Source: Escherichia phage fBC-Eco01. Taken from it: 43,466 nucleotides of DNA. The stretch is from the sequence record OM272052.1. The stretch is one strand, 5' to 3'. The notes beneath the pieces are model-generated. The model was not told the DNA's origin. It did not search any database and worked only from the letters and a program-made list of their open reading frames with translations. Both the position numbers and the translations under genes were made by a program. Positions within the stretch are counted from its first letter, which is position 1; each line of letters opens with the position of its first letter. This document shows, in pieces, positions 1 to 43,466 of the stretch.

Positions 1-65
1 CCCTTTAGACGCGTAGGGCGCGTCTGGTGCGCTCTGATGGTCAGACGCATATGCAAGGGGATTCT

Positions 66-611
66 ATGAAGCTGAAACTCAAGCAGCCATCACCAGAGGT
101 GGTGCAAGCTGCACATGAAGAAGCTGTTAGCGCAAACCGTCGCCGTAAACGACCGCGCGGTAAACAGAGCCTTTATCAATCATCCCGTAATTCCGCCGCG
201 TTGTGGGACCCGGACTATTGCGACGAATTGATTCGTTTCTTCGACCGCACGTCGTGGGAGCTTGTGCCTACCTCCAAAGGCGACGAACGCCCGCTGATTC
301 AGGACAAACCGCCGTCACTGGCCCGCTTTGCCTTACGCATCGGCGTCACTATCCCGATTATTAAGCTGTGGCTGCGCGAGATTCCCGCATTCGCAGAAGC
401 ATGGGAGACAGCGCAGGCATTGGAAGAGGCATACTTCACTGAGACAGGGGCCGCAGGTATCTCTGCTACGTTTGCCGCTGCGAAACTTGGCCTTGGCAAA
501 GAGAAACCAGTTGAATCCGCCGAAGAAACGGCACCGACTGAGATTATTTTCAGTGTTGCGGAGCCTGTAGGTAAAATTGTAACAACGAACATGGGTGAGG
601 TAGAGGAATGA
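66..611 (+). CDS. terminase small subunit (putative)
   Basis: ORF directly upstream of and ATGA-overlapping the large terminase; basic stretch RRRKRPRGK; RBS AAGGGGA about 5 nt before ATG 66 (in-frame GTG 27 is an alternative start). Confidence 0.55.
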   Translation: MKLKLKQPSPEVVQAAHEEAVSANRRRKRPRGKQSLYQSSRNSAALWDPDYCDELIRFFDRTSWELVPTSKGDERPLIQDKPPSLARFALRIGVTIPIIKLWLREIPAFAEAWETAQALEEAYFTETGAAGISATFAAAKLGLGKEKPVESAEETAPTEIIFSVAEPVGKIVTTNMGEVEE

Positions 612-1858
612 GTATTCAGCTATCCGCGCCGCAGGCACTGTTCCTGAATTGTGACAACAAATACAAGGCCTACGTAGGCGGCTTCGGTAGTGGCAAGACG
701 TTTGTCGGCTGCCTTGACCTGCTTACGTTTATGCTCAAGCACCCTGGTACGCGCCTGGGCTACTTTGGGCCGACGTACCCAGCTATACGCGACATCTTCT
801 ACCCAACATTTGAAGAAGCGGCTAACCTCCTCGGCCTCGATGTTCTGGTTAAATCTGGAGACAAAGAAGTCGTGGTTACTCGCGGTAAAACGGTGCTCGG
901 TACGGTTATCTGCCGTTCGATGGATAACCCTGGCTCGATAGTTGGCTTCAAAATCGCAGCGGCGGTCGTGGATGAACTGGACGTATTGAGCCGTGAGAAA
1001 GCTGAGCTGGCGTGGAACAAAATCGTCGCCCGTATGCGTCTGGTTATCCCTGGTGTAACCAACCACATCTCCGTCACCACGACGCCGGAAGGGTTCAAGT
1101 TCGTCTACGCCAAGTTCAAAGAGAACCCGACACCGAGTTACTCAATGGTGCAGGCTTCCACCCACGAGAACGCGCGATTTCTGCCGCCTGACTACATTAG
1201 CTCGCTGACCGAGACTTACCCAGCGCAACTGATTAACGCGTACCTGAATGGGGAGTTCGTTAACCTGACATCCGGCAGCGTCTACTACGCCTACGACCGA
1301 CGTAAGCATCGCAGCAAAGAGACAATCCAACCGGGCGACACGCTGTACATCGGGCAGGACTTCAACGTTACGAAGAACGCCAGCGCCGTGTATGTGCAGC
1401 GTAAAGACGGCTGGCACGCGGTGGCAGAACTGAAAGGCCTGTTCGATACGCCGGACACCGTGCGTGTAATTACGGAGAAGTGGAAGTCACAAGGCCACCG
1501 CATCGTCGTTTACCCCGACGCCAGCGGCAAGAACCGCAAAACCAACTCAGCGTCAATCTCTGATATTGCATTACTCCAGCAGGCCGGTTTCGATGTTCGC
1601 GCTAAATCCGCCAACCCCCCGGTTAAAGACCGCGTTTTAGCGGTGAATACCGCGCTGGAAAAAGGTAAGCTGTGGGTTAACGACCACTTATGCCCTGAGA
1701 TAGCGAAGACGCTGGAGCAGCAGGCTTACGACGATAACGGGGAGCCATCCAAAGACGGCATCATCGACCATATGGCGGATGCTCTCGGCTATCCTGTAGT
1801 TTACGAGATGCCGGTGGTTAAACCAGTAATCAACATCCCGGTGACTTTCGCACTTTAA
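608..1858 (+). CDS. terminase large subunit
   Basis: 416 aa; Walker A-like GGFGSGKT near N-terminus; acidic nuclease-type C-terminal half; sits between small terminase and portal. Confidence 0.8.
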   Translation: MSIQLSAPQALFLNCDNKYKAYVGGFGSGKTFVGCLDLLTFMLKHPGTRLGYFGPTYPAIRDIFYPTFEEAANLLGLDVLVKSGDKEVVVTRGKTVLGTVICRSMDNPGSIVGFKIAAAVVDELDVLSREKAELAWNKIVARMRLVIPGVTNHISVTTTPEGFKFVYAKFKENPTPSYSMVQASTHENARFLPPDYISSLTETYPAQLINAYLNGEFVNLTSGSVYYAYDRRKHRSKETIQPGDTLYIGQDFNVTKNASAVYVQRKDGWHAVAELKGLFDTPDTVRVITEKWKSQGHRIVVYPDASGKNRKTNSASISDIALLQQAGFDVRAKSANPPVKDRVLAVNTALEKGKLWVNDHLCPEIAKTLEQQAYDDNGEPSKDGIIDHMADALGYPVVYEMPVVKPVINIPVTFAL

Positions 1859-1870
1859 GAGGATTATTCA

Positions 1871-3340
1871 ATGTTAACTATGAACGGTCAGAATCAGGGT
1901 GTTAAGACAAAACACCGGGAATGGCTGCATCACTTCGATAAATGGCAGAAGGTACGCCACGCGCTGGAAGGCGACCTTATTCGCTATCTGCGCAACGTCG
2001 GGAAGAACGAACCTGACCCGGTCTACGCAGCCCAGCGCCAGGAAGAATACGAGAACGGCGCTATCTGCTACAACTTCACCAAACGTACCCTTGCCGGGAT
2101 GGTTGGGTCGGTGATGCGCAAGGACCCAGAGCAGATTATTCCGCCTGAACTGGAGTACCTGTTACGCAATGCCGATGGTTCTGGTGTCGGGCTGTGGCAG
2201 CACGCGCAGGATACGTTAATGGAGATTGACTCGGTGGGTCGTGGTGGGTTGCTGGTGGACGCGCCGGAGACAGCCGCGGCAACAGCAGCAGAACAGAACG
2301 CCGGATTATTAAACCCTGTCATCGCATTCTACACCGCAGAGAACATCATCAACTGGCGACTGACCCGAGTCGGTTCAGTTAACCGTGTGACAATGGTTGT
2401 ATTGCGTGAGGTATGGGAATACACAGAACCCGGTGCAGAGTTCGAAACAAAGTTCGGCGAGCAATACCGCGTTCTCGATTTGATTGACGGGCGCTACCGT
2501 CAGCGCATTTACCGCTTCGACGCCGAAGGTGGCGCACAGGATGAAGTAATCGAGATATTCCCGGAACTAGGCGAACAGTTACGCGGTAAAATCCCGTTCA
2601 CGTTCATCGGAGCGAGCAACAATGACGCTACTATCGATGATGCACCATTGCTGCCGTTGGCCGAGCTTAATATCGGGCATTTCCGCAACAGCGCAGACAA
2701 TGAAGAGTCCAGCTTCGTTGTAGGCCAGCCCACTCTGTTCATCGCCCCTGGCGGGAATATGAGCATGGAGCAATGGAAAGAAGCCAACCCTCACGGCGTG
2801 CGCATGGGGTCGCGTTCTGGCCACAACATTGGCGAAGGTGGCAATGCGTTTCTGGTTCAGGCTGGGGAGAACAACCTCGCCAAGCAGAACATGCTGGATA
2901 AAGAGAATCAGGCCATCCAGATTGGCGCACAGCTTATCACCCAGACGCAGCAAATCACCGCTGAATCGGCACGCCTGCAACGCGGTGCGGATACGTCAGT
3001 TATGGCAACAATCGCACGTAACGTAAGTATGGCGTATACCGATGCGTTGCGCTGGGTGGCGGCGATGCTAGGGCTGCGTGAAGGCACAGAGATTGAGTTC
3101 AAGCTAAACATGGAATTCTTCCTGCAACCGATGACCGCTCAGGACCGTGCACAGTGGATGGCAGACATTAACGCCGGTTTGCTGCCAGTAACTGCTTACT
3201 ACGCTGCGTTACGCAAGGCGGGTGTAACCGACTGGACTGACGAAGACATCCAGAACGCTATTGAGGATGCACCACTGCCGTTGGGCGCTGCTGCTCAGGT
3301 AACGGGGGAGATTCCTCAGTCGGCGCAGCAACAGGAGTAA
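1871..3340 (+). CDS. portal protein
   Basis: 489 aa ORF immediately after terminase with RBS AAGAGGA; size and position typical of portal; followed by hairpin terminator. Confidence 0.75.
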   Translation: MLTMNGQNQGVKTKHREWLHHFDKWQKVRHALEGDLIRYLRNVGKNEPDPVYAAQRQEEYENGAICYNFTKRTLAGMVGSVMRKDPEQIIPPELEYLLRNADGSGVGLWQHAQDTLMEIDSVGRGGLLVDAPETAAATAAEQNAGLLNPVIAFYTAENIINWRLTRVGSVNRVTMVVLREVWEYTEPGAEFETKFGEQYRVLDLIDGRYRQRIYRFDAEGGAQDEVIEIFPELGEQLRGKIPFTFIGASNNDATIDDAPLLPLAELNIGHFRNSADNEESSFVVGQPTLFIAPGGNMSMEQWKEANPHGVRMGSRSGHNIGEGGNAFLVQAGENNLAKQNMLDKENQAIQIGAQLITQTQQITAESARLQRGADTSVMATIARNVSMAYTDALRWVAAMLGLREGTEIEFKLNMEFFLQPMTAQDRAQWMADINAGLLPVTAYYAALRKAGVTDWTDEDIQNAIEDAPLPLGAAAQVTGEIPQSAQQQE

Positions 3341-3346
3341 AGAAAA

Positions 3347-3376
3347 AGGCCCCACTACGGGGCCTTAGTTTTATTT
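3347..3376. terminator. bidirectional intrinsic terminator
   Basis: GGCCCC-ACTAC-GGGGCC hairpin flanked by A-run upstream and T-run downstream; lies between convergent portal and antisense gene. Confidence 0.6.
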
Positions 3377-3892
3377 AAATCTTGCAGGCATTAACACCAT
3401 AAAGGCCGTGTTTGAAAATTGTATTTTGCATCCTCTGGTTTGGTCCTGGAAATCGAAACGAGCAATTTCATTTTTGTATGCCTTAGAAATCTTGTACGCG
3501 TCTGCCAAATAGCGCAGAGTGAACCCTATACTATCGACAACACCCGGTGTGATGTGCGCCACGCGTCTCCAGTCAGGAAAGTTTCCTTCTACAACATCTA
3601 CCGGAAGTGTACATATAAGCGCACGATTATCGTCATAGAAAGATACACTGCCGTTGTCGTGGTTTACCTCCGCGTAGTTAAATTTAGAAGGCTCTCTCCC
3701 TTTGATGTCTATGAGAGTCCCTTTCTCAACGTTGGTCTTCACATTGTCGCAGAACAATCTATGACCGTCCGTAGACACTATCAATCCTTCAGGGTCTATG
3801 TAAAAAGCGTTCAAATAGTAGCGAACATCATTTTTAGCCCTGCATATTTTCGCCCCTACATACGCAGGGAAAGTAATTACTGTAGTAACCAT
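3371..3892 (-). CDS. hypothetical protein (antisense accessory gene, moron)
   Basis: 173 aa ORF on opposite strand to flanking head genes; RBS AGGAGA 6 nt upstream of ATG; own promoter copy and terminator; no family recognised. Confidence 0.6.
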   Translation of the reverse strand: MVTTVITFPAYVGAKICRAKNDVRYYLNAFYIDPEGLIVSTDGHRLFCDNVKTNVEKGTLIDIKGREPSKFNYAEVNHDNGSVSFYDDNRALICTLPVDVVEGNFPDWRRVAHITPGVVDSIGFTLRYLADAYKISKAYKNEIARFDFQDQTRGCKIQFSNTAFMVLMPARFK

Positions 3893-3919
3893 TTTGCGTC
3901 TCCTGTTTAAGTTAACTGA

Positions 3920-3948
3920 ATAGTACCCTATTATATTGGTGTCTGCAA
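3920..3948 (-). promoter_or_regulatory. conserved promoter element copy A (TTGCAG-N17-TACTAT, minus-directed)
   Basis: minus-strand reading TTGCAGACACCAATATAATAGGGTACTATTCAG; matches copies at 6064, 15132, 37795. Confidence 0.45.
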
Positions 3949-3992
3949 ATATTATTTTTATACGTTACACTGGCGGTACTATAGGAGGGCAT

Positions 3993-5036
3993 ATGAGCTT
4001 ACTTACATCTCTAATCAGTCACCAGATATGGCTGCAACGCGCCGCATCCGGTGAAGTGAAAGACCTTACGCCGTTTCTTCAGGAGATGCGGGACGAAATC
4101 AAACGGCAGGTGCTGTTATTCGGCGATGACGGGCGAAGCACCGCGCGACTGAATAAATTGTTACGTGACCTCGAAGAAGCACTAATGGGACTTACAGGCG
4201 ACTGGCAAACAAAGCTGACAGAAGACCTTAAGGAACTGGCGGCGTATGAGGCTGAGTGGAACGTAAAAACGCTGACCACCAACGTAAACGCGGAATTTGT
4301 TACACCTACCGCTGAGCAGGTATGGGCCGCCGCCGAGTTTCAACCGCTCTCATTAAGCGACAAGCCGGTTGATTTCACTAAGCTGATGTCGGGATGGGGT
4401 GAAACCGAAGTAGCACGTCTCGTAACCGGCGTTAAGATGGGCTTTGTGCAAGGTCAGACAACACGGCAGATTGTTAAGAATGTTGTTGGCGCTGGTGGGC
4501 TGGCGGACATATCCGAGCGTAACGCAGCTACGGTAATCCGCACCGCGCTGTCTCACGTATCCAACGAAGCCCGCAACGAGACGTACCGACAGAACGACGA
4601 CATCATCGAGAAGTACGAGTGGGTGTCAACGCTAGACAGCCGTACCAGTACGATTTGTAGGGCCAGAGACGGAATGACGTGGGAAATCGGTAAGGGGCCG
4701 ATGCCCCCGGCCCATTTTGGGTGCCGAAGTACCACGGCACCTGTAATCAGTTCAGAGTTCGACTTCCTCGATAAAGGTGCAAAACGTGCGGCTAAGGGCG
4801 CGGACGGAGGTACTCAGGTAAGCGCAGACACCACTTACTACGAGTTCCTGAAACAACAACCGGCGTGGTTCGTGGACGAAGCACTCGGGCCGACCCGCGG
4901 TAAGATTTTCCGCAACAGCGGTATATCGCCGGAAGAGTTTCGCGTAATATCTGTAGATGGTTTCGGGCGTCCGCTTACTATTAAAGAGATGGCGGAACTC
5001 GATAAACGTGTTGCTGATTATCTGAAAGGGGAATAA
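3993..5036 (+). CDS. head morphogenesis protein (phage Mu F / SPP1 gp7-like minor capsid protein)
   Basis: RBS AGGAGGG before ATG 3993; C-terminal motif TICRARDG...HFGCRS typical of the Mu F family. Confidence 0.8.
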   Translation: MSLLTSLISHQIWLQRAASGEVKDLTPFLQEMRDEIKRQVLLFGDDGRSTARLNKLLRDLEEALMGLTGDWQTKLTEDLKELAAYEAEWNVKTLTTNVNAEFVTPTAEQVWAAAEFQPLSLSDKPVDFTKLMSGWGETEVARLVTGVKMGFVQGQTTRQIVKNVVGAGGLADISERNAATVIRTALSHVSNEARNETYRQNDDIIEKYEWVSTLDSRTSTICRARDGMTWEIGKGPMPPAHFGCRSTTAPVISSEFDFLDKGAKRAAKGADGGTQVSADTTYYEFLKQQPAWFVDEALGPTRGKIFRNSGISPEEFRVISVDGFGRPLTIKEMAELDKRVADYLKGE

Positions 5037-5497
5037 TGATGGGCTTTTTCAAAGTAACCGATGTACCGTCGCGTCGCGTAGTCCAGTACGCCCGCGTGTC
5101 AGGCTCCGGCGAGAACGTGACCTACGTTGAAGATGAAAGTGTACTGGGTACACCTGTAGACGAGATGCCGTATGCAGATAAAACCGGTATTGCGCTACCG
5201 GCGGCGGGGATGCTTTACGAGATTCCGTATCTGGCAGACGCTGGTGACGTGTATTTCTCTGTGCAACCGAAAGACACCGAGCTGGTCGACGGTAGCGCCA
5301 CCATCACCGTCGAAGTTAAGGCAGGTAAAGCGCCGTATGTACTGACCTGGTACAAAGACGGGAAGGAAGTGGTGAACGCCCCGGAAGAGGCTCTGTCTCT
5401 GACTGTTAATGCGGCTGGTGAATACTTCGTTAAAGTTACTGATGCTGATGGGGTAGAGGCGGTAAGCAAGGCGGCGAAGGTTACTAAGCCAGAATGA
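5036..5497 (+). CDS. hypothetical protein, possible Ig-like capsid decoration protein
   Basis: 153 aa, start overlaps upstream stop; beta-rich C-terminal segment resembling Ig-like domains; followed by terminator. Confidence 0.5.
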   Translation: MMGFFKVTDVPSRRVVQYARVSGSGENVTYVEDESVLGTPVDEMPYADKTGIALPAAGMLYEIPYLADAGDVYFSVQPKDTELVDGSATITVEVKAGKAPYVLTWYKDGKEVVNAPEEALSLTVNAAGEYFVKVTDADGVEAVSKAAKVTKPE

Positions 5498-5501
5498 TAA
5501 A

Positions 5502-5528
5502 AGGCCCCGTTAAGGGGCTTTATTTTTA
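5502..5528 (+). terminator. intrinsic terminator
   Basis: GGCCCC-GTTAA-GGGGC hairpin followed by TTTATTTTTAT. Confidence 0.5.
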
Positions 5529-5593
5529 TATGAACATCGCGGTGATAACCGCAGCCGATACCCACAAAACAACATAAAACATCACACTATTTG

Positions 5594-5938
5594 TCATTTG
5601 CATTTCTCGTCGTATGTTTGTTGTAACTGCGACAGACGATTACCGGCTGTCATCTCGTCCATAGAAGGCCCAGCGCCTGTGTCCATAAAGAACAGCGGAA
5701 CAAACAGGAATGCGCCTGTAACACCGAGTACAACGTTAGTACCTATTTGCTTATTAACACGGTGCGTAGCGTTGGCTTGAGCTTGTTTTGTCGTGGCGAT
5801 TCTCGATAGTAACTGATTACATGTTGCCGTTGTATCCCCTGCCTGATAAACCTGTAAAGCTGGGTCTGGCAACGACCTTACGCAACCACTCAAACAAACG
5901 GCTACAACACCTGCTACTGCTAATTTAATATATTTCAT
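5594..5938 (-). CDS. putative lipoprotein (accessory)
   Basis: 114 aa; N-terminal signal with lipobox LSGC (MKYIKLAVAGVVAVCLSGC); hydrophobic segment near C-terminus; antisense to head genes. Confidence 0.6.
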   Translation of the reverse strand: MKYIKLAVAGVVAVCLSGCVRSLPDPALQVYQAGDTTATCNQLLSRIATTKQAQANATHRVNKQIGTNVVLGVTGAFLFVPLFFMDTGAGPSMDEMTAGNRLSQLQQTYDEKCK

Positions 5939-6036
5939 AGTTCGCCATTACCCGTGTCAATGTCACCAATACCACTACAAGCCCAAAGAAACATCACCGC
6001 ATCAACTGCAATTACTACTGAAATAACGACTAACAT
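5935..6036 (-). CDS. small hydrophobic peptide (33 aa), translationally coupled to lipoprotein
   Basis: ATG preceded by strong RBS GAGGAGG at 5 nt; stop TGA overlaps lipoprotein ATG (ATGA); sequence MLVVISVVIAVDAVMFLWACSG... Confidence 0.4.
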   Translation of the reverse strand: MLVVISVVIAVDAVMFLWACSGIGDIDTGNGEL

Positions 6037-6063
6037 GACGGCCTCCTCGGTTCGATAGAATGA

Positions 6064-6092
6064 ATAGTACCCTATTATATTGGGGTGCGCAA
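6064..6092 (-). promoter_or_regulatory. conserved promoter element copy B (TTGCGC-N17-TACTAT, minus-directed)
   Basis: minus-strand reading TTGCGCACCCCAATATAATAGGGTACTATTCA about 27 nt upstream of the small peptide ATG. Confidence 0.5.
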
Positions 6093-6134
6093 ACTATTTG
6101 TTTATGTATTCCAGTTATTCCACTCAATTGTAAA

Positions 6135-6163
6135 TGTTGGAATAAACTATTCGAATAGTTGAC
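6135..6163 (+). repeat. TGTTGGAATAA-N-TATTC-TTGAC motif copy 1 (candidate late promoter/activator site)
   Basis: TGTTGGAATAAACTATTCGAATAGTTGAC; a second copy at 6917-6940 precedes the scaffold gene. Confidence 0.3.
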
Positions 6164-6187
6164 TTTTCACCAAAAATGTGCTAAGCT
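6159..6187 (+). promoter_or_regulatory. candidate sigma70-type promoter (TTGACT-N17-TAAGCT)
   Basis: -35 TTGACT, 17-nt spacer, weak -10 TAAGCT; upstream of terminator-bounded leader and spanin genes. Confidence 0.3.
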
Positions 6188-6193
6188 CCACCT

Positions 6194-6394
6194 GAGCTTG
6201 TGAAGTATGAACAAGCGACCGCGGCGTGGCAGGTAACGGAGCCGGACGTTAAGTCCGAGTGTAGTTACGCTGACGCGTTCGGAAGGGCCATACTCTATTG
6301 CTTGTGTAAAAAGTAACTGGTTTACTGAGATTACGCCGTTTCTATGTTTAAATGATAAGGACTAGCGCCCCGCTTTAAGGCGGGGCTTTACTTA
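6194..6394 (+). ncRNA. candidate ~200-nt non-coding leader/sRNA ending in terminator
   Basis: no ORF longer than about 10 codons between the candidate promoter and the GCCCCGC-TTTAAG-GCGGGGC hairpin; followed by spanin RBS. Confidence 0.25.
6367..6394 (+). terminator. intrinsic terminator / attenuator upstream of spanins
   Basis: 7-bp GC-rich stem GCCCCGC/GCGGGGC followed by TTTACTTA. Confidence 0.5.
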
Positions 6395-6410
6395 TCGAGA
6401 AAGGGGAAAC

Positions 6411-6797
6411 ATGAATCTTAAAGCAACTGTCGTAGCCGGAGCATGTTTCGTCGTCCTAGCCTACGCACACGGCATCTATCAATACCGCAGCGGCTGGGGT
6501 GAAGGCCGTGCTAATCTCGTTTCGCAGCAACAGCAGAAAGCACAGGCTGAGCTGACGAAGAAAACACAACGGCAGCAGCAGGATGAATCAAAGGCCGCAA
6601 CCGCCGACAACGAAGGCAAGACGAAATCAGAGGTGATTACCCGTGAAGTCGTTAAGTACATTAAAACGCCTGGCCGCAGCGTGTGCACTTTCGATGATGC
6701 TCGCGTCCTGCTCAAGTCCCGCGCCGTCGCCAATGCCAATTCCATCCCCGGATACGACGATGATGCAGCCGCCGTGCAAACTGGCGCCACCAAGTAG
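6411..6797 (+). CDS. i-spanin (Rz-like)
   Basis: 128 aa; N-terminal transmembrane segment, Q/K/E-rich coiled-coil region, C-terminal Cys; contains embedded lipoprotein ORF in another frame. Confidence 0.55.
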   Translation: MNLKATVVAGACFVVLAYAHGIYQYRSGWGEGRANLVSQQQQKAQAELTKKTQRQQQDESKAATADNEGKTKSEVITREVVKYIKTPGRSVCTFDDARVLLKSRAVANANSIPGYDDDAAAVQTGATK

Positions 6798-6906
6798 CGA
6801 CGCCGATGGGGATTTAGCTATCGACGTTCAGAACGCCGAATGTGCACGGCAACTGAGACTGAAAGTGTTCATGTTGCAGGATTACGTGAGGAATATTCTG
6901 GAATAG
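6643..6906 (+). CDS. o-spanin (Rz1-like lipoprotein, overlapped with i-spanin)
   Basis: GTG start; signal peptide with lipobox LASC followed by Pro-rich region; starts inside and runs past the i-spanin ORF. Confidence 0.55.
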   Translation: MKSLSTLKRLAAACALSMMLASCSSPAPSPMPIPSPDTTMMQPPCKLAPPSSDADGDLAIDVQNAECARQLRLKVFMLQDYVRNILE

Positions 6907-6916
6907 TTGCCTTGCA

Positions 6917-6940
6917 TGTTGGAATAATTTATTCTTGACA
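6917..6940 (+). repeat. TGTTGGAATAA-N-TATTC-TTGAC motif copy 2
   Basis: TGTTGGAATAATTTATTCTTGACA upstream of scaffold gene. Confidence 0.3.
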
Positions 6941-6988
6941 TGTAAATCCGGGTGGCCCGGGTTCCAACGTCCAGGGGACATACTGACT

Positions 6989-7690
6989 ATGAATCGTTTT
7001 TTACGTTATCCGTTCCAGGAAGAAGCTGGGGCAGAAGATAAAGCTGGCGGCGGTGACGTGCCGAAAATGTTCACCGCTGAAGAAGTTCAGGCGCTGATTG
7101 AGAAAGAAGTTGCCGGGCTTAAGGCCAATCAGGAAGCATTGCTGGCGGAGAAGAAAGAAGCCGCTCGCAAAGCAAAAGAGGCCGAAGAAGAACGGCAGCG
7201 TGCACACCAGGAGGCGTTAAAAGCCGCTGGTAAGATGGACGAGTTCGAAAAAACGATTCGTAGCCAGTATGACCCGGTGTTAGCCGAGAAAGATGGTCGC
7301 ATCTCCAGAATGGCAGAGCGCATCCTCGGCAGCGAACGTAAAGCAGTGTTAGGCTCTTTCGCAGGTGACTTCATCACCCCGGAAGCAGTAGACATCCTTG
7401 CGCCGTTCGTTAAGACTGAGTTCGAAGGCGATGACGTGGTTACTAAGTTTGTTGGTGCAGACGGCAACGTAATCACAACTGACCCGGAACAGTTCCGCAA
7501 GTACCTGCGCGAACACAAAGCGTTTTCGCATTTGATTAAAGCAAATGCAGCTTCCGGCGGCGGGGCTTCCGGTGGCAAAGGCGGCGGGGCCGCACCAGCG
7601 TTTAAAGACATGAGTGAAGCGGAGCGTTTAGCTCTGTATAAATCGAACCCTGCCGAATTTGAACGGCAACTTAAAGCCCTGAGGAAATAA
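6989..7690 (+). CDS. scaffolding protein (putative)
   Basis: ATG 6989 chosen in the 6935..7690 frame; charged, alanine- and lysine-rich coiled-coil composition; immediately upstream of major capsid gene. Confidence 0.55.
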   Translation: MNRFLRYPFQEEAGAEDKAGGGDVPKMFTAEEVQALIEKEVAGLKANQEALLAEKKEAARKAKEAEEERQRAHQEALKAAGKMDEFEKTIRSQYDPVLAEKDGRISRMAERILGSERKAVLGSFAGDFITPEAVDILAPFVKTEFEGDDVVTKFVGADGNVITTDPEQFRKYLREHKAFSHLIKANAASGGGASGGKGGGAAPAFKDMSEAERLALYKSNPAEFERQLKALRK

Positions 7691-7692
7691 TA

Positions 7693-8742
7693 ATGGCAAT
7701 TACCACTATCGGCGATATCGTAACTGGCAACATCCCGGTCCTGGCGTCTTATATGACCGAGGACCCGGTAGAGAAAACCGCGTTCTTCCAGTCCGGTATT
7801 CTGACCCCGACTCCGTACGCCGCAGAGATTGCTCGCGGCCCATCCAACGTCGCCAACATTCCTTTCTGGAAAGCGATTGATACCTCTATCGAGCCTAATT
7901 ACTCGAACGATGTGTATCAGGACATCGCTACCCCGCGTAACGTCCAAACCGGCGAAATGATGGCCCGTGTTGCCTACCTGAACGAAGGTTTTGGTCAGGC
8001 GGATTTGACTGTTGAACTGACCAGCCAGAATCCGCTGCAATCAGTGGCTTCTCGTCTTGATAACTTCTGGCAGCGTCAGGCGCAACGCCGTCTGATTGCT
8101 ACCGCTCTCGGTCTGTACAACGACAACGTAACTGCTACCGATGCTTACCATACGCAGAACGACATGGTTATCGACGTGTCTGCTACTCTAGGCTTCGACG
8201 CAGGTGCGTTCATCGACGCCACCCAGACTATGGGCGATGCTCTGATGGGCAACGGTGGTGAAGTGCTGGGCGCTATCGCGATGCACAGCTTCGTTTATGC
8301 GCAGGCGCGTAAGCAGCAGCTTATCGACTTTATCAAAGATGCTGACAACGACACCTTGTTCGCCACCTACCAGGGATACCGCGTGATTGTTGACGACAGC
8401 ATGACCGTAGTCGGTACTGGTAGTGACCGTAAGTTCATCTCTATCATCTTCGGCAACGGTGCTATCGGTTATGGTGAAGGCAACCCGTCCAACCCGCTGG
8501 AATATGAACGCGAAGCGTCTCGCGGTAACGGTGGTGGCGTTGAAACCCTGTGGTCCCGTAAGACCTGGTTGCTGCACCCGCTGGGCTACAGCTTCACCAG
8601 CGCAGTAATCACCGGTAACGGCACCGAGACTATCGCCCGCTCTGCTTCCTGGCAGGACCTGGCGAACGCCTCCAACTGGAACCGTGTTGTTGACCGTAAG
8701 CATGTACCTATTGCCTTCCTGGTAACTGGCGTCGGTGCTTAA
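7693..8742 (+). CDS. major capsid protein
   Basis: 349 aa ORF following scaffold, tight spacing (TAATAATG), followed by strong terminator; size and position typical. Confidence 0.8.
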   Translation: MAITTIGDIVTGNIPVLASYMTEDPVEKTAFFQSGILTPTPYAAEIARGPSNVANIPFWKAIDTSIEPNYSNDVYQDIATPRNVQTGEMMARVAYLNEGFGQADLTVELTSQNPLQSVASRLDNFWQRQAQRRLIATALGLYNDNVTATDAYHTQNDMVIDVSATLGFDAGAFIDATQTMGDALMGNGGEVLGAIAMHSFVYAQARKQQLIDFIKDADNDTLFATYQGYRVIVDDSMTVVGTGSDRKFISIIFGNGAIGYGEGNPSNPLEYEREASRGNGGGVETLWSRKTWLLHPLGYSFTSAVITGNGTETIARSASWQDLANASNWNRVVDRKHVPIAFLVTGVGA

Positions 8743-8759
8743 GGTTAAGATATAATCGA

Positions 8760-8786
8760 GAGGGACTTCGGTCCCTCTTTTCATTT
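8760..8786 (+). terminator. intrinsic terminator after capsid gene
   Basis: GAGGGAC-TTCG-GTCCCTC hairpin followed by TTTTCATTT. Confidence 0.6.
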
Positions 8787-8801
8787 ACTAAGAGGTAAAT
8801 T

Positions 8802-9101
8802 ATGGCCAATACCGGAAAAGGCTTGCCGCGCAGCCTTCAGAATGTCGACTTCGGCGACTTTGATATCCCAGTAACGCCGGCTACTACCAGCGTAGTTGGT
8901 GGGGTTAAAAAGTCAGCTACTGTAGCCGCGCCTGCGGCCATTACCGCTGGTGCGAGGGTGCAGTCCGCCGCGGCTCCAACTAAGCCAGAGTTCGACGCCC
9001 TTGTAGCGGAGTACAACAAACTCCGAACTGATGTTACCGCGCTGCGCACTACCGTAGCAGATCTGTTGACTGCGCTTAAAAACGCAGGGACCGTAAGCTA
9101 A
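8802..9101 (+). CDS. hypothetical structural protein
   Basis: 99 aa, RBS AAGAGG upstream; Ala/Thr-rich; located in head gene block. Confidence 0.55.
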   Translation: MANTGKGLPRSLQNVDFGDFDIPVTPATTSVVGGVKKSATVAAPAAITAGARVQSAAAPTKPEFDALVAEYNKLRTDVTALRTTVADLLTALKNAGTVS

Positions 9102-9113
9102 AGGAGCTTAAAA

Positions 9114-9341
9114 ATGGTTGATGTAATTAAACGTCGTATTACCGGTGTTTCCGCCGATACCGTAGGCGCTAAAATCGACATGGCAAATATCTCACCAGCA
9201 TCTTTTTCTACCCCACTTGCCACTACCACTACCTATGCTAAAGCATCGACCACTACCGCCGATTCTGGCACGTATAAAGTGGTTGTTGACGATGTGTATG
9301 GTAATATTATCTCCAGCAGCACCGTAGCAACTGTGTCTTAA
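9114..9341 (+). CDS. hypothetical structural protein (Thr-rich, possible Ig-like)
   Basis: 75 aa, RBS AAGGAG upstream. Confidence 0.5.
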   Translation: MVDVIKRRITGVSADTVGAKIDMANISPASFSTPLATTTTYAKASTTTADSGTYKVVVDDVYGNIISSSTVATVS

Positions 9342-9377
9342 TACAACGGCCCTTCGGGGCCGTAATAAGGAAAGGTC

Positions 9378-9557
9378 ATGGCAGATAATTACGTAATCCG
9401 CGAAAAGTACACCCACGTTGATATTGTTGACGGTCAGGTAATGCCGGTTCGCGGTGTTGTAGAAGCGGATGAACTGGTTGCGACTCAACCGGACAACGAA
9501 GAAGCGCACAACAACGGCGGTGGTACTAAGCGTCGTCGCCGTAAGTCAGAGGGATAA
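9378..9557 (+). CDS. hypothetical small protein (59 aa)
   Basis: ATG with RBS AAGGAAAGG; basic C-terminus KRRRRK; below the 60-aa ORF-track cut-off. Confidence 0.4.
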   Translation: MADNYVIREKYTHVDIVDGQVMPVRGVVEADELVATQPDNEEAHNNGGGTKRRRRKSEG

Positions 9558-9560
9558 TTT

Positions 9561-10073
9561 ATGCCGCTAATCGTGGAAACTGGGGTGATCGTCCCAAATG
9601 CCGACAGTTACATTAGTCTGGCTGACGCCCGCGCGTTAGCGGCTAATTATGGCCTTGAGCTGCCGGAAGACGATACCGCAGCAGAGGTGGCCTTACGCAA
9701 CGGTGCTACTTATGTAGGGCTTGCAGAACCGCAGATGTGCGGTCGTCGAGTATCCGCCGAACAGTCTCTTGCATACCCCCGCACCGGCGTTACGTTAAAC
9801 GGGTTCCCGGTGGCCAACAACGCCATTCCGAAACAGGTGATTCTTGCGCAGGTAATCGCTGCCGCTACATATGGCGAGGGCACCGAAGTCCGGGCTAACT
9901 CAGACGGCCGCGCCGTGCAGACTGAGCGTGTCGAGGGTGCGGTAACAGTGACCTACTTCAACAATGGCAACAGTGGCGCTACGACCGCGATTACCGCTGC
10001 TGACGACGCTTTACGCCCGTTATTGTGTGGTGGTCTTAACAATGGTTTCTCGTTTAACGTGTACCGGGGTTAA
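9561..10073 (+). CDS. head-tail connector / adaptor protein (gp6-like, putative)
   Basis: 170 aa; position after capsid genes; N-terminal segment resembling head-tail adaptor proteins. Confidence 0.5.
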   Translation: MPLIVETGVIVPNADSYISLADARALAANYGLELPEDDTAAEVALRNGATYVGLAEPQMCGRRVSAEQSLAYPRTGVTLNGFPVANNAIPKQVILAQVIAAATYGEGTEVRANSDGRAVQTERVEGAVTVTYFNNGNSGATTAITAADDALRPLLCGGLNNGFSFNVYRG

Positions 10074-10075
10074 AA

Positions 10076-10690
10076 ATGGCGAAGACTAAATCAGAGATAT
10101 TCACGCTAATCGGTTCCGAGCTACCGGACAACACGACCGGACTTATTACGCCTGCGAAGTTACGCATGGTGCTAACACAGATGGCGGACTCACCTATTTA
10201 CGCCACTCCCGGTGTTAAAGAGGTTGAAGTTCTCCGCGCTGCGTCGACAGTAGCGCAAGCGCCTACCGCAGTAGATACGGCGTTGCAGGTATCGTTCGGC
10301 TCTGCTCAGGGTAGTGCATCTGACCCGGTAATGATTAATGCTGCGGGGCTGGTTACGTTCAACACCGCGGGTAACTACGCCGTTCGCATCAAGTTACAGG
10401 CAGGCCGCACTGGTGCTAGCGGAACCTCTATCTTGCTATCGCGCATTCTGGTTAATGGCGCACAATACGGCTCGCCAGCCGCTACGAAACTGGTAAGCGC
10501 GGATACTACAATTCCTATTGAGTCTCGTGTTGCTATTAACCCGACCGCAGGCCAGACGTTTGCCGTTCAGATTATACGGGATAGCGCCGGGAGTAACTTC
10601 GGCGGCGTATACCCACAAGCCGCTACCGTAACTGCATGGGGTACAGCGCCGTCCGCGCTATTGGTTATTTCGAGACTGGAGGCCGCCTGA
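10076..10690 (+). CDS. hypothetical structural protein
   Basis: 204 aa ORF in structural block, tightly packed with neighbours. Confidence 0.55.
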   Translation: MAKTKSEIFTLIGSELPDNTTGLITPAKLRMVLTQMADSPIYATPGVKEVEVLRAASTVAQAPTAVDTALQVSFGSAQGSASDPVMINAAGLVTFNTAGNYAVRIKLQAGRTGASGTSILLSRILVNGAQYGSPAATKLVSADTTIPIESRVAINPTAGQTFAVQIIRDSAGSNFGGVYPQAATVTAWGTAPSALLVISRLEAA

Positions 10691-10784
10691 TGAATAAGTT
10701 CACATGTGGTGTAGTTTTTGGTTTTCTTACCGCGGTAGCCTTGCACAGTTACGGTGTTCTTTTGACGCTGCAAGAGGTGCTAAA

Positions 10785-11144
10785 ATGAACACCGCTTTCA
10801 GTAAACGTATGCAAGGCGTCGGTACACGCCTGCTAACCAAATTCGGTAGCACGGTATCTCTTGTTCGCGCTGGCTCGAAAGTGTGGGATGAAGTTCTCGG
10901 TGAGTATGTCCGGTCCGCGGATGAAGTGCTGCCGTTGAAAGCTGTTCCGGTTCCTGTTAACGCAGGACTGGTGAACGGTACGACGATTCAGGCGGGCGAC
11001 ATGATTGCTAAAGCGGATTGCAGTGTCGTCCCGAAAATGGAAGACAAGGTGCAATTCGGCGGCGAGCAATGGTCTGTCGTAGCTATCGAGAAGAAGATGG
11101 TTAACAATGATGTCGTGGCCTACTTTATTCAGGTGAGAAAATGA
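10785..11144 (+). CDS. head-tail joining protein (putative)
   Basis: internal ATG 10785 with RBS AAGAGGTG chosen over the track start 10704; 119 aa. Confidence 0.5.
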   Translation: MNTAFSKRMQGVGTRLLTKFGSTVSLVRAGSKVWDEVLGEYVRSADEVLPLKAVPVPVNAGLVNGTTIQAGDMIAKADCSVVPKMEDKVQFGGEQWSVVAIEKKMVNNDVVAYFIQVRK

Positions 11145-11536
11145 GTTTCGCGCTTGATGTCTCTAAGTTCGTGGAAAAGGCGAAGAAGAATCCTGAGAAG
11201 GTGATGCGTCAGGTGTCTATCAAGCTGTTTTCCGCTATCATAAAGGCTAGTCCAGTGGACACCGGCCGCTTTCGTATGAACTGGATGGCGTCTGGTGGTA
11301 CTTCTGCTTCCGGGATTACGGACGCCACCGATAAATCAGGAAACACGGCAACCGGAAACGCTACAAGTTTCGTACTGAAAGCCGCAGACTGGCACGAGTT
11401 CACGCTGACAAATAATCTGCCGTATGCACAACGGCTGGAGTATGGCTGGTCGCAGCAAGCGCCACAAGGATTTGTCCGGGTGAATGTGTCCCGCTTCCAG
11501 CAACTCATTAACGAAGAAGCCAACAAGGTGAAATGA
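11141..11536 (+). CDS. tail completion protein (HK97 gp10-like)
   Basis: 131 aa; motif PVDTGRFRMNW resembling the HK97 gp10 family DTGxLRxS signature; ATGA overlap with upstream gene. Confidence 0.55.
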   Translation: MSFALDVSKFVEKAKKNPEKVMRQVSIKLFSAIIKASPVDTGRFRMNWMASGGTSASGITDATDKSGNTATGNATSFVLKAADWHEFTLTNNLPYAQRLEYGWSQQAPQGFVRVNVSRFQQLINEEANKVK

Positions 11537-11949
11537 TGGGCTACTTTGAGGACTTAACCAAAGCATTTGATGTGCCGCTGGTAGCCTTCGGAACAACCAA
11601 CGGCATCAAGGTCTCGCTTGAAAACATCGACGCGCCGACGTCAACCGATACGCCGTATCTGGCAAGTTACATGTTACTTGCGGATACAGAACAGGCAGAT
11701 TTGTTCTTCACAGAACAACGCTCAGGTGTTTATCAGGTCGACATTAACTACGCATCGGTGAAAGGTAGCGCGCCAATCAATAAAATGGCAGACTTACTTA
11801 ACACGGCGTTTAAAGCAGGTAAGTCATTTTCGCGTAACGACATCTGCGCCGAGGTTCAATCGGTTAGCCTGGGGCCGCTGATTGTAGAAAACGGATGGGC
11901 CAAACGACCATTGTCAATTAACTTTATTGCATTCACCAAGAGGCTGTGA
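11533..11949 (+). CDS. tail terminator-like protein (putative)
   Basis: 138 aa, overlaps neighbours by 4 nt, directly precedes major tail protein. Confidence 0.45.
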   Translation: MMGYFEDLTKAFDVPLVAFGTTNGIKVSLENIDAPTSTDTPYLASYMLLADTEQADLFFTEQRSGVYQVDINYASVKGSAPINKMADLLNTAFKAGKSFSRNDICAEVQSVSLGPLIVENGWAKRPLSINFIAFTKRL

Positions 11950-11951
11950 AT

Positions 11952-13118
11952 ATGGCTACAACTCCTTTTAAGGGCGCGAATACCGCGCAATTCTATGTGG
12001 CGGAAGTGACCCCTGGCGTAACACCGACTAACCCGGTCTGGTCGCCGTTGCGTAACACTGGCGGTGTTCCCGCGGTAACCCGCGATGCGCTGACTTCCAA
12101 CGAACTCGACGGCAGCAGAGAAACCACATCCATCCGCACCGGTAACAAACAGGTTAGCGGGGAGTACGCCATCGAACTTAGCTCACGTAGCCAGGATGAT
12201 TTCCTTGCGGGTGCTATGACTTCTACGTGGCAGGACGGGGTAGAGATTACGGGTGCTGAAATTACGGTCGCTCCAGCAGGTAAAACATTCACCCGCGCTG
12301 CCGGTAGCTTCATTACTGACGGTGTAGAGGTTGGCGACCTGATTGCATTCACCGACTTAACCGGCGACAACGCAAAACCGTTTATCGTGACCGCGGTCGA
12401 GGCGCTCGTAGTAACAGGCGCAGGCATTCAGCACACGCTGACAGCAGAGACAAAAACCAGTAAGGCTAAGACCGGGGATAAACTGGAAACCGGTAACGCA
12501 TGTAAGACGTTCTCTATCCTGACATGGTTCAAAGGACAGTGCGGGAACCCTGACGCGTACATGTTGACCAAAGGCGTGGAAATCTCCGGTTTTACTATCG
12601 AGCAGGCCGTGAACGCGATGGTGACAGGCAGCTTCCCGTTCATCGGTCTGAGTCAGGAAATTCTTACCGCGCCGCCAGCAGGTTCCGACTTCTCCCAGGT
12701 TACGTTCACCGATGAGCCGTTCTCGTCTGTAGATGTGTCTGTGTTCGACGGCTCTACTCCGTTGCGTTGCGATACTCTTACCATCACCAACGACAACGGC
12801 GCATCCGCTCAGTTTGAACTAGGGAACAGTAGCGTTGCGTTCGTGGAACGTGGTCGCGCAGCTAACACCTTCTCCATCTCTGGGAAGCTGTACGACATGG
12901 CGATGATTCAGAAGTTTATCAACGAGCAGCAGGTAGAGATTAACTCTATTCTGGCGGGGGTGAACGGGGCTATGTCTTTCAGTTTGAAACGCGCAGAACT
13001 TACGGCTGTTACGCCAGAAATATCTGGCCCGGAATCAATTACGCAAAGCATAGAAGGACAGTCCACAGGCAATCAATATCAATCTTCTATTGTTATCCAG
13101 CGTATCACCTACGCATAA
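11952..13118 (+). CDS. major tail protein (putative)
   Basis: ATG 11952 with RBS AAGAGG at 8 nt; 389 aa; last gene before terminator and tail chaperone/tape measure genes. Confidence 0.55.
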   Translation: MATTPFKGANTAQFYVAEVTPGVTPTNPVWSPLRNTGGVPAVTRDALTSNELDGSRETTSIRTGNKQVSGEYAIELSSRSQDDFLAGAMTSTWQDGVEITGAEITVAPAGKTFTRAAGSFITDGVEVGDLIAFTDLTGDNAKPFIVTAVEALVVTGAGIQHTLTAETKTSKAKTGDKLETGNACKTFSILTWFKGQCGNPDAYMLTKGVEISGFTIEQAVNAMVTGSFPFIGLSQEILTAPPAGSDFSQVTFTDEPFSSVDVSVFDGSTPLRCDTLTITNDNGASAQFELGNSSVAFVERGRAANTFSISGKLYDMAMIQKFINEQQVEINSILAGVNGAMSFSLKRAELTAVTPEISGPESITQSIEGQSTGNQYQSSIVIQRITYA

Positions 13119-13122
13119 AACT

Positions 13123-13147
13123 AAGGCCCCGAAAGGGGCCTTTTTCT
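13123..13147. terminator. bidirectional intrinsic terminator
   Basis: AGGCCCC-GAAA-GGGGCCT hairpin with A-run upstream and T-run downstream; ends both the + tail transcript and the - accessory operon. Confidence 0.6.
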
Positions 13148-13320
13148 TATTCCTTCAATTGCATAGGGTAGAAGTTAACGAGTTCTCCTTTATCCCGAAG
13201 CCGTGAATATTCATCTAACGCATCTTCCCGGCTACTTACAGCATAGATATCATTCCACTCGTCCCATTCTTCGTCATATACACGGATTACGTATATTGTT
13301 TTCATTACATTCTCACTCAT
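13147..13320 (-). CDS. hypothetical protein (accessory operon gene 5)
   Basis: internal ATG 13320 or 13305 preferred over track start 13362 to avoid a 50-nt overlap; acidic, W-rich small protein. Confidence 0.4.
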   Translation of the reverse strand: MSENVMKTIYVIRVYDEEWDEWNDIYAVSSREDALDEYSRLRDKGELVNFYPMQLKE

Positions 13321-13543
13321 CAATGTTGCTTCGATACTCCCGTAACTTCTCCAGACTTTCAATTGCTTCCGCTAAGTCGGTTCCGGTGTCCTTGTGCCCG
13401 CGAAGGCCCATACACAACAGCTTCTTCAATGCGTGCTGTAGCGCCGGGTCCCGGATATCGAAGGCGCGGAGCACATCATAAACATCTACTGTCATAGTGC
13501 TGCCGTGGGTATTTGTCATTGTGCGGTTGTATTTATTTGTCAC
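13313..13543 (-). CDS. hypothetical protein (accessory operon gene 4)
   Basis: 76 aa; GTG start with weak RBS; motif VDVYDVLRAF...ALKKLL; family not identified. Confidence 0.45.
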   Translation of the reverse strand: MTNKYNRTMTNTHGSTMTVDVYDVLRAFDIRDPALQHALKKLLCMGLRGHKDTGTDLAEAIESLEKLREYRSNIDE

Positions 13544-13733
13544 TGTTAACTCTCTTAAATCGGGCTATGCCTGACTCGTTAATGCTGCCTATTTCAAAGA
13601 AGCTGCGATATTTAGGCGAATACATTCTTACGTCGCCGTTCTCTAGGGCGACCCCTTCATATACAGCGCCTACTTCGAATCCATTTTTCTCCGCGTACGG
13701 ACTCACATCGGTGCATTCATACATATCTTTCAT
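13533..13733 (-). CDS. hypothetical protein (accessory operon gene 3)
   Basis: 66 aa; ATG overlaps upstream stop (translational coupling); RBS GGAG. Confidence 0.5.
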   Translation of the reverse strand: MKDMYECTDVSPYAEKNGFEVGAVYEGVALENGDVRMYSPKYRSFFEIGSINESGIARFKRVNSDK

Positions 13734-14860
13734 CCCAGCATCTCCGGTGAAATAGTTAAACGTGCGACCTCGCCATATTCGGCACTATAGGTAATTACAT
13801 TTGCGCTACGGCCTGACATCCATCCACCGCGCGAGGCGTAGGCGTCTTTAGCCGCCAGGGTGCGGTGTTGCTCAACAATCATGTTACGGCTTTCTACAAT
13901 CTTCTGGTGGTGCAGATGGCCTACGTGGGCGTAGCTGTAAACACTCTCGCCGAACGCTTTACGGAACTTGGCAATCATTACCGGTTCGATAGCGTCGAAT
14001 CGCGCCTTATGCCCGTGGTGAAAGAACAGCGTAGTTTTGCCGTGTTGGACCATCTTGTAAACATCCGGCGACGTATCGACGAACACACGCGGCTCATTGT
14101 CGTACAGCGTACTAAACATCTCAGCTAACCAAATCATTCCGCTTTCGTCGTGGTTCCCTTGCACGATAAGCAAGCGAACAGATTTATGCTTAACCAGCGC
14201 CATGTCAACAACACGTCGTACCATACGAATCATGTAGCGCACCAGTTTCTGATAGCGAGTATCGGCGTCCAATACATGACCACTCGCTGGCGTAACCGCA
14301 TCCAGACTATCGAAGTGCGCGAAGTCACCCAGCAGGTTAATAACCCCAGTTCCTGCATCTGGTGCTTTCTGAAACGCCGCATCGAACCATCGGGAGAACA
14401 GGTCTTCCGCAATCTTCATATCCCAGTCGTCGCCGCTCTCGTCAGCCCAGGCCAGCATACCAAGATGGAAATCAGATACCGTGTACAGATTGAGTAGTTT
14501 ATCGTCGCGTTTGGCTCGAGTCGCTTTAACCGGCGCAACTGGCGTAATCTCCGACTTCATTCCTTCGATCACGGCTTTCATTAACTCGACCTGACGTTCG
14601 GCGTCGGTGTCTGTCTTAACCCATTGCAACTTAGTGTTGCCGAACTCGTCCACCAGTGACGACGTTCCTTTAATTTTGTAGCCGTCCGGGACAAGATGGC
14701 TAACGTCACGACCGTGACCTACGCCTTTCTTCGCCAGCTTCGCTTTACGGATACGAATAACTCGGTCTGAGATGCCGTATTTACGGGATATGTCGATAAT
14801 CTTTGTTCCGGCGTTCAATTCTTCCTGTAACTGTTCGTCGGTTATTTTCTTCCGGGCCAT
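13730..14860 (-). CDS. HTH domain - calcineurin-like metallophosphoesterase fusion protein
   Basis: 376 aa; N-terminal helix-turn-helix-like segment (IIDISRKYGISDRVIRIRKAK); phosphoesterase motifs in order DFH, GDFAHFD, GNHDE, GH, GHLHH; RBS GAGGAAG. Confidence 0.75.
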   Translation of the reverse strand: MARKKITDEQLQEELNAGTKIIDISRKYGISDRVIRIRKAKLAKKGVGHGRDVSHLVPDGYKIKGTSSLVDEFGNTKLQWVKTDTDAERQVELMKAVIEGMKSEITPVAPVKATRAKRDDKLLNLYTVSDFHLGMLAWADESGDDWDMKIAEDLFSRWFDAAFQKAPDAGTGVINLLGDFAHFDSLDAVTPASGHVLDADTRYQKLVRYMIRMVRRVVDMALVKHKSVRLLIVQGNHDESGMIWLAEMFSTLYDNEPRVFVDTSPDVYKMVQHGKTTLFFHHGHKARFDAIEPVMIAKFRKAFGESVYSYAHVGHLHHQKIVESRNMIVEQHRTLAAKDAYASRGGWMSGRSANVITYSAEYGEVARLTISPEMLG

Positions 14861-14898
14861 GCTTACTTCCTCGTGTTTAGGATTTGTCCTATACTAGC

Positions 14899-15090
14899 TC
14901 ACTTCTCTTTGACATTCGAGTTGCAAGCCCAGATTAAAATAAATACCCACGGCAGCAGAACCCAGCCGAGAAACAGATTAGCCATGAATATCGCCAGTTT
15001 CGCTTTATGTCCGCGCATATGGGCCACTAAAAACGGGATAAAATAAACTAAAACGATAATGATTAAGAAGAACATAGTAATACCTGTCAT
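14899..15090 (-). CDS. superinfection immunity-like small membrane protein (Imm-like)
   Basis: 63 aa from ATG 15090 with RBS AGGAG; two hydrophobic helices with RGHKAK...NLFLGW...PW motif as I recall it for the Imm-like family. Confidence 0.5.
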   Translation of the reverse strand: MTGITMFFLIIIVLVYFIPFLVAHMRGHKAKLAIFMANLFLGWVLLPWVFILIWACNSNVKEK

Positions 15091-15131
15091 GGTGTAGCTC
15101 CTGTTTGAGTTAACATTGTTGGTGTAAGTGA

Positions 15132-15160
15132 ATAGTATCCTATTATGTTGGGGTGCGCAA
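15132..15160 (-). promoter_or_regulatory. conserved promoter element copy C (TTGCGC-N17-TACTAT, minus-directed)
   Basis: minus-strand reading TTGCGCACCCCAACATAATAGGATACTATTCAC, 28 nt identical to copy D. Confidence 0.5.
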
Positions 15161-15268
15161 GTAATGTGATAGAATAATTTTGCGCCTAGTGTCGCACACG
15201 AAAAGCGGGTGGTTCCCGTCTGGCGCATTTACCATTAACCTGTAACCTCTTAACCAAAGGATTAAAGA

Positions 15269-15685
15269 ATGAAACTTTCTGATTTTTATTACGAAGCTGA
15301 GGCAGAAAAAGGCGCCCGTATGCCGATACCACTGAAAGACGGCACCGATTCAGGGGAGTGGCTGAACGTTGTTTCACCGGAGGCAGACGTTGCTGTTAAA
15401 GCTATGAGGGCGTTTACACTTGCGTACCGCGCGGCATTAGGTAAATTGAAACCGCTTCGCGATAAATGCGAGGAACTGAAAGATTTCTCGGAATACAACA
15501 TCAAGATGGAAGACGCCGCAACGGACCTTAACCGCCAGTTAGCGCTTGAACTGGTTAACGGTTGGAGTCTCGACGATGAATTTAATAAAGAGAACCTGAA
15601 TACTCTTTTCTCACAATATAAACGACTCGCTGAACACGTTGTTGTTTTCCACAATGAACAGCTTCACCAATTGCAGGAAAAGTAG
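15269..15685 (+). CDS. tail assembly chaperone (gpG-like)
   Basis: 138 aa acidic protein immediately upstream of tape measure; RBS AAAGGA; ends at slippery-like GGAAAAG. Confidence 0.6.
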   Translation: MKLSDFYYEAEAEKGARMPIPLKDGTDSGEWLNVVSPEADVAVKAMRAFTLAYRAALGKLKPLRDKCEELKDFSEYNIKMEDAATDLNRQLALELVNGWSLDDEFNKENLNTLFSQYKRLAEHVVVFHNEQLHQLQEK

Positions 15686-15690
15686 ACGCG

Positions 15691-16050
15691 TTGCTCCAGT
15701 TTGCCCGTTGGAACTTCATAACCCGCCACAAACGGCGGGAGTTTGACAGTATCGCCGACGGGCATAAAGCCGCGCTAATTGCTATGGGGGTTATGCAAGA
15801 CGCGCCGGAAGCAACGCAGGACACAGGGCCGGAATGCCCCCCTGAGCTATTAACCACCTTCGAGAAGTACAGGGAAATCAAATTCACCCGCCGAGTGGAC
15901 GATGATGGCATCAAGATGTACCCGCGCGAACAGTTAAGATGGTCGGATTTAGTGGCATACAGCACCGTTTCAGGCCAGAATATAGGCATGTTCGAATCTG
16001 ACATCATCATGAGCTTAGACGCTATTTTCGAGGGTAGAAACGATGGCTGA
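15691..16050 (+). CDS. tail assembly chaperone -1 frame extension (gpT-like, expressed as G-T fusion)
   Basis: ORF in the -1 frame relative to the chaperone, starting right after its stop and overlapping the tape measure start. Confidence 0.45.
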   Translation: MLQFARWNFITRHKRREFDSIADGHKAALIAMGVMQDAPEATQDTGPECPPELLTTFEKYREIKFTRRVDDDGIKMYPREQLRWSDLVAYSTVSGQNIGMFESDIIMSLDAIFEGRNDG

Positions 16051-18379
16051 TGTAGCTAGTTTAGTTGTAAAGGTATCAGAGCAAGGCGCGAAAGCTACAT
16101 CGGACCGTCTTGATAATCTCTCCAAGTCGGCAAAAGTAGCGGGGGCAGCCGTAGCTGGACTCGCTTCAATTGTCGCCGCGACAGCGTACAAGGCCGCACA
16201 GGAACTGGTAGACTCCCAACGGCAACTGGACAAGATGTCCGCCAGCCTGAAAACGCTAACCGGAAGCACGCAGGGGGCAAGACAGGCGTTAAGCATCCTG
16301 CAAGACTTCGCGCGCGACACTCCGTATGGCCTTGAACAGGCGGTAGAGGGATTCCGTAAACTGGTGGCTCTCGGCCTTACCCCCTCAGAAGAAGCGTTGC
16401 GCTCCTATGGCAACACTGCCGCTGCTATGGGTAAAGACCTTAATCAGATGATTGAGGCCGTTGCGGACGCTAGTACATTTGAATTTGAGCGCCTTAAAGA
16501 ATTTGGTATCAAGGCCAAGCAGAACAAAAACGATGTTGAATTTACATTCCAGGGCACCACTACGGTAGTTAAGAAGAGCGCTGCCGACATCGAGCAATAC
16601 CTGCTCAACATTGGTAACGTAAACTTCGCGGGGGCTATGGCGGACCAGGCCAACACACTTAACGGGGCCATCGCCAGTGCCAGCGACTCATGGTCGCAGT
16701 TAAAAATGACACTGGCCACCAGCCTTGATGTTGGTGCTCTTGCGGAACCTATCCGGTACATCGATGATTTAATCCAGGAACTTAACGCACAGGTAGCATC
16801 CGGCGAACTCACCGCTGAGATGCGTATGTGGGGTGACATCGCGTCAGAAGTGGGCAGCGCGATAGAGATGTCGTTCGACGCGGCATTTGGTTTCGTAGGC
16901 GACGCAATAAACGGGCTGAATGAACTTTGGGATTTTAGCAGTAAAAGTATCACCGACAGCGGCGAACAAACGGCGACAACCATCGCGGAATCAGCTGCCG
17001 ATGCGCTCGATTTCATCGCAGAAGAATTTACCGCGATGGAGCGCTTCTTTGAAGATATGGTTAAAGGGGCACAGGACGCTGGCCGGTTGGTGAAAGCTGC
17101 CTTCACACCAGGGGAATCTGTAGACGTAGCAAAAAACATTAACTTCCAGCTAGGGATGGCACTGGATACTCAGCGCGATGTTGCGGACCTGACCCGTAAA
17201 AGTTTCCGCGAACAGGTGGAGGCCCAGCAGAATATCGTCGCGCTTAAACGCGCGGCATATGACATCGACAAAGAAGCTGCTAAGGAAGAAGGGCTTAGTA
17301 AATTTAAGGTAACTGGTACTGGTGGCGGGCCTGAAGATGATAATGCTGGTGCAAAAGCCTCCAAGAAAGCGGCGGACGCGTTCGAGCGCCAGAAGAAAGC
17401 CGCTGAGGATTTCTACTACCAGTCGATTCATCTCAATGATGACGTATTCCAGAAAATAGAAGCCAACCAGGAACAGCAGCTAACCAAGCTACAGGAGTTC
17501 TATGGTAATCAGCTTCTTAGCGACCAGCAGTACGAAAACGCCAAGACGCAGATTATGCTGGAGGCTGACACCGCACGTCAGGAAGAACTTGCCAAGCGAG
17601 AGAAAGAACGACAGGAGAAGAACCAGAAAGGTGAAGACTTCATGGCTCAGATTATGGGTCAGAATGCCGCAGAGCTTGAGCTTCTGGAGATTCAGGAACA
17701 ACAAAAACTGGACGTTGCTGATAGATACCGTGAACAGAATCTGATTAACGAGGAGCAGTACCAGGCAGCGGTTAACGCGATAAACGACCAGTACGCATTG
17801 AAACGTGCCAACGCTACCGGTAACGCTTTTGGCATGATGGCGGACAACATTAAGTCATCGCTAGGCGAGGCGTCCTCCGCGTATAAAGCATTCGCTATCG
17901 CTCAGGCCACAATAGCCACATACACATCCGCCATCGAGGCTTATAAATCTGCGTCCGCGATTCCTATTGTTGGTTGGGTGCTTGGTCCTGTGGCCGCGGC
18001 AGCAGCAGTAGCAGCAGGTCTGGCTAACATCAGCAAGATTCGTTCGGCCCGTGAGCAGGGCGGTAACTTAGCTGCGGGTCAGTTATCCACCATTGCAGAA
18101 CGTAACAAGCCGGAAGTTATTATGCCTGCGGGGGCGTCACGCGTACGTACCGCGGAACAGATGCGCCAGATTATGGGCGAGAACGGCAACAAGTCAGGCG
18201 GTGACAGCGTGACAATCGTCAACAACACCACCGGACGAGTTGATTCCGCCGTTACAGAGCGTGACGACGAAGGGCGGTTACGTGTTATCATCAGTGAAAC
18301 AGTATCGGCGGCGTTACAAGACAGCAACAGTGCAATCTCCAAGTCCCGCCGGGCTACACGAAACCAGCCGGGGTATTAA
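16043..18379 (+). CDS. tape measure protein
   Basis: 778 aa, Ala/Gln/Glu-rich coiled-coil composition, hydrophobic Gly/Ala-rich segment near C-terminus; follows G/GT chaperones. Confidence 0.85.
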   Translation: MADVASLVVKVSEQGAKATSDRLDNLSKSAKVAGAAVAGLASIVAATAYKAAQELVDSQRQLDKMSASLKTLTGSTQGARQALSILQDFARDTPYGLEQAVEGFRKLVALGLTPSEEALRSYGNTAAAMGKDLNQMIEAVADASTFEFERLKEFGIKAKQNKNDVEFTFQGTTTVVKKSAADIEQYLLNIGNVNFAGAMADQANTLNGAIASASDSWSQLKMTLATSLDVGALAEPIRYIDDLIQELNAQVASGELTAEMRMWGDIASEVGSAIEMSFDAAFGFVGDAINGLNELWDFSSKSITDSGEQTATTIAESAADALDFIAEEFTAMERFFEDMVKGAQDAGRLVKAAFTPGESVDVAKNINFQLGMALDTQRDVADLTRKSFREQVEAQQNIVALKRAAYDIDKEAAKEEGLSKFKVTGTGGGPEDDNAGAKASKKAADAFERQKKAAEDFYYQSIHLNDDVFQKIEANQEQQLTKLQEFYGNQLLSDQQYENAKTQIMLEADTARQEELAKREKERQEKNQKGEDFMAQIMGQNAAELELLEIQEQQKLDVADRYREQNLINEEQYQAAVNAINDQYALKRANATGNAFGMMADNIKSSLGEASSAYKAFAIAQATIATYTSAIEAYKSASAIPIVGWVLGPVAAAAAVAAGLANISKIRSAREQGGNLAAGQLSTIAERNKPEVIMPAGASRVRTAEQMRQIMGENGNKSGGDSVTIVNNTTGRVDSAVTERDDEGRLRVIISETVSAALQDSNSAISKSRRATRNQPGY

Positions 18380-18382
18380 CCA

Positions 18383-19795
18383 ATGAGTGATTTGAGATTC
18401 CCTATGTCCCTTCGACCAATAGTGTCGAAGGGGTACTCCCAAACGCGAGGGAGTAATATCTGGCGTACAGAAGTGCAAGGTGGCGTGCCTCGACAGGGGC
18501 GTGATACATACTTCGAACCGGTACCTATTAGCGTTACCCTGGTCGTATCGTCACTAGGCCGTCAGGCTTTCTATAGCTTCCTGAATAACATAGACGGCGG
18601 GGCATCTTCGTTCATCATGCCTCATGATACCGGTTTAGGTATCGAAGACCACCAGGTTCTTATTACGTCTGATATTAGCGACAGCACAGACGACGGCAAG
18701 AACTGGGTCATTACGTTTACGGCTACAGCAGAGCGCACAGCAATTCAGGAAGACACATGTCTTACTAAGAATCTGCCAGATTTGTATGGTTGCTACGGGG
18801 ATTGTCTGGGTAGTTTCCTGAAAATATACGCGAACTATGAGACTACGTTCCCGCGCATCTGGAGCGATGAAGGGCCCGCAGGATACCCGCCGATTAACCT
18901 TCTGGCGTCCGCCCTGGATAGCCGCATTGTGTACGACGGGCCGCAGGTTTATTACATCAATCGCAACGGAAATCTTGTGCAGTCCGCCACTAATGAATGG
19001 CCTCTTACGTTTATTGATGGTGTTGCGGTTGGGCGTGTGCCGCCGGAAAATATGGCGGAAAATATTTTGCCGGATAGCCGTGATTTGAATGGCGCAAATT
19101 GGAATCTTCGCGGTAGGATTATAACGACGCCAAATACTGATATGTTGTTTAACGGTGTTGAGTCTTCTTCTCTTATACCTACCACGGCGACAGGGTCGCA
19201 CTATATAGGAGGTGCTATACCATTAGCACCTATTGGCACAAAATTAACATGCTCTGTCATCGCCAAAGCAAACACGGCATCGACTCTGCAAACTCTATAT
19301 TTTGGCGGATCAACTGGCGTCTCAGAATTGTACGCTAATTTTGACTTGGAAGCCGGGGTCGTTTCCGCAGGAAGTGCAGAGGATAAGTTAATATATCCTC
19401 TTGGTAATGGGTGGTACTACTGTGCCATGTCGGTAGTTATTACCGGCGATATGTCGGTAAATAGACAATTCATAATATCTCCCGCGGCGTCTCCTTCATC
19501 TACAAGACTCGCCTCATTTACAGGGGATGGCGTCCGCGGCATTTTAGTAGCACACTCACAAGTTGAAAAGTCAGAATTCTCCACATCCCCGATAGTAACA
19601 GAAGCATCGCCGGTGGCCAGACCTACAGCAACCGCAAAAGTAGTAATGAACGGTGCAACAAGCATTGATATTACATATTCAGACGGCTCTGTGGTAAACG
19701 TTCAAGCTGTTGATGATTACGCCGCCATCCCCCGAGCGGATTCGGCGTGGGGCAGTAAATATATTACTCGTATTGATTTTAATGTGGACGGTTAA
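18383..19795 (+). CDS. minor tail protein, gpM-like N-terminus with long C-terminal extension
   Basis: N-terminal motifs GYSQ...SVTL...SFL resembling lambda gpM; total 470 aa. Confidence 0.55.
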   Translation: MSDLRFPMSLRPIVSKGYSQTRGSNIWRTEVQGGVPRQGRDTYFEPVPISVTLVVSSLGRQAFYSFLNNIDGGASSFIMPHDTGLGIEDHQVLITSDISDSTDDGKNWVITFTATAERTAIQEDTCLTKNLPDLYGCYGDCLGSFLKIYANYETTFPRIWSDEGPAGYPPINLLASALDSRIVYDGPQVYYINRNGNLVQSATNEWPLTFIDGVAVGRVPPENMAENILPDSRDLNGANWNLRGRIITTPNTDMLFNGVESSSLIPTTATGSHYIGGAIPLAPIGTKLTCSVIAKANTASTLQTLYFGGSTGVSELYANFDLEAGVVSAGSAEDKLIYPLGNGWYYCAMSVVITGDMSVNRQFIISPAASPSSTRLASFTGDGVRGILVAHSQVEKSEFSTSPIVTEASPVARPTATAKVVMNGATSIDITYSDGSVVNVQAVDDYAAIPRADSAWGSKYITRIDFNVDG

Positions 19796-19798
19796 TTT

Positions 19799-20314
19799 AT
19801 GAGCCAGGAATCTGTAGAAGCAGCCTACCGCCGTAAGCTGGCCTCAAATCCCGACGGCGAAATTGACTACACGACGCTGGAGATAGTACACCCGCTTCTT
19901 TCAAAGCGGTATTTGCTTGTGCGCGGAACTTCCGACCTGACGGCGACGTTAGAGACCGGAGAAGTCGTAACGTTTGAGGCTACCCCTATGGAGGCTAAAG
20001 GGGCCGCCAACAATAACGACATGGACCAGCGGGCGTCGTTCGCATTACCTGATATTGGTAACCAGTTAGATGATGAGATGGACAGGATACCGCCTGATAA
20101 TACCGTGCTACCTAAATTCATATTCCGCCGTTTTGTTGGTACTGATTTGTCTTACCCGGCTGATGGGCCTGTTGTGTACGAGTTGCAGTCGATAAACCAG
20201 GAAAAGGGGCTATTTACCGCCGACGTTGGCGTTCCTATGTTGAACCAAAGGGCCACTGGTGAACTAATGACCCCTTCAGTAATCCCATTGTTACGGGGCG
20301 TTTTGTCCACATGA
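19799..20314 (+). CDS. minor tail protein (gpL-like, putative)
   Basis: 171 aa; position between gpM-like and NlpC/P60 tail genes. Confidence 0.5.
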   Translation: MSQESVEAAYRRKLASNPDGEIDYTTLEIVHPLLSKRYLLVRGTSDLTATLETGEVVTFEATPMEAKGAANNNDMDQRASFALPDIGNQLDDEMDRIPPDNTVLPKFIFRRFVGTDLSYPADGPVVYELQSINQEKGLFTADVGVPMLNQRATGELMTPSVIPLLRGVLST

Positions 20315-20676
20315 ATATTAATTCTTATACAGGGTTGCCGTACGACTTTCGCCGTCGTAATTGCTGGCACCATGTCCGTAACGTTCGTGCGGATGTAGGC
20401 CTCTTTACGCCTGAGTTTAACGTCGCTTCGCCAACACAGATTAACGACGCCTTCGAAGAAGGCCATAAAGATACTAAAGGCCTTGTACGCGTAGAAACTC
20501 CGCAAAACTTCGATGCCGTGCTGATGGCAACACGGCACAGAAACCGTGTAATCTGGCACGCCGGAGTATACTATGACGGTATGGTTAGTCATTGCGAGCT
20601 GGCGAGTCGCCAGGTACGGTTAGACCGTCTGGAAGACTTGCGCGAAACTTATGCGGAGATAGAATTTTGGCGCTGA
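20311..20676 (+). CDS. tail protein with NlpC/P60-like cysteine peptidase motifs (gpK-like)
   Basis: 121 aa; candidate catalytic Cys in RRNCWHH and His in IWHAGVYY. Confidence 0.6.
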   Translation: MNINSYTGLPYDFRRRNCWHHVRNVRADVGLFTPEFNVASPTQINDAFEEGHKDTKGLVRVETPQNFDAVLMATRHRNRVIWHAGVYYDGMVSHCELASRQVRLDRLEDLRETYAEIEFWR

Positions 20677-23222
20677 CATTACATTACACCCGTAACGAAG
20701 ACGGTACTTTCGACCGCGAACGGCACAACGTACCGCCGATGGAATACGTCGTCGCTAACATCCCCGACGGGGTGCCTGTACGTATTTACCGTGGCGAGAT
20801 CGGCGAGGACACGGAAGTAACTGAAGATTTCGAAGCGCTGAAAGAAGACGATGTTTTCCATATTATCGAAGGCGCTGGTGGCGGTGGCGGTTTTCTGGGT
20901 AAACTCCTGGACCCTTTGGGTGTGCTTAAATTTGTTACCAAGTTGATTTCTCCGTCGCAGAAAACGCCTAAAACGAGTTTAGCGAACCAGCAGGCTGAGT
21001 CCCCCAACAACAGCCTGACGGACCGAAACAATAAACCCCGTCCATATGAACGGTCGTATGATATTTGCGGCAGAGTCCAGACTATCCCTAATGACCTCAT
21101 GACTACCTATAAAATATTCGATGAATCTGGTCGCATTATTGAATACGGATACTACGATGCCGGTCGTGGGTATCTGGACATCAAGGCCGAAGATATTACC
21201 GACGGCGATACTAAGGTACAGGAGATTACGGGGACCTCTGTCGCGGTGTACGCGCCGTTTACATCCCCCAACAATACAAATACCCCGCAGCTTCTGGTGG
21301 GGGAACCTATCAATCAGAATCTTTATATAACTATCGCGTCTAATGAAGTAGATGGAGCCGTTCTTAAAGCCCAGAACGATATTCGGGTCAACCCAAGCGA
21401 CACGGGCCGCGTGAGATATGACTCTGCTACAAAAATTGGATACCTGTATGACGACACGGGGGATTCTGGCTTCGCGGAAATATTATCTGTTGGTGACACC
21501 GCGTCGTTCAATAACTTTGACGTTCCGGACGTAACAAATACCAACGGCAACTTTCGTGTTCTTTATGTCGATAACTTCGAGCTGCGGGTCGACACCGGCG
21601 GCGCGTCTAATTGGGCTGCTTTAGGCTCAACCACCTATTCACTTTCCCAGAGAAGTGACACGTGGGTAGGCCCCGTGGATACGTATGAAAGAACATTAAC
21701 CGACTGGACCACCTTAAACCGCCTGGAAGTTGAACGCGTAGTAGCCAACATCGCTGCCGCTAACGGTATGTATAAAGACAACGGCAGTAAATTGCGTACG
21801 TCGGTAACTATTGAACTCCAATACCAACTACTCGATGAAACCGGTGCCCCATACGGGAGTATCTATTCAAAACAGGCAGTTATATCTGGTCGGTCCGCCG
21901 ACTACACCGGAGTTACTATTTACGCCGACTTGCCCGTTCGGTCGAAAGTTAGGGTACGCGCCCGCCGTGTAACTAATCTGGACCTCGATTTCGAGGGTAC
22001 CGTGGTAGATGAGGTTTCCTACATCAACCTTTACGGGCAGGTCCGCGACACTACGCCGCATTACGGCAATCGTACTACCGTACACTCTGCACGTAAGCAG
22101 ACGCCGCGGGCCGCAGAGATTAAGCAACCGCAACTACGTATGGTCGCGACGGAGATGGTGTACAAATACCTCGGCAACGGCGTATTTGACGCGGTTATGA
22201 CACCTAATACCCAAGCCGTTCAGTCATTAATACGCCTGGCGCGGGACCCGGTAGTAGGAAACCTCAATCTCACCAAGGCTAACATGGATAAATTGCTAGC
22301 GACTCAGACCGAGATTGAGAATTATTTCGGTAACGTGGAGGCGGGTCAATTCTGCTACACTTTTGACGACTATAAAATGACCATGCAGGATATCATCAGC
22401 ACAATAGCCGATGCTATTTTCTGCACTCCATATCGTAAAGGGCAAGACATATTACTGGATTTCGAGCGCCCGCGTATGGGGCCGGAAATGGTATTCACAC
22501 ATCGAAGTAAGACAACAGCTTCGGAAAAGTGGACGCGCACATTCAACGACGCTCAGGTATACGATAGTCTTAAGTTCTCCTACATCGACCCAGATACTAA
22601 CGTAAAAGAGACCATCAGCATTCCCGCCGAGGGCGGTGTTAACACAGAAACGTATGACTCTAAAGGTATACGTAATTATCGTCAGGCGTACTGGGCGGCG
22701 TACCGTCGGTACCAGAAGAACCTGTTGAAGAAGGTGACGGTATCATTCACGGCGACAGAAGAAGGGGTTTTTGTGCTTCCAGGACGGGCAATAAGCGTAG
22801 TTAAAGGCTCGCGAGTAGCACCTCAAGATGGTTATGTCGTTGCCGTTAATGGGCTTACCCTTACTCTTTCTCAGCCGGTTACGTTTACTCCGGGGGATGA
22901 CCACTCACTGATTCTTAAGAAGAGAGACGGCGGAGTTCAAAGTGTTGCTGTTGTGCCTGGAAGCCACGACCGTGAAGTGGTTATGCTCTCTGCGCCTCAA
23001 GAGGCGATATACACAGGGAATAGCGCACTAAAAACTGAGTTTTCATTCGGTAACGAAGCAAGGCATAATGCTCAGATGATTCTTGTTTCTACAGTTGACC
23101 CCGGAGACGACAGAACGGTTAAGATTACCGGGATTAACTATGAAGCAGATTTCTATAAATACGACGGCGTCGCGCCATACGGCAGCGGTTTCTCCGACGG
23201 ATTCAGCGATGGTTTTAATTAA
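20667..23222 (+). CDS. tail tip / host specificity protein (gpI-like N-terminal domain fused to gpJ-like body)
   Basis: TTG 20667 with RBS GGAGA at 7 nt; Gly-run GAGGGGGFLGK as in gpI-type tail assembly proteins; 851 aa. Confidence 0.6.
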   Translation: MALTLHYTRNEDGTFDRERHNVPPMEYVVANIPDGVPVRIYRGEIGEDTEVTEDFEALKEDDVFHIIEGAGGGGGFLGKLLDPLGVLKFVTKLISPSQKTPKTSLANQQAESPNNSLTDRNNKPRPYERSYDICGRVQTIPNDLMTTYKIFDESGRIIEYGYYDAGRGYLDIKAEDITDGDTKVQEITGTSVAVYAPFTSPNNTNTPQLLVGEPINQNLYITIASNEVDGAVLKAQNDIRVNPSDTGRVRYDSATKIGYLYDDTGDSGFAEILSVGDTASFNNFDVPDVTNTNGNFRVLYVDNFELRVDTGGASNWAALGSTTYSLSQRSDTWVGPVDTYERTLTDWTTLNRLEVERVVANIAAANGMYKDNGSKLRTSVTIELQYQLLDETGAPYGSIYSKQAVISGRSADYTGVTIYADLPVRSKVRVRARRVTNLDLDFEGTVVDEVSYINLYGQVRDTTPHYGNRTTVHSARKQTPRAAEIKQPQLRMVATEMVYKYLGNGVFDAVMTPNTQAVQSLIRLARDPVVGNLNLTKANMDKLLATQTEIENYFGNVEAGQFCYTFDDYKMTMQDIISTIADAIFCTPYRKGQDILLDFERPRMGPEMVFTHRSKTTASEKWTRTFNDAQVYDSLKFSYIDPDTNVKETISIPAEGGVNTETYDSKGIRNYRQAYWAAYRRYQKNLLKKVTVSFTATEEGVFVLPGRAISVVKGSRVAPQDGYVVAVNGLTLTLSQPVTFTPGDDHSLILKKRDGGVQSVAVVPGSHDREVVMLSAPQEAIYTGNSALKTEFSFGNEARHNAQMILVSTVDPGDDRTVKITGINYEADFYKYDGVAPYGSGFSDGFSDGFN

Positions 23223-23234
23223 AGAGGACTCTAT

Positions 23235-25259
23235 ATGTCAAGCGGATGCGGTGACGTTTTAAGCCTGGCGGATTTACAAACCGCCAAAAAACACCAGATT
23301 TTCGAGGCTGAGGTTATCACCGGTAAATCTGGTGGCGTTGCAGGTGGTGCAGATATCGACTATGCCACTAACCCGAACACCGGCCAAGTTCAAAAAACTA
23401 TGCCAGCCATTCTGCGCGATATTGGGTTCGAACCAGCGTCTTTTGATTTTACATCTGGCGGTACTCTTACCCCGAACGACCGTAACAAGGCGGTTTTATG
23501 GCCTATGGCGGATGGTGGTGATGGCGACTGGTATTACTGGGAGGGCACGCTGCCGAAGGTCATACCAGCCGCGTCTTCACCGTTAACGGCTGGAGGTATT
23601 GCCGAGGGGGCATGGCGGCCTGTGGGGGATATCACGCTGCGCGAAGAGCTTCTTGAGTCTGTTTTGGTTATGAATGGTGCTCGATTTGCCCTTCGAGACA
23701 TTCATTCTGCGCTTGATTTTGCGGGTGTAGTTGCTGATGGCGTGACTGATGTGACTACCGCACTGCAAGCGGGCATCGATTCCCTGCCCGCCGGTAGCGC
23801 TCTGCTGTTTACAGGCGGGACATTCCTGTTCGATAAGGTCACGATTAGCAAGCCACTCACTGTAACCGGCGACGCAGAGATGGTTCACAATGGGTTTCGA
23901 ATTAAAACCAGTAACTTCACATCCACCCTGCTTGGCAAGCAGCAAAGTCGAACCTACGGCAGCCAATCACGTTGTTTTGAAATACGTGCGTATGAAGATG
24001 CTGCTGATTACGAAAACATCAAGATCCTGTTCAACGACATGGCGGGGTTCTTCTATTCGACTGATTTTCGCGGTCGTGAATATTCAGCCGCACCAAACGA
24101 CCCCGCCAACAGAGTGGTAAAAAATACGCTGATTATGGGTTGCACCTCAACGGCCCCCGCCGGTCAGGCTGCTGGTAACTACCAGCACATAGGCATAACT
24201 AACGCCAAGTGCATAGGTAACTCAGCCTATAACGGAGTAAACGCCTCAAGCTACAACTTTATAAACGGCAACGGGTATCTGATAGTTACCGGGAATTATG
24301 ACGACAACAACACCTACGGTTCGCTTGAGATAGAAAACAACCTAGTTTCTCATGCGACGATCTCAGGCAACACATTCAAAAAGCAGTTGTGGGTAGACGA
24401 TACAAGCAACGTCTCCATCGTCGGAAATACCGTGTCAGACAGGATTTTCCTTACTGCGCAGAGTAATGATACCGATAACATTACTGTGTCGGGGAATACC
24501 TGCACGAGGCTGTCAGCCACCACATTTGGACCGATTGAGGAGCAAATAGGGAGGCATAAAGGGATTCATGTCATTGGTAATACGTTCTATGGTGAGGCGG
24601 GGGTTAATGATATCTTTGCCGATGGTCACGTTGATTGCATCACTATTGAATCCAATGCATTGAATGGGGTCGATAGTAACGCCATCGCATTGGTGCGCAG
24701 CCCAACATGTAACCACATGGTGCGTAATAACCGCAGTAAAGTGACTCGCGCCTTGGCAATCTCCGGGTCTGGTGGCCGGGTTGTTGAGTATGGCAACGAC
24801 AATATAACCCTTTCTGGTACGTCCGAAAGTCATCACATCTCAAACCTCATGCAGCCAAGTTTAGATTTTCTTGACCTGCCTGGGCGTTACCTGCACAGCA
24901 CTAAGTACACGGGGTCTATCGCGCCGCTCGGCTCTGCCTCCCTATCCCTGCCAATCCCAGATAGTGCTGGGCTGGCATTCAGGGGGGTGTCACTGTGGGT
25001 GATGATAAGGGATGCCGTGACCAATAATATATCTATCTACAGAATTGATGGTGTATACAAAGCCGTTGGGGCTTCGATACAGCTGTCTTTTAGTACGCCC
25101 TATTCGGCATTTGGTGTCGACACTGCATCGATTAATGTTGCTAATAACGCTAGCACATCGAATAGCATCAATATCCTTGTGTCTAACACTCATGTGACGA
25201 AAATATTACAGGTTACTGTTATGCCTGAAGTGACAAGCAAACTTGGGACTGAGGAGTAA
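23235..25259 (+). CDS. tail fibre / tailspike protein with parallel beta-helix-like repeats
   Basis: 674 aa, RBS AAAGAGGA; recurring xGNT/xGNx repeats (ISGNTFKK, VGNTVSD, VSGNTCTRL, VIGNTFYGE) typical of pectin-lyase-fold tailspikes. Confidence 0.6.
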   Translation: MSSGCGDVLSLADLQTAKKHQIFEAEVITGKSGGVAGGADIDYATNPNTGQVQKTMPAILRDIGFEPASFDFTSGGTLTPNDRNKAVLWPMADGGDGDWYYWEGTLPKVIPAASSPLTAGGIAEGAWRPVGDITLREELLESVLVMNGARFALRDIHSALDFAGVVADGVTDVTTALQAGIDSLPAGSALLFTGGTFLFDKVTISKPLTVTGDAEMVHNGFRIKTSNFTSTLLGKQQSRTYGSQSRCFEIRAYEDAADYENIKILFNDMAGFFYSTDFRGREYSAAPNDPANRVVKNTLIMGCTSTAPAGQAAGNYQHIGITNAKCIGNSAYNGVNASSYNFINGNGYLIVTGNYDDNNTYGSLEIENNLVSHATISGNTFKKQLWVDDTSNVSIVGNTVSDRIFLTAQSNDTDNITVSGNTCTRLSATTFGPIEEQIGRHKGIHVIGNTFYGEAGVNDIFADGHVDCITIESNALNGVDSNAIALVRSPTCNHMVRNNRSKVTRALAISGSGGRVVEYGNDNITLSGTSESHHISNLMQPSLDFLDLPGRYLHSTKYTGSIAPLGSASLSLPIPDSAGLAFRGVSLWVMIRDAVTNNISIYRIDGVYKAVGASIQLSFSTPYSAFGVDTASINVANNASTSNSINILVSNTHVTKILQVTVMPEVTSKLGTEE

Positions 25260-25320
25260 ATCAAATTGCATTTAAAACCATCCACATCCTAGGCCGTGGC
25301 GACTGGCGCACAAATAACTA

Positions 25321-25345
25321 AGCCCTCATAAGAGGGCTTTACTTT
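25321..25345. terminator. intrinsic terminator between convergent tail fibre and replication genes
   Basis: AGCCCTC-ATAA-GAGGGCT hairpin with T-rich flanks. Confidence 0.5.
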
Positions 25346-25469
25346 ACCTTAGACACCTATCAAGCCGTAGCGCGCCAAGCACCCCGCCAACGCGCACGAT
25401 AAAACCCCTACGTTTTGTTTCAGCCCATGTGAAAATACCGGTTTCAGGGCCGTATGATACCTTGCTCAT
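25344..25469 (-). pseudogene. HNH homing endonuclease N-terminal remnant (41 codons)
   Basis: ORF MSKVSYGPETGIFTW... overlapping helicase stop (ATGA); N-terminal motif matches the two intact HNH genes but the HNH core is absent. Confidence 0.4.
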
Positions 25470-26896
25470 TTCTTACTCCTACGTTTCATATACTCAAGGA
25501 GGATATCCTGCACCTGTTTTTTCTCGTCTGTGCGTGAAGTGACAACAGAATCCAACGTATCTTTAGCAATAATCTTGTAGATAAAAACAGGCCGATTATA
25601 CCCCGATTGCTTTTGCCGTACTGGCCCTATGCGCTCTACCACCTGTAAATAGTGTTCGAGGTTCCACCCCTGACTGAAAAACGCCATATGATGGCCGCCG
25701 TCTTGTAGCGATATGCCGTGGCCGGCTGACGCGGGGTGGACGCATAAGATTTCAATTTCACCACGGTTCCACGCTTCCATCTGCTTATTACCCTTCGCAC
25801 CTTTGGCAAACGCCTGTGCTTGTGGGAATCGCTTAAGGATACGCTCCAGTTCGTGCTTAAACTGATAGGCCACCAGTAACGGCGCGCCCTGTAGCTCCTC
25901 AACAATGGACTCAAGCGCATCAAGTTTCGTGTCGTGCACTTTCTCCCAGTCTTTCGATGCCTCGCCGTCCGGCCCGGACACATACACGGCACCGGATGCA
26001 ATCTGCAAACACTTCGACGTCTTCGCTGCGGCGTTAGCGGCTTCAACTTCTCCGCTCTCCAGTTCTGCGAATAGCTTCTCCTCCATATCTATGTACGCCT
26101 GACGCGCTTTCTTCGGCAGGTCGATTTCGACCGGTACAATAATCGGCGCTTCGCAACCGAACCACTCGGCGGCGTCAATCGTGAGACTAATGTCCTTCAT
26201 CTTCTGATGAATTTCATTATCCGCACCCGGGCGGGCGTGGTACTCGCGCGCCATAGCCGATTTGCCTTTCTGTACCGAGTTAAACCAGCGGTCGGTGAAT
26301 GCTGTGTACGAAGAACCGAGGCGCTCACCCGCGTCGATAAACCAGTTCTGGCCCCACAAGTCCTTGAGGCCGTTTGGTGATGGTGTACCTGTCAGGTTGA
26401 TGAAACGCTTAACCTTACCGAACGCCACTTTACTAAGTGCCTTTGCCCTCTTGCTACCACCTGAACGGCTGCGGAACGATTTCAGCTTCGTGCTCTCATC
26501 AGCAACGATAACCGTAAAAGGCCAGTCGTCTTTGCCGTAGTAGTCAATAAGCCACTCGATAACTTCGTAGTTCGCGCACACCACGTTAGCGTCCGACTCC
26601 AGCGCCGCGATGCGGCGCTTCTCTGAACCGGTCGCATCTACGACGCGCAGACACGGGAAACCCCACTTAGTTTGTTCTGCGGGCCACGTACCGGAGGCAA
26701 CGCGCAACGGGGCGAGTATCAGCACTCGGTCGTCGTCCGTAAGTTGACCGTTGCGGAACAGGCGGTTAAGAACCCACATTGTCGACGAGGTCTTGCCGCC
26801 GCCCATACCGCACCAGATATTGCAACGTGGGTGCTGTAGCATGAACGAAGTCATGAGCTTCTGGTACTCTCGACGGATAAATTTAGACATGTTCAA
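25466..26896 (-). CDS. superfamily II DNA helicase (SNF2/DEAD-like)
   Basis: 476 aa; Walker A GMGGGKT, DExx-like VADEST motif. Confidence 0.8.
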   Translation of the reverse strand: MNMSKFIRREYQKLMTSFMLQHPRCNIWCGMGGGKTSSTMWVLNRLFRNGQLTDDDRVLILAPLRVASGTWPAEQTKWGFPCLRVVDATGSEKRRIAALESDANVVCANYEVIEWLIDYYGKDDWPFTVIVADESTKLKSFRSRSGGSKRAKALSKVAFGKVKRFINLTGTPSPNGLKDLWGQNWFIDAGERLGSSYTAFTDRWFNSVQKGKSAMAREYHARPGADNEIHQKMKDISLTIDAAEWFGCEAPIIVPVEIDLPKKARQAYIDMEEKLFAELESGEVEAANAAAKTSKCLQIASGAVYVSGPDGEASKDWEKVHDTKLDALESIVEELQGAPLLVAYQFKHELERILKRFPQAQAFAKGAKGNKQMEAWNRGEIEILCVHPASAGHGISLQDGGHHMAFFSQGWNLEHYLQVVERIGPVRQKQSGYNRPVFIYKIIAKDTLDSVVTSRTDEKKQVQDILLEYMKRRSKK

Positions 26897-27087
26897 TCCT
26901 TAACGTAGAGTACCAGCTCTTTACGCCCGAACGCGGTAACGTTGCCTGTTACATCTTCGATAACCAGTTTACCGTTTGACTCGACGAACACAGTATCAAC
27001 GGCAACAGGCTGGCGGGTCTTAACGTTGAAAATCATGTCGCCAGGTACGATGTCACGCGCGGGTTTGCGGTCATATTCGTGTTTCAT
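26893..27087 (-). CDS. hypothetical protein
   Basis: 64 aa; ATGA overlap with helicase; RBS AAGGA. Confidence 0.5.
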   Translation of the reverse strand: MKHEYDRKPARDIVPGDMIFNVKTRQPVAVDTVFVESNGKLVIEDVTGNVTAFGRKELVLYVKD

Positions 27088-27117
27088 TTCTCAATTCCTT
27101 ATATTGTTGGTGTAGGA

Positions 27118-27402
27118 CTAACTATAATAGTTTGCTATTATGTCGTCAACCTGTTTGAACGAGCCGACGACAAAAACATTTGCACCACGTTTACGCATCC
27201 GTTCGTGTTCGCGTAACTGGTGTGGGTCTGGCTTCGTGTTTTCGTCTTTCTTGACCTCAACGAACCAGATGATGCCGCCGGGTAGAAGCACTAAGAGGTC
27301 GGGAGCGCCCACTCTATTTTCGTACGACAATTTGCGTACGAGGCCCCCCAGGGCCTCGAATCGCTCTTTTGCGTATTTCTGAATCTTGCCCTCCGGGGTC
27401 AT
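27118..27402 (-). CDS. VRR-NUC domain nuclease
   Basis: 94 aa; motif PDLLVLLPGGIIWFVEVKK characteristic of VRR-NUC (PD-(D/E)XK-type) proteins. Confidence 0.65.
   Translation of the reverse strand: MTPEGKIQKYAKERFEALGGLVRKLSYENRVGAPDLLVLLPGGIIWFVEVKKDENTKPDPHQLREHERMRKRGANVFVVGSFKQVDDIIANYYS
27121..27149 (-). promoter_or_regulatory. sigma70 consensus-like promoter (TTGACG-N17-TATAGT, minus-directed)
   Basis: minus-strand reading TTGACGACATAATAGCAAACTATTATAGT; overlaps the 3' end of the VRR-NUC gene. Confidence 0.5.
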
Positions 27403-27551
27403 GAGCGCAGAATCCAGGTGATGAAAGCCCCGCCGAGAACGGCAACACCAACAAACTTAAAGAACAGGCCATAATAGAACATCGCAGCTATTCCCGCACT
27501 GAGTAACAGTGCGAGCATGGTTACTATCGTCCAAAATACAAACATTGTCAT
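27399..27551 (-). CDS. small membrane protein (about 50 aa, two predicted TM helices)
   Basis: internal ATG 27551 chosen (ATGA overlap with upstream ORF); strongly hydrophobic. Confidence 0.4.
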   Translation of the reverse strand: MTMFVFWTIVTMLALLLSAGIAAMFYYGLFFKFVGVAVLGGAFITWILRS

Positions 27552-27739
27552 AACAACGGCTCCGCATCTGGGTTTCGCAGGAAGTACGCTTGATAGATGT
27601 CGTGTTCTGAATAGTAAACACCTTTGTGCGTACACCCGGTGCAAGCATCGCTAAAGAACCCATCGCCCATTACCATGATAAATTCCCACTCCGGCATATC
27701 TACTAACGCTTTGGTGTTGCTAAAACATTCTTCTTTCAT
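27548..27739 (-). CDS. hypothetical protein
   Basis: ATG 27739 with RBS AGAGGGG at 8 nt; 63 aa. Confidence 0.4.
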   Translation of the reverse strand: MKEECFSNTKALVDMPEWEFIMVMGDGFFSDACTGCTHKGVYYSEHDIYQAYFLRNPDAEPLL

Positions 27740-27825
27740 AATATGCACCCCTCTCGTTTTGTATGCTCAATCCCGCAGCGCGGACAGATTCGGCAGTCTT
27801 CTTCGTATAACCAGTAAATTTTCAT
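27736..27825 (-). CDS. small Cys-rich peptide (29 aa, CxxC...C zinc-ribbon-like)
   Basis: MKIYWLYEEDCRICPRCG...; stop overlaps next ATG. Confidence 0.3.
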   Translation of the reverse strand: MKIYWLYEEDCRICPRCGIEHTKREGCIL

Positions 27826-27953
27826 TCCAGCACCCACAGATAAATTGCGATGAACATACCTAATACGGCTACCATCATGCCGTATTGGCCCTCGTGACAA
27901 TAGACACCGGCGGCGAATCCCGCCAGTACCGCGATAATCAGTTTACTTAGCAT
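27822..27953 (-). CDS. small hydrophobic peptide (43 aa)
   Basis: ATG 27953 overlapping the DNA polymerase 3' end; two hydrophobic stretches. Confidence 0.3.
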   Translation of the reverse strand: MLSKLIIAVLAGFAAGVYCHEGQYGMMVAVLGMFIAIYLWVLE

Positions 27954-30141
27954 AACGCTTCATCTCCGCGCCTTCCGCTACAAGAGGGAACCCCTCCGCC
28001 CACTCTGGCAACGCACACATTAATTTTTCCAGTTCAGGCACCGTGTAATCCGGCGTATCTGGAGTTTCACATACCAGTTCATCGTGTACCGAAAGCACGA
28101 TGGGATACCCGCCACCCTCAACATTAATCATCGCATACGCAAGTAAATCACGGCACAGCGCCTGAACAATGTTTTCGCAGGCCTTGCCGCCGTGTGTGTA
28201 CAGGGTAGTCCATTGACGGGTTAACTGGTTTTCGCCCTGATACTTGATTCGCACATTCGTATTTACCCGCCCGTCTTCGTCTGTTTCCTTTGTCACACTA
28301 ACGCCGATTCCCGGATACGAGAGGATGCGACCCGACGGCAACTCCATACACAACCACCAGCCAGGAACCTTCCTGCCCGACGAATCAAATTCTACGGTAC
28401 GCCATATGCGGATAGCCCTTTCACCATTCCGGCGCAAGTGTGCTCCCGCCCAAAATTCACGACCAGGATTTCTTACCGCGGCTAAAATACCGTCTTTGAG
28501 GTCGCGCCAGAACGCTACTGTTTCCGGGTGTGACTCGCGCCACATACGCTTGATTGCATCGCAGGTGCGCCACACTTTCTTGTCCAGAATATACGACGGT
28601 CGGTCGTCCTTTTCACCTGGATGCGGGGGGCGCTTGGCTTCCTGGATGCGCGCCCACTCGTACCCGCGTGCAGTGGCCGACCAGATATGGTCCGGGAATG
28701 TACCGTCCATTGTTTTAGCCATCTCAATAAGGTCGAGGCCTAAGTTTTTGGCGAACGTAACGAATGCTCCGACGCCCCCCTCGTAGCCGAGGCCCAGTTC
28801 GCATGCTTTGCCTATCTGTCTGATTTCCTTAAAGTTTTTCTTAATATCGTCAGGGTCCATGCCAAACATCTTACCTGCGGTTACGCAATAAATATCCAGT
28901 CCGGCACGGAACGTATCGAGCGCGGTTTCTTCTCCTGCTAACCACGCTAACCCACGACCTTCGACGTTAGAGTAATCAGCTACGACAAACTTGTGCCCGG
29001 CTTCCGGTATGATGCAGCTACGGACCGTCGATGCCGTCAGCTTGGCTACGTCAAATCGGCGGTGAGCACGACCCTTAAGTAACGCTGAAATGCCTTTATC
29101 CAGTTCATCATCGTGATAGTAACCGCGCGCCAGGTTCTGCGGCTGAAAGCCTTTACCCGCCCATCGCAGAGTGCGTTTTGCCCCGCCGTACTGCAAGCAA
29201 CCACGACGGCGGTCGTCCGACGAGCGACCCAGCAGCAGCGGGTTATATTTCGTCGATGCTGTAGACGCGGCCCCGAGGCGCATTTCGATAATTGTGCGCG
29301 CGTCGTCAGGTAAATCATCGTCCGCCAACAAGTCATTCAGCGTTGACTTCTGCGCGTTGTGGATGCGGTGCGCAGGGGCGAGTTCACGCAAAATAGGCAG
29401 AAAGTCCTTACCGGTAAGTGAACCGCCGTATTTGCGTTGGGCTTCTTCCTGTAACTGTGCTTTGTGTTTCTCCACGGCTTCAATCGCGGCTTCCGCCAGT
29501 GCGACGTCAACCTTAAACCCGCGGTCGTTGATTAACTGGTCCAGTTCCAGTACACGGTCCTCAAACTCGGAGTTACCCCAACGCGGCAGCTTATGGAAGA
29601 CTTCACGCATTGCGGTGATGTCGCTCACGGCGTACTTGATGAACAGCGCCCACTCGTCAGGGTGTGTTTCTGCGGTGTAGCGGCGGATTTTGTAGTTCTT
29701 CGGTGTAGGTTTAGAGAAACGCTGAATCAGCGCCTTGCCGCGTTTATCTTTCGCATTGTCAGCGGACACGCCCAGCACTTCGCACAACGCATCAAGTGAC
29801 CCCGGCAGCGCGTGACGAAACGCCCAAATCATTGTATCAATGGTGTTGCTTACCGGAATATCAAAGTCCCAACAGTGCTTCATGATGAGCCTGTCGAACA
29901 TTAAAAAGTTATGGCCTACGATTTTCATACGTCCGCGCATAACATTACGGAGTGCAACGCGGAGGCTTATCGGCATTACTGGTTCGGAAGTGCAATCCCA
30001 TACTTCTACAGGACCGTCATCAACGGCATATGTACAAATTATAACCTCGGTCGTTGGATGCTCCGCGTACGCGTACGACCCGACTTTCTTTAAGTCTGCT
30101 TCGGAGAATGTCTCAGTATCCAGGTACAATAAACTAGTCAT
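27943..30141 (-). CDS. DNA polymerase, family A (Pol I-like) with 3'-5' exonuclease domain
   Basis: 732 aa; exonuclease motif LYLDTETFS; polymerase motifs DYSNVEGR, RQIGKACELGLGYEGG and VHDELV. Confidence 0.9.
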   Translation of the reverse strand: MTSLLYLDTETFSEADLKKVGSYAYAEHPTTEVIICTYAVDDGPVEVWDCTSEPVMPISLRVALRNVMRGRMKIVGHNFLMFDRLIMKHCWDFDIPVSNTIDTMIWAFRHALPGSLDALCEVLGVSADNAKDKRGKALIQRFSKPTPKNYKIRRYTAETHPDEWALFIKYAVSDITAMREVFHKLPRWGNSEFEDRVLELDQLINDRGFKVDVALAEAAIEAVEKHKAQLQEEAQRKYGGSLTGKDFLPILRELAPAHRIHNAQKSTLNDLLADDDLPDDARTIIEMRLGAASTASTKYNPLLLGRSSDDRRRGCLQYGGAKRTLRWAGKGFQPQNLARGYYHDDELDKGISALLKGRAHRRFDVAKLTASTVRSCIIPEAGHKFVVADYSNVEGRGLAWLAGEETALDTFRAGLDIYCVTAGKMFGMDPDDIKKNFKEIRQIGKACELGLGYEGGVGAFVTFAKNLGLDLIEMAKTMDGTFPDHIWSATARGYEWARIQEAKRPPHPGEKDDRPSYILDKKVWRTCDAIKRMWRESHPETVAFWRDLKDGILAAVRNPGREFWAGAHLRRNGERAIRIWRTVEFDSSGRKVPGWWLCMELPSGRILSYPGIGVSVTKETDEDGRVNTNVRIKYQGENQLTRQWTTLYTHGGKACENIVQALCRDLLAYAMINVEGGGYPIVLSVHDELVCETPDTPDYTVPELEKLMCALPEWAEGFPLVAEGAEMKRYAK

Positions 30142-30607
30142 GGCAATAAAATTCCTTGTGCAGTTTTTCTCTTAATTTCTTTACGGCGCTTTCTGCTTCT
30201 TCAAGAGTTCCGTAGCTACCAGCGTTATAGCTTTTGTAGTTAAAATGCACACGCCCGTAAAATCGGTTGCCGTTTTTAACCACTCCCTTAACTCCGGTTC
30301 TAGCTCCCTTATTTTTAGCGTTTCGCACATTATCAGCGGTTGTTGCTTTCCTTAGGTTAGAAATCCTATTGTCTAACCTGTCACGGTTTATATGGTCAAG
30401 AGGCCCATCGGGCCATTCACCGTACTCGAAAAACCAAGCAAGCCTGTGGGCCATGTAATATCTACCCATATAAGGTATGCGCCAGTATCCACTACTATTG
30501 ATGCATCCAGCGATGTCTCCGGGTTTTCCTCGTCTGTACGTAGGTTGTATCCATGTGAATACCCCTGTCTCTCGGTCGTAGCTTAGAAAATCTTTTATAT
30601 GTTCCAT
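30134..30607 (-). CDS. HNH homing endonuclease with AP2-like DNA-binding domain
   Basis: ATG 30607 with RBS GGAG; motifs AHRLAW, HINRDRLDNRISNLR; C-terminal GVKGV...NRFYGRV AP2-like segment. Confidence 0.7.
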   Translation of the reverse strand: MEHIKDFLSYDRETGVFTWIQPTYRRGKPGDIAGCINSSGYWRIPYMGRYYMAHRLAWFFEYGEWPDGPLDHINRDRLDNRISNLRKATTADNVRNAKNKGARTGVKGVVKNGNRFYGRVHFNYKSYNAGSYGTLEEAESAVKKLREKLHKEFYCHD

Positions 30608-30623
30608 TCTGACTCCGGTAAAA

Positions 30624-30641
30624 AGGCCCAATGATGGGCCT
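30624..30641 (-). terminator. intrinsic terminator (minus-directed) between SSB-like gene and HNH gene
   Basis: AGGCCCA-ATGA-TGGGCCT hairpin followed on the minus strand by TTTTACC. Confidence 0.5.
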
Positions 30642-30661
30642 TAGTTAAATTGATTCAGATA

Positions 30662-31288
30662 TTAGCGGCGGCGACGTTCGCGGCGCGGAGCTTCATCTTC
30701 TTCGTCATCTTCCAGGTCGTCGACGCTTGCCGCGACTTTAGAACCGCCAAACGCTTTACCTTCGCCGACGTATTTAATCGCCAGCAGATTAACACCGAGA
30801 ACTTTGTATTTCTGGCTGAACCAGATTTCAATGCTTACGTTAGCGACGCAGCCGCTGTAAACCTGTTCACCTTCAATCTGCTCGCCGTCTACATTGAAGT
30901 CCTGCTCTACCTGAGTCTCGCCTTTTTTAGAGGTTACAATCAGTGGCTGTTTCTGAGCTTTCGCTTTGAAGTAGAAGCCTTCCGGGAAGTCTTCAAACGG
31001 ATTGTCGCGCTCGGCAATGTCCTTAATCGCGCATTTATCCATGTGCTTACCTTCGCCGTAGTTGGACTTCATCCATTTCTCGGCGGCGGCTGCACCTAAC
31101 GCTTCTTCAACTACAGCGTAAACAGTGTCGTAGAGCGCATCGATTTGAGCATGGTCAGACGGCAGGATGATAGTCGCGCTGTACTGGCCTTTAGTGATTG
31201 AGCCATCATCGTTTTCACGGTCTTTTTCACGTTCGAATACGTTAACCCAAGCAGTGTTTACTTTACGCAGATTTAATTTCAGTCCCAT
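30662..31288 (-). CDS. DUF2815-like putative ssDNA-binding protein
   Basis: 208 aa; strongly acidic C-terminal tail DDLEDDEEDE as in SSBs; genomic context next to DNA polymerase and DUF2800 nuclease. Confidence 0.55.
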   Translation of the reverse strand: MGLKLNLRKVNTAWVNVFEREKDRENDDGSITKGQYSATIILPSDHAQIDALYDTVYAVVEEALGAAAAEKWMKSNYGEGKHMDKCAIKDIAERDNPFEDFPEGFYFKAKAQKQPLIVTSKKGETQVEQDFNVDGEQIEGEQVYSGCVANVSIEIWFSQKYKVLGVNLLAIKYVGEGKAFGGSKVAASVDDLEDDEEDEAPRRERRRR

Positions 31289-31341
31289 TTGATTTCTCGC
31301 TTTTCAGTTTACTCCGGGGAGCTGCCCGGCCAGTGATTAGA

Positions 31342-31370
31342 ACTATAATAGCTAACTATTCAGGTGTCAA
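31342..31370 (-). promoter_or_regulatory. sigma70 consensus promoter (TTGACA-N17-TATAGT, minus-directed)
   Basis: minus-strand reading TTGACACCTGAATAGTTAGCTATTATAGT upstream of the SSB-like gene. Confidence 0.5.
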
Positions 31371-31603
31371 CCCTTCCAGCCAGTTATTTTCTCAACTATG
31401 GTTATGTATACGTCAGGCCACTTCAAATTACGCACCCACTCAACTTCTTTGGCATACACCAACTCCTCTAGTTCTATTTTCCTGCACTTAAATGCGGTAT
31501 ACACGAAAAACGGAAGAAGCATTATGGCCAGCGGCAGTATTAGCGCGTGATAAGTTAAAAACGCCACAAAACCACCAATTACTCTGAACATTTTACGAAT
31601 CAT
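31367..31603 (-). CDS. small membrane protein
   Basis: ATG 31603 with RBS GAGGAGG at 7 nt and ATGA overlap; hydrophobic N-terminal half. Confidence 0.4.
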   Translation of the reverse strand: MIRKMFRVIGGFVAFLTYHALILPLAIMLLPFFVYTAFKCRKIELEELVYAKEVEWVRNLKWPDVYITIVEKITGWKG

Positions 31604-32841
31604 TCTAAATCCTCCTCTGTTGCCTGATTCCACTCAGGACGTTTGTCGTCTGCCGTTGCGACACATGGTGCGCCCGGCTTACGGGTAATGAAGTCTTTCA
31701 GTTCTTCTTCCGGTATAATTTTAACCGCTTCGGTAGGCGTCATGATAACTTCTTTAGTCAGCTTGTCGCCGTAGAGTTCTGCCACTTTCTCCGCGTCTTT
31801 CCACGCACGATTACCCGGCCTACCTTCAACCAGCTTGTACCCCGGAACTTTCTTACCGGAATGCAGCGAGGCAGCCATAGCTTTTTCAACCTTTTCGATG
31901 TGCTGGCGCAACAACGGCAACTTCTCATACTCAGCTACGAGTTGCTCCGGCGTCAGTTCCAGCGCAAAGTCGTCCTCCAGTTCTTCCGCCAGCACCGCGT
32001 TAACGGTTTTTGTACGCGCTGCGCACTGTTCAGAGAACCGGCACCACTGACAACCATCGACCGACGGCTTAAAGTCCGACGCTTTCAGGTTCTTCTTGCC
32101 GCGGGAATACGCATCTAACGCTAACAGTGCCCGTTTCCGCGCAAACTTAGCGAACAGTTCCAGACCTTCAACCGAGATGTCCCACTCCGACGCACCACCA
32201 GCGTACGGCTGGAAGATGACCAGACGAACCGTTGTTACGTTATAGCGTCGCTTGAGTCTGCGATAAACACCGAGAGCATAGAGCATAAGCTGCTTGTTCT
32301 CTTTCGCTTCGACACGATGTCGTCCTGTTTTCAGGTCGCCGATAATTAGCATGTGCTCTTCGGTGTTCGCCAGTTCCTGGACGGCAACAAGGTCAGCGGT
32401 TCCGAACGTCTCGACACCTTCGTAACCAGGATGCAACACCTCAGTAAGATTGACACGCATTTCCAGCTTAGCGTAAGTCGCTACATCGATAATCGCTTTG
32501 CAGTAGTCTGTGTACTTGCGAACCTGCTCAATCATATCCGCCGTAATCAGTACTGCGCCTTTCATCGGACTGATTAGCGCCTTAATCTGGCCTTTACCCT
32601 CATCCAGCACGTAGGCACCGACTTCACGTTCTAACGGCAACGCAGTGCCTTTGATGTACTGGTTTAAGTGCATCTCAGCTATGGTGTGCATGGCTGTTCC
32701 TAATACCGCGGCTTTACCTGACGTGTTAGGAATATCTTTTTCACAGGCCAGTGATGCCGCGCAACTTAGCCAACGTTTACTACTGGAAGGTGATAACAAT
32801 GAATGTTCGTCGTTACTCCCGCTTCTGCCCTTAATTTTCAT
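31600..32841 (-). CDS. DUF2800-like PD-(D/E)XK nuclease with Cas4-like Cys cluster
   Basis: 413 aa; N-terminal Cys (RWLSCAASLACEK) plus C-terminal CQWCRFSEQC arrangement typical of Cas4/RecB-type Fe-S nucleases. Confidence 0.65.
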   Translation of the reverse strand: MKIKGRSGSNDEHSLLSPSSSKRWLSCAASLACEKDIPNTSGKAAVLGTAMHTIAEMHLNQYIKGTALPLEREVGAYVLDEGKGQIKALISPMKGAVLITADMIEQVRKYTDYCKAIIDVATYAKLEMRVNLTEVLHPGYEGVETFGTADLVAVQELANTEEHMLIIGDLKTGRHRVEAKENKQLMLYALGVYRRLKRRYNVTTVRLVIFQPYAGGASEWDISVEGLELFAKFARKRALLALDAYSRGKKNLKASDFKPSVDGCQWCRFSEQCAARTKTVNAVLAEELEDDFALELTPEQLVAEYEKLPLLRQHIEKVEKAMAASLHSGKKVPGYKLVEGRPGNRAWKDAEKVAELYGDKLTKEVIMTPTEAVKIIPEEELKDFITRKPGAPCVATADDKRPEWNQATEEDLE

Positions 32842-32913
32842 TTAATAGCCCCGTGATTTTTATGGAATCCTAACTCTTTTTCTGCATTTTTACGCGCCAC
32901 AACGGCGTCGTCT

Positions 32914-33351
32914 TTATTCTCGAAATATCCAAGACCTATGAACGAGCTTTCTACTCTTATATATATATGCCCGCCACAACTTACGAGTTTTGCACCAGCT
33001 TACACCAGTAACGCCGCTGGTGTTGTTAGATGCTAAAGACATATTCTTGTGATTTCCGGCGCTACTCACCTTCCGCAGATTGGTAATTCGATTGTTTCTC
33101 CTGTCGTGGTCAATATGGTCTATTTGCTCTCCGGGCTTTAGTAAATCATCTGGGTTACAAAGGTCCCATATAACACGATGCGCTTTACGCACAACGCCGA
33201 GCACCTTAACTTGAGTGTAGCCATGAACGTCGTTGGACCCCGCCTCCTGTCCAGCCTTAACTTTGTCGGAAGGTGATATCTTCCAATACAATTTCCCGGT
33301 ATCAGGGTCGTAGTCAAAAACTTCATGCCAATTCATACCCTGTTCTCCCAC
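32914..33351 (-). CDS. HNH homing endonuclease
   Basis: 145 aa; motifs YDPDTGKLYW, AHRVIW, IDHIDHDRRNNRITNLR. Confidence 0.7.
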   Translation of the reverse strand: MGEQGMNWHEVFDYDPDTGKLYWKISPSDKVKAGQEAGSNDVHGYTQVKVLGVVRKAHRVIWDLCNPDDLLKPGEQIDHIDHDRRNNRITNLRKVSSAGNHKNMSLASNNTSGVTGVSWCKTRKLWRAYIYKSRKLVHRSWIFRE

Positions 33352-33605
33352 TGATCAATTAAATGTCGTGTCTGGTGATGACAGTGCATAGCCCACCCAT
33401 ACATCGACTCGAAGACATAAAAGTCAGGCTTGGCAAAAGTCGTGCGCTTAATCTGCGACACATGACGGCCTATATCTTTAGGCCGTGGTACTTTACCTAA
33501 GTACGCCATCTCTTCCATCTGGCGCGCACCGGATGGTGCACGCAATAGCCATAGCGCCTCTGTGTCATCCCGCCTGTCTACGGCGCGGTAGAGTTGGTAA
33601 ATCAT
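33333..33605 (-). CDS. hypothetical protein
   Basis: 90 aa; His/Cys cluster HCHHQTRH. Confidence 0.45.
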   Translation of the reverse strand: MIYQLYRAVDRRDDTEALWLLRAPSGARQMEEMAYLGKVPRPKDIGRHVSQIKRTTFAKPDFYVFESMYGWAMHCHHQTRHLIDQWENRV

Positions 33606-33648
33606 AAATCCGACCCTCAGTTAAAGCGGCCCGAAGGCCGCGAGATAG

Positions 33649-34146
33649 TTATTCTTCTTCGAAATACTTGTTCTTGATTGCCGTCAGGCGTTCCAGGTAC
33701 TCGGCCAGGTCTTCGTCCTTAATCGCGGCAATCTTCATCTTCTTACCGGTGAACTCTTCCAGCAGTTCATCAGACTCGTCACACGCGGCATCGCTCGGGC
33801 CTTCGTTAATTGCATCGTCGATAGCCTGAATCTGGTCACGCAGAGATTGGTAATCTACTTCTTTTTTCTCTTCTTCCGGCTCTGGCGTCGGTTCCTCTGC
33901 TTTAGCTTTACGCGTCTTGCGTTTCGGCTTCTCTTCCTCCGCAGGTTTAGTGTCAACGACGTCTTCACCTTCAACCGTGATTTCTTTTGCTTCTTCGGCG
34001 CACTCGCCCGCCGCTTTTTTGGTATACACTACTGTCTCTACTTCCAGCGGCGCATCGGCATGAACAACTTGTTTTGCACTGTTCGCAGCAATCAGTTCAT
34101 GCGCAACTACGAAACGTTCCAGTAATTTTAAGAATTGGTCTAACAT
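33649..34146 (-). CDS. hypothetical acidic protein with central KR-rich patch
   Basis: 165 aa; RBS GAGGAGA at 7 nt; first gene behind strong promoter. Confidence 0.5.
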   Translation of the reverse strand: MLDQFLKLLERFVVAHELIAANSAKQVVHADAPLEVETVVYTKKAAGECAEEAKEITVEGEDVVDTKPAEEEKPKRKTRKAKAEEPTPEPEEEKKEVDYQSLRDQIQAIDDAINEGPSDAACDESDELLEEFTGKKMKIAAIKDEDLAEYLERLTAIKNKYFEEE

Positions 34147-34177
34147 TTGTTTCTCTCCTCTCGTTTTGTATGGACTA

Positions 34178-34206
34178 ACTATAATAGCGAACTACTCACA
34201 TGTCAA
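34178..34206 (-). promoter_or_regulatory. sigma70 consensus promoter (TTGACA-N17-TATAGT, minus-directed)
   Basis: minus-strand reading TTGACATGTGAGTAGTTCGCTATTATAGT in the divergent region next to the HTH gene. Confidence 0.5.
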
Positions 34207-34270
34207 TGGGCTTTTCTAAAATAATTAATATGGTACTATTCACATATCAACTGACTAAGGAGTAATTGAC

Positions 34271-34486
34271 ATGCAACCATCTGAACTAGGCATCCGTGTA
34301 GAACAACGCCGCAAAGAACTCGGCATCTCCCAGCGCCGTCTGGCTGTCCTGACTGGCGTTTCCCAGGGCGCGATTAACCAACTGGCACTTGGGGTAACTC
34401 AGGACGTCCGCCCGGTGACGCTGTTTAAACTGGCGGAAGTGCTGGAAGTAGACGCCAAATGGCTGGCGTTTGGTGAAGGGGCTTAA
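34271..34486 (+). CDS. XRE-family helix-turn-helix transcriptional regulator (Cro/CI-like)
   Basis: 71 aa; HTH signature ISQRRLAVLTGVSQGAINQLA; RBS AAGGAG; own terminator. Confidence 0.7.
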   Translation: MQPSELGIRVEQRRKELGISQRRLAVLTGVSQGAINQLALGVTQDVRPVTLFKLAEVLEVDAKWLAFGEGA

Positions 34487-34502
34487 CGCCCCTTTCTTTT
34501 TA
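34477..34502 (+). terminator. intrinsic terminator after HTH gene
   Basis: AGGGGC-TTAAC-GCCCCT hairpin followed by TTCTTTTT. Confidence 0.55.
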
Positions 34503-34503
34503 C

Positions 34504-36711
34504 CTATTCCAAATCCTCTTCTGTCACTATCAGCATCTCATTCGGTTCGTATATTGTCTTCGGCCTTAACCTATCTCCTATTCTTTCGGGTATACGATAT
34601 GTTCTCGGTACTACTTCGCCGTTAGCATCGCAGCCGAGCATTAGTTCACCATCTTTCAGCATTTTATCAAGATGGGTGTTAGTCACAGAAAAGTCACCGG
34701 AACGGGCCACTATCTGCTGCTGAGTAAAACCGCGACCTGTGTCATCTGACTGTTGCAGGTCTTCCAGTGCTGAAAGTATTGACTCCTTCCTTACTTCATC
34801 CCTGCCGCGTTTAACCTCTTCCTTTACTTTTTGTTTACCTTCGTTATTCAGCCCTTCTTCCCGCTCTTTCTCCTCGTCAGTTTTGAACGGCTCGAAGCCC
34901 CACGGCATCAGCACAAGCGCCTTGTGCGGCTCCGGCAGGTCGAGGTTTACTATTGTGCCGTATTCCTCTGTGCCGCCCAGGAACTCAGCCGCACGGTACT
35001 CTTTCGGCGGTGGTGCTTCACGGAACTGTACAGACTCAAGTACCATGCCAACCGTTTTCTGTTGAGGCCCGTGCTTAAATTTCGAGTGGTATACGTTTAT
35101 CTGACGGTCGGTTGCACGTTCTATTGTCAGTTCCACATCGACACCCGCATACAGCGCCCCGCTGCCACGGGCTTTCTTTCCGCCCTTCGGTGTATGGTGG
35201 ACGACGCCCACCGCGGCTTTAGTTGCGTCACGTACTTCTTTCAGGATGGCGATAACTTTACCCATGCCGATTGCCGTTGATGAACTGTTCTCGTCGAACT
35301 TATCAATCGTCAGGGCCAGTGTCTGGTTAAGGGTGTCGAACGCAACCATCCCAATTGGCTCGTCACCCGCAGTTTCTCGCATTAGCTTAATCAGGCTTTT
35401 CAGTTTGCCAACTTCGCCCATATCGATGACATGTACATAATCTTTACCTTCCTCGCCGTATTTAGCCGCGAGTGCATCAATACGGGTGCGTGTGGCAGCA
35501 CCGCCCTCACCGTCAATATAGAAATGGTGGCAACGCTGTGTATCAGCGCCTGCAAACCGGTACCCTGCGGCGCTCAGGTACATCATACCCAGCGTATAGA
35601 ATGATTTATATGTGCCGGATTCCCCGACGATGTCCCAGATGCAATCCGACGGCATGTACCCTTCAACGACGAAATCAGCCTTTACCGGTTCAGGTAACTC
35701 GTCATCGTCTTCAAGGTCTTCCAGTGTACAAGTTACAGGCTCCTCGTTCTCTGTGCGGTGCAGTTCTTCAATCTCTTCATCCGGTAAATCAGGCAGAGCC
35801 GCACGAATGCTGTTAATACTGATAGGTTGCTTGTCTACGTTAAGCTCGTCTGGGAGGCCACACATGCGCAGGGCCAAATGTTGCCGGCGGTTAAGCTCGG
35901 TGCAAGCGCCGTTGTTTGTGTGCTGACACACGAAGCGCACTTCTTTACCGTCAAGCATGATGCTGGTGGAGCCTTTTCCGGTGTGCAGGTGCTCGTTAGG
36001 GCAAGGCACTTCGTACCCACGCCCGGAAGATAAAGCGTCAAGACCAAGCTCGGCTTCGCAGAAATGCGCTATATCAGCGTTAAGCCCATGCTCATCGGCG
36101 ACAAGGGTCTTAGCTTCACGTTTACGCAGCCCCATTTCTTCGGCTTTCTTGATGTACCGCTCGGCACGGATAACACGCCCTTCTGTAACCGTTATCTTCG
36201 ACTCTTTATGCGGCAGGTAGATAAGGCGGTTGCCATCTTCTGTGCAGTGGTCGCGCAATGCTTCGTCTATTCCTAACTCTGCACAAATAGCACGTTGCAC
36301 CATCCACGCATCGTTAGAGTTAAACGGAGTACGAGCCGGAACCAGAACGCGGAATGCGTAATCACCGTTTTTACACGCGTGCTGATGCGATGCCGTTGTG
36401 TGCAGAATATTGAAGAACGGCGCGTTCTTGAATTTGCGGGTAAGGTCGCGGTACTGAGTACGGTTGAGATGGTCGAAGTCGAACTTAACCACACTGTCTT
36501 CCAGGATAGCGTTTTTACGGCGACCACCAACGGGGGCAATAGCTTTCTGCTTAATCTTGGCGGCGTCGTACTCTTCCTTAGTCCATGACGGGTCCACGGA
36601 TAAACGCTTCGATGTATCGCAGACATACTCTACGAACTGCTCCAGCGGCATTTCACGTGCTACAGGGTTTTTATCGAATGTGTTACGCAGCGTTGCAAAA
36701 ACAATATTCAT
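34504..36711 (-). CDS. DNA primase-helicase (phage-type primase plus P-loop NTPase)
   Basis: 735 aa; Zn-binding Cys/His cluster CPNEHLHTGKG...FVCQHTNNGAC; Walker A VGESGTYKS. Confidence 0.75.
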   Translation of the reverse strand: MNIVFATLRNTFDKNPVAREMPLEQFVEYVCDTSKRLSVDPSWTKEEYDAAKIKQKAIAPVGGRRKNAILEDSVVKFDFDHLNRTQYRDLTRKFKNAPFFNILHTTASHQHACKNGDYAFRVLVPARTPFNSNDAWMVQRAICAELGIDEALRDHCTEDGNRLIYLPHKESKITVTEGRVIRAERYIKKAEEMGLRKREAKTLVADEHGLNADIAHFCEAELGLDALSSGRGYEVPCPNEHLHTGKGSTSIMLDGKEVRFVCQHTNNGACTELNRRQHLALRMCGLPDELNVDKQPISINSIRAALPDLPDEEIEELHRTENEEPVTCTLEDLEDDDELPEPVKADFVVEGYMPSDCIWDIVGESGTYKSFYTLGMMYLSAAGYRFAGADTQRCHHFYIDGEGGAATRTRIDALAAKYGEEGKDYVHVIDMGEVGKLKSLIKLMRETAGDEPIGMVAFDTLNQTLALTIDKFDENSSSTAIGMGKVIAILKEVRDATKAAVGVVHHTPKGGKKARGSGALYAGVDVELTIERATDRQINVYHSKFKHGPQQKTVGMVLESVQFREAPPPKEYRAAEFLGGTEEYGTIVNLDLPEPHKALVLMPWGFEPFKTDEEKEREEGLNNEGKQKVKEEVKRGRDEVRKESILSALEDLQQSDDTGRGFTQQQIVARSGDFSVTNTHLDKMLKDGELMLGCDANGEVVPRTYRIPERIGDRLRPKTIYEPNEMLIVTEEDLE

Positions 36712-36836
36712 TTCTTTTTCTCCGCACGTTCTAAGGCTTCCTGCATACGGCGCATTGCGCGGTTCATCTTTACCGGTGCGAAGAAATCAGCGCCGTGTTT
36801 CTGGCGGCGTAGCTGTGGAACTATTAACTTTGTCAT
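36708..36836 (-). CDS. small basic protein (42 aa)
   Basis: ATG with RBS AAGGA at 7 nt; stop overlaps primase ATG. Confidence 0.3.
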   Translation of the reverse strand: MTKLIVPQLRRQKHGADFFAPVKMNRAMRRMQEALERAEKKK

Positions 36837-36876
36837 TGTATAATCCTTATGCTTACTTTGATGATTTGTACTTTAA

Positions 36877-36908
36877 CCCCAACGTTCTGGCGTTGGGGTT
36901 TCTTTTTA
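36877..36908 (+). terminator. plus-oriented intrinsic terminator-like hairpin
   Basis: CCCCAACG-TTCTGG-CGTTGGGG followed by TTTCTTTTT on the + strand, inside a - strand operon. Confidence 0.4.
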
Positions 36909-37196
36909 CCGGTTTGCTAACTCACCCAGCAAATTTTTATACTCTTCAAAATAATCCGCAACCAAATCATCGCCGAAATAGAAGTCGATATACTCGAGAT
37001 TATCTCTTACGTTAAGCGACGCCGACATGGTGCTTAGCTGGCGTAAGCTAATTAGCTTCATTTCTGTTTCTACGCAGAAAGGCCGGTAGGTATCAAGGTG
37101 GCAAGAGATGTTGAAGCATAGGGCGAACTCTCCAACCACGGAGTGAACCATATACACTTCGTTTTCTGCTTTATTGTGGAAAATTACACCTTTCAT
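36906..37196 (-). CDS. hypothetical protein
   Basis: 96 aa; ATGA overlap with upstream HTH gene. Confidence 0.5.
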   Translation of the reverse strand: MKGVIFHNKAENEVYMVHSVVGEFALCFNISCHLDTYRPFCVETEMKLISLRQLSTMSASLNVRDNLEYIDFYFGDDLVADYFEEYKNLLGELANR

Positions 37197-37375
37197 TTCA
37201 CATTCTCCTTAATCCACGCTTCAACTTTATTACGGTCAAATGTTCCTGGTAAACGGCGACCCATAACTTTAATACAGCAGTCAGGGAATTTACCACTGCG
37301 CAACCAGTTATTAATTGTCTGGCGTGTCACCCCAATACGCTCAGCTACTTCATTCTGTGTCATGTAATGTTGCAT
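37193..37375 (-). CDS. helix-turn-helix DNA-binding protein (AlpA/Xis-like)
   Basis: ATG 37375 with RBS AGGAGA at 8 nt; HTH segment TQNEVAERIGVTRQTINNWLRSGKFP. Confidence 0.55.
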   Translation of the reverse strand: MQHYMTQNEVAERIGVTRQTINNWLRSGKFPDCCIKVMGRRLPGTFDRNKVEAWIKENVK

Positions 37376-37396
37376 TTCTATATCTCCTGTTTGTTT

Positions 37397-37425
37397 GGTG
37401 GAGCTGAGTATAGGATAGCGGGGAT
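37397..37425 (-). promoter_or_regulatory. candidate promoter for leftward replication operon (TTGCTT-N17-TATACT)
   Basis: minus-strand reading TTGCTTTTACATCCCCGCTATCCTATACT, about 20 nt upstream of the HTH gene. Confidence 0.45.
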
Positions 37426-37472
37426 GTAAAAGCAACCAATCCCTGCTATATTTAATCTTTACAAAAAAGTTA

Positions 37473-37502
37473 TTGAAAGTTCTTGACACATGTTTGTATA
37501 AT
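37473..37502 (+). promoter_or_regulatory. strong sigma70-like promoter (TTGAAA-N18-TATAAT)
   Basis: perfect -10 TATAAT, good -35; no ORF downstream before terminator at 37702. Confidence 0.5.
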
Positions 37503-37508
37503 GGTTTT

Positions 37509-37729
37509 GGGACTTGTATATATTACGGAGTTGACGAACCCTCCCCGAGGGATTCGTCAACCCCTCCCAGACAACTGAGATGCTTGCCTTGGGGTTTAAG
37601 GATAAGTGTATCTAAATCTCATTTAAAGAAGTAACCCGCTGAAATATCTACTGTTTCTTAATGTGCCGTAGATTCGCAACCGTAAAAATGTAACGATTAT
37701 TGGGCAGGCTTAAGGCCTGCCCTTTAGTT
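37509..37729 (+). ncRNA. candidate ~220-nt non-coding RNA
   Basis: bounded by TTGAAA-N18-TATAAT promoter and GGGCAGGC-TTAAG-GCCTGCCC terminator; 5' region holds a 14/15-bp hairpin; no RBS-led ORF. Confidence 0.3.
37702..37729 (+). terminator. intrinsic terminator
   Basis: 8-bp GC-rich stem GGGCAGGC/GCCTGCCC followed by TTTAGTT. Confidence 0.55.
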
Positions 37730-37794
37730 ACCAAGTAATAAGAATAAAGGCACAACCTTCCCTAAAGAATCACAACGGCAACGTAACTAATCTC

Positions 37795-37823
37795 TTGCAC
37801 ACCCCAACATAATAGGATACTAT
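37795..37823 (+). promoter_or_regulatory. conserved promoter element copy D (TTGCAC-N17-TACTAT, plus-directed)
   Basis: TTGCACACCCCAACATAATAGGATACTATTCAC upstream of the rightward small-gene cluster. Confidence 0.5.
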
Positions 37824-37857
37824 TCACGTATCGGGACGAGACAGAGGAGTGAGGGTT

Positions 37858-38043
37858 GTGTTTAAGAAGGGTCAGTTGGCGAAAACTAAACGCGGCGGAC
37901 AGTACGTAATAGTTACCCAGGACGAGGATGAATTTAGTATCGCTGTAGACGTATGGGGGCTTGTACGAAAGAAACATGGTTACGCTTTCCGCGATAATTT
38001 AAAACTCATCGGCAACAATTTTAAATTCAAAGGGGCGAAGTGA
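37858..38043 (+). CDS. hypothetical protein
   Basis: GTG 37858 with RBS GAGGAG at 8 nt; 61 aa. Confidence 0.5.
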   Translation: MFKKGQLAKTKRGGQYVIVTQDEDEFSIAVDVWGLVRKKHGYAFRDNLKLIGNNFKFKGAK

Positions 38044-38282
38044 TGCAAATCATAATTACGGATAACACAGTTGCCTACGAAAAAGGTGGCGACAATACTC
38101 TGGAAAGAATAGGCGTAAATATAGGTGACGTTTTTGATGTGCTTGGTACTGTATCGGGCGGCTGGTGGATTAAGGTTGGATGCAACAAAGTGCCAGTAAC
38201 TAAGGCCGAAGCGGAAATATACACAACGGCATCGAATCATGATGCTCGTGTCGACGACTCTGAGGGAGGTTGCCGTGAATAA
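38043..38282 (+). CDS. hypothetical protein
   Basis: ATG overlapping upstream stop; 79 aa. Confidence 0.5.
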   Translation: MQIIITDNTVAYEKGGDNTLERIGVNIGDVFDVLGTVSGGWWIKVGCNKVPVTKAEAEIYTTASNHDARVDDSEGGCRE

Positions 38283-38315
38283 TATTTTAACCGTTTATGT
38301 GGTACGGGGGTTGGT

Positions 38316-38459
38316 ATGAGAGAAGCATTTGAACGGTGGGCTGTCGTCGAGGGTCTGCCGGTTAACAAAGGTTCGAAGAAAGAGTACCTGAACGTTAAGA
38401 CGCGTCTCGCGTGGCGGGCGTGGAAAGCCGGTGTGCAATATGCGATGAATACGAGGTGA
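38316..38459 (+). CDS. hypothetical small protein (47 aa)
   Basis: ATG with RBS GGGGG at 5 nt; Trp- and Lys-rich. Confidence 0.35.
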   Translation: MREAFERWAVVEGLPVNKGSKKEYLNVKTRLAWRAWKAGVQYAMNTR

Positions 38460-38462
38460 TTT

Positions 38463-38648
38463 ATGGGTGAGTGGATTAAGTGTAGTGAGCGGATGCCGGA
38501 GCCTTATGAATACGTTCTTGTAACTGATTGTTTTGTTGGCTGTGAGGTTATGCGTGTTAATTCAGATGGCTACTGGGGGCCCGCAAAGAGTTTATATCAC
38601 GGTGATATAACGCACTGGATGCCGTTACCTGAGCCGCCGGAGGTGTGA
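38463..38648 (+). CDS. DUF551-like protein
   Basis: 61 aa ending ...GDITHWMPLPEPPEV, the C-terminal signature I associate with phage DUF551 proteins. Confidence 0.5.
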   Translation: MGEWIKCSERMPEPYEYVLVTDCFVGCEVMRVNSDGYWGPAKSLYHGDITHWMPLPEPPEV

Positions 38649-38782
38649 TGTTCAATAGTTTGGGATTTTACTGAGTGACTTACGCTGCTACACAGCAGCG
38701 TACAACTTTAGATTAGTGTCGTCAAAAAGCGACACTTTCACCAAACGCAACAATCGAAGCGACTATTGCAGGAGATGCAACA

Positions 38783-38953
38783 ATGAAACTGAATGACATC
38801 GTAACCTGGACCGGTAGAAACGGAGAAAAGCGATTCGGGCTTATTGTTGCGTCAGACGGCAGCAAGTACTGCGTTATGCGATGGCGTCAGTGGGCACGAC
38901 GCCCGAGGTACTACTGGATTCGTGGCGAACGATTATCTTTAAAACACCAATAA
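38783..38953 (+). CDS. hypothetical small protein (56 aa)
   Basis: ATG with RBS AGGAGA at 8 nt; preceded by two short hairpins. Confidence 0.4.
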   Translation: MKLNDIVTWTGRNGEKRFGLIVASDGSKYCVMRWRQWARRPRYYWIRGERLSLKHQ

Positions 38954-38960
38954 AATTTAC

Positions 38961-38989
38961 TTGCACGCTGGGATAGAATAGACTACTAT
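38961..38989 (+). promoter_or_regulatory. promoter element variant (TTGCAC-N17-TACTAT, plus-directed)
   Basis: TTGCACGCTGGGATAGAATAGACTACTATTCATC; same -35/-10 and downstream TTCA as copies A-D, divergent spacer. Confidence 0.5.
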
Positions 38990-39020
38990 TCATCTACACA
39001 AACGAGAGGAGAGACAGAAG

Positions 39021-39161
39021 ATGGGTTGGTACAGTAGCTGGACATTAGGCGAGCTGGTTGATGCTTACGAAATAATGGGTAGCACTTCGGTGTGCGACGG
39101 CGACACTAAATCGCTGCTAGTCGGGGTGGGTGAGAAAAGGGGTGAAGCTGATGAGTAACAA
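39021..39161 (+). CDS. hypothetical small protein (46 aa)
   Basis: ATG with RBS GAGGAGA at 8 nt, directly downstream of promoter element. Confidence 0.3.
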
Positions 39162-39630
39162 AAACGAAGTATTCGAGTACCTGATTGACCAGTTACGGCA
39201 GCAGGTAAATAACAACCAGTGCGAAGACCTGGCGCATAAGGTGCGGTCACTTAAGAACCAGTTACATGATGCGTCGGCGCGGATTAAGGAGTTGCATAAG
39301 GCGTTGGCTATAGCTACAGGTGACGTAGGCGCTTATATAGCAGCAGAGCAATCTGGTTGCCGTAAGGAAGATACTCAGTACAACGCCTGGAGGCCGCATT
39401 ATGGCGCACGACAACCTGTGCCGGATGGGACTATGGTATTTATCCGGTATCGCAACGGGGAGGAGCCGAAACACAGTGTAGCAGCAGAAAAGCGGTCGTG
39501 GATTTGGGATGGAACATACGCAGACATAGTGGAATACAAGATTGACACACAGGAATGTGAACATGACTATCGTTTGGTTCTGTGGTGTAGCGACTTACAG
39601 CAGTGCTCTAAATGCGGGGTGATCAAATGA
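39151..39630 (+). CDS. hypothetical protein with C-terminal CEHDY...CxKCG motif
   Basis: ATG 39151 with RBS AAGGGG; 159 aa; C-terminal Cys/His cluster shared with ORF 42353..42592. Confidence 0.5.
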   Translation: MSNKNEVFEYLIDQLRQQVNNNQCEDLAHKVRSLKNQLHDASARIKELHKALAIATGDVGAYIAAEQSGCRKEDTQYNAWRPHYGARQPVPDGTMVFIRYRNGEEPKHSVAAEKRSWIWDGTYADIVEYKIDTQECEHDYRLVLWCSDLQQCSKCGVIK

Positions 39631-39830
39631 CCAGCATATTATTTATCTGGGTATTGTCCGCAGGCCAGATGCAACTAGCGGCATCAGAAACGTTTTATTC
39701 GATGGAGGCGTGCCAGTCAGCGGCACGCGCCGCAGAGAACGCGCACTTCCTGTTTCAGGGTGACAAGCCCAACGATTCAGAGGTACGCGCTATCTGCTCA
39801 CCTAAGCGACTTGGTAAACAGGAGAAGTGA
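39627..39830 (+). CDS. hypothetical protein with N-terminal signal-peptide-like segment
   Basis: ATGA overlap with upstream stop; MTSILFIWVLSAGQMQLAAS hydrophobic leader. Confidence 0.45.
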   Translation: MTSILFIWVLSAGQMQLAASETFYSMEACQSAARAAENAHFLFQGDKPNDSEVRAICSPKRLGKQEK

Positions 39831-39832
39831 TT

Positions 39833-40036
39833 ATGGTACAGAGATACTCTAAGTATGGGTCTGACAACCATTTCGGGGACCGTCACGGGGCGTGGGTTAA
39901 GTTTGAGGACTACCAGAATCTTGACCACAAGCTGTTGGAAGTTGAAGCCGAGTTGCAGAAATACAAAGACCAGTTCCCGGATTACGTCGAATGCGCGAAC
40001 TGCGGGTCAGTTACACGTGTGGAAGGGGTGGATTGA
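39833..40036 (+). CDS. hypothetical protein (paralog 1 of tandem pair)
   Basis: ATG 39833 with RBS AGGAGAAG; starts MVQRYSKYG. Confidence 0.45.
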   Translation: MVQRYSKYGSDNHFGDRHGAWVKFEDYQNLDHKLLEVEAELQKYKDQFPDYVECANCGSVTRVEGVD

Positions 40037-40230
40037 TGGTGCAGAGATATGAGGTAAAAGCGTGGGGTCTGCCAGAGCCCGAGATGGCTGAGTATGCATA
40101 CGGCGATTATGTAGAGTATGATGCTTATCTGAAACTTGAAGCAAAGTTACGTGAATTCGCTGAACAGGTAATGTACGAACCTTGTTCGAAAGTTACAGAA
40201 GAAATGGCCCGCGAGATTCTCAGAATATGA
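40036..40230 (+). CDS. hypothetical protein (paralog 2 of tandem pair)
   Basis: ATG 40036 overlapping upstream stop; starts MVQRYEVKAWG. Confidence 0.45.
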   Translation: MVQRYEVKAWGLPEPEMAEYAYGDYVEYDAYLKLEAKLREFAEQVMYEPCSKVTEEMAREILRI

Positions 40231-40520
40231 GCCTTGCAACTGACATCCTGAAACGCAGCGGCCTTGCGCCGCTGTCGCCGAGAGCAAACACTCAGATATA
40301 CAAGCGCCGCCGTAACGTGCCGTACCCAGAGATTCAGGCCAGACGTAAAGCTATCCGAGCCTGTGGATTCCAGAACGGGAAGGCCGTGAATCTCGGTGAG
40401 TTTAAAACAAAGGAACACGCGGCTATCGCTAATCGGTTATTTAATTACTGGAAATCGCTGGGATATGATGATATTCCGACGAAACCGCAGAAACGGCAAT
40501 ACATCTGGAGACATAAATAA
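40227..40520 (+). CDS. hypothetical basic protein
   Basis: ATGA overlap; 97 aa, Lys/Arg-rich. Confidence 0.45.
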   Translation: MSLATDILKRSGLAPLSPRANTQIYKRRRNVPYPEIQARRKAIRACGFQNGKAVNLGEFKTKEHAAIANRLFNYWKSLGYDDIPTKPQKRQYIWRHK

Positions 40521-40551
40521 ACCGTTATTAAGATAATTCCTAACCGTGCTA

Positions 40552-40589
40552 TCCTCCAGTTACTGCATACTTAATACGCACCTGGAGGA
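40552..40589 (+). promoter_or_regulatory. RBS-sequestering hairpin upstream of holin start
   Basis: TCCTCCAG (40552-40559) is the reverse complement of CTGGAGGA (40582-40589), which contains the holin RBS GGAGGA. Confidence 0.3.
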
Positions 40590-40595
40590 TTCATC

Positions 40596-40904
40596 TTGGA
40601 TAAATTTACTGAAACAGTGACGGGGTGGCTTCTCGCCGCCGCACTGGTCGGTGGATTGGTCGGACTAAGACAACATAAAAAGTCTATATCCGGTCCGGTC
40701 GACGGACTGGTATTTCTTCTCACCGGCTTCGCGTGTGCCATTTTCGGTGCACCTCTTGCCGCTCAATGGTTCGGTATTACCGGTGAGCGCGAGATAGCTG
40801 GCCTCGGATTCATCATTGCCATTCTCTGGATGCCTATCTATTCCCGCCTTTCTGGCATCGTATCGGGTGGCGATATTTCCCGCCCGGGAGGACCTCATGA
40901 ATGA
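40596..40904 (+). CDS. holin (putative, three predicted TM segments)
   Basis: TTG start with RBS GGAGGA at 6 nt; hydrophobic segments; directly upstream of endolysin. Confidence 0.55.
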   Translation: MDKFTETVTGWLLAAALVGGLVGLRQHKKSISGPVDGLVFLLTGFACAIFGAPLAAQWFGITGEREIAGLGFIIAILWMPIYSRLSGIVSGGDISRPGGPHE

Positions 40905-41169
40905 GTTATTCTGGTTCGGCGGTATGCTGGCAATCGGAGGCACATCGCTGTTTAATGTATATCATCCTAGCGTTGACGACGGGTTATTTGGCCGGGTGCT
41001 CTATATTCTGACCGCTATTGTCTGCGCCGCCGGGTGTATCCACCTGTTACAGGGCAGCATGTCACCGACGCTGCCTGAGACATTAATCACATTAGTTGTG
41101 CTGCGTCAGATTCGCCAGGCGTGGCTGTCGTACGGAGGATATAAGCGTGTCTCGAAATATTTCAGATAA
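40897..41169 (+). CDS. lysis-associated membrane protein (second holin/antiholin-like)
   Basis: ATG 40897 with RBS GGGAGGA; 90 aa with two hydrophobic helices; overlaps holin stop and endolysin start. Confidence 0.45.
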   Translation: MNELFWFGGMLAIGGTSLFNVYHPSVDDGLFGRVLYILTAIVCAAGCIHLLQGSMSPTLPETLITLVVLRQIRQAWLSYGGYKRVSKYFR

Positions 41170-41635
41170 TGGACTGCATTTCACCGCCGCATTTGAGGGA
41201 TTCCGCGGAACCGCGTATCGTGCTACACCAAACGAGAAGCACCTGACTATTGGGTACGGTCACTATGGGCCTGACGTAACACCAGGTAAGACCATCACCC
41301 CAGGCCAGGGCCTCCTGTTACTGAATCGTGATATGGCTAAGGCCGTAGCTGCGGTTGATGCGGCGGCACACCATTCGCTGACACAGGCCCAGTTCGACGC
41401 GGTGTGTGACCTGGTGTATAACGCAGGTGCTGGCGTTATTGCGGCTACCACCGGCACGGGTAAGGCGCTGCGCTCCGGAGATATTGCGACTCTGCGGTCT
41501 AAGTTGGCGCTGTTCATCAACCAGAACGGCAAACCGTTACTTGGCCTGCGTCGCCGTACTGCTGGTCGTCTTGCACTGTTCGACGGTAAACCGTGGCAGG
41601 AGGCGGAGGAAATCGGGCGTGCGGTGAAAGGTTGA
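41147..41635 (+). CDS. endolysin, phage lysozyme (GH24-like)
   Basis: GTG 41147 with RBS GGAGGA at 7 nt; motifs FEGFRGTAY and TIGYGH typical of T4/lambda-type lysozymes. Confidence 0.75.
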   Translation: MSRNISDNGLHFTAAFEGFRGTAYRATPNEKHLTIGYGHYGPDVTPGKTITPGQGLLLLNRDMAKAVAAVDAAAHHSLTQAQFDAVCDLVYNAGAGVIAATTGTGKALRSGDIATLRSKLALFINQNGKPLLGLRRRTAGRLALFDGKPWQEAEEIGRAVKG

Positions 41636-41701
41636 CACCTAAGATTAATCCGACGATACTTAAATCACCTCCTGTTCCATCCCTCTGCTCTCCAGTTTTA
41701 T

Positions 41702-41732
41702 CCCGGCCCTGACCCAGCCGGGATTTTTTTTA
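41702..41732 (+). terminator. intrinsic terminator after lysis genes
   Basis: CCCGGC...GCCGGG hairpin followed by an 8-T run. Confidence 0.6.
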
Positions 41733-41753
41733 TCTATTTTCTGTAATGACTAG

Positions 41754-41782
41754 TTGACTATTATCTATGACACTATTATATT
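41754..41782 (+). promoter_or_regulatory. sigma70-like promoter (TTGACT-N17-TATATT)
   Basis: good -35 and -10 at canonical spacing just downstream of the terminator. Confidence 0.5.
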
Positions 41783-41815
41783 TACTCCATCGACAACGAG
41801 AACGGAGTAGAGAAG

Positions 41816-41965
41816 ATGAAAATCACAGATATCGAAGCATTCAAAGACGCACAACTGATGGCACGTATCGCTGTTAGTAACCTGAGCGGCAATATCCCGG
41901 CGGATGCGTTCTGGTCCGCCGCGATGCAGGCACTGAAAGCAGCTTATGCAGGAGAGAAGAAATGA
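41816..41965 (+). CDS. hypothetical small protein (49 aa)
   Basis: ATG with RBS GGAG; first ORF behind promoter. Confidence 0.35.
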   Translation: MKITDIEAFKDAQLMARIAVSNLSGNIPADAFWSAAMQALKAAYAGEKK

Positions 41966-42120
41966 GCGAACAAGGTCCAGTAAGCCAACCATTACGAGTA
42001 GGCCGTAAAGTCAGTCACACACCGTTCCCGACACGCGAGGAGCTGATGAAACGTAACAGTTTCCCGGGGCCGGACAAGAACAAGTATCTCAATCGCATGT
42101 GGGGAGAGCGTAAAGAATGA
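41962..42120 (+). CDS. hypothetical small protein (52 aa)
   Basis: ATG overlapping upstream stop; basic. Confidence 0.35.
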   Translation: MSEQGPVSQPLRVGRKVSHTPFPTREELMKRNSFPGPDKNKYLNRMWGERKE

Positions 42121-42353
42121 CTGACCGTGAATACGAAAAGATGATGGTAGAGGCCGTTAACGGCGGCGTAGACGTAAGCCACGTGATGCACGTCCTGAAT
42201 ACTAAAATCGCAGTAGCGGAGCAAACGGTAAAGTCGCTTTACGAGACTCGCCGTGAACTGATTAACCGCTTCAACCTGAACAAGGGGTGCGCTATTTCTG
42301 ACGATTTCGATGGGGATTACCGAAATGGAGATTTTTATGAGGGGGCCGAATAA
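42117..42353 (+). CDS. hypothetical protein
   Basis: 78 aa; ATGA overlap with upstream ORF. Confidence 0.5.
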   Translation: MTDREYEKMMVEAVNGGVDVSHVMHVLNTKIAVAEQTVKSLYETRRELINRFNLNKGCAISDDFDGDYRNGDFYEGAE

Positions 42354-42592
42354 TGCCTAAAATCACAATCGCGTCACTCGAGCGCCGTATTCTGGTGCTT
42401 GAGTCGGAGAAACAGACGTTAAGCGGGCAACTGTCGATTAACGGTGAGTTTCAACTGGAGGCATTTAAGTTGTTGCTTGATAAGTTGAAAGAGGGTGAAA
42501 AGCCTTGCGAGCACGATTACTATCTACATGTGGTAGGTGGATTACATCGAGCAACGTGCATTAAATGTGGCGAAGCGTATGGGGTCGCCTAA
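42353..42592 (+). CDS. hypothetical protein with C-terminal CEHDY...CxKCG motif
   Basis: 79 aa; C-terminal Cys/His cluster shared with ORF 39151..39630. Confidence 0.5.
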   Translation: MPKITIASLERRILVLESEKQTLSGQLSINGEFQLEAFKLLLDKLKEGEKPCEHDYYLHVVGGLHRATCIKCGEAYGVA

Positions 42593-42761
42593 ACCAGTAG
42601 TAATTGATGGCGTCCTGTGGAAACCTTACTCAGTTAACCACATCGACGCCGACGGGAAGAAGTTTAGCTTCTACATTTTTGCAATTAGCCGTGAGCACGC
42701 CGCTTGTGTGGTCGATGATATACGAGAAACGGCGTGGTTAGGCGATGAGATAGTGGGGTGA
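42579..42761 (+). CDS. hypothetical protein
   Basis: internal ATG 42579 chosen over track start 42537 to limit overlap; start uncertain. Confidence 0.35.
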   Translation: MGSPKPVVIDGVLWKPYSVNHIDADGKKFSFYIFAISREHAACVVDDIRETAWLGDEIVG

Positions 42762-42765
42762 GAGT

Positions 42766-42849
42766 ATGAGTCTTGAGGTGGTTATGGGTCTGGTCGGTCT
42801 TAGTTACTTCATTGGGGTATTGGTTGGATTTCTGTGGGGTAGATATTAA
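42766..42849 (+). CDS. small hydrophobic peptide (27 aa)
   Basis: ATG with RBS GGGGTGAGAG; single predicted TM helix. Confidence 0.3.
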   Translation: MSLEVVMGLVGLSYFIGVLVGFLWGRY

Positions 42850-43019
42850 TGTTCAGTGACATCAACGCCGCAATAGAAGAAGCAATCTGGCGTCGATACA
42901 ACGGCGAGCAACAACGGCATTTCTGCCTGGTGCAACGAGGAAACATGATTGCCGTAGTGCAGGACCGTGATAACAAATATCCGAATGCGATGTGGACAAC
43001 GAGGAATTTCTTAGGATGA
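42849..43019 (+). CDS. hypothetical small protein (56 aa)
   Basis: ATG overlapping upstream stop. Confidence 0.35.
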   Translation: MFSDINAAIEEAIWRRYNGEQQRHFCLVQRGNMIAVVQDRDNKYPNAMWTTRNFLG

Positions 43020-43252
43020 TTACCAGCATTCCGAACCTGATTAAAGAATACGGCACGATGGCTGAGACATGCCGACAAACCGGCATCAACGAAATGACGA
43101 TTGCCAAGTACAGCAAAGACGTTAACTGCGAGCGCCACGTAATTTATAACAATCGTCTAATGACGCACGTTAAGACAAGCCCGGTATTATTCACGCGCCG
43201 CGGTATCACTAAAACCGAGCAACGTATTGCTAAAGAGGAGAGTGAGGAGTGA
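43016..43252 (+). CDS. hypothetical protein with HTH-like segment
   Basis: ATG 43016 within track ORF 42992..43252; segment AETCRQTGINEMTIAKYSKD resembles a helix-turn-helix. Confidence 0.45.
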   Translation: MITSIPNLIKEYGTMAETCRQTGINEMTIAKYSKDVNCERHVIYNNRLMTHVKTSPVLFTRRGITKTEQRIAKEESEE

Positions 43253-43404
43253 AAAAGTTAACTGTCTACTGGAAAACAGGCGCTACGTCAGAACTCGATG
43301 TTTTCAGTGTAACGCAGTGTGAGAAGTTCTGGTGCGCAGAAACATTCAACGGAGAAGTGAGAATACCAATCGCACTGGTAGACGGCGGAGATATAACCGA
43401 ATAG
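43249..43404 (+). CDS. hypothetical small protein (51 aa)
   Basis: GTG start overlapping upstream stop; followed by AGCCCTC-TACG-GAGGGCT hairpin terminator near 43410-43440. Confidence 0.3.
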   Translation: MKKLTVYWKTGATSELDVFSVTQCEKFWCAETFNGEVRIPIALVDGGDITE

Positions 43405-43466
43405 TCACACCACAAGCCCTCTACGGAGGGCTTTTCTGTACATCCTGCCTAATCCCCTTATATAAT

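Follow-up and report, generated by a model that had tools for sequence, protein, structure and literature searches.

A leftward five-gene operon between the tail tube and tail assembly chaperone genes of Escherichia phage fBC-Eco01 as one of three swappable cargo bays

We report that the minus-strand operon of five genes lying between the tail tube and tail assembly chaperone genes of Escherichia phage fBC-Eco01 is one of three swappable cargo bays, and is neither a recent insertion nor a new defence system. Overall, we consider it likely that the operon represents a long-standing antisense unit of the Guernseyvirinae, which would serve as a swappable cargo bay anchored by a gene for an HTH-metallophosphoesterase (MPE) and would have roles in exclusion and DNA metabolism. 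The analysis covered the whole 43,466 nucleotides of sequence record OM272052.1 (hereafter the window), a near-complete genome that is assigned to Kagunavirus (Guernseyvirinae).

Anatomy and signals of the antisense operon

A preliminary description of this DNA had placed five minus-strand ORFs here, with tight junctions, their own copy of a repeated promoter and a bidirectional terminator. The five genes are indeed present (13147-15090), as are the two flanking signals. The features discussed below are the following.

3344-3965, minus strand: antisense bay 1, with a terminator, a gene for a 173-aa sliding-clamp/processivity-factor-like protein (3371-3892) and the same promoter as the five-gene operon
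5499-6105, minus strand: antisense bay 2, with a terminator, three ORFs and the same promoter as the five-gene operon
13123-13142, both strands: bidirectional intrinsic terminator common to the tail tube gene (plus) and the antisense operon (minus)
13147-13320, minus strand: ORF57, 57 aa from an ATG, or 71 aa if begun at the TTG at 13362
13313-13543, minus strand: ORF76, 76 aa, start codon GTG
13533-13733, minus strand: ORF66, 66 aa
13730-14860, minus strand: HTH-metallophosphoesterase (MPE), 376 aa
14899-15090, minus strand: Imm-like protein, 63 aa, first gene of the operon
15125-15161, minus strand: predicted sigma-70 promoter of the five-gene operon, a sequence-level assignment
15179-15243, plus strand: int-alpA-like structured RNA motif in the leader of the chaperone operon, a neighbour and not a part of the antisense operon
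37794-37830, plus strand: further copy of the promoter element, with 1 mismatch to the copy at 15131, followed by GAGGAG and a GTG start

By their coordinates, the genes are closely packed: a 38-nt gap separates the Imm-like and MPE genes, the junctions that follow are overlaps of 4 nt (MPE/ORF66), 11 nt (ORF66/ORF76) and 8 nt (ORF76/ORF57), and the terminator stem lies 4 nt from the ORF57 stop. An AGGAG is found 7-8 nt ahead of the Imm ATG at 15090; a 109-aa reading of Imm from 15228 is not credible because it would cross the promoter. In homologous loci, all five genes bear the marks of purifying selection (pN/pS 0.09-0.22, third-position excess and no internal stops), and the coding conservation expected of them was thus borne out. 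The region had also been described as looking AT-richer than its flanks. When GC content was computed, AT-richness held for ORF57 (0.39), the Imm-like gene (0.40) and ORF66 (0.44), but not for MPE (0.512) and ORF76 (0.502), which sit at the genome mean. The cassette as a whole is only marginally low, with a GC of 0.482 where the genome has 0.504, and ranks at the 11th percentile among windows of its size.

The predicted promoter consists of a -35 hexamer TTGCGC (the complement of 15155-15160), a 17-nt spacer and a -10 hexamer TACTAT (the complement of 15132-15137), and it encloses the palindrome AATAGTATCCTATT (15131-15144). The 29-mer at 15131-15159 occurs in the window in three copies with at most 3 mismatches, compared with 0 expected, and with a further copy at 3917 there are four copies of this sigma-70-type element, again compared with 0 expected. 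All copies read TTGCrC-N17-TACTAT on the strand of the downstream genes and lie 15-35 nt before a Shine-Dalgarno sequence and start codon; the one at 37794-37830 is predicted to drive a rightward operon of small genes. Further, the palindrome AATAG-N4-CTATT was found 11 times in the window, where 1.1 occurrences would be expected. Its sites are the three bays, the leftward replication operons (27126, 31347 and 34183), the cro-like gene, 37811 and 38977. The plus strand of the repeated element is promoter-like too (TTAACA-17-TAGTAT), and the element may therefore be bidirectional, and may be either early or late. Promoter, operator and timing are read here from sequence only. At the opposite end of the operon, a consensus scan of both strands identified the terminator as an 8-bp GC stem with T-runs on either strand and fold energies of -16.6 and -19.0 kcal/mol (z = -2.95 and -3.61), and comparable hairpins are located at 3344 and 5499.

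The RNA motif beside the operon matched the Rfam model RF02996 over its full length with 32.5 bits (E = 2.7e-5), a score under the gathering score of 35.8. In 18 diverse sequences, 94.8% of cells in its three-helix structure were paired and 4 pairs had compensatory changes; the covariation score was 0.266 compared with 0.120 in shuffles, of which none of 500 reached it, and slid controls were all far lower.

The locus in relatives and the movement of cargo

The preliminary description did not recognise the gene combination, which is however already annotated in GenBank relatives. Snoke (MK931441) carries the same annotated five-gene cassette at 94.8% identity, and Snoke, Schulenburg, Sciku and Shashou, all Kagunavirus, have the same five genes as the window in the same order and orientation at the same tube-chaperone site; the records of this group name the terminator, a 'superinfection immunity protein' and a 'phosphoesterase'. 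The tail tube gene itself was found at an identity of at least 60% in about 494 records. In DNA-based comparisons, 492 records matched the tube end or the chaperone start (170 of them one query half only), and tube and chaperone genes lie within ~800 bp of each other in just 1 of the 492, Hafnia phage TS33, which still has an antisense unit. The preliminary description had proposed to compare relatives for the presence or absence of the cassette at this junction; essentially all of them, even TS33, carry an antisense unit there.

The contents of the unit are another matter. We mapped 47 related loci, which were gathered via MPE, so that MPE is 'always present' among them by construction. The first slot holds an Imm-like gene in 32 loci, a gene for a 108-aa exported protein with a signal-like N-terminus in 11 and one for another exported protein in 2, the alternatives to Imm all being exported or membrane proteins. 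In the distal slot, ORF76 is found in 26-28 loci, a HAD_PNKP phosphatase with a dNMP kinase in 16, ORF57 in 7, ORF66 in 6, an HNH endonuclease in 6 and Rha/KilAC in 6 (protein families as identified with Pfam); in loci L013 and L034, the HNH endonuclease gene takes the place of ORF57. Many different gene combinations occur at the same site, and the breakpoints of the swaps are gene boundaries. The signals are retained: the GGCCCC-loop-GGGGCC hairpin is present in 46 of the 47 loci regardless of the last gene, and all 34 Kagunavirus-type loci have the promoter, at a constant distance from the chaperone gene regardless of the first gene, with a Jerseyvirus counterpart (TTGCAT-N17-TATTAT) that contains the identical palindrome. 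This comparison shows a cargo-bay build of MPE anchor, a first slot always coding for a small envelope protein, and an interchangeable distal slot. It also shows that the five genes are not co-inherited and therefore do not form a single 'system'.

Nor is the plus-strand block otherwise uninterrupted, as had been stated, because it holds two more antisense units (3371-3892 and 5526-6036). The bay 1 protein matched phrog_3007 (3.6e-36) and also phrog_947, and the ORFs of bay 2 encode a 25-aa transmembrane protein, a 114-aa lipoprotein (lipobox LSGC, 5594-5938; phrog_13472 at 5.7e-44) and a 33-aa transmembrane protein. The bay contents of the window and Snoke differ: the window has the clamp-like gene in bay 1 and the lipoprotein trio in bay 2, whereas Snoke has the clamp-like gene in bay 2. 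The whole bay 1 block is 95.8% identical to Snoke 5730-6349, the bay 2 of that phage, and homology between the two clamp-like cassettes begins at the terminator and ends at the promoter. The bay 2 cargo of the window has no counterpart in Snoke, and homology is lost at 5541 (terminator) and 6061 (promoter). Snoke is without bay 1, and its empty site shows a hairpin followed directly by a palindrome-like sequence. Similarly, MPE is located in bay 2 in loci L044 and L076. By sequence comparison, then, close relatives differ through transfers of cargo from one bay to another.

Predicted functions of the encoded proteins

The content proposed for the operon, an Imm-like protein and an HTH-phosphoesterase, was confirmed. 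MPE matched phrog_704 with E = 1.7e-165, and its Pfam matches to Metallophos and Metallophos_2 were under the curated cut-offs. Its active-site motifs are DxH, GD, GNH[DE], H and GHxH, and D130, H132, G178, D179, N236, H237, H282, G314 and H317 do not vary among 100 diverse homologues, of which at least 90% also have H315. The AF2 model (pLDDT 93.5) comprises an HTH (8-44), a beta-hairpin and helix (61-103) and an MPE core (119-376); in a Foldseek search, it matched Mre11, PolD DP1 and Rv0805 at about 1e-8 and many MPE structures with a probability of 1.00. With the five motifs and the fold present, MPE is a member of the calcineurin-like metallophosphoesterase superfamily. The gene was found in 2053 phage records of many lineages (pN/pS 0.09) and is near-universal in Guernseyvirinae; there is no MPE in the 31.4 kb examined of Hafnia phage TS33, and it is therefore not strictly core.

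The best sequence and fold neighbours of MPE are the nucleases Mre11/SbcD and PolD DP1, with Rv0805 almost level, and the fold search did not separate nuclease from cyclic-nucleotide phosphodiesterase. Mre11/SbcD, PolD DP1 and T4 gp47 share the calcineurin-like fold and the five-motif active site with MPE, but identity to Mre11/SbcD and PolD DP1 is 11-16% with a TM-score of about 0.4, and the N-terminal module of HTH and beta-hairpin is unique to the family of the present MPE. The Mre11/SbcD family gave a weak profile match only (E = 0.11, motifs I-II) and a fold match no better than those of Rv0805 and PolD DP1, and neither the bay nor the annotated neighbourhoods examined in relatives contain a gene for an SbcC/Rad50-like partner. 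The N-terminal domain resembles GerE/LuxR-type and transposase-type HTHs at weak E-values of 0.02-0.06. In other lineages, MPE lies with helicase/VRR-NUC/Dam genes (Stevie) or with a primase and a PNKP-type phosphatase (MEW1), and in the window another DNA-replication accessory gene stands under the same promoter in bay 1. From the sequence and the model, MPE is probably a metal-dependent nuclease or phosphodiesterase that would be brought to DNA by its N-terminal HTH. It probably acts in phage DNA metabolism, either in host-DNA breakdown and nucleotide salvage or in DNA end processing, and would be helpful and non-essential.

The alternative that survives best, although we regard it as unlikely, is that MPE is a counter-defence enzyme, which breaks down cyclic-nucleotide immune signals as class III phosphodiesterases do or, together with a PNKP-type HAD phosphatase, heals nucleic-acid ends left by host defence nucleases. 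Rv0805, a cyclic-nucleotide phosphodiesterase, is among its top fold matches, and the gene directly after that of MPE encodes a HAD_PNKP phosphatase (E = 8.5e-21) in 16 loci of Kagunavirus as well as in Jedunavirus MEW1 and locus L073; however, no ligase partner was found, and the N-terminal HTH favours a DNA-bound enzyme over one acting on a soluble signal. The absence of MPE from the examined part of TS33 marks it as dispensable, a frequent trait of accessory counter-defence genes, but nearly all members of several virulent phage families carry it whatever the host. Gp48 of mycobacteriophage A10ZJ24 is an early-expressed MPE with phosphodiesterase activity that damages host DNA, and it is dispensable in one host and required only in another, defence-rich one (PMC12287305). 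Gp48 is a plausible functional analogue whose likeness to MPE does not go beyond the superfamily; the aspartate of its motif I is residue 10, compared with D130 in MPE, and Gp48 therefore probably has no N-terminal HTH module. Against a counter-defence role, Kagunavirus phages are highly restriction-sensitive and variably Old-sensitive, and CBASS/Pycsar sensitivity is unreported there (PMC11990801).

The Imm-like protein matched PF14373 (Imm_superinfect) with E = 8.7e-14 and 51.6 bits, above the cut-off of 27.9, and phrog_1039 ('immunity to superinfection') with E = 1.4e-23; it was found in 380 phage records. On inspection, its sequence has two hydrophobic stretches (residues ~4-23 and 31-54), taken as transmembrane segments, and a basic loop, HMRGHKAK, between them. 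T4 Imm is likewise a small protein of the PF14373 family with two hydrophobic segments, a relation drawn from the Pfam profile and from a BLASTp note that the depositors of Snoke put in its record; no T4 record is among the 25 tblastn matches listed (E <= 1e-3, Imm against the phage collection). The protein probably acts in superinfection exclusion, and would stop the DNA of superinfecting phage from entering at the inner membrane. It is improbable that it serves lysis timing or membrane physiology instead. To our knowledge, PF14373 members are common in bacteria without a known role, which we count in favour of that possibility. In the one Kagunavirus RNA-seq study, on K1B4, the Imm homologue was placed in a 'late' class and linked to lysis; the time series of that study is coarse, and MPE is left undiscussed (PMC12645636). 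However, the lysis genes are elsewhere (in Snoke, holins and endolysin near 41-42 kb and spanins after bay 2), the Imm-like gene is first behind a promoter that shares the palindrome of the replication operons, and its slot alternates with genes for periplasmic or exported proteins that are not holin-like.

Among the small proteins, ORF76 is the widespread one, being found in 773 phage records that include Jerseyvirus, T1-like, Acinetobacter and Vibrio phages (pN/pS 0.12). It carries the motif KY..VDVYDVL.AF..PA.QHALKKLLC.GLRGHK and matches the C-terminal part of phrog_2452 (E = 8.6e-37); its AF2 model (pLDDT 86.7), a beta-hairpin and three helices, had no significant fold match in the PDB. 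ORF66 was found in 25 phage records, all Kagunavirus and always adjoining the MPE gene (pN/pS 0.11), and the small, acidic ORF57 in 22, all Kagunavirus-type (pN/pS 0.22); neither had a match in Pfam, PHROG or PADLOC. Rare, AT-rich and swapped gene by gene in relatives, ORF66 and ORF57 are, as far as comparison of the loci tells, variable, moron-type cargo.

Proposed mode of action and relation to known cassettes

The late operon has a natural break at this site, straight after the terminator of the tail tube gene. In the mechanism we propose, host sigma-70 RNA polymerase would start at ~15125 from TTGCGC-N17-TACTAT and transcribe leftward across the five packed genes, halting at the hairpin 13123-13142. 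The palindrome overlaps the -10 hexamer; because the promoters of the replication operons and the bays have this same palindrome, one DNA-binding regulator probably governs the operon, the replication operons and the other bays, and a Cro-like protein (34271-34486) is a candidate. Cargo is, by comparison of relatives, swapped gene by gene as well as from bay to bay, and the breakpoints of such moves fall in the common terminator and promoter sequences.

The lambdoid phages provide a first comparison. There, a moron in the definition of Hendrix and Juhala is an extra transcription unit, with its own promoter and terminator, inserted between conserved late genes. The operon resembles such morons in its own promoter and terminator, late-gene site, non-structural content and patchy, AT-rich distal cargo. 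It differs in that the whole unit is not present-or-absent, in that its anchor MPE is near-universal and of average composition, and in that the phage is virulent, so that prophage expression is inapplicable. The moron label of the preliminary description thus fits the self-contained, non-structural unit and its distal cargo, but not the whole operon, which is no insertion (1 of 492 adjacencies). Of the host-interaction, superinfection-exclusion or anti-defence role suggested there, superinfection exclusion is plausible for the first gene; the genes are not co-inherited, and at E <= 0.01 no PADLOC-DB 2.0 model matched the five proteins or the cargo of the other bays. The reading in which all five genes arrived recently as a moron and work as one superinfection-exclusion or anti-defence system is accordingly very improbable: its own promoter and terminator, non-structural content, slightly low mean GC and Imm-like protein would fit, but the record counts of the genes are unequal (from 2053 for MPE to 22 for ORF57), many gene combinations occupy the site, essentially all relatives have the antisense unit, MPE and ORF76 are of average GC, and PADLOC matches are absent. 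The most improbable of the readings considered takes MPE mainly as a regulator, whose HTH binds AATAG-N4-CTATT or another promoter site and whose phosphoesterase domain, by dephosphorylation, modulates transcription or a host protein; the weak GerE/LuxR- and transposase-type HTH likeness and a palindrome in need of a binding protein speak for it, but T1-like, Dhillonvirus and Vibrio phages commonly have a member of the MPE family, a dedicated gene for a Cro-like repressor lies behind a palindrome-bearing promoter of its own, and the catalytic motifs are of the nuclease/phosphodiesterase type and not those of a PPP-type protein phosphatase.

The swappable bay that we favour has a closer parallel in the PeSL, the mobile regulatory cassettes of T4-type phages (PMC2839356, PMC4122927). 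In both, repeated promoter and terminator motifs bound variable genes, and the breakpoints of replacement and relocation fall at these motifs. In contrast, terminator and promoter stand at opposite ends of an antisense bay, and the phage family is different; a T4 PeSL is a composite of terminator stem-loop and early promoter between co-oriented genes, to which, of the bays, only the empty bay 1 site of Snoke is similar.

Overall, the five-gene set is already known from annotated relatives, and MPE is widespread yet uncharacterised. We raise, tentatively and as a minority view, the wider possibility that MPE is a general counter-defence or host-takeover enzyme of phages and that the three bays are an exchange platform for exclusion and counter-defence genes. 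If so, MPE would be either a nuclease tethered to DNA, with host DNA or defence loci as the targets of its destruction, or a phosphodiesterase for the removal of immune nucleotide signals or the healing of ends cut by host nucleases, and the bay platform of the Guernseyvirinae would be analogous to, yet independent of, the T4 PeSL cassettes.

Five antisense genes in the tail region

The 43.5-kb window is a near-complete Kagunavirus genome (subfamily Guernseyvirinae; related to Salmonella phage Jersey and to SETP3). The five minus-strand open reading frames (ORFs) that a preliminary description had singled out between the tail tube and tail assembly chaperone genes were all found.

14899-15090, minus strand: Imm-like gene, 63 aa (PF14373, E = 8.7e-14)
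13730-14860, minus strand: HTH-MPE, a helix-turn-helix plus metallophosphoesterase gene, 376 aa (phrog_704, E = 1.7e-165)
13533-13733, minus strand: ORF66, 66 aa, without family match
13313-13543, minus strand: ORF76, 76 aa (phrog_2452, E = 8.6e-37)
13147-13320, minus strand: ORF57, 57 aa, without family match

The junctions are as tight as had been proposed, with a 38-nt gap and then overlaps of 4, 11, and 8 nt. The credible start of the Imm-like gene is the ATG at 15090 (63 aa), with AGGAG just 5' of it; the 109-aa version of this gene in the annotation of Escherichia phage Snoke was rejected because its reading would cross the promoter. Because all five genes displayed pN/pS values of 0.09-0.22, third-position-biased substitution, and zero internal stops across homologous loci, we regard them as genuine genes. 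The predicted bidirectional terminator was likewise recovered: the hairpin at 13123-13142 scored as a terminator on both strands, with folding energies of -16.6 and -19.0 kcal/mol, well below those of shuffled controls. The repeated predicted promoter element also held up, as a 29-mer with three copies at three or fewer mismatches (none expected) and a fourth, more diverged copy in the window; every copy reads TTGCrC-N17-TACTAT-TCA toward the adjacent genes and is followed, after 15-35 nt, by a Shine-Dalgarno sequence and start codon. The supposed AT richness relative to the flanks proved marginal (cassette GC 0.482 versus 0.504 for the genome, 11th percentile), with the MPE and ORF76 genes at the genome average. 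A search of NCBIfam returned no meaningful match for the five proteins, and a PADLOC search gave zero hits, so that they belong to no defense or anti-defense family represented there.

Region 12900-15400 was matched by 457 phage records in a megablast search, the top match being Snoke (94.8% over the full length). The GenBank annotation of Snoke gives, in order, the tail tube gene, a bidirectional terminator, five minus-strand genes (three labeled hypothetical, one 'phosphoesterase', and one 'superinfection immunity protein'), and the tail assembly chaperone gene. The matching annotated cassette of Snoke and its relatives is the closest known system. The cassette is genuine but conserved, had been annotated before in relatives, and does not amount to a novel multi-gene system; as first submitted, the finding is largely ordinary.

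Interchangeable cargo in three antisense bays

The structural block around the cassette had been described as otherwise uninterrupted, but it has three interruptions, not one. Two further antisense units in the structural module share the terminator-type hairpin and the promoter of the cassette; we refer to such units as bays, the cassette being the third.

3344-3965, minus strand: bay 1, clamp/processivity-factor-like gene
5499-6105, minus strand: bay 2, 114-aa lipoprotein gene (lipobox LSGC) and two tiny membrane ORFs

Sequence comparison indicates that cargo has moved between bays, because the clamp-like cassette of Snoke occupies bay 2 (its protein is 97.7% identical to that of the window). 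Bay 1 is absent from Snoke, and the block of clamp-cassette homology between the two phages has its ends precisely at the terminator hairpin and the promoter element. The MPE itself is located in bay 2 in a pair of IMG/VR relatives with 92% identity in the major capsid protein. The bays resemble the PeSL of T4-type phages, described as 'mobile regulatory cassettes' (PMC2839356, PMC4122927), but they are antisense with terminator and promoter at opposite ends, whereas the PeSL is a single composite motif. Separately, the capsid morphogenesis gene of Snoke contains a large intein (4130-4962 of that locus) that is absent from the window copy (3992-5036), in which homology to Snoke picks up directly across the intein site at 4715-4731.

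Seventy-four IMG/VR loci retrieved via the MPE protein were pooled with GenBank loci, and comparison of 47 Guernseyvirinae-type loci revealed that the content of the chaperone-tube interval differs among them.

Content of the chaperone-tube interval in 47 Guernseyvirinae-type loci (protein identities from Pfam and PHROG matches)
Anchor: MPE, 47/47 (by construction)
Promoter-proximal slot: Imm-like protein, several alleles, 32/47
Promoter-proximal slot: 108-aa protein with signal-like N terminus (phrog_14165), 11/47
Promoter-proximal slot: other exported protein, 2/47
Distal slot: ORF76, 26-28 of 47
Distal slot: PNKP-type HAD phosphatase (PF25109, E = 8.5e-21) plus dNMP-kinase-like protein, 16/47
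Distal slot: ORF57, 7/47
Distal slot: ORF66, 6/47
Distal slot: HNH endonuclease, 6/47
Distal slot: Rha/KilAC protein, 6/47
Distal slot: small membrane protein, 3/47

Because breakpoints in pairwise locus comparisons fell at gene boundaries, the terminator, and the promoter, the five genes are not one co-inherited system. The numbers of phage-collection records matched by the individual proteins were 2053 for the MPE, 773 for ORF76, 380 for the Imm-like protein, 25 for ORF66, and 22 for ORF57. Within Jerseyvirus, the MPE alleles are very different (55% identical to that of the window in Salmonella phage S528 and 90% in SETP13), and the adjacent ORF76 has the inverse pattern (92 and 79%, respectively); these opposed identities point to allelic replacement inside the bay.

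A query that fused the 3'-terminal 400 nt of the tail tube gene to the 5'-terminal 400 nt of the chaperone gene was searched against the phage collection, where the tail tube is found at 60% identity or more in ∼494 records. The two halves lay within ∼800 bp of each other in only one of 492 matching records, Hafnia phage TS33 (OR844384, 39.9 kb, Guernseyvirinae), and even this junction retains an antisense unit with the same terminator and a TTGCAT-N17-TACTAT promoter, encoding a 119-aa protein with a signal peptide-like N terminus and a 51-aa ORF. Therefore, the antisense unit is an ancestral feature of the Guernseyvirinae. No MPE was found in the 31.4 kb of TS33 examined, and the MPE is near-universal in the subfamily and not strictly core; TS33 provides a natural MPE-minus comparator. 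Overall, the moron interpretation survives in part: the autonomous promoter and terminator and the patchy, AT-rich cargo agree with it, but the cassette does not come and go as a unit among relatives, as the key feature of morons would require. The cassette mixes features of a moron with those of hyperplastic regions having portable regulatory ends.

The HTH-metallophosphoesterase and its small neighbors

The MPE family yielded 3585 matches in a collection of 5.8 billion proteins and 4648 clusters at 50% identity, and ranges from Guernseyvirinae through Dhillonvirus (75% identity) and T1-like Drexlerviridae (41-47%) to Jedunavirus and to Vibrio, Campylobacter, and roseobacter phages. Among 100 diverse homologues, Asp-130, His-132, Asp-179, Asn-236, His-237, His-282, and His-317 were invariant, and His-315 was kept in at least 90%. 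The AlphaFold model (pLDDT 93.5) comprises an N-terminal three-helix HTH, a β-hairpin plus helix module, and a compact MPE core. Its fold and profile neighbors are Mre11/SbcD, the PolD DP1 exonuclease, and the cyclic-nucleotide phosphodiesterase Rv0805, with similar, modest scores, and searches of solved structures did not discriminate among these three; in the profile search, GerE-type HTH and SbcD/Mre11 were matched weakly. Viral structure libraries returned uncharacterized homologues only, and an unrelated ATPase hit by the single sequence among solved structures was a chance-level match.

The contexts of the MPE in other phages are DNA-metabolic: the gene follows helicase, VRR-NUC, and Dam genes in Stevie, precedes the small terminase gene in Dhillonvirus, and lies 3' of the primase gene in Klebsiella phage MEW1. 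Directly after it, a PNKP-type HAD phosphatase gene is found in unrelated lineages (5113-5607 in MEW1 and 5213-6404 in locus L073), and this recurrent adjacency suggests that the MPE is functionally tied to nucleotide or end-processing enzymes. The next ORF of L073 contains the motif GGMKFDGGKP...FGAEKY, which we take to resemble the N-terminal domain of dATP/dGTP pyrophosphohydrolases. Given the intact active site, the modest nuclease and phosphodiesterase fold matches, and the DNA-metabolic contexts, we tentatively favor a DNA-directed nuclease or phosphodiesterase that aids phage DNA metabolism. An anti-defense role, either by signal hydrolysis or by end healing together with the HAD phosphatase, seems rather unlikely. 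A mycobacteriophage MPE, which damages host DNA early, is needed only in a defense-rich host (PMC12287305) and is a plausible functional analogue of the window enzyme, the two resembling each other at superfamily level.

The 63-aa Imm-like protein scores above the Pfam cutoff for T4 Imm proteins and contains two hydrophobic segments, and the alternatives in its slot are exported or membrane proteins only; a role in envelope-level exclusion would fit. ORF76 is widespread and has a confident AlphaFold model, for which no PDB fold match was found, and searching PDB sequences with its profile likewise gave no match. A suspected relationship to DUF3310/SaV-like or dGTP_diPhyd_N domains was discarded, there being no Pfam match even at E values up to 10. 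The 'phosphodiesterase' label on a 76-aa homologue (Shashou protein P0278; phage phiA2-1, 2492-2722) has no family or fold support and is probably an annotation error copied from the neighboring MPE gene. Linkage of ORF76 to the MPE does not extend outside Guernseyvirinae to T1-like phiA2-1, where the ORF76 homologue heads a small-gene operon away from any MPE. ORF66 and ORF57 are orphans confined to Kagunavirus.

Putative regulatory sequences at the cassette and chaperone genes

A palindrome, AATAG-N4-CTATT, overlaps the promoter -10 hexamer and, with one mismatch allowed, occurs 11 times in the window versus 1.1 expected (3919, 6063, 6154, 15131, 27126, 31347, 34183, 34227, 37811, 38977, and 41749). 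All copies lie within or overlap promoter-like sites, those at 6154 and 41749 being weaker, with one mismatch. The palindrome is present at all three bays, at three strong leftward promoters (TTGACA-N17-TATAGT) 5' of the helicase, polymerase, SSB, and primase operons, in the promoter of a Cro-like gene, and at two rightward promoters near 38-39 kb. It is common to two promoter classes, TTGACA-N17-TATAGT (replication operons) and TTGCrC-N17-TACTAT (bays and rightward operons). The cassette promoter is kept in 34/34 Kagunavirus-type loci whatever the first gene, and a variant containing this palindrome occurs in Jerseyvirus. Judged from this distribution, the palindrome is probably the operator of one regulator, for which the product of the Cro-like gene (34271-34486) is a candidate. 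The simplest reading is that a single regulator would control both cassette and replication genes, which points to early or middle expression. This timing is tentative: the plus strand of the element is also promoter-like, and in the sole Kagunavirus transcriptome paper (PMC12645636) the Imm homologue falls into a coarsely defined 'late' class; of the cassette genes, that paper mentions only the Imm homologue and does not discuss the MPE, and the BASEL paper (PMC11990801) does not mention the cassette.

The plus-strand matches at 15110-15146 are TTAACA-17-TAGTAT and TTGGTG-16-TATTAT, with a -10 that overlaps the leftward -10 of the opposite strand. The chaperone/tape-measure transcript must restart past the bidirectional terminator, and the element may be bidirectional, in which case it would also relaunch plus-strand transcription in the direction of the chaperone gene; no late promoter on that strand beyond the bay could be confidently assigned. 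The interval between the operon promoter and the start of the chaperone gene contains a 65-nt plus-strand element (15179-15243) that matches Rfam int-alpA (RF02996) over its full length at 32.5 bits, below the gathering score of 35.8 (E = 2.7e-5). This element is conserved in Kagunavirus, Jerseyvirus, TS33, and more distant IMG/VR lineages, and its flanks are variable. In 18 diverse sequences 94.8% of its three-helix structure was paired, four pairs carried compensatory changes, and covariation exceeded all controls; G-U pairs favor the plus strand. The leader fold (15170-15275) was not significant on its own (z = -0.29), the support for the RNA being the Rfam match and covariation. The element is probably part of the leader of the chaperone/tape-measure transcript and may act as its cis-regulatory leader.

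In conclusion, the value of these findings lies in three points: a ubiquitous HTH-MPE family, interchangeable bays, and an RNA motif. The HTH-MPE is a very widespread, still uncharacterized phage enzyme family with intact catalytic residues, and it is experimentally tractable because PNKP-type phosphatase and dNMP kinase neighbors recur and one natural relative is without the gene. The poorly understood int-alpA motif is set at the head of a virulent-phage tail-assembly operon, a testable cis-regulatory context. In their late region, these small therapeutic-candidate phages have three antisense bays that are interchangeable and whose regulatory ends are portable; as natural insertion sites, the bays are useful for phage engineering, and they help account for host-range and exclusion differences among near-identical phages.

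Follow-up and report, generated by a model that had tools for sequence, protein, structure and literature searches.

The gene described here encodes a 376-amino-acid protein in which an N-terminal helix-turn-helix (HTH) precedes a metallophosphoesterase (MPE) domain. It lies in Escherichia phage fBC-Eco01 (OM272052.1), whose 43,466 nucleotides were analyzed as a whole and are called the window below. The coordinates of this reading frame and the five ordered phosphoesterase motifs listed for it in a first-pass annotation were accurate (Table 1). The 3.1-kb region around the MPE gene was approximately 96% identical to that of Escherichia phage Snoke and 90 to 98% identical to those of many other Kagunavirus (Guernseyvirinae) genomes, and the gene order agreed with the Snoke annotation across the cassette region and the other parts of the window that were compared; judged by its sequence, the window is a Kagunavirus genome.

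The MPE gene belongs to a short, leftward, nonstructural cassette embedded in the tail-gene region, between a rightward tail-tube gene (positions 11946 to 13118) and a tail-assembly-chaperone gene (position 15269). From the promoter end, the cassette contains a superinfection-immunity (Imm) gene, the MPE gene, and three small open reading frames (ORFs), the first of which has a start codon that overlaps the MPE-gene stop codon (sequence ATGA). The Imm protein probably starts at M47, giving a product of 63 amino acids, since AGGAG precedes this codon and a relative is annotated with the same length. A scan for sigma-70 promoters around the cassette gave no more matches than were found in shuffled sequence. 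At the position of the three small ORFs, related phages carry either genes for a HAD PNKP-type phosphatase and a dNMP kinase or an HNH gene; the idea that the small ORFs are remnants of the PNK and kinase genes of these relatives was rejected, as BLASTP showed no similarity.

Table 1. Positions of the cassette features and of the elements of the HTH-MPE protein in the window
Feature	Position	Strand	Remarks
Bidirectional stem-loop terminator	13123..13142	.	Closes the leftward cassette and the tail-tube operon; same feature in the Snoke annotation
Three small overlapping ORFs	13147..13733	-	66, 76, and 71 aa; downstream of the MPE gene, same cassette
HTH-metallophosphoesterase CDS (PHROG 704)	13730..14860	-	376 aa; ATG start; stop codon included; from the ORF list
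Binuclear metallophosphoesterase domain	13733..14506	-	Residues 119-376
Motif V, GHLHH	13907..13921	-	Residues 314-318; G314 and H317 invariant, H315 in at least 90% (n = 141)
Motif IV, HHGH	14009..14020	-	Residues 281-284; H282 invariant, H284 in at least 90% (n = 141)
Motif III, GNHDE	14144..14158	-	Residues 235-239; N236 and H237 invariant (n = 141)
Motif II, GDFAHFD	14309..14329	-	Residues 178-184; G178 and D179 invariant, H182 and D184 in at least 90% (n = 141)
Motif I, DFH	14465..14473	-	Residues 130-132; D130 and H132 invariant (n = 141)
Beta-hairpin and helix	14549..14686	-	Residues 59-104; strands 61-70 and 76-85 (pLDDT >90), helix 87-104
Three-helix HTH	14723..14860	-	Residues 1-46; basic third helix DRVIRIRKAKLAKKG
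Shine-Dalgarno sequence GAGGA	14868..14872	-	8 nt 5' of the MPE-gene ATG; read from the sequence
Superinfection-immunity (Imm) gene	14899..15090	-	Upstream in the cassette; Pfam Imm_superinfect, 3.1e-13, residues 61-102; probable start at 15090
Putative divergent-promoter intergenic region	15091..15268	.	Contains the repeated motif TGAATAGT-N3-CTATTAT once, at 15129-15146

The metallophosphoesterase domain

The AlphaFold2 model of the protein (pLDDT 93) consists of a three-helix HTH, followed by a beta-hairpin with a helix and then by the MPE domain, and the predicted MPE domain matches the fold of solved MPE enzymes. All five motifs occur in order (DxH, GDxx[D/H], GNH[D/E], H, and GHxH) and supply the full set of di-metal ligands: D130/H132, D179, N236/H237, H282, and H315/H317. 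Conservation was assessed in an alignment of 141 homologs that were 31 to 50% identical to the window protein; this diverse set came from a search of a representative library, an earlier search having returned only relatives with 97 to 100% identity. The ligand motifs were invariant across the 141 homologs, which argues that catalysis is under selection and indicates a catalytically intact family. The GD-x-x-H spacing of motif II is, as we take it, reminiscent of the GDLFH motif of Mre11. Further features conserved in the family are a long loop, VTPxSGHxLDxDxR, that joins motif II to motif III and a C-terminal segment, EQHxTLAAxDAYA. The net charge of the catalytic domain is -6.

The window protein itself scored below the Pfam gathering thresholds of Metallophos_2 and Metallophos (22.2 bits versus a cutoff of 27 and 18.7 versus 21.5), while some homologs exceeded the threshold (for example, P0132, with 25.1 versus 21.5). 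We therefore read the low scores as the mark of a divergent clade of the superfamily and not of a different fold: the protein belongs to the calcineurin-like metallophosphoesterases, as the first-pass annotation had proposed, with the motifs, the fold, and the scores of some homologs on the side of this assignment and the Pfam scores of the window protein against it. Sequence profiles reached SbcD, Mre11, and nuclease MPEs only at nonsignificant E values of 0.3 to 0.85 (0.3 to 0.75 for Mre11/SbcD). A sequence search of the PDB yielded nothing beyond chance similarity to the STIV B204 ATPase (E value of 0.1), and comparison with NCBIfam and PADLOC gave nothing meaningful.

Among solved structures, the best single fold match was the archaeal PolD small subunit DP1, a 3'-5' proofreading exonuclease (score of 15.8, with 213 residues aligned), followed by Thermotoga maritima Mre11 (15.1) and Staphylococcus aureus SbcD (15.0). 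LpxH (13.6), MJ0936 (13.5), further Mre11 and SbcD entries (12.4 to 13.5), GpdQ (12.5), and Icc/Rv0805 (11.9) came next, and the protein phosphatases PP5 and PP1 scored 8.6 to 9.1. As modeled, the MPE domain is thus nearest to the nuclease branch of the fold (PolD-DP1, Mre11, and SbcD), by a modest margin. In a Foldseek search of predicted viral structures, many phage proteins that had been named automatically as "DNA polymerase II small subunit" or "calcineurin-like phosphoesterase" were matched, which confirms that this class of phage proteins is broad and poorly named.

The Ser/Thr phosphatases, one of the two kinds of phage metallophosphoesterase named in the first-pass annotation, did not provide a match. 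A Ser/Thr/Tyr protein phosphatase like lambda NinI (lambda phosphatase) would come from the same superfamily, and a relative in phage S134 is annotated as "putative serine/threonine protein phosphatase," but motif II of the window protein is not GDxxDRG and PP5 and PP1 are distant in fold and low in the list of matches, so PPP-type identity was rejected and a protein phosphatase role appears highly improbable. The temperate Rhizobium phage 16-3 encodes a NinI-like Ser/Thr phosphatase three genes downstream of its homolog, p044, which shows that a lambda-type protein phosphatase is no substitute for the MPE protein.

The likeness to Mre11/SbcD, the other kind named there, was upheld in part. 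The window protein shares with these enzymes an MPE nuclease domain with an intact di-metal site and a near fold, but it lacks the capping domain that follows their MPE core, and it carries an N-terminal HTH and hairpin where Mre11/SbcD have C-terminal DNA- and Rad50-binding regions. No Rad50/SbcC partner was found among the annotated genes of Snoke (approximately 96% identity across the part of the cassette that was compared) or among the large unassigned ORFs of the window, which are a helicase and an exonuclease. Because both the capping domain and the partner are absent, we rejected a canonical Mre11/SbcD identity.

The DP1 match raises the question of a replication function. Archaeal DP1 carries an OB fold, not an HTH, and functions in complex with DP2; in the window protein, the N-terminal module is an HTH with a hairpin and there is no OB fold, and no DP2 homolog is annotated in the Snoke record, so a PolD DP1-type subunit was rejected. 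An accessory replication factor or proofreading 3'-5' exonuclease similar to DP1, acting with the phage or host replisome, also seems improbable to us: despite DP1 being the top match, no DP2 partner accompanies the protein, and the family occurs both in Kagunavirus phages, which have their own PolA and in which the MPE gene is located outside the replication module, and in phage T1, for which positions 25000 to 48836, one half of the genome, showed no polymerase gene. To our knowledge, T1 encodes no polymerase at all.

The N-terminal module

The model places helices at residues 8 to 16, 21 to 28, and 32 to 44 (pLDDT of 80 to 95), followed by a flexible linker. The HTH character ascribed earlier to the first 50 or so residues is consequently matched by three structured helices instead of predicted disorder and by profile matches within the family. 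Residues 1 to 50, with their strongly basic third helix, have a net charge of about +7. In the hairpin that follows, G74 and W80 were conserved in at least 90% of the homologs; the hairpin-helix element had no specific match among solved structures.

Fold matches of the HTH included a mycobacteriophage immunity repressor and the LuxR/NarL-type regulators StyR, EvgA, DevR, RhlR, DesR, and RcsB, as well as sigma factors, a small terminase, GcrA, and Tc3 transposase. A profile built from 55 N-terminal segments matched RhlR, GerE, and NarL at E values of 4e-4 to 2e-3, and individual family members matched Sigma70_r4_2 (2e-10), GerE (5e-9), HTH_8 (5.5e-8), and HTH_1 (8e-7); the N terminus of the window protein had no significant Pfam match of its own. 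By modeled fold and by profile, the N-terminal region is a bona fide HTH of the LuxR/GerE, sigma region 4, or resolvase type, and it is predicted to bind DNA. The window protein and ST16 of phage T1 belong to a subgroup that differs from the LuxR-like version with four helices by the absence of its first helix. Some longer homologs carry a duplicated HTH, and by-eye reading of the N-terminal segments suggested that the hairpin is seemingly duplicated in some homologs as well.

An HTH of this type would also fit a regulator of transcription or of other DNA sites, with the HTH bound to specific phage or host sites and the MPE domain serving as a sensor or auxiliary enzyme. One candidate site is the promoter-spacer palindrome TGAATAGT-N3-CTATTAT, which occurs in 12 copies in the window versus 0.83 expected, one of them just upstream of the cassette, and the homolog in phage SO-1 carries the note "putative transcriptional regulator." However, the invariance of the catalytic residues makes the enzyme activity the selected function, the HTH is the least conserved sequence region of the protein, and the palindrome is not linked to the MPE protein in a phage that has other HTH and Cro-like candidates. 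We therefore give this explanation little credence.

Family distribution and existing annotation

Along its full length, the window protein matched PHROG 704, "DNA repair exonuclease" (E value of 1.7e-165; residues 4 to 375 on profile positions 2 to 389 of 390). With tblastn, homologs were detected in 2,039 of 50,697 phage records (approximately 4%), of which 1,954 covered at least 80% of the query, and the hosts of these phages included Escherichia, Klebsiella, Salmonella, Vibrio, Campylobacter, Flavobacterium, Rhodobacter, Ruegeria, and others. Exhaustive scanning with HMMER of 1.84 billion representatives of clusters at 50% identity yielded 4,648 clusters at E values of ≤1e-3 and 1,157 at ≤1e-30, and nearly all of the matched representatives were 370 to 420 amino acids long. 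An N-terminal extension was present in every one of the 141 aligned homologs, with 109 to 228 residues preceding motif I. In Drexlerviridae, 508 of 522 genomes were found to have a core module containing the gene (PMC13164509).

The MPE gene was not found by blastn in 5,426 complete E. coli genomes, and tblastn against plasmids matched five records, four of which are 44 to 50 kb long and are probably phage genomes. In E. coli, the gene is thus one of virulent phages and not of prophages.

Close and distant relatives share the same organization. ST16 of phage T1 (YP_003929.1; 377 amino acids) was 45% identical over all 376 residues, HTH included, and an annotated metallophosphoesterase of fFiEco03 was 99.5% identical; these two proteins and the Snoke ortholog gp24 (QEG06970.1) have the same succession of HTH, hairpin, and MPE domain, so that the window protein is structurally a plain member of PHROG 704. 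Snoke gp24 is annotated as "phosphoesterase," with an HHpred note to MJ0936, and the names used in other records include "metallophosphoesterase," "DNA repair exonuclease," "phosphatase," "putative serine/threonine protein phosphatase," and "oxidoreductase"; some identical proteins are named "winged helix-turn-helix domain-containing protein" by NCBI. The gene and its two-domain makeup are therefore already in public phage annotations, T1 included, and the HTH had been noticed by some annotators. The combination of HTH, hairpin, and MPE domain is the fixed, standard architecture of a very large, already annotated phage family. The joining of an HTH to an MPE domain was accordingly a correct reading in the first-pass annotation, but its description as an unusual fusion does not apply.

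The family name "DNA repair exonuclease" is a homology-based guess. Our full-text literature searches found no functional characterization, biochemical or genetic, of the family, only genome-description papers and a survey of Drexlerviridae lysis modules. The finding itself carries little weight; as a catalytically intact family, near-universal in Drexlerviridae, PHROG 704 is of some value as a target for study.

Proposed function

Our preferred reading is that the protein is a DNA-tethered metallonuclease in phage DNA and nucleotide metabolism, to which we assign a probability of roughly 45%; its substrate, its nuclease activity, and its role are what we infer from fold, architecture, and gene context. 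The closest folds are DNA nucleases and the gene context recurs across lineages, which both point to a nucleic acid substrate, most probably DNA, and a nucleic-acid-binding module in all 141 homologs argues for a polymer substrate. Polymer-acting MPEs, such as DP1, polymerase B-subunits, and Mre11, carry nucleic-acid-binding modules, in contrast to MPEs with small-molecule substrates, such as YfcE, MJ0936, LpxH, and CpdA. In the proposed mechanism, the HTH and hairpin would keep the enzyme on DNA, and the di-metal center would cleave DNA phosphodiester bonds as an exo- or endonuclease that depends on Mn2+/Mg2+. Another exonuclease of the phage (phrog_69, positions 31600 to 32841) is encoded beside the SSB gene, and phage T1 encodes RecE and Erf, so the MPE protein is not the standard recombination exonuclease.

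As an alternative, the protein could be a phosphodiesterase or phosphatase of small-molecule nucleotides, with an anti-defense or pool-adjusting function toward cyclic nucleotide or oligonucleotide immune signals, 2',3'-cNMPs, dNTPs, or NAD and with the HTH as an accessory. The moron-like position beside the Imm gene and the similarity to MJ0936/YfcE are in keeping with this, yet an HTH conserved in 141 of 141 homologs is hard to explain for an enzyme of soluble metabolites, nuclease folds come first in the fold ranking, and PADLOC, whose models represent defense and not anti-defense proteins, gave no match. MJ0936, YfcE, and the Pseudomonas putida nuclease MPE also differ from the window protein in being single-domain proteins of approximately 165 to 215 amino acids without an HTH and without the VTPxSGHxLDxDxR loop that marks the PHROG 704 family. 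We know of no MPE among anti-defense proteins, and we regard a small-molecule substrate as quite unlikely.

For the DNA-tethered metallonuclease, the preferred role would be to break down or process DNA, either that of the host or damaged DNA, and so to feed nucleotide salvage, because relatives have genes for a PNK-type 3'-phosphatase and a dNMP kinase directly adjacent. In Kagunavirus relatives, the MPE gene is followed by one for a HAD PNKP-type 3'-phosphatase (Pfam PF25109, 1.5e-19) and then by a gene annotated as dNMP kinase, and in Rhizobium phage 16-3 a dNMP 5'-phosphatase is encoded three to four genes downstream of p044. The same neighbors recur in many Drexlerviridae: in members without an SH3 gene, polynucleotide kinase and dNMP kinase are the commonest genes directly after the "DNA repair exonuclease" (PMC13164509). 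The PNK-type and kinase neighbors are not in this window and are likewise lacking in many other family members.

These neighbors can also be read as partners in end healing, with the MPE protein removing 2',3'-cyclic phosphates or 3'-phosphates from, or trimming, broken tRNA, RNA, or DNA ends and acting with the PNK-type 3'-phosphatase and P-loop kinase of the relatives against host anticodon nucleases or DNA-nicking defenses. Bacterial Pnkp, which joins a kinase with an MPE-type phosphoesterase, counts in favor of such a function, as does the direct succession of the genes in Kagunavirus relatives and Drexlerviridae. The Pnkp MPE is similar to PPP-type phosphatases of the PP1 and PP5 class, however, and the MPE domain of the window protein is far from these in fold; together with the missing neighbors in the window and in many other family members, this leaves end healing rather unlikely, though somewhat less so than a small-molecule substrate.

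Within the preferred metallonuclease reading, degradation of host DNA is a possible specific role, which we advance only tentatively. In phage T5, degradation of the host chromosome requires the pre-early protein A1, which also suffices for it; A1 is a predicted metallophosphatase that resembles nucleases of double-strand-break repair and proofreading, and A2, encoded near A1, is an essential DNA-binding protein (bioRxiv 10.64898/2026.04.02.716235). A2 is needed together with A1 for second-step DNA transfer. The MPE and DNA-binding functions thus reside on two proteins in T5, while the window protein has both fused, and A1 is longer (556 versus 376 amino acids). A profile-sequence comparison of A1 by hhalign gave only a 20-column match around motif III with a probability of 15%, and the N-terminal module had no hhalign match to A2; kinship with A1/A2 was therefore rejected, and the pair was kept as a functional analogy only.

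By this analogy, PHROG 704 may be a fused counterpart of A1 and A2, that is, an HTH-guided metallonuclease that would destroy the host chromosome and feed dNMP salvage. We consider this speculative and on the whole unlikely; the phages concerned would be T1-like phages, Kagunavirus/Jerseyvirus, Dhillonvirus, Webervirus, and many marine siphoviruses.

If the family were shown to be a host-DNA-degrading or end-processing nuclease, an annotation gap would be filled for widely used therapeutic and model siphoviruses. A nuclease role, if true, would also tie PHROG 704 to recently described defenses that sense breakdown products of host DNA and, were the protein indeed a fused counterpart of A1 and A2, would make its activity the one that generates the m6dAMP alarm to which the Metis and PUA-Cal-HAD defenses respond. 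The T1-like phage Bas12 is reported to be sensitive to PUA-Cal-HAD (bioRxiv 10.64898/2026.01.15.699771). The calcineurin-like proteins of Metis and PUA-Cal-HAD are themselves host defense enzymes and do not belong to the PHROG 704 family.

A possible repeated promoter and terminator module

The palindromic motif TGAATAGT-N3-CTATTAT (18 nt, up to three mismatches allowed) occurred 12 times in the window, compared with 0.83 copies expected from shuffled sequence. The mapped sites at 3917, 6061/6152, and 15129 were located at operon starts or in divergent intergenic regions. Longer copies of the motif could be read as TTGACA-CC-TGAATAGTTAGCTATTATAGTT, which, judged by sequence, is a predicted sigma-70-like promoter whose spacer holds an operator-like inverted repeat. 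Additionally, a bidirectional terminator rich in GC, with the sequence AAAAGGCCCC-loop-GGGGCCTT, was found in four copies, and small leftward gene islands within the rightward structural operons were flanked by terminator copies together with the promoter motif. The terminator-to-terminator spacing was 2,155 nt and the promoter-to-promoter spacing was 2,144 nt; these distances suggest a repeated module.

Features of the window and of one relative
Feature	Position	Strand	Remark
TGAATAGT-N3-CTATTAT sites	3917, 6061, 6152, 15129, 27124, 31345, 34181, 34225, 37809, 38975, 41747
Bidirectional terminator	3344-3375, 5499-5530, 13120-13151, 30620-30651
Leftward gene islands	3371-3892, 5594-5938, 13147-15090	-	Set in rightward structural operons
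173-aa leftward ORF	3371-3892	-
Capsid-morphogenesis gene	3936-5036	+	366 aa
76-aa ORF	13313-13543	-	Downstream of MPE, the HTH-metallophosphoesterase gene
HNH endonuclease gene	32914-33351	-	phrog_99, E 6.7e-51
PNK-type and kinase gene pair	2148-3187 of phage vB_VIPECOTH07 (L002)

Genes next to the metallophosphoesterase

The mechanical ORF listing gave the superinfection immunity gene Imm 109 aa (14899-15228, minus strand), with a Pfam match confined to residues 61 to 102. An AGGAG site lies ahead of Met47 (start 15090), and the gene is annotated as 63 aa in one relative. The true Imm gene is probably 14899-15090 (minus strand), and with this start a 178-bp divergent promoter region would remain.

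The 76-aa ORF resembled longer phage proteins over their C-terminal third only, matching positions 150 to 220 of 235 in phrog_2452 (E 8.6e-37) and positions 171 to 237 of 246 in phrog_17613 ("ATPase"). The ORF may represent a C-terminal domain that stands alone, or it may be part of a broken gene; it bears no relationship to the PNK/kinase genes found at the same position in relatives. Among these Kagunavirus relatives, the "polynucleotide kinase" gene (161 aa) encodes a HAD PNKP-type 3'-phosphatase domain only, and the adjoining 184-aa "dNMP kinase" of vB_VIPECOTH07 had no match in the Pfam search. The two genes might together correspond to a T4-type Pnkp that has been split, instead of including a nucleotide kinase.

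Differences from the relative Snoke

The capsid-morphogenesis protein is shorter in the window (366 aa) than its orthologue in the Kagunavirus phage Snoke (approximately 619 aa; 3408-5267), where an intein of 273 residues, according to the record description, is annotated; the window gene thus appears to be without the intein. The 173-aa leftward ORF, a RusA-like resolvase or processivity factor according to PHROG and a "sliding clamp" in the Snoke annotation, precedes the capsid-morphogenesis gene in the window, whereas in Snoke it lies at 5757-6278, behind the decoration gene. Within the replication module, the HNH endonuclease gene lies immediately upstream of the gene for the phrog_69 exonuclease (31600-32841). 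In Snoke, roughly this position is occupied by two small hypothetical genes. The HNH gene may be a homing-endonuclease insertion.

What the first reader, a model, noticed from the sequence alone, without database searches (positions are those of the whole stretch)
14899..15090. Imm-like small membrane protein as first gene of the accessory operon
The 63-aa, two-helix membrane protein with RGHKAK and NLFLGW...PW motifs resembles superinfection-immunity (T4 Imm-type) proteins that block DNA entry of incoming phage. Its position as promoter-proximal gene of an antisense moron fits an exclusion role.
Basis: inference. Interest (0 to 1): 0.5.

Follow-up and report, generated by a model that had tools for sequence, protein, structure and literature searches.

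The report
T4 Imm-family superinfection immunity gene
This small gene of a lytic E. coli phage (genus Kagunavirus) encodes a true relative of the phage T4 Imm membrane protein, which stops a second phage from injecting its DNA. The same gene is already annotated that way in hundreds of related phage genomes, so the finding is correct but ordinary.

Summary
Window 14899..15090 (-) is a 63-aa ORF with an AGGAG ribosome-binding site, two hydrophobic helices and the stated motifs. It is under purifying selection (dN/dS 0.02-0.23).

Pfam PF14373 Imm_superinfect scores 51.6 bits against a cutoff of 27.9. PHROG 1039 'immunity to superinfection' gives E 1.4e-23. BLASTP against T4 Imm gives 30% identity and E 2e-12. 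The two residues needed for T4 Imm activity, R33 and W50, are conserved here as R26 and W43.

The upstream in-frame ATG at 15228 is not the start. It exists only in the closest relatives, and that frame is closed in all the others. The stretch is instead occupied by a conserved structured RNA motif (Rfam int-alpA-like) on the opposite strand.

The window is a Kagunavirus (Guernseyvirinae). An identical protein is already annotated 'putative immunity protein', and the gene is a conserved feature of the subfamily rather than a sporadic moron.

The most likely mechanism, by analogy with T4, is that the protein sits in the inner membrane and blocks DNA translocation by binding the incoming phage's tape measure protein. 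No Guernseyvirinae homologue has been tested.

Verdict: already known, low interest.

The parts
14899..15090 (-). imm-like CDS, 63 aa plus stop; member of the T4 Imm family (PF14373)
15098..15102 (-). Shine-Dalgarno AGGAG, 7 nt upstream of the ATG at 15090
   Evidence: Read from the sequence. SD-like purine runs sit at equivalent spacing in all relatives.
15132..15170 (-). Two overlapping candidate sigma-70 promoters for the minus-strand operon, both unverified. P1 is ATCACA-17-CATAAT at 15170..15142. P2 is TTGCGC-17-TACTAT at 15160..15132.
   Evidence: P1 comes from the consensus scan, whose site count is not above chance. P2 was read from the alignment: TTGC is invariant in 33 distinct loci, and Jerseyvirus loci have TTGCAT-17-TATTAT. 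This is inference only.
13730..14860 (-). Second operon gene, 376 aa: an N-terminal HTH-like region plus a metallophosphoesterase (PHROG 704 'DNA repair exonuclease')
   Evidence: sub-threshold Metallophos hits; PHROG 704, E 1.7e-165. The start lies 38 nt after the imm stop, with no terminator-like site between them.
13147..13733 (-). Three small overlapping ORFs of unknown function that complete the minus-strand cluster (13533..13733, 13313..13543, 13147..13362)
   Evidence: The same genes are annotated as hypothetical proteins in phage Schulenburg.
13123..13142 (.). Bidirectional terminator-like hairpin (8-bp stem with 6 GC pairs, T-runs on both strands) between the tail tube gene and the end of the minus-strand cluster
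16043..18379 (+). Tape measure protein gene, 778 aa. It is the inferred target class of Imm by analogy with T4. Its strongest hydrophobic segment is at aa 638-665 (nt about 17954..18037).
   Evidence: TMP_3 is sub-threshold at 35.6 bits. The homologous gene is annotated as tape measure protein in phage Schulenburg. The target role is inference from bioRxiv 10.64898/2026.03.06.709160. No sequence similarity to T4 gp29 was found.

Best explanation
The ORF encodes a 63-residue inner-membrane protein that is a true member of the T4 Imm / PF14373 superinfection immunity family. It is made by a virulent Kagunavirus. Once made in an infected cell, it most likely inserts into the cytoplasmic membrane as a helical hairpin, with the basic R26-x-H28-K-x-K loop on the cytoplasmic side. 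It would then stop later-arriving phages, at least those of its own kind, from moving their DNA across the inner membrane. It would do this by binding the incoming phage's tape measure protein and blocking formation of the membrane conduit, as has just been shown for T4 Imm and gp29. What is shown here: the gene is real and under constraint, translation starts at the ATG at 15090, the protein belongs to the family, and the residues equivalent to T4 R33 and W50 are conserved. What is inferred: membrane topology, timing of expression, the exclusion phenotype, and the tape measure protein as target.
For: - Family match: PF14373 scores 51.6 bits against a cutoff of 27.9 over the full profile. T4 Imm scores 58.2 bits on the same profile. 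PHROG 1039 'immunity to superinfection' gives E 1.4e-23.
- Direct similarity: BLASTP to T4 Imm gives 30% identity over 54 aa, E 2e-12.
- Conserved residues: all 12 near-invariant family positions are present (Y16, F17, P19, A23, R26, H28, I34, N38, G42, W43, W48, W54), judged against 150 diverse homologues.
- Functional residues: T4 R33 and W50 lower exclusion when changed to alanine (bioRxiv 10.64898/2026.03.06.709160). They align with R26 and W43 here.
- Shape: two hydrophobic helices in hydropathy and in the AlphaFold2 model.
- Constraint: dN/dS is 0.02-0.23.
- Possible target: the phage's own tape measure protein has a strong hydrophobic segment at aa 638-665. The 600-680 region stays 76-96% identical in every locus where it could be aligned, even where the rest of the protein is only about 50% identical.
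- Public annotation: an identical protein and hundreds of homologues are already annotated as superinfection immunity protein. The Schulenberg genome announcement notes the similarity to T4 Imm (PMC6763661).
Against: - No member of the family other than T4 Imm has a tested function, as far as I could find.
- The family is very large: 7,673 cluster representatives at E<=1e-3. Transferring the function to all of them is not safe.
- The window's tape measure protein has no detectable sequence similarity to T4 gp29 (best E 0.55). The T4 binding surface, a helical bundle domain, therefore cannot be recognised here.
- The only transcriptome of a Kagunavirus places the annotated immunity gene among late-peaking genes (PMC12645636). 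That is not what an exclusion gene of a lytic phage would be expected to show. However, that experiment ran 120 min over several infection cycles and is weak evidence.
- The promoter matches are no better than chance.
- The N-terminal variant of Imm does not co-vary with the type of tape measure protein.
Confidence: 0.65

Rival explanations
1. The protein is a PF14373 member, but its job in this siphovirus is not exclusion of incoming DNA. It might instead modulate lysis timing or membrane integrity, or protect the infected cell envelope in another way.
For: The family has 7,673 cluster representatives, only one of which (T4 Imm) has been characterised. A late expression peak was reported for the annotated homologue in phage K1B4 (PMC12645636). 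The tape measure protein shows no similarity to T4 gp29.
Against: Both residues that matter for T4 Imm exclusion are conserved, along with the whole family core. The phage already has a complete lysis cassette: two holin-family ORFs at 40596..41169 (PHROGs 2359 and 2508) and a lysozyme at 41096..41635 (PF00959, 94.5 bits).
Confidence: 0.22
2. Translation starts at the upstream in-frame ATG at 15228, giving a 109-aa protein with a soluble N-terminal extension, as annotated in the phage Schulenburg record.
For: The frame is open for 46 codons upstream in the window and in L003-L005. GenBank MK931438 annotates the 330-nt form.
Against: In L006-L008, whose proteins are 98% identical, the frame is closed 26 codons upstream and has no start. 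All 29 more distant loci also lack the distal ATG. Those that have any upstream in-frame start have it only 5 or 9 codons before the conserved ATG. The ATG at 15090 with its SD is conserved. Other records annotate the 63-aa form (H31). The 15179..15243 part of the 'extension' is a structured RNA motif on the opposite strand that is conserved at the DNA level. The extension adds nothing to the Pfam score: 49.8 bits with it, 51.6 bits without it.
Confidence: 0.03
3. It is a class II-type holin or antiholin: a small two-transmembrane-helix protein with a short charged C-terminus.
For: Its size, two hydrophobic helices and KEK tail resemble small holins.
Against: There is no holin family hit in Pfam or PHROGs, and the best hits are the Imm families. 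It lies about 25 kb from the endolysin, which has its own two holin-family ORFs beside it.
Confidence: 0.03

Closest known systems
Phage T4 Imm (UniProt P08986; NC_000866 26373..26624), founding member of Pfam PF14373 Imm_superinfect
   Same: Both match the same Pfam domain over its full length. They share 30% identity over 54 aa. The Y-x-x-P, A-x-x-R and W...W...W core is the same, including the equivalents of T4 R33 and W50. Both are small hydrophobic proteins encoded by virulent coliphages. Both have an annotation ambiguity over an upstream alternative start: 94 vs 83 aa in T4, 109 vs 63 aa here.
   Different: This protein is 20 residues shorter: it has a shorter N-terminus and lacks the polar C-terminal tail of T4 Imm. 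It is closer to the family consensus than T4 Imm is, with H28, N38 and G42 where T4 has S, S and N. It has P47 where the family and T4 have G. It is encoded by a siphovirus whose tape measure protein is unrelated in sequence to T4 gp29. It sits inside the tail gene module rather than among early replication genes. Its function is untested.
'Superinfection immunity protein' genes annotated in Guernseyvirinae (e.g. Escherichia phages vB-Eco-KMB36, Schulenburg, K1G; Salmonella phages SETP3, FSL SP-101)
   Same: This is the same gene at the same locus, between the tail tube gene and the tail assembly chaperone gene on the opposite strand. The protein is 100% identical in KMB36 (H31).
   Different: Nothing of substance differs. 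Some records use the unsupported 109-aa start, and some leave the gene unannotated or label it hypothetical.
HK97 gp15 (and, from my own knowledge, the lactococcal/streptococcal Sie2009 and Ltp proteins): superinfection exclusion proteins that act on the tape measure protein
   Same: The proposed working principle is the same: a phage-encoded membrane protein that stops DNA entry of siphoviruses through the tape measure protein. HK97 gp15 is cited this way in the T4 preprint.
   Different: These are functional analogues only. I made no sequence comparison, and I know of no family relationship. They are prophage-expressed, whereas this phage is lytic.

Membership tests
T4 Imm / Pfam PF14373 Imm_superinfect | Full-length match to the family HMM above the curated gathering score | tested here: met
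   51.6 bits against 27.9, profile positions 1-42 of 42 on residues 15-56. T4 Imm scores 58.2 bits on residues 22-63.
T4 Imm / Pfam PF14373 Imm_superinfect | Direct sequence similarity to the characterised founding member, T4 Imm | tested here: met
   BLASTP gives 30% identity, 57% positives over 54 aa, no gaps, E 2e-12.
T4 Imm / Pfam PF14373 Imm_superinfect | Near-invariant core residues of the family, including the two shown to matter for T4 Imm activity (R33, W50) | tested here: met
   Y16, F17, P19, A23, R26, H28, I34, N38, G42, W43, W48 and W54 are all present. Each is 92-100% conserved among 150 diverse homologues. R26 corresponds to T4 R33 and W43 to T4 W50.
T4 Imm / Pfam PF14373 Imm_superinfect | Small protein built of hydrophobic membrane helices | tested here: met
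   GRAVY is 1.32, with hydrophobic segments at 4-22 and 35-53. AlphaFold2 gives helices 2-25 and 29-61 at pLDDT 77.7.
T4 Imm / Pfam PF14373 Imm_superinfect | Inner-membrane location with the N-terminus in the periplasm | not testable with these tools
   Only the positive-inside argument is available: R26, K29 and K31 lie in the loop. The T4 topology is taken from the preprint's citation.
T4 Imm / Pfam PF14373 Imm_superinfect | Excludes superinfecting phage by blocking DNA translocation; binds the tape measure protein | not testable with these tools
   This needs plating, DNA-entry and co-purification experiments. The window's tape measure protein has a hydrophobic segment but no similarity to gp29.
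T4 Imm / Pfam PF14373 Imm_superinfect | Expressed early in infection | tested here: inconclusive
   Sigma-70-like sites lie upstream, but their number is not above chance. RNA-seq of Kagunavirus K1B4 lists the annotated homologue as late-peaking in a multi-cycle design.
Moron (independently transcribed accessory insert in a late operon) | Own promoter and terminator, inserted within a structural operon | tested here: inconclusive
   The cluster is antisense within the tail module, and a terminator-like hairpin is present. The promoter is only a candidate.
Moron (independently transcribed accessory insert in a late operon) | Sporadic presence among otherwise related phages | tested here: not met
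   The gene is found in 380 phage records across Kagunavirus and Jerseyvirus. [quoted passage not shown] The locus matches in 457 records.
Class II holin | Holin family match and linkage to the endolysin gene | tested here: not met
   There is no holin hit. The holin-family ORFs and the lysozyme lie at 40596..41635.

The most novel reading that the evidence does not exclude
The Guernseyvirinae Imm is a working exclusion factor whose target is the conserved hydrophobic C-terminal region (about aa 600-680) of the siphovirus tape measure protein encoded 1 kb away. If so, the newly described T4 Imm-TMP mechanism would extend from myoviruses to siphoviruses with unrelated tape measure proteins. It would also suggest that the very large PF14373 family (7,673 clusters) consists of general blockers of tape-measure conduits, giving cross-exclusion across the whole subfamily.
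Probability: 0.4. Interest if true: 0.4.

Novelty: already known. Interest (0 to 1): 0.15.

Why it matters
As a discovery it matters little. The gene and its likeness to T4 Imm are already in GenBank annotations and in genome papers.

It has some practical value:
- It settles the start codon, where public records disagree (63 aa, not 109 aa).
- It shows that the residues needed for T4 Imm activity are conserved.
- It points to a small, genetically tractable lytic siphovirus in which to test whether blocking the tape measure protein by Imm-family proteins is general. Kagunaviruses are in the BASEL collection.

This also bears on phage cocktails, because co-applied Kagunavirus and Jerseyvirus phages might exclude one another.

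Tried and rejected
- Foldseek search of the AlphaFold2 model against BFVD gave no matches. A 63-residue helical hairpin is too small and generic for this search.
- Sequence search of the PDB gave no hit at E<=1, so no solved structure of a close relative was found by sequence.
- NCBIfam and PADLOC gave no hits for any of the five operon proteins.
- The word-indexed protein search found only 9 close clusters. The exhaustive HMM search was needed to see how broad the family is.
- BLASTP of the window's tape measure protein against T4 gp29 gave nothing significant (best E 0.55). The T4 target domain cannot be mapped onto this phage by sequence.
- I tested whether the Imm N-terminal variant tracks the tape measure protein type, as a sign of co-evolution. 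It does not: L006 and L014 are recombinants.
- The DUF3302 hit was rejected as sub-threshold (24.7 bits against 32) and overlapping the Imm match.
- The consensus promoter scan found 3 sites against 4.0 expected by chance, so promoter assignment rests only on conservation.
- The K1B4 transcriptome paper was read for expression timing, but its design (120 min, several cycles) makes the 'late' label uninformative.
- Low G+C at the locus (0.42-0.43 against about 0.50-0.55 in the flanking windows) was considered as a sign of recent acquisition and rejected. A Phe/Ile/Leu-rich membrane protein plus an intergenic region explains it, and the gene is present across the subfamily.

Full report
**What is there.** On the minus strand, 14899..15090 encodes a 63-residue protein, MTGITMFFLIIIVLVYFIPFLVAHMRGHKAKLAIFMANLFLGWVLLPWVFILIWACNSNVKEK. 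An AGGAG at 15098..15102 lies 7 nt before the ATG. Hydropathy gives two hydrophobic segments, about 4-22 and 35-53, separated by the basic stretch H24-K31, with GRAVY 1.32. An AlphaFold2 model built from a 10-sequence alignment has two helices, 2-25 and 29-61, at mean pLDDT 77.7.

**It is a real, constrained gene.** I fetched 36 related loci from IMG/VR. Nei-Gojobori dN/dS between the window and ten of them is 0.02-0.23. The overlapping + strand ORF at 14873..15046 is therefore best seen as a shadow of this gene.

**Start codon.**
- The distal ATG exists only in the window and its three closest relatives.
- In L006-L008, whose proteins are 98% identical, the frame is closed 26 codons upstream and holds no start.
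- In all 29 more distant loci the distal ATG is also absent. Those with any upstream in-frame start have it only 5 or 9 codons before the conserved ATG.
- The ATG equivalent to 15090 is kept in all Kagunavirus loci. Jerseyvirus loci start four codons further in. Each has its own purine-rich SD at 7-8 nt.
- The extension adds nothing to the Pfam score: 49.8 bits with it, 51.6 bits without it.

The 63-aa form is therefore correct and the long annotation is an error.

The upstream stretch looks conserved because 15179..15243 holds a structured RNA motif on the opposite (+) strand. It matches Rfam RF02996 (int-alpA) at 32.5 bits in the window, below the gathering score of 35.8, with E 2.9e-4. Relatives L009 and L014 score 36.6 bits, above the gathering score. 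Across 11 distinct versions, 95% of cells pair and three pairs change on both sides, against 33-59% paired in the slid controls.

**Which phage.** The 2.2-kb neighbourhood is 95% identical to Escherichia phages Schulenburg and Snoke and matches 457 phage records, all Guernseyvirinae-type (Kagunavirus and Jerseyvirus). The window, at 43.5 kb, has the layout of a nearly complete Kagunavirus genome. A + strand structural module spans 27..25259, a minus-strand module follows, and a lysis cassette sits near the end. Jerseyviruses lack int and xis and behave as lytic phages (PMC8425127). BASEL Kagunavirus isolates have been characterised as O-antigen-dependent small siphoviruses (PMC11990801).

**Family membership.**
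- Pfam PF14373 Imm_superinfect: E 8.7e-14, 51.6 bits (gathering score 27.9), covering the whole 42-position profile.
- PHROG 1039 'immunity to superinfection': E 1.4e-23.
- I fetched T4 imm from NC_000866. T4 Imm scores 58.2 bits on the same profile.
- BLASTP of the two proteins gives 30% identity over 54 ungapped residues, E 2e-12.
- An exhaustive HMM search of 1.84 billion cluster representatives found 7,673 relatives at E<=1e-3 and 239 at E<=1e-10.
- Aligning the best 150 shows twelve near-invariant positions: Y16, F17, P19, A23, R26, H28, I34, N38, G42, W43, W48 and W54. All are present in the window protein. It is closer to the family consensus than T4 Imm is.

**Mechanism.** A 2026 preprint (bioRxiv 10.64898/2026.03.06.709160) reports that T4 Imm co-purifies with a fragment of the T4 tape measure protein gp29. 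It resolves the complex by cryo-EM and shows that R33A and W50A lower exclusion. In my alignments these residues correspond to R26 and W43.

By analogy, the Kagunavirus protein most likely blocks inner-membrane DNA translocation by engaging the tape measure protein of an incoming phage. This is inference, not demonstration.
- In favour: the window's tape measure protein (16043..18379) has one strong hydrophobic segment at aa 638-665. Its 600-680 region stays 76-96% identical in every locus where it could be aligned, even where the rest of the protein is only about 50% identical.
- Against: it has no significant similarity to gp29 (best E 0.55), so the T4 binding domain cannot be recognised. 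The Imm N-terminal variant is not linked to the tape measure protein type.

**Operon and the 'moron' label.** The gene is the first of five close-packed minus-strand ORFs. The 38-nt gap to the next gene has its own SD, and the following genes overlap one another. The cluster ends at a bidirectional terminator-like hairpin at 13123..13142. 'First gene of an antisense cluster' is therefore correct.

Promoter evidence is weak. The scan's single minus-strand site (ATCACA-17-CATAAT, 15170..15142) is within chance expectation. A second candidate (TTGCGC-17-TACTAT, 15160..15132) rests on conservation of TTGC in all loci.

'Moron' is misleading in one respect. The gene is found in 380 phage records and is described as present in all Jerseyviruses. 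It is a fixed feature of the subfamily rather than a sporadic insert. Low G+C at the locus (0.42-0.43) is explained by the Phe/Ile/Leu-rich protein and the intergenic region.

**Rivals.**
- A holin role is unlikely. Two holin-family ORFs (PHROGs 2359 and 2508) and a lysozyme (PF00959) lie at 40596..41635, and the ORF hits no holin family.
- The 109-aa form is rejected, as set out above.
- A non-exclusion role for a PF14373 member cannot be excluded. Only T4 Imm has been characterised. The one Kagunavirus transcriptome lists the annotated homologue as late-peaking, but in a 120-min multi-cycle design (PMC12645636).

**Novelty.**
- An identical protein is annotated 'putative immunity protein' in phage vB-Eco-KMB36, and many relatives carry 'superinfection immunity protein'.
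- The Schulenberg announcement explicitly notes the similarity to T4 Imm (PMC6763661).
- Other papers list the gene as well (PMC5582158; PMC8425127).

What remains open is the experimental test of function in a siphovirus. This analysis adds the corrected start codon, the conserved functional residues, and the neighbouring RNA motif.

Noticed in passing
window 15179..15243 (+), between imm (ATG 15090, -) and the tail assembly chaperone gene (ATG 15269, +): A nearly invariant intergenic element matches Rfam RF02996 int-alpA RNA, a candidate sRNA of unknown function. It scores 32.5 bits in the window (gathering score 35.8, E 2.9e-4) and 36.6 bits in relatives L009 and L014. The structure has a closing stem and two hairpins. 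Across Kagunavirus and Jerseyvirus versions, 95% of cells pair and three pairs change on both sides, including G-U intermediates that pair only on the + strand. It ends about 25 nt before the chaperone gene, so it may be the leader of the chaperone/tape-measure transcript that restarts after the antisense island.
   Followed up: partly
window 15110..15138 (+): A promoter-like site on the + strand (TTAACA-17-TAGTAT) lies inside the imm 5' leader, about 40 nt upstream of the int-alpA-like motif. Together with the terminator at 13123..13142, this suggests that late + strand transcription stops after the tail tube gene and restarts here. It is a consensus match only.
   Followed up: no
imm codons 1-22 versus 23-63 (window 15025..15090 versus 14902..15024); loci L003-L038: The N-terminal helix comes in three discrete variants (MTGITMFF..., MSSLPVSL..., and the Jerseyvirus MSVFIGII...). 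Variants share only 36-41% identity and dS is saturated. The C-terminal 41 residues stay 88-100% identical within Kagunavirus, with dS 0.4-0.9. This looks like a recombination junction inside the gene near codon 22 rather than relaxed selection.
   Followed up: partly
window 15269..18379 (+) and loci L003-L038: The tail assembly chaperone and the first 600 residues of the tape measure protein exist as two main allelic types that are only about 52-54% identical, plus a third type in L030. These types are shuffled relative to the imm type and the phosphoesterase type. Some Jerseyvirus tape measure proteins are 88-90% identical to the window's over residues 1-300. The conserved intergenic element may be where the exchange happens.
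   Followed up: partly
window 13730..14860 (-): The second operon gene encodes a 376-aa protein with an HTH-like N-terminus and a metallophosphoesterase core (GDxxH, GNHD and GHxH motifs are visible). It matches PHROG 704 'DNA repair exonuclease' at E 1.7e-165 but hits Pfam Metallophos only below threshold. Public records name it inconsistently: phosphoesterase, DNA repair exonuclease, 'DNA polymerase II small subunit'. Its role next to imm is unknown.
   Followed up: no
window 13313..13543 (-): This 76-aa ORF matches only the C-terminal ends of much longer PHROG profiles, for example PHROG 2452 positions 150-220 of 235 and PHROG 17613 'ATPase' positions 171-237 of 246. It may be a free-standing copy of a C-terminal domain, or a remnant of a larger gene.
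   Followed up: no
GenBank MK931438 (phage Schulenburg) 15057..15386; locus L001 4278..4607: This public record annotates the imm homologue with the non-conserved upstream start, giving 109 aa. Other records use the 63-aa form, leave the gene unannotated, or call it hypothetical. The T4 preprint reports a similar 94 vs 83 aa ambiguity for T4 imm.
   Followed up: yes
window tape measure protein aa 626-648 (nt about 17918..17986) versus T4 gp29 aa 227-247: A statistically insignificant BLASTP segment (9 of 23 identical, E 27; TxSAIEAxK...) aligns the stretch that leads into and overlaps the start of the strongest hydrophobic segment of each tape measure protein. It is probably chance but could be checked with profile or structure comparison.
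   Followed up: no

Follow-up and report, generated by a model that had tools for sequence, protein, structure and literature searches.

Escherichia phage fBC-Eco01 (sequence record OM272052.1) is an E. coli phage of the genus Kagunavirus (Guernseyvirinae), and its DNA of 43,466 nucleotides, the whole of which was analysed and is called the window hereafter, holds three homologous loci of HNH endonuclease type in three different states: intact upstream of the DNA polymerase gene (site D), frameshifted next to the Cas4-like nuclease gene (site E) and truncated after the helicase gene (site A). The three very probably belong to a single, common family of phage homing endonuclease genes of the free-standing kind, and alignment with relatives links each of them to a diverged stretch of the adjoining essential gene, which has sharp borders and a conserved motif at its end. 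Most probably, this is the pattern classically left by free-standing homing endonucleases as they invade and decay, the copies having reached different points of that cycle and their flanks having been co-converted and presumably made resistant to cleavage. The finding is an ordinary and already well-described feature of this phage group, and the element is of a known kind. The initial annotation had placed three HNH loci in the replication module, two of them intact; all three are real and homologous, but the copy at site D is the single intact one and that at site E has lost its frame.

Domain make-up of the family and state of each copy

Open reading frames are present at all three loci on the minus strand. 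Proteins of the family begin with a Y..TG...W module, followed by an I-HmuI-like nuclease core of the HNH_3 type and, at the C-terminus, by an AP2-like domain for DNA binding. The family profile matches I-HmuI (1u3e) over the nuclease core with E=2.5e-6 and the AP2 domain of WRI1 (7wq5) with E=0.0018. The shared N-terminus described in the initial annotation was borne out by alignment, in which Y..TG...W is invariant across nine sequences, and the site-A peptide matches the site-D N-terminus within the window with E=0.001; the similarity of site A to HNH N-termini is far above chance. Against the curated Pfam cut-off for HNH_3 (PF13392) of 24.8 bits, site D scores 56.1 bits (E=2.8e-15) and site E 46.4 bits (E=3e-12), while AP2 scores remain below the curated cut-off of 33.3 bits (16 bits in the site-E copy and 24 bits in gp54c of phage fEg-Eco19). 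Because both copies match HNH_3 strongly, the ICP1-like IPA-HNH sub-family was rejected, and they appear to be canonical HNH_3-AP2 genes. A tblastn search of the rest of the window with four family members gave no other HNH_3 copy or remnant, nor did Pfam scans of odd-strand and low-GC open reading frames in the window reveal additional HNH copies or remnants. The helicase, polymerase and nuclease frames of the window are continuous and the endonucleases occupy intergenic slots; intein- or intron-encoded endonucleases were rejected because no host gene is interrupted in the window.

The site-D gene (30134..30607, minus strand) encodes a free-standing HNH_3 endonuclease of 157 amino acids with an AP2-like C-terminus and overlaps the polymerase ATG by 8 nt (ATGACTAG). 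Its HNH_3 match and the catalytic His-Asn-Asn string (DH..-..NR..NLR-..N..N), DHINRDRLDNRISNLRKATTADNVRN, agree with the initial annotation of an intact HNH gene upstream of the polymerase, and the gene is intact. As to the AP2-like domain assigned there, the C-terminus aligns with the paralogues, but Pfam AP2 was not detected in the whole protein or in its C-terminal 57 amino acids at E up to 10, so the label rests on paralogue homology.

The site-E frame as listed (32914-33351) contains the catalytic string (DHIDHDRRNNRITNLRKVSSAGNHKN) and had been taken as an intact gene lying after the Cas4-like nuclease gene. Neither description holds, since on the coding strand this copy lies upstream of the nuclease and since tblastn with an intact relative shows that homology resumes in a second frame from 32960 to 32850. 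The gene likely starts at ATG 33336, not at GTG 33351; the present open frame is 33336-32914, whereas the ancestral frame runs to a TGA at 32840-32838 which overlaps the nuclease ATG, giving an ancestral extent of 32838..33336 on the minus strand, with ATGA overlaps at both ends, as delimited by two-frame tblastn and alignment with phage BCH953P1. The frame is lost at a TA-dinucleotide run (32958..32968) which is 4 nt longer than in BCH953P1 by pairwise nucleotide alignment, and the change of repeat length shifts the frame inside the C-terminal AP2-like domain and removes most of that domain. After restoration of the frame, the protein aligns in one piece with the intact BCH953P1 homologue at 70.7% identity. 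Among known copies of the Jersey gp46 sublineage, that in the window is the most complete.

At site A, a remnant of 41 codons starts at an ATG overlapping the helicase stop (ATGA). The initial annotation was right in calling it a remnant of an HNH N-terminus, but only codons 1-23, MSKVSYGPETGIFTWAETKRRGF (25399..25469, minus strand), are HNH-derived, by nucleotide identity to the 5' end of fEg-Eco19 gp54c, a 161-aa HNH homing endonuclease; the other 17 codons with the stop (25344..25398, minus strand) are unrelated and matched nothing in the phage and E. coli collections. The 41-aa product has no Pfam match, and HNH_3 in particular is missing because the nuclease core is absent. At 25399-25480 the DNA is 98.8% identical (E=2e-32) to fEg-Eco19 where its helicase ends and its HNH gene starts; 77 records, fEg-Eco19 included, match the remnant DNA at 90-99%, and codons 1-23 are 95-99% identical to the beginning of intact, annotated HNH genes that occupy site A in 77 phages. 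The fEg-Eco19 alignment breaks at 25398/25399, and homology ends at 25399 in all 77 database matches. HNH homology might seem to continue to an 11-mer (GCGGGRTGCTT) shared about 20 nt onward, but this was not accepted as the junction: the bases in between are wholly different, and all 77 matches end at 25399.

Directly 3' of the remnant lies a terminator hairpin (25320..25339, minus strand; terminator scan, fold and alignment; -16.2 kcal/mol, z=-2.4), which stands in place of the canonical terminator and the conserved 138-nt gene of relatives. The break in the remnant falls at the right-hand border of a tailspike cassette that has been replaced, and is not a gradual erosion. DNA of 23600-25400 has no near match in phages and was not found in 5,426 E. 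coli genomes; a distant search returned only 64-67% matches to Aeromonas phage tailspikes, covering part of the tailspike. The loss at site A presumably occurred in the same recombination that installed this foreign receptor-binding cassette, either by deletion of an intact fEg-Eco19-type gene or by homing which, in a genome without the downstream homology arm, ended illegitimately 70 nt into the gene.

Distribution among relatives and linked tracts

Every intermediate state is represented among the more than 450 relatives with sequenced genomes, and sites A, D and E are each polymorphic, being occupied, empty (or taken by an alternative) or decayed. At site A, 53 records carry a full-length HNH gene, other records carry internal-deletion or 5' remnants, and other Kagunavirus relatives carry several unrelated small open reading frames or nothing. 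Site D has three alleles, namely an empty 59-nt spacer, a 156-nt open reading frame and the HNH gene, and the last is present at this position in only five phage records (KMB36, EM1, VIPECOTPH05A, VIPECOMC04 and P AB-2017; 93-97% DNA identity), while 123 other records match essentially the flank alone. The short site-D gene annotated in KMB36 was rejected as a case of decay; it is an annotation choice, because the full 157-codon frame is open. Site E is empty in KMB36 and EM1, intact variants are found in BCH953P1 and EcoPhCCP1, and Jersey keeps a remnant with an in-frame 67-aa deletion.

The sharpest linkage is seen at site D. The upstream border of the insertion is a conserved terminator hairpin 3' of the ssDNA-binding gene (30620..30642, minus strand; alignment and fold; -15.2 kcal/mol, z=-2.9), immediately past which HNH-bearing and HNH-free relatives diverge in alignment. 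On the other side, a tract of about 240-254 nt at the 5' end of the polymerase gene (29902..30141, minus strand), bordered at the ExoII motif HNxxMFDR, is only 54-73% identical between the two groups; fixed differences number 74 in alignment columns 1-240, 4 in columns 241-300 and none in columns 301-1200. This tract is at least 92.5% identical in exactly the five HNH-bearing records, whereas the next best full-length match is 72% (308 records), so that the HNH gene and the tract are linked in 5/5 vs 0/303 records.

Similar tracts adjoin the other two copies. The helicase 3' tract co-inherited with the site-A gene (25466..25721, minus strand), whose border lies at the conserved ASAGHGxxLQ motif, is 97-100% identical to fEg-Eco19 vs about 90% for the upstream helicase, and 63-80% identical to HNH-free relatives; only 7/454 records match it at 90% or more. 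At site E, the first 90 nt of the nuclease gene contain 22 fixed differences between the window with Jersey and six other relatives, against 4 scattered over the remaining 510 nt, which delimits a linked 5' tract of about 72 nt (32770..32841, minus strand). The initial annotation had proposed that selfish endonucleases are gained and decay around essential replication genes, to be checked by their presence or absence at the same junctions in relatives and by divergence around putative cleavage sites in endonuclease-free relatives. The occupied, empty and decayed sites, and the linked tracts in polymerase, helicase and nuclease, support this central idea.

Homing, decay and other explanations

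From the population patterns alone we infer homing, which would proceed as follows. In a mixed infection, the enzyme would cut or nick the endonuclease-free allele of the neighbouring gene near the conserved catalytic motif at which the tract ends. Repair from the carrier genome would then bring in the endonuclease gene and, by co-conversion, the flank between gene and cut, in which the target has a form that resists cleavage. In a lineage fixed for this flank, selection would no longer maintain the endonuclease, and it would decay.

The linked tracts are 25-45% diverged, which is more than a few immunity mutations, and could stem from ordinary mosaic exchange with a distant lineage, the HNH genes having merely hitch-hiked. 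The HNH genes would then be passive cargo of ordinary mosaic recombination, their flanks the borders of modules from a distant Guernseyvirinae lineage, and the nucleases would not be driving their own spread here; a tract identity of 54-73% is what DNA from a distant relative should give, and Guernseyvirinae genomes are mosaic throughout, including swaps of methylases, small open reading frames and tailspikes. This account is nevertheless quite improbable, since three independent sites repeat the pattern, each time right beside an HNH gene and with a conserved motif at the end of the tract, since the linkage at site D is perfect, and since I-HmuI, a characterised homing enzyme, is a homologue of the family. 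Within the preferred reading of homing and decay, it is unlikely that the site-A remnant is the scar of abortive homing, not of decay in place. A genome which already had the foreign tailspike cassette, and so was without the downstream homology arm, would have been cut in the helicase 3' end and repaired from a fEg-Eco19-like donor, with synthesis ending illegitimately 70 nt into the HNH gene; if true, endonuclease breaks beside the convergent tailspike gene may seed host-range cassette exchange in Guernseyvirinae, and the window genome would have immunity at three targets for the cost of a single working endonuclease.

Two of the copies might also be more functional than is supposed here. 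The site-E lesion could be a sequencing error in a dinucleotide repeat, as such repeats are error-prone, or an assembly error, or it might be bypassed by slippage, which would leave the phage with two working endonucleases; it is the sole lesion in an otherwise open frame of 166 codons whose catalytic motif and ATGA overlaps at both ends are kept. We consider an intact site-E gene unlikely, because BCH953P1 differs by 4 nt, unlike the single-base errors of homopolymers, and because decay took place independently in the Jersey copy of this lineage. Programmed frameshifting at the TA run was rejected on the latter ground and because programmed slippage is known from homopolymers and heptanucleotides, whereas TA repeats are not known to serve in this way. 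Far less credible still is a functional small protein encoded by the 41-codon frame, such as a retained DNA-binding hairpin or an anti-homing factor. Its ATG is translationally coupled to the helicase stop, the invariant Y..TG...W is kept and a 5' remnant survives at site A in at least one further genome (F12013), but the last 17 codons of the frame have no homologue in any collection searched, Pfam finds nothing in it, and no remnant product is conserved at site A, because the remnants in other genomes differ in length and end point.

Known systems and consequences

A family of free-standing phage homing endonucleases with HNH_3 and AP2 domains was noted by Magnani et al. 2004, according to the account in PMC10448857. 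The window copies differ from it in nothing essential, sharing the intergenic position by replication genes and the sporadic distribution, and add the combination of an intact, a frameshifted and a truncated copy; with the genes annotated as "HNH homing endonuclease" in Jerseyvirus and Kagunavirus they share size (157-166 aa) and apparent domain order. Homing of free-standing endonuclease genes with co-conversion has been described (PMC2988022, PMC2790892), and SegB, SegF, SegG and MobE of phage T4 are examples of intronless homing, marker exclusion and co-conversion (PMC2988022, PMC2790892, PMC2330249). As in T4, a free-standing gene lies between conserved genes, its flank is co-inherited and the presumed target is inside the conserved neighbour, some way from the insertion, so the asymmetric tracts of the window fit the T4 homing model. 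However, the Seg proteins are GIY-YIG enzymes, unlike HNH_3, MobE belongs to another HNH sub-family, in a class with a zinc-finger at the C-terminus instead of AP2 (PMC10448857), and activity has been demonstrated for the T4 enzymes, whereas that of the window copies is presumed. The closest solved relative of their nuclease core is I-HmuI, an HNH nicking endonuclease of Bacillus phage SPO1 (PDB 1u3e), which sits in a group I intron of the polymerase gene and has different DNA-binding modules, while the window genes are free-standing. Phage ICP1 has IPA-HNH endonuclease genes, with HNH and C-terminal AP2 domains, clustering near DNA polymerase genes, and a natural frameshift parts the nuclease from the AP2 domain in its gp115/gp116 pair (PMC10448857), as at site E; the ICP1 cores are, however, too divergent for Pfam HNH_3, which the window copies match.

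The finding carries little weight beyond this phage group, but it offers a textbook picture of the cycle of invasion, fixation, degeneration and loss, with its intact, frameshifted and truncated copies side by side in a single genome. The tract borders predict cut positions at the polymerase ExoII motif, the helicase ASAGHGxxLQ motif and the nuclease N-terminus; in an HNH-free polymerase allele, the site-D cut is predicted near nt 230-250, around GTGTGGCACAACGGCTCAATGTTCGAC. For annotation, the site-E gene should be entered as a pseudogene and the 41-codon frame as a remnant, and in engineering of Kagunavirus marker exclusion around the HNH sites is to be expected in mixed infections. Homing endonuclease genes and inteins have been noted as the basis of Jerseyvirus mosaicism (PMC8425127). 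Two further insertions of relatives are absent from the window; one is an intein (Hint+LAGLIDADG) in the helicase, and the other lies in frame in the polymerase and is 894 nt long.

Two HNH genes upstream of the nuclease and the polymerase

The region 25000-33700 matched 456 phage records in a nucleotide search of the phage collection. Nucleotide identity is highest, about 90%, with Kagunavirus (Guernseyvirinae) phages of Escherichia, and the Salmonella Jerseyvirus phages come next. The minus strand encodes the replication genes, which converge on the plus-strand tailspike gene. In the order of transcription they are the primase-helicase, small genes, a 90-aa gene, an HNH gene (site E), a DUF2800/PD-(D/E)XK Cas4-like nuclease, an Enc34-type ssDNA-binding protein, an HNH gene (site D), a family A DNA polymerase, small genes, VRR-NUC, a 64-aa gene, an SNF2 helicase, and a 41-codon ORF (site A) followed by a terminator.

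The site-D gene (30134-30607, minus strand) is intact, as the initial annotation had stated: its 157 codons are open, it matches Pfam HNH_3 (E=2.8e-15), the catalytic string is kept, and it has its own Shine-Dalgarno sequence and an 8-nt overlap with the polymerase start. A Pfam scan did not detect AP2 in this protein; its C-terminus aligns with those of the paralogues, whose family profile matches the AP2 domain of WRI1 (E=0.0018) and, by its HNH core, I-HmuI (E=2.5e-6). The gene occurs in only five phage records, in the same position each time and with 93-97% identity; for the other 123 records the match is essentially confined to the flank past the conserved terminator hairpin after the ssDNA-binding gene. 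The slot is occupied by a 59-nt spacer (K1ind2, EcoPhCCP1), a 156-nt ORF (fFiEco02, Jersey; loci L005 5988-6143 and L002 about 230-390) or the HNH gene. In KMB36 (L003 7077-7550) it is annotated from an internal Met as 111 aa; this is an annotation artefact and not decay, since the full 157-codon frame is open.

The site-E gene (32914-33351, minus strand), also taken to be intact, is a pseudogene. An intact paralogue aligns to it in two frames (33312-32938, then 32960-32850), and the frame is lost in a TA run (32958-32968) with four extra bases relative to Kagunavirus BCH953P1, whose 163-aa protein is the closest intact homologue (the restored protein is 70.7% identical to it). The restored gene, in which no defect besides the TA-run change was found, starts at an ATG (33336) that overlaps the stop codon of the 90-aa gene upstream and ends at a TGA (32840-32838) that overlaps the nuclease ATG. 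As encoded, the product is 140 aa from the ATG, keeping the nuclease core and losing most of the AP2-like domain. Jersey gp46, in the same slot, belongs to the same lineage (94% identity); its N- and C-termini are joined in frame into a 67-aa protein, and both ATGA overlaps are kept. In KMB36 and EM1 the site is empty and the two flanking genes overlap each other directly; in EcoPhCCP1 and others it holds different HNH variants. Compared with EcoPhCCP1, UPWr_S2-4 and horsemountain (window 33239-33351), the first 75-110 nt are 85-89% identical and the remainder just about 50% at the protein level. Site-A variants follow the same pattern, with 5' ends alike and the rest diverged. The conserved 5' ends suggest module swapping within the endonuclease gene or a constraint on the 5' end.

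The truncated gene at site A and the tailspike

The ATG of the site-A ORF (25344-25469, minus strand) overlaps the helicase stop (ATGA). The helicase-end/HNH-start junction in 77 phage records is 90-99% identical to 25399-25480; fEg-Eco19, whose gene here is annotated as a 161-aa HNH homing endonuclease, reaches 98.8% (E=2e-32). The HNH homology of this presumed N-terminal remnant is therefore real, but it is shorter than had been described, ending at 25399 (codon 23/24) in all matching records, and its origin is different. Near matches to the last 17 codons and to the terminator hairpin (25320-25339) were absent from the phage collection and E. coli genomes. In relatives, a canonical terminator and a conserved 138-nt gene separate the slot from the tailspike, and the window has neither. 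From the homology stop, the unmatched DNA beyond it and these two missing elements, we infer a sequence of events in which a block of about 1.76 kb was replaced, bringing in a new tailspike receptor-binding part, and its right border cut through the HNH gene.

The 138-nt gene encodes a coiled-coil protein (phrog_5915) and is present in six of the seven Kagunavirus relatives inspected; the sparse annotation of the seventh, K1ind2, lists no small genes there. It is missing from 25260-25343, so it is dispensable or replaced in this phage. The tailspike N-terminal anchor (first 140-400 nt) is of the usual Kagunavirus type. For the distal three quarters (23640-25259, plus strand, about 1.6 kb) no near nucleotide match was found in 50,697 phage records and 5,426 E. 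coli genomes, the sole matches being Aeromonas phage tailspikes at 64-67%; judged by its sequence, this part is a novel receptor-binding module of unassigned specificity.

The slot itself is highly variable: VIPECOTPH05A has nothing there, other Kagunaviruses have unrelated ORFs of 177-195 nt, 53 records have a full HNH gene, and further records have internal-deletion or 5' remnants, F12013 retaining only about 45 nt.

Linked tracts and proposed homing

Each HNH gene is linked to a diverged stretch with sharp boundaries in the adjoining essential gene. In the first 240 alignment columns of the polymerase, HNH-bearing and HNH-free phages are 54-73% identical with 74 fixed differences; columns 241-300 add four, and columns 301-1200 none, between-group identity there equalling within-group identity. 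The border falls exactly at the ExoII motif HNxxMFDR. Across the whole collection, exactly the five HNH-bearing records are at least 92.5% identical in this tract, the best of the remaining full-length matches, among 308 records, being 72%. Over the last ~255 nt of the helicase, the window shares 97-100% identity with fEg-Eco19 (about 90% upstream of the tract) and 63-80% with HNH-free phages, and the border is at a conserved ASAGHGxxLQ motif. The first ~72 nt of the nuclease are common to the window and Jersey only, and the first 90 nt contain 22 fixed differences. On the upstream sides there is no such tract, so the linkage is asymmetric and directed into the essential gene.

Sporadic free-standing ORFs beside conserved genes, asymmetric co-inherited flanks ending in conserved motifs and varied decay (frameshift, internal deletion, truncation) are the marks that free-standing homing endonucleases leave. 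Such an enzyme would cut the endonuclease-free allele some distance inside the neighbouring gene, and repair would then copy the endonuclease gene together with the intervening resistant flank. The T4 Seg and Mob enzymes are known to act in this way (PMC2988022, PMC2790892, PMC2330249); here the mechanism is proposed by analogy, and both cleavage by these HNH proteins and its target positions are putative. Because the tracts are very diverged, simple hitch-hiking of the HNH genes on mosaic exchange keeps some place as an explanation, though an improbable one. The mosaicism of Jerseyvirus has been attributed to homing endonucleases and inteins (PMC8425127).

With homing as the preferred reading, the proposal of gain and decay of selfish endonucleases around replication genes was right in outline (polymorphic slots, linked tracts, decayed copies), with the states of the genes partly misjudged. 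Earlier work has already described genes of this HNH+AP2 type, their clustering next to polymerase genes and a natural frameshift separating the two domains (PMC10448857). The copies are of a known kind, routinely annotated in this phage group, so the novelty is low.

Other insertions

The VIPECOTPH05A helicase (L004 1461-3926) contains a Hint+LAGLIDADG intein near a P-loop-like GMGGGKT motif; the corresponding point in the window (26778-26792) has none. The KMB36 polymerase (L003 3989-7084) has an 894-nt in-frame insertion, in which Pfam recognises nothing, absent from the window at 28801-28803; the fEg-Eco19 polymerase gene is similarly enlarged and its homology breaks at the same position. 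Two more HNH_3-AP2 insertion sites, upstream of the helicase and upstream of VRR-NUC, are occupied in relatives (L008 2774-3271 and 3767-4264; L003 3288-3785; L001 4985-5482). Both are empty in the window, at a gene overlap (26893-26896) and a small membrane ORF (27399-27644).

Elsewhere, two opposite-strand genes (13730-15228, minus strand) lie within the plus-strand structural module, one of 376 aa with a weak metallophosphoesterase match below the Pfam cut-off and the other of 109 aa with a superinfection-immunity (Imm) domain (E=3e-13). The pair looks like a moron-type insertion. The lowest G + C content of the window (0.425) is at 37001-38000, adjoining an HTH regulator gene (37193-37489).

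Follow-up and report, generated by a model that had tools for sequence, protein, structure and literature searches.

Predicted sigma70 promoters of Escherichia phage fBC-Eco01 share a palindrome that is a putative operator of a Cro-like protein

The operators of phage 434 Cro are 14 bp long and have the form ACAA-N6-TTGT, and those of phage P22 C2 and Cro are 18 bp long with a 7-N4-7 organization. Both are palindromes, the centers of which are not contacted by the protein. A similar arrangement is found in Escherichia phage fBC-Eco01 (Kagunavirus, record OM272052.1), the whole genome of which, 43,466 nucleotides, is the window analyzed here. As in the lambdoid Cro/CI systems, the phage encodes a small HTH protein of the XRE type, Gp52, which with 71 residues has the same length as 434 Cro. 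Palindromes of 14–18 bp, conserved in their outer half-sites and variable at the center, are positioned over sigma70 core promoters; one of these promoters is divergent from the candidate regulator gene, whose own promoter carries a weaker site. In contrast to the lambdoid phages, fBC-Eco01 has neither a CI partner nor an integrase, which indicates that it is obligately lytic. The half-site is AATAG, and the operators, known from sequence, are putative; they occur as single sites at roughly ten promoters, distributed over the two strands, rather than as tripartite OR/OL clusters. The combination of strong or near-consensus promoters with one palindrome each, at a variable position in the core, is also characteristic of LexA/SOS boxes and of engineered promoters that have the operator in the spacer, such as PLtetO and lacO designs. 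However, the proposed regulator is here a phage protein, and the promoters that it would control all belong to the phage itself, which distinguishes the system from these.

Table 1. Predicted promoters, putative operators, and related features of the fBC-Eco01 genome
Feature	Positions	Strand	Elements or sequence	Context
P27	27121-27149	minus	TTGACG-N17-TATAGT; TTGACGACATAATAGCAAACTATTATAGT	inside gp40c (VRR-NUC) 3' end
P27 operator (putative)	27126-27139		AATAGCAAACTATT on minus strand	
P31	31342-31370	minus	TTGACA-N17-TATAGT; TTGACACCTGAATAGTTAGCTATTATAGT	
P31 operator (putative)	31347-31360			
P34	34178-34206	minus	TTGACA-N17-TATAGT; TTGACATGTGAGTAGTTCGCTATTATAGT	gp51c/gp52 divergent intergenic region
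P34 operator O1 (putative)	34183-34196		one mismatch in fBC-Eco01	
O2	34227-34240	plus	degenerate operator AATATGGTACTATT	overlaps TACTAT -10 (34234-39) of weak predicted gp52 promoter
gp52	34271-34486	plus	71-aa XRE/HTH_3 protein	proposed operator-binding repressor
gp56c	37193-37375	minus	HTH_17/excisionase-like protein	rival candidate binder
PA	3917-3948	minus	TTGCAG-N17-TACTAT(TCA)	operator 3919-3932; 28 nt to gp04c ATG
PB	6061-6092	minus	TTGCGC-N17-TACTAT(TCA)	operator 6063-6076; 28 nt to gp08c ATG
PC	15129-15160	minus	TTGCGC-N17-TACTAT(TCA)	operator 15131-15144; 42 nt to gp28c ATG
PD	37795-37826	plus	TTGCAC-N17-TACTAT(TCA)	operator 37811-37824; 26 nt to gp57 GTG
PE	38961-38992	plus	TTGCAC-N17-TACTAT(TCA)	operator 38977-38990; 32 nt to gp62 ATG
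P417	41749-41782	plus	TTGACT-N17-TATATT	operator ACTAGTTGACTATT (41749-41762); predicted to drive gp71 onwards
HP1	6154-6187	plus	TTGACT-N17-TAAGCT	operator-like AATAGTTGACTTTT (one mismatch) over -35
T15 intrinsic terminator	30613-30651	minus	GGCCCA-TCAT-TGGGCC + T run	terminator table, PMC9825357

The original prediction described three minus-strand sites of the form TTGAC(A/G)-N17-TATAGT with a common spacer, two of them overlapping the 3' ends of upstream genes. The three sites, P27, P31, and P34 (Table 1), match this form exactly, and each spacer contains AATAG-N4-CTATT, with one mismatch in operator O1 of P34, which has AGTAG where nearly all relatives have AATAG. P27 is located entirely within the last ten codons of gp40c (27118–27402), the TAG stop codon of which directly follows TATAGT, and the TGA stop codon of gp47c (31367–31369) falls within the -35 hexamer of P31, so that both overlaps are as described. 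Each site precedes a co-oriented gene with a plausible 5' untranslated region: the distances from the predicted transcription start to the start codon are 25 nt for P34 and gp51c, 47 nt for P31 and gp46c, and 27 nt for P27 and gp39c. The genes downstream of P34 are gp51c through gp47c, including the exonuclease, and those downstream of P27 are gp39c, the helicase gp38c, and gp37c, up to terminator T13. P31 precedes gp46c, which encodes a T7 gp2.5-like SSB; terminator T15 is positioned directly 3' of this gene, and P31 and T15 bracket it as a single-gene unit.

Several features indicate that the three sites are sigma70-type promoters. The genome contains three matches to TTGACR-N17-TATAGT with at most one mismatch, compared with 0.35 expected, and three matches to the composite motif TTGAC-N7-TAG-N4-CTATTATAGT, compared with 0.00 in 100 shuffles. 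In a search of 2.9 million viral contigs, the composite motif was restricted to Kagunavirus-like contigs. In a genome-wide position weight matrix scan of both strands, P31, P34, and P27 score 16.1, 16.1, and 14.8 bits, respectively, and are three of the four best sites; the remaining one, P417 (14.8 bits), also carries the palindrome. All three sites are conserved in approximately 35–39 relatives, among which the -35 hexamers (TTGACA in P31 and P34, TTGACG in P27) deviate by 1.8% and the TATAGT hexamers, which keep A at -11 and T at -7 and are 17 bp away in all three fBC-Eco01 sites, by 1.2%, whereas the flanks of the promoter elements deviate by 8–13%; the spacer in the relatives is 17 or 18 bp long. 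The homology between relatives at P31 starts precisely at the -35 hexamer, and third codon positions of gp40c deviate by 0.7% within the promoter elements and by 19.3% in the upstream coding sequence. Predicted promoters are present in the GenBank records of Salmonella phages Jersey and AG11 at the same or orthologous sequences, with the palindrome unremarked as an operator; the Jersey promoters at 29238–29266 and 32925–32953, annotated independently, are the orthologs of P27 and P31, respectively. P27, P31, and P34 thus look like ordinary but real promoters of the host RNA polymerase within replication genes, and matrix rank, start-codon spacing, conservation, and the Jersey annotation lend computational support to their designation as near-consensus sigma70 promoters.

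The palindrome AATAG-N4-CTATT, allowing one mismatch, has eleven matches in the genome (seven perfect and four with one mismatch), compared with 1.1–1.2 expected, a number that no shuffle reached in sets of 100 or 200. No other palindrome of the 5-N-5 type is as over-represented in the genome; the runner-up has two perfect copies, and shuffled genomes have up to three. Every copy with zero or one mismatch is in a promoter-like position. The extended form is TGAATAG-N4-CTATTAT, and the 14–18 bp consensus can be written as (T/A)(G/T)AATAG-N4-CTATT(A/C)(T/A). Among the approximately 35–39 relatives, the half-sites deviate by 0.4–0.7%, on a par with the -35 and -10 hexamers, whereas the four-nucleotide center and the linker, which is 4 or 5 nt long, each deviate by 12.6%. 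This combination of conserved half-sites and a freer center corresponds to that of Cro/CI-type operators. The pattern could also have arisen without any trans-acting factor, by common descent of a copied promoter cassette or from a spacer preferred by RNA polymerase. PA to PD are near-identical over 32 bp, which suggests duplication, and the right half-site is also part of the -10 hexamer (CTAT|TATAGT and TA|CTAT). However, the left half-site (-25 to -21 in the first family) is not a recognition element of RNA polymerase, and it deviates by 0.7%, compared with 12.6% for the neighboring bases on either side. It is kept even against the coding constraint in gp40c, the symmetry is retained, and another genus has a symmetric change; we regard an origin without a binding protein as improbable.

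The inverted repeat was claimed to recur in a second promoter family, and it is present at all five of its members, PA to PE. The family has the form TTGCRC-N17-TACTAT and is located directly upstream of the genes for Gp04c, Gp08c, Gp28c, Gp57, and Gp62. These sites appear to be sigma70-type promoters too, and the Jersey ortholog of PE has a perfect TTGACA -35 hexamer, but their direction is opposite to that given by the earlier reading of TGAATAG as pointing forward. Together with P417 and the gp52 promoter, at least seven promoters beyond the first three bear the palindrome. In P417 the operator overlaps the -35 hexamer, and there is a CTATTAT half-site at the -10 position. HP1 is a possible eleventh member of the operator-bearing set. 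The genome description of fBC-Eco01 reported the PHIRE motif tgAATAGTa-ccTATTat-T as seven promoters of a phage RNA polymerase, PP1–PP7, did not list P27, P31, or P34 among the host-type promoters, and left the palindrome unremarked as an operator (PMC9825357). PP4 overlaps P27, and PP1–3 and PP5–7 correspond to PA–PC, O2, PD, and PE. Although PHIRE retrieved the motif, the 78 predicted gene products include no RNA polymerase, the annotations of the relatives list none either, and canonical -35/-10 frames enclose the motif in two orientations, all of which makes recognition by a phage-encoded polymerase exceedingly improbable.

The palindrome spans positions -25 to -12 in the first family, -19 to -6 in the second, and -40 to -27 in P417, in both orientations, and so overlaps the core promoter in each. 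Three registers and both orientations fit steric repression from a repressor operator, and not a positioned activator. The promoters also differ from those activated by MerR-type proteins, since the spacer is 17–18 bp long and not 19–20 bp, and the palindrome is placed differently in different promoters. The lambda Q-binding element lies in the promoter spacer. The palindrome of the first family is likewise placed between -35 and -10, and the phage encodes the HTH_17/AlpA-like protein Gp56, a likeness shared with the AlpA system of Pseudomonas; the Pfam match of Gp56 is HTH_17, and Phage_AlpA is not among its matches. The palindrome might thus be a loading or activation site for Gp56 as an early antiterminator or activator of the AlpA or lambda Q kind, and transcripts would then run through the many intrinsic terminators, of which 23 are predicted in the genome. 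Gp56 is expected from its family to bind DNA, its homolog is among only four early genes in phage K1B4, and it is approximately 80% identical between Kagunavirus and Jersey, which have the operator in common. However, the unfixed register and orientation relative to -10 are ill-suited to fixed docking on RNA polymerase and unlike a Q- or AlpA-type loading site, the -10 hexamer itself is covered in the second family, and near-consensus promoters would have no need of an activator. Moreover, the Cornellvirus Shemara has comparable palindromes at its promoters, yet it lacks a Gp56 homolog, and a scan of 19 small proteins found no other HTH_17 protein. Direct repeats are the usual targets of excisionase-type proteins, according to the phage 186 Apl paper. 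We consider a role of Gp56 at the palindrome unlikely.

The comparison with Shemara also bears on whether the binder could be a host protein. AATAG-N4-CTATT is absent from Shemara, like Jersey a phage of Salmonella; Shemara instead has eight copies of TATTA-N6-TAATA, a motif picked after inspection of the data, compared with 1.1 expected. Seven of the eight are intergenic and upstream of genes, and the copy near the Shemara XRE gene is degenerate. A host transcription factor or nucleoid protein would fit the predicted dependence of the promoters on host RNA polymerase, and host factors often bind AT-rich palindromes. However, Jerseyvirus and Cornellvirus both infect Salmonella and have different palindromes, neither of which is above chance in the other genus, and this points to a phage-encoded binder. 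The restriction of the composite motif to Kagunavirus-like contigs also argues against a host factor, which is very unlikely.

Among phage proteins, Gp52 is the best candidate for the binder. Its best match in the PDB is 434 Cro, aligned over nearly the full length (E = 4e-6), and P22 C2 matches too. Homologs are present in 555 phage records, among them members of Kagunavirus, Jerseyvirus, and Cornellvirus. The gene is divergent from P34, and the 124-bp region upstream of it contains both O1 and O2, which are 44 bp apart center-to-center. O2 is invariant in 39 relatives, and its overlap with the predicted -10 hexamer of gp52 makes it a candidate autoregulatory site adjoining its putative cognate HTH_3 gene. 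The recognition helix is identical in all examined Kagunavirus sequences except one, which has a glycine-to-serine change. The lack of clean covariation between helix and operator across genera counts against Gp52: Kagunavirus (SQGAINQ) and Jerseyvirus (SQSLITH) have a common operator and different helices, and Jerseyvirus and Cornellvirus (TQSAISH) have similar helices and different operators. Gp52 is approximately 50% identical between Kagunavirus and Jersey, and the more conserved Gp56 tracks the operator better. Another phage protein, such as the NinH/Fis-like Gp77 or a small early protein, might bind the palindrome instead, with a different or narrower role for Gp52. All three genera have a NinH-like protein, but the Pfam NinH matches are below the curated threshold of the family, gene position provides no link to the operators, and gp52 shows the classical arrangement of a divergently oriented gene separated from its neighbor by two operators; a binder other than Gp52 or Gp56 is also unlikely. 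Most likely, the palindrome is bound by Gp52, the Cro-like candidate repressor that the phage itself encodes. Of the two HTH proteins named in the original prediction, XRE-type Gp52 is favored and AlpA- or excisionase-like Gp56 disfavored, and the suggestion that one DNA-binding protein serves both promoter classes is supported, at the level of inference, by invariant half-sites and a variable center at at least ten promoters.

On balance, the best overall explanation is probably that these are host sigma70 promoters that Gp52 represses by binding their operators. P27, P31, and P34 would be internal promoters of the leftward replication operon in this virulent Kagunavirus. P34 would restart transcription for gp51c through gp47c, P31 and T15 together would set the gp2.5-like SSB gene apart as a unit of its own with strong expression, and P27 would boost gp39c and the helicase. 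A Gp52 dimer would bind the operators and block RNA polymerase. Accumulating Gp52 would in this way reduce transcription of the early and replication genes and of the minus-strand gene islands within the late operons, while limiting its own synthesis via the weaker operator O2. If every rightward promoter were repressed, the late transcripts would be left without an explained source, a point that runs against the Gp52 model. The RNA-seq data on the related phage K1B4 are at gene level and too coarse to reveal a shut-off.

The arrangement of promoter and operator is ordinary biology. More tentatively, fBC-Eco01 may represent a lytic siphophage in which nearly all host-type promoters, at least ten on both strands and including those of antisense gene islands embedded in late operons, are under a Cro-only repressor of the 434/P22 type without CI, and in which sister genera differ by a symmetric switch of operator specificity, from AATAG-N4-CTATT in Kagunavirus and Jerseyvirus to TATTA-N6-TAATA in Cornellvirus or the reverse. 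If this is true, the arrangement would provide a compact, naturally orthogonal set of repressor, operator, and promoter, and would serve as a simple early-shut-off clock for the Guernseyvirinae.

Bacteriophage fBC-Eco01 belongs to the genus Kagunavirus of the subfamily Guernseyvirinae, and the window is its complete genome, with coordinates matching the published supplementary tables of 78 genes, seven 'PP' motifs, and terminators (PMC9825357). The plus-strand structural operons are broken up by three minus-strand gene islands, and the genome further contains a replication module, which is 87–91% identical to many Kagunavirus genomes, and a set of early and lysis genes. The published host promoters, HP1–HP6, are all on the forward strand (PMC9825357, Supplementary Table S2), and the minus-strand promoters P27, P31, and P34 are absent from that list. 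A scan of the whole window against Rfam gave 0 matches.

Positions of genes, promoters, and related elements (fBC-Eco01 unless another phage is named)
Feature	Position (nt)	Strand
Structural operons	51–25259	+
Gene islands gp04c, gp07c–08c, and gp24c–28c		minus
Replication module	25344–37375	minus
Early and lysis genes	37849–43404	+
Promoter P27	27121–27149	minus
Promoter P31	31342–31370	minus
Promoter P34	34178–34206	minus
PWM site of promoter P417	41754–41782	+
Promoter HP1	6159–6187	+
Terminator T15	30613–30651	
gp46c leader hairpin	~31300–31335	minus
Palindrome O1 in P34	34183–34196	
Imperfect palindrome O2 at gp52 promoter	34227–34240	
gp52	34271–34486	+
CRISPR-matching segment of gp52	34434–34471	
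gp56	37193–37375	minus
Operator-free segment	37407–37735	
Candidate gp56c promoter	37407–37435	minus
Candidate back-to-back partner	37473–37502	+
Terminator-like hairpin	37702–37722	
Near-identical second-family promoter	3917–3948	
Near-identical second-family promoter	6061–6092	
Near-identical second-family promoter	15129–15160	
Near-identical second-family promoter	37795–37826	
PA-equivalent promoter of Jersey	5569–5595	minus
Shemara TATTA-N6-TAATA copies upstream of genes	6872, 8263, 14981, 27877, 38486, 39102, 42218	

The sequences of P27, P31, and P34, TTGAC(A/G)-N17-TATAGT, are exactly those of the original prediction, which also correctly placed two of them over the ends of upstream genes: P27 is located inside the final ten codons of gp40c, and the −35 element of P31 contains the stop codon of gp47c. 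The composite TTGAC-N7-TAG-N4-CTATTATAGT has three copies in the genome and 0 in 100 shuffles. Position-weight-matrix (PWM) scoring of the two strands gave 16.1 bits for P34 and P31 and 14.8 bits for P27, which places all three among the top four sites of the genome; the fourth belongs to P417. All four contain the palindrome AATAG-N4-CTATT and are followed, after 25–47 nt, by the start codon of a gene in the same orientation. Conservation was assessed in an alignment of approximately 35–39 related loci from IMG/VR Kagunavirus contigs, phage fFiEco02, and Salmonella phage Jersey (Jerseyvirus), which are not independent samples. At P31, conservation starts exactly at TTGACA, and the upstream gene is non-homologous in many relatives. 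Third codon positions at P27 deviate from the majority in 19.3% of cases in the 60 nt upstream and in only 0.7% within the −35, half-sites, and −10; in the linker and the palindrome centre, variation affects every codon position. The sites orthologous to P27 and P31 are independently annotated as sigma70-like promoters in the GenBank record of Jersey, and a promoter feature is annotated under the P31-matching region of phage AG11. P27, P31, and P34 are ordinary promoters, the orthologous sites of two of which are already annotated; we infer their transcription-start positions and activity. The resulting transcription units make sense: P31 and the intrinsic terminator T15 enclose gp46c, which encodes a T7 gp2.5-like single-stranded-DNA-binding protein, a protein required in large amounts. 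In the 5′ UTR transcribed from P31, a conserved hairpin, CCGGG-CAGCUC-CCCGG, immediately precedes gp46c; it could be an mRNA stabilizer or a site of translational autoregulation by the single-stranded-DNA-binding protein.

Of the 5-N-5 palindromes in the genome, none is as strongly over-represented as AATAG-N4-CTATT, with seven perfect copies; the runner-up has two, and the shuffle maximum is three. When up to one mismatch is allowed, there are 11 copies (~1.2 expected), all at promoter-like positions. Pooled over P27, P31, and P34, the deviation from the majority base is 1.8% in the −35 hexamer, 0.7% in the left half-site, 0.4% in the right half-site, and 1.2% in the remainder of the −10; it reaches 12.6% in both the 4-nt centre and the linker from the −35 to the palindrome, which is 4 or 5 nt long, and 8–13% in the flanks. 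RNA polymerase does not use the left half-site (−25 to −21) for promoter recognition, so its conservation must reflect a separate constraint. In its extended form, TGAATAG-N4-CTATTAT, the palindrome spans approximately 18 bp. In P417, the strictly conserved element ACTAGTTGACTATT spans −40 to −27 and overlaps the −35. One-mismatch copies are located over the −35 of HP1 and across the −10 of the gp52 promoter, where the copy is invariant in 39 relatives. Because the palindrome occurs in three registers and both orientations and always overlaps the core promoter, it behaves like a repressor operator, and the same registers and orientations are unlike those of an activator site or a MerR-type or Q-type loading site. 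Sigma54 and extended −10 promoters and host ArgR, CRP, and LexA boxes, compared with the motif by reasoning, misfit in spacing or sequence. Within IMG/VR, the combined pattern of promoter and operator turned up in the Kagunavirus contigs of the alignment and in no others.

The repeated motif of fBC-Eco01 has been published as a 32-bp PHIRE motif, TGAATAGTAyCCTATTATrTTGGGGTGyGCAA, and the palindromic motif was labeled 'phage RNAP promoters' (PMC9825357). A phage RNA polymerase is an improbable user of these sites, since its gene is absent from the 78 gene products. Read on the opposite strand, the motif is TTGC(A/G)(C/G)-N17-TACTAT(TCA), with exactly five copies (0.00 expected), the second-family promoters PA–PE. 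All five are 26–42 nt upstream of co-oriented start codons with GAGG-type ribosome-binding sites: three on the minus strand (gp04c, gp08c, and gp28c) and two on the plus strand (gp57 and gp62). In Jersey, the counterpart of PE, read in the TACTAT orientation, has a −35 that matches TTGACA perfectly. In the TGAATAG direction the motif lacks a −35, and a promoter of that kind was rejected in view of TTGNNN-N17-TACTAT on the other strand of all five copies, the start-codon distances, and the TTGACA of Jersey; PA–PC may in addition fire toward the late genes. The TTGC-N17-TACTAT frame, the gene positions, and the Jersey hexamer thus make the second family sigma70-type as well; it would drive the rightward early genes as well as the minus-strand islands of the late region. 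Relative to transcription, the 18-bp element of this family is inverted; it spans −19 to −6 and has TACTAT inside its right half-site.

Four second-family promoters are near-identical over 32 bp, and the similarity extends to the linker ACCCCAAYAT, which is required by no known element. This suggests that a promoter cassette was recently duplicated or gene-converted, or that the other strand has a second function, which would be situated at the late-operon starts, just after bidirectional terminators. The PA-equivalent promoter of Jersey contains a different 20-bp palindrome, TGGTATAT-CTAT-ATATACCA, instead of AATAG-N4-CTATT; a second regulator may be at work there, or the island may have come from elsewhere with its own control.

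The gp52 gene is divergent from P34, and the intervening 124-bp region contains O1 and O2, 44 bp apart. Gp52 is a 71-residue HTH_3 protein, the best PDB match of which is 434 Cro (E = 4e-6, almost full length), with 434 repressor and P22 C2 also matching. The operators of 434 are 14 bp long and those of P22 18 bp (7-N4-7), and their central bases are not contacted by protein; AATAG-N4-CTATT has the same geometry. Gp52 homologs were found in 555 phage records, with members of Kagunavirus, Jerseyvirus, and Cornellvirus among them. The rival candidate is the HTH_17/excisionase-like Gp56, the homolog of which in phage K1B4 is an early gene according to the K1B4 RNA-seq paper, the resolution of which is too coarse to bear on the individual promoters. 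Gp56 is better conserved than Gp52 between Kagunavirus and Jerseyvirus, the two operator-sharing genera, and the recognition helices of Gp52 homologs do not co-sort with the operators across the three genera. No Gp56 homolog was found in Salmonella phage Shemara (Cornellvirus), and among the scanned Shemara proteins only the XRE protein has an HTH. The helix–operator mismatch and the better conservation of Gp56 leave Gp52, the predicted binder, only slightly favored. When complete E. coli genomes were searched for a prophage from which the gp52 region might descend, the sole hit was a CRISPR spacer match: 38 nt of gp52 are 94.7% identical to CRISPR-annotated sequence at two places in the chromosome of E. 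coli 2017.09.02CC (NZ_AP025214.2), which suggests that natural spacers target gp52.

The Jerseyvirus motif, TAATAG-N4-CTATTA, is the Kagunavirus motif, and none was found in Shemara. Shemara has the palindrome TATTA-N6-TAATA, a motif picked after inspecting the data, in eight copies (1.1 expected), seven of them intergenic and upstream of genes; several overlap a TAATAT −10 located 17 bp from TTGACA or TTGCAA. Neither palindrome is above chance in the genus of the other, and, relative to Kagunavirus and Jerseyvirus, operator specificity appears to have changed symmetrically in Cornellvirus. The binder is unlikely to be a host factor, because Shemara also infects Salmonella yet has the other palindrome.

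A candidate back-to-back promoter pair without the palindrome precedes gp56c. Its plus-strand member, TTGAAA-N18-TATAAT, is strongly sigma70-like (14.7 bits), and the 227 nt downstream are without an annotated ORF. They fold strongly, with a z-score of −4.16 and a minimum free energy of −72.3 kcal/mol, and a terminator-like hairpin closes the stretch. The first ~165 nt are common to only one related locus, which indicates a mosaic segment; a put-like antiterminator RNA was dropped for this reason, although the region folds well. The segment could be a strain-specific small RNA, leader, or origin region.

We propose that host RNA polymerase would fire all these promoters on infection, and that Gp52 would be produced from a weak promoter without a recognizable −35. 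Accumulating Gp52 would then occupy the operators and lower the output of these promoters, among them its own, where the imperfect O2 would be the target, and repression of PA, PB, and PC would remove transcription running head-on into the late operons. We infer both the protein binding and the direction of regulation. In lambdoid phages growing lytically, Cro does the same job at PL and PR; here the proposed repression extends to about ten dispersed promoters.

In the open-access literature, we found no experimental promoter work on MB78/Jersey-like phages, no operator from this group, and no description of the palindrome as an operator or of a Cro-type regulon in Guernseyvirinae. The value of the analysis is an annotation correction and a testable regulatory map, and not a new kind of mechanism. 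The published regulatory-element annotation of fBC-Eco01 needs correction: the wrong assignment to a phage RNA polymerase is replaced by a map that gives the orientations of approximately eleven host-type promoters, the operator they share, and Gp52 as candidate repressor. Guernseyvirinae such as Kagunavirus and Jerseyvirus are among the phages isolated most frequently for therapeutic and biocontrol use against E. coli and Salmonella, and to our knowledge almost nothing has been described of their transcription program. If true, the model would account for the turn-down of early, replication, and late-antisense transcription, and would supply the engineering of Guernseyvirinae phages with a small repressor and well-defined, strong promoters.

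Follow-up and report, generated by a model that had tools for sequence, protein, structure and literature searches.

In the genome of Escherichia phage fBC-Eco01 (sequence record OM272052.1; the whole 43,466-nucleotide stretch was analysed and is called the window below), a single plus-strand gene encodes a 71-aa Cro-like helix-turn-helix (HTH) protein. Judging from the half-site variants of related lineages that lack the other HTH protein of the phage, we favour, with some reservation, the reading that this protein represses its own gene and the divergent neighbour gene, and probably all promoters which carry a 14-bp dyad recurring through the genome. The gene itself is ordinary and already annotated. 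As far as could be found, neither this network of dyads embedded in promoters nor its variation among lineages has been described before, and the operator network is put forward here as a modestly interesting, testable hypothesis.

The ORF listing of the window gave a 71-aa ORF with an ATG start at 34271..34486 on the plus strand. It is the sole convincing plus-strand gene within 25466-37375, where all other convincing genes are on the minus strand, in agreement with the preliminary description of a lone XRE-family HTH gene amid minus-strand genes. The features of the gene and its control region were as follows:

34178..34206, minus strand: leftward promoter PL, TTGACA-17-TATAGT (11/12 match), with the -35 at 34206-34201 and the -10 at 34183-34178
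34183..34196, no strand assigned: candidate operator OL, AATAGcgaaCTACT, one mismatch, in the PL spacer
34227..34240, no strand assigned: candidate operator OR, AATATggtaCTATT, one mismatch, overlapping the PR -10
34231..34239, plus strand: predicted HTH promoter PR, extended -10 TGgTACTAT, by analogy with promoters of other lineages
34258..34262, plus strand: ribosome-binding site AGGAG of the HTH gene, from sequence, 8 nt 5' of the ATG
34271..34486, plus strand: Cro/CI-type HTH gene (HTH_3), from ORF, Pfam, 434 Cro match, AF2/Foldseek and dN/dS
34475..34503, plus strand: intrinsic terminator ending the HTH transcript, with the stem GAAGGGGC/GCCCCTTT followed by a T run

The gene had also been described as convergent with a primase gene, divergent from a strong leftward promoter and equipped with its own ribosome-binding site and terminator, and all of these points were borne out. 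The helicase-primase ORF (34504..36711, minus strand; AAA_25, phrog_3228) is convergent with the HTH gene, and the divergent neighbour (33649..34146, minus strand) encodes an acidic protein of 165 aa (phrog_3127, function not assigned), on the side of the PL promoter. The AGGAG was kept in 36 of 37 distinct close-relative sequences, the remaining one having AGGAA. The terminator hairpin (34475-34495; 8 pairs, 5 of them G-C; -15 kcal/mol when folded in context) is followed by CTTTTT, overlaps the end of the HTH gene and ends shortly before the helicase-primase stop codon. Homologous terminators were annotated in the Ent1 and PVP-SE2 records. The hairpin has no T run when read on the minus strand, and leftward read-through across the HTH gene may thus be possible. 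The HTH gene is monocistronic, and between PR and this terminator, which serves the HTH gene alone, there is no plus-strand partner ORF. Neither an integrase, whose absence had been pointed out before, nor a CI-type protein was found among the window ORFs or the annotated relatives, and the same was true of partition genes. An Rfam search of the window gave no match.

A 1.6-kb stretch around the HTH gene matched 437 phage records, the best being those of E. coli Kagunavirus (Bas70-76, NTEC3, 590B and K1G relatives; 92-95% identity), followed by Salmonella Jerseyvirus (80-90% identity). The window was therefore assigned to Kagunavirus, in the Guernseyvirinae, which are small siphoviruses described as lytic in papers. 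By tblastn, the HTH protein was found in 555 phage records: identity was 94-100% for those of Kagunavirus, about 50% for those of Jerseyvirus and about 40% for a third group. Its 165-aa divergent neighbour was found in 483 records, with organism counts matching those of the HTH search (355 Salmonella, 11 Kagunavirus), and the two genes co-occur in about 480 phage records. The search of relatives that had been suggested for the HTH gene thus found it present and syntenic in about 480 GenBank relatives; the divergent arrangement is not peculiar to this genome and is conserved and already annotated across the subfamily. The dN/dS of the gene was 0.05 for 36 distinct Kagunavirus-type alleles and 0.03 for 8 Jerseyvirus alleles, which shows strong purifying selection, and helices 2-3 were unchanged even in variants with 78-86% identity. 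A word-indexed protein search returned close relatives exclusively (78-97% identity), and no independent prophage homolog with the same recognition helix was found in it. In many of the records the gene is labelled "transcriptional repressor", "regulator", "HTH domain protein" or "DicA", repressor or regulator being the usual annotation; the PVP-SE2 record annotates divergent promoters and a terminator around it, whereas in Bas74 the intact gene is mis-annotated as a 31-aa ORF on the opposite strand. No functional study of the HTH protein or of Jersey-like promoters, and no binding or genetic evidence for the protein, was found in the searchable literature. One clinical record should be mentioned: PLSDB "plasmid" entry CP088689.1 (44,086 bp, circular), which comes from an E. 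coli blood isolate, is a complete Kagunavirus genome and carries an intact HTH gene.

The protein belongs to the Cro/CI-like regulators, as had been proposed. It scored 45 bits against Pfam HTH_3 (cutoff 23; 1.1e-11), and HTH_19 and HTH_31 were also above their cutoffs. The best solved relative by sequence was 434 Cro (71 aa; E 4e-6, residues 6-68 aligned), and the next best was the DNA-binding domain of 434 repressor. In the AF2 model (pLDDT 77) helices were predicted at residues 5-17, 21-28, 32-39, 48-57 and 62-66, with helix 2 at about residues 21-28 and the recognition helix, SQGAINQL, at about 32-39. Foldseek matched this model to 434 repressor domain, 434 Cro, P22 c2, SinR, C.AhdI and HipB with TM scores of about 0.70-0.80 (0.72-0.80 for the 434 proteins), and the predicted model thereby shows a fold of the five-helix HTH_3/XRE class. 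The HTH covers the 71 aa end to end, and the protein is single-domain, with no C-terminal oligomerisation or peptidase domain. The C-terminal S24 peptidase/dimerisation domain of a CI-type repressor is absent from it; a true LexA-like CI appeared only in one unrelated locus (L049) of the set compared below. A lambdoid Cro gene is divergent from cI and takes part in the lysis-lysogeny switch, whereas the neighbour here is the acidic phrog_3127 gene. Because cI and integrase are absent, the protein is not part of such a switch, and by analogy it probably works most like 434 or lambda Cro.

When SQGAINQL is aligned to the 434 repressor helix TQQSIEQL, the Gln, Ile, Gln and Leu are seen to be shared. 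In the 434 complexes, the contacts to operator positions 1 and 4-5 are made by Gln28 and Gln33, and those to positions 2-3 by Gln29. The 434 half-site ACAAG and the half-site AATAG found here differ at positions 2-3 alone, and residue 29 is Gly in the present protein; this is suggestive only.

The intergenic region of 124 bp had been reported to contain two copies of a palindromic core, which is the dyad AATAG-N4-CTATT. Both copies are present, with the correction that each carries one mismatch in this phage. The first, OL, lies in the spacer of PL, and the second, OR, overlaps the -10 of PR, at a distance of 44 bp from centre to centre. OL is perfect (CTATT) in 36 of 37 distinct close-relative sequences, and the T-to-C change (CTACT) is private to this window. 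Across the 37 distinct relatives the half-sites of OL were invariant, whereas variation was seen at two of the central four bases and beside the -35; the left half-site is in the middle of the spacer, where sigma-70 needs nothing. The block 34207-34262, from the PL -35 to the ribosome-binding site, was almost invariant among the 37 distinct Kagunavirus-type sequences. In Kagunavirus-type relatives OR is imperfect and OL perfect, and in more distant (T) lineages, too, mismatches are more numerous in OR than in OL. An argument from the helical phasing of the two sites was considered and given up, since their distance was inconsistent across lineages (44, 55, 64 and 65 bp).

PL is predicted to serve the 165-aa gene and the recombination and replication genes beyond it, and promoters of the same type were found at 27149 and 31370. 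PR has a weak -35 (TTTTCT, 34212-34217) with a 16-nt spacer and a predicted leader of about 25 nt, and was recognised by comparison with the homologous TTGNNN-N16-18-TA(C/T)A(G/C)T promoters that other lineages have in this position. A plus-strand promoter at this position is already annotated in the PVP-SE2 record. The back-to-back layout of PL and PR, with a clearer PR -35, also occurs in Jerseyvirus and in five more distant lineages. The two sites around the HTH start region suggest a classic autoregulatory arrangement. What had been called a repressor-and-operator arrangement therefore stands as far as layout is concerned, since dyads with 434-operator geometry overlap both promoters; the dyads themselves are candidate operators. 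A type I-E CRISPR spacer of E. coli was identical to window positions 34203-34234, in the OL-OR region, with an ATG PAM at 34200-34202; it was the sole match of the HTH region in 5,426 complete E. coli genomes, which contained no copy of that region.

Seven perfect copies of AATAG-N4-CTATT are present in the window, where it is the commonest perfect 5-mer inverted repeat (spacers 0-8). The 19-mer TGAATAGTNNNCTATTATA, which the promoter elements have in common, had 12 matches (<=3 mismatches) against 0.25 expected. The perfect copies and one further copy were located as follows (no strand is assigned to the dyads):

3919..3932: perfect dyad in the predicted promoter TTGCAG-17-TACTAT of the minus-strand gene 3371..3892
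6063..6076: perfect dyad in the predicted promoter TTGCGC-17-TACTAT of the minus-strand gene 5594..5938
15131..15144: perfect dyad in the predicted promoter of a minus-strand superinfection-immunity gene
27126..27139: perfect dyad within the spacer of the leftward promoter TTGACG-17-TATAGT of the SNF2-type helicase operon
31347..31360: perfect dyad within the spacer of the leftward promoter TTGACA-17-TATAGT of the operon for ssDNA-binding protein and DNA polymerase
37811..37824: perfect dyad in the predicted rightward promoter TTGCAC-17-TACTAT upstream of ORF 37849..38043
38977..38990: perfect dyad in TTGCAC-17-TACTAT, a predicted rightward promoter that precedes an ATG at about 39021
41749..41762: dyad with one mismatch, ACTAGttgaCTATT, overlapping the -35 of TTGACT-17-TATATT

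All seven perfect dyads fall inside promoter-like sites, and these are of two kinds. In the first kind (TTGACA-17-TATAGT; 27149, 31370 and 34206, all leftward) the dyad is in the spacer, and the promoters precede the units of the helicase, of the ssDNA-binding protein and polymerase, and of the 165-aa protein and exonuclease. In the second kind (TTGCRC-17-TACTAT) the dyad lies over the -10; these promoters, which were predicted from sequence and score only 3/6 in the -35, belong to three minus-strand genes and two rightward units. The promoter TTGACT-17-TATATT at 41754 is rightward and upstream of small genes leading into the terminase. A reading of the elements of the second kind (class-B elements) as promoters without a -35 and with a conserved leader was rejected, because the opposite strand gives ordinary TTGCRC-17-TACTAT promoters, and these, when re-read, point at the adjacent genes. 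The proposal that the HTH protein regulates the conserved promoter elements is thus supported in that the same dyad is embedded in elements genome-wide, and the comparison of lineages given below points to this protein as the binder.

The mechanism that we favour can be described as follows. The 434-Cro-like single-domain protein would bind the 14-bp AATAG-N4-CTATT dyads as a dimer, and the paired sites, OL in the PL spacer and OR on the PR -10, would flank the HTH start region. As it accumulates, the protein would shut PL first and then limit its own synthesis; this order is proposed because in the Kagunavirus lineage OL is perfect in the relatives and OR is imperfect. At least seven other sigma-70-type promoters have a dyad over their spacer or -10, and this would extend the control to the replication operons, to the rightward operons and to three minus-strand accessory genes. 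Given these further sites, in a phage with neither CI nor integrase, the protein would most likely be a general Cro-like turn-down factor. Binding, dimerisation, the order of occupancy and the physiological role were all inferred. The placement of dyads inside nearly every strong phage promoter suggests a turn-down of transcription genome-wide. A broader statement, that one Cro-type protein controls essentially every sigma-70 promoter of a strictly lytic phage and that the half-sites (AATAG, AATAC, ATTAG) co-evolve with the recognition helix among Guernseyvirinae-like lineages, is made tentatively and with more doubt. A point against the favoured mechanism is that simple shut-off leaves late expression unexplained if nearly all promoters, that of the late genes among them, carry a dyad.

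The timing of expression could be compared with one relative. In the RNA-seq of phage K1B4, the sole transcriptome of a relative, the ortholog vB_Eco_K1B4_004 was among the middle-stage genes, a class that in this coarse data set takes up 42 of 57 genes (PMC12645636). Its location is 3386..3601 on the plus strand, adjoining the AAA gene _005, and the HTH gene which the study counts with its four early genes is K1B4_008 (PMC12645636 and its supplement), the xis-like counterpart of window 37193..37375. The HTH gene as an early gene was consequently rejected, as the supplement puts the early HTH at K1B4_008 and the ortholog in the middle class. The suggestion of an early-to-middle switch regulator is not supported as it stands, for the same reason, the early HTH there being a different protein; a Cro-like turn-down developing during the middle period would fit the timing better.

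To examine which protein reads the dyad, 80 IMG/VR loci were retrieved with the HTH alignment and compared. They comprise Kagunavirus-type (K) and Jerseyvirus-type (J) loci, loci of five TS6-like lineages (T1-T5) and lambdoid loci that are unrelated. Counted per 10 kb, the degenerate dyad A[AT]TA[GC]-N4-[GC]TA[AT]T occurred 2.5 times in K, 2.1 in J, 1.4 in T1, 1.7 in T2 and 3.1 in T3, and about 0.1 times in T4, T5 and the lambdoid loci; exact gapped-motif counts in the T-lineage loci were swamped by coding background, so that the degenerate pattern and the promoter context are the informative measures. Nearly all listed instances were in promoter-like contexts. No operator candidate was recognised in the T4 and T5 loci, though the HTH gene is present there. 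The half-sites were AATAG in 340 of 344 cases in K; AATAG (89) and ATTAC (14) in J; ATTAG, AATAC and ATTAC, never AATAG, in T1; and AATAC in six of eight cases in T3. Thus the half-sites drift by lineage while the promoter hexamers are unchanged, and the HTH recognition helices also differ among lineages. Both promoters flanking the HTH gene carry the lineage's own dyad with 0-1 mismatch in four of the five dyad-bearing lineages; in T2 the site at the HTH gene's own promoter has two mismatches. The co-variation of half-site and helix is confounded by the overall divergence between lineages, and part of the dyad conservation reflects promoter function, because one half overlaps a -10-like sequence.

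The strongest alternative, to which we give a modest chance, is that the HTH protein is a local autoregulator of PL and PR, or acts at some other local site, while another factor reads the genome-wide dyad. Candidates are the other HTH protein of the phage, the 60-aa xis-like protein (37193..37375, HTH_17; in Kagunavirus and Jerseyvirus), another phage protein or a host protein. A separate local site could be the longer repeat ACTAYTCACATRTCAA, which occurs twice in the HTH intergenic region, 44 bp apart. The K and J HTH proteins are only about 50% identical and their recognition helices, SQGAINQL and SQSLITHL, differ at four of eight positions, yet both genera use AATAG, which counts against the HTH protein as reader. 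The xis-like protein is 82-100% conserved between the genera sharing AATAG (82% identical between Kagunavirus and Jerseyvirus), and its gene is the one HTH gene named among the four early K1B4 genes. However, no xis-like homolog was found in the T lineages, including the complete TS6 genome, whereas T1-T3 promoters carry the dyad family. The xis-like protein therefore cannot be the common dyad reader, and it was rejected as a general dyad binder. HTH_17/excisionase-type proteins, moreover, typically bind direct repeats rather than 14-bp dyads, and we know of no E. coli regulator with an AATAG-N4-CTATT consensus. Since the half-sites are lineage-specific and the xis-like HTH is missing in those lineages, the Cro-like protein is favoured as the binder.

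It is unlikely, in our estimate, that the dyads are a by-product of promoter architecture, with copies spread by duplication, and that the HTH protein acts on genes of the host or of a resident prophage. For this reading, CTATTATAG can be read as a -10 on either strand, class-B elements are all in divergent intergenic regions, the elements have 30-45-nt repeat families in common beyond the dyad, and some records label the HTH gene DicA. E. coli DicA has about 135 aa with a C-terminal domain and is paired with dicC and dicB. The label appears in KY295896.1 and in the 590B paper, and the 71-aa length does not fit DicA. The left half-site of the TTGACA-17-TATAGT promoters falls in the middle of the spacer, with no -35 on the opposite strand to go with it, which argues against a by-product. 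The dyad also keeps its own 5-4-5 spacing although its register relative to the -10 differs between the two promoter classes, and its half-sites vary by lineage where the promoter hexamers stay constant.

That the HTH gene and its operators form a working immunity-like module of a temperate ancestor, with a repressed episomal carrier state (pseudolysogeny), seems rather improbable. In the TS6-like lineages the HTH gene is the first of a rightward unit, which continues with a small gene and a different type of helicase-primase (30% identity) and is divergent from the operon encoding the 165-aa protein and the exonuclease. This layout resembles, by analogy, a lambdoid immunity region without cI; in lambda, pR drives the cro-replication operon and pL the exo operon. 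In Kagunavirus and Jerseyvirus the helicase-primase is different and faces the opposite way, which may have left the HTH gene monocistronic with its own terminator. The plasmid record CP088689.1, a complete circular genome, gives weak support to a carrier state. Against it, this is a single record with no Jerseyvirus equivalent in PLSDB, and phage carried over in the culture accounts for it just as well; a CI-type long repressor, integrase and partition genes are missing, the 5,426 complete E. coli genomes contained no prophage copy, and papers call these phages lytic. Very improbable, finally, is a restriction-modification controller (C protein) or XRE-type antitoxin, a reading based on a weak resemblance, in structure and sequence, to C.AhdI, HipB and HigA, since the 434 proteins match the sequence better and the gene context (monocistronic, own terminator, neighbours a helicase-primase and an acidic protein, no adjacent nuclease, methylase or toxin gene) contradicts both versions.

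The Cro-like operator network would matter for the use of these phages. Guernseyvirinae (Kagunavirus and Jerseyvirus) are among the most often isolated therapy phages for Salmonella and E. coli, and CM001 is an engineering chassis. If the Cro-like protein reads the dyads, these phages would offer repressible promoters and a trans-acting off switch for the whole transcription programme. This would also explain the annotated "repressor" in phages declared free of lysogeny genes, and the evolution of specificity could be studied in a small set of natural variants of the protein and its operators. If the broader statement made above also holds, the HTH protein supplied in trans would confer lineage-specific "immunity" against therapy or chassis phages. 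If the dyads are not read by the Cro-like protein, the gene is one more uncharacterised XRE regulator.

Compared with known systems, the protein is most like 434 Cro and the DNA-binding domain of 434 repressor: it has the 71 aa of 434 Cro, the five-helix HTH_3 fold (structural alignments gave 36-42% identity), a recognition helix of the form Gln-x-x-x-Ile-x-Gln-Leu and candidate 14-bp 5-4-5 dyads over divergent promoters. Unlike 434 Cro, it is without a cI partner and lysogeny module; its half-site is AATAG, not ACAAG; and there are two local candidate sites, where 434 has three, together with at least seven further sites genome-wide. Outside the subfamily, its closest homologs belong to lambdoid temperate phages and are their Cro proteins, and the nearest temperate homolog found was Cro of Klebsiella phage GZ7 (44% identity), whose gene lies between cI and cII and adjoins three 14-bp ACAA-N6-TTGT operators, in a layout which is the same as AATA-N6-TATT here. 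Both are homologous proteins; the gene is the first of a rightward unit and adjoins 14-bp dyads, which in our phage are candidate operators. Unlike GZ7, which has cI, cII, integrase and ACAA-N6-TTGT sites, the present phage lacks those genes and has another half-site.

Gp71 of mycobacteriophage L5 acts at about 10-30 dispersed stoperators and down-regulates the genome as a whole, and its lytic relative D29 keeps the sites. The likeness is of one small phage repressor with many dispersed sites, candidate sites in the present case. The difference is that L5 sites are asymmetric 13-mers, many within transcription units, and that gp71 maintains lysogeny, whereas the present candidate sites are dyads that a lytic phage carries within its promoters. 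The p4 protein of Bacillus phage phi29 represses early promoters from overlapping sites and also activates the late promoter; it works with p6. It resembles the present case as a small DNA-binding protein of a lytic phage with sites overlapping promoters, and differs in fold; no activation site is evident in the window phage. As far as the available parts of the sources go, KorA (and KorB) of IncP plasmids has a symmetric operator repeated in several promoters of the replicon (PMC2665229, PMC4889941). In this respect KorA is like the network proposed here, in which a small HTH protein, presumed to be a dimer, would have a symmetric operator recurring in the promoters of one replicon; unlike it, KorA belongs to a plasmid system and to an unrelated protein family, and acts with co-repressors.

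At the leftward promoter, the candidate operator of this phage carries a private T-to-C change at window position 34195, giving CTACT instead of CTATT, and at this site the AATAG-N4-CTATT dyad is perfect in each of the 36 other distinct sequences of Kagunavirus type. A near-invariant segment (34203-34234) separates this candidate operator from the one at the promoter of the HTH gene. It is identical to a 32-nt spacer in E. coli strain 2017.09.02CC (NZ_AP025214.2; positions 1501-1533 of locus L088). The array holding this spacer is a type I-E CRISPR adjoining cas1e-cas2e, and a canonical ATG PAM lies beside the protospacer (window 34200-34202). Among 5,426 complete genomes of E. coli searched with the HTH region, this spacer was the sole match.

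A second conserved block, CTTGCGCACCCCAA(C/T) (reverse complement, TTGGGGTGCGCAAG), was found in the window at the following positions:
3936-3950, copy of the block
6080-6094, copy of the block
15148-15162, copy of the block
37794-37808, copy of the block
Of the five predicted promoters of the TTGCRC-17-TACTAT kind, four have the block beside the dyad; the fifth (38977) has TTGCAC alone. The stretches 15125-15161 and 37794-37830 share 95% identity over 37 nt. The block, which is absent from the HTH gene's own promoter, is conserved beyond the need of a -35 box and may be bound by a second factor.

The HTH ORF is intact yet unannotated in the records of K1G and K1ind3 (NC_027993.1, GU196281.1). 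It is also intact in Bas74 (L006, 33202-33417), where a spurious 31-aa ORF on the opposite strand was annotated instead. Several papers deny a repressor gene in these phages, although their own gene lists contain the HTH gene (590B). Damaged alleles were seen in two Jerseyvirus-type loci, L084 and L048, and in no others: in one of them a 1-nt insertion truncates the N-terminus, and in the other the loss of the stop codon extends the protein by 9 aa. These defects may be sequencing errors.

The gene is likewise intact in pC16EC0033-2 (CP088689.1), a circular record of 44,086 bp from a clinical E. coli blood isolate, which is labelled as a "non-mobilizable plasmid" and is a complete Kagunavirus genome with 91.6% identity across the HTH region. 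It is the single record of this kind in PLSDB; a carrier state, pseudolysogeny or carry-over of phage into the culture that was sequenced could explain it.

In Kagunavirus and Jerseyvirus the helicase-primase gene is convergent with the HTH gene, whereas in the more distant TS6-like loci (L002, L054-L066, L077, L080-L083, L086) it is of a different type (~30% identity) and lies downstream of and codirectional with the HTH gene. This difference in type and orientation indicates module replacement or inversion beside the conserved control region.

Further features of the window were as follows:
32914-33351, minus strand, HNH_3 homing-endonuclease ORF of 145 aa
37193-37375, minus strand, xis-like HTH_17 protein of 60 aa ("excisionase and transcriptional regulator"), the second small HTH protein of this phage
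37473-37725, plus strand, promoter-like site plus terminator
The HNH_3 ORF, flanked by the exonuclease gene and a 90-aa gene, is probably a mobile insertion, because Bas74 has no gene at the equivalent position. The 37473-37725 unit, located between the xis-like gene and a rightward promoter, contains the strongest of all promoter-like sites that lack the dyad (TTGAAA-18-TATAAT, 11/12), followed after ~200 nt by a good terminator (37702-37722). No credible ORF was found between the two and the unit has no Rfam match, which makes it a candidate for a non-coding RNA of ~210 nt. A similar promoter-plus-terminator unit was read by eye in TS6 (near L002 3519-3635). The xis-like protein is absent from the TS6-like lineages and 82-100% conserved between Kagunavirus and Jerseyvirus. 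In the RNA-seq study of the relative K1B4, the xis-like gene is the sole one of four early genes with a functional annotation (PMC12645636).
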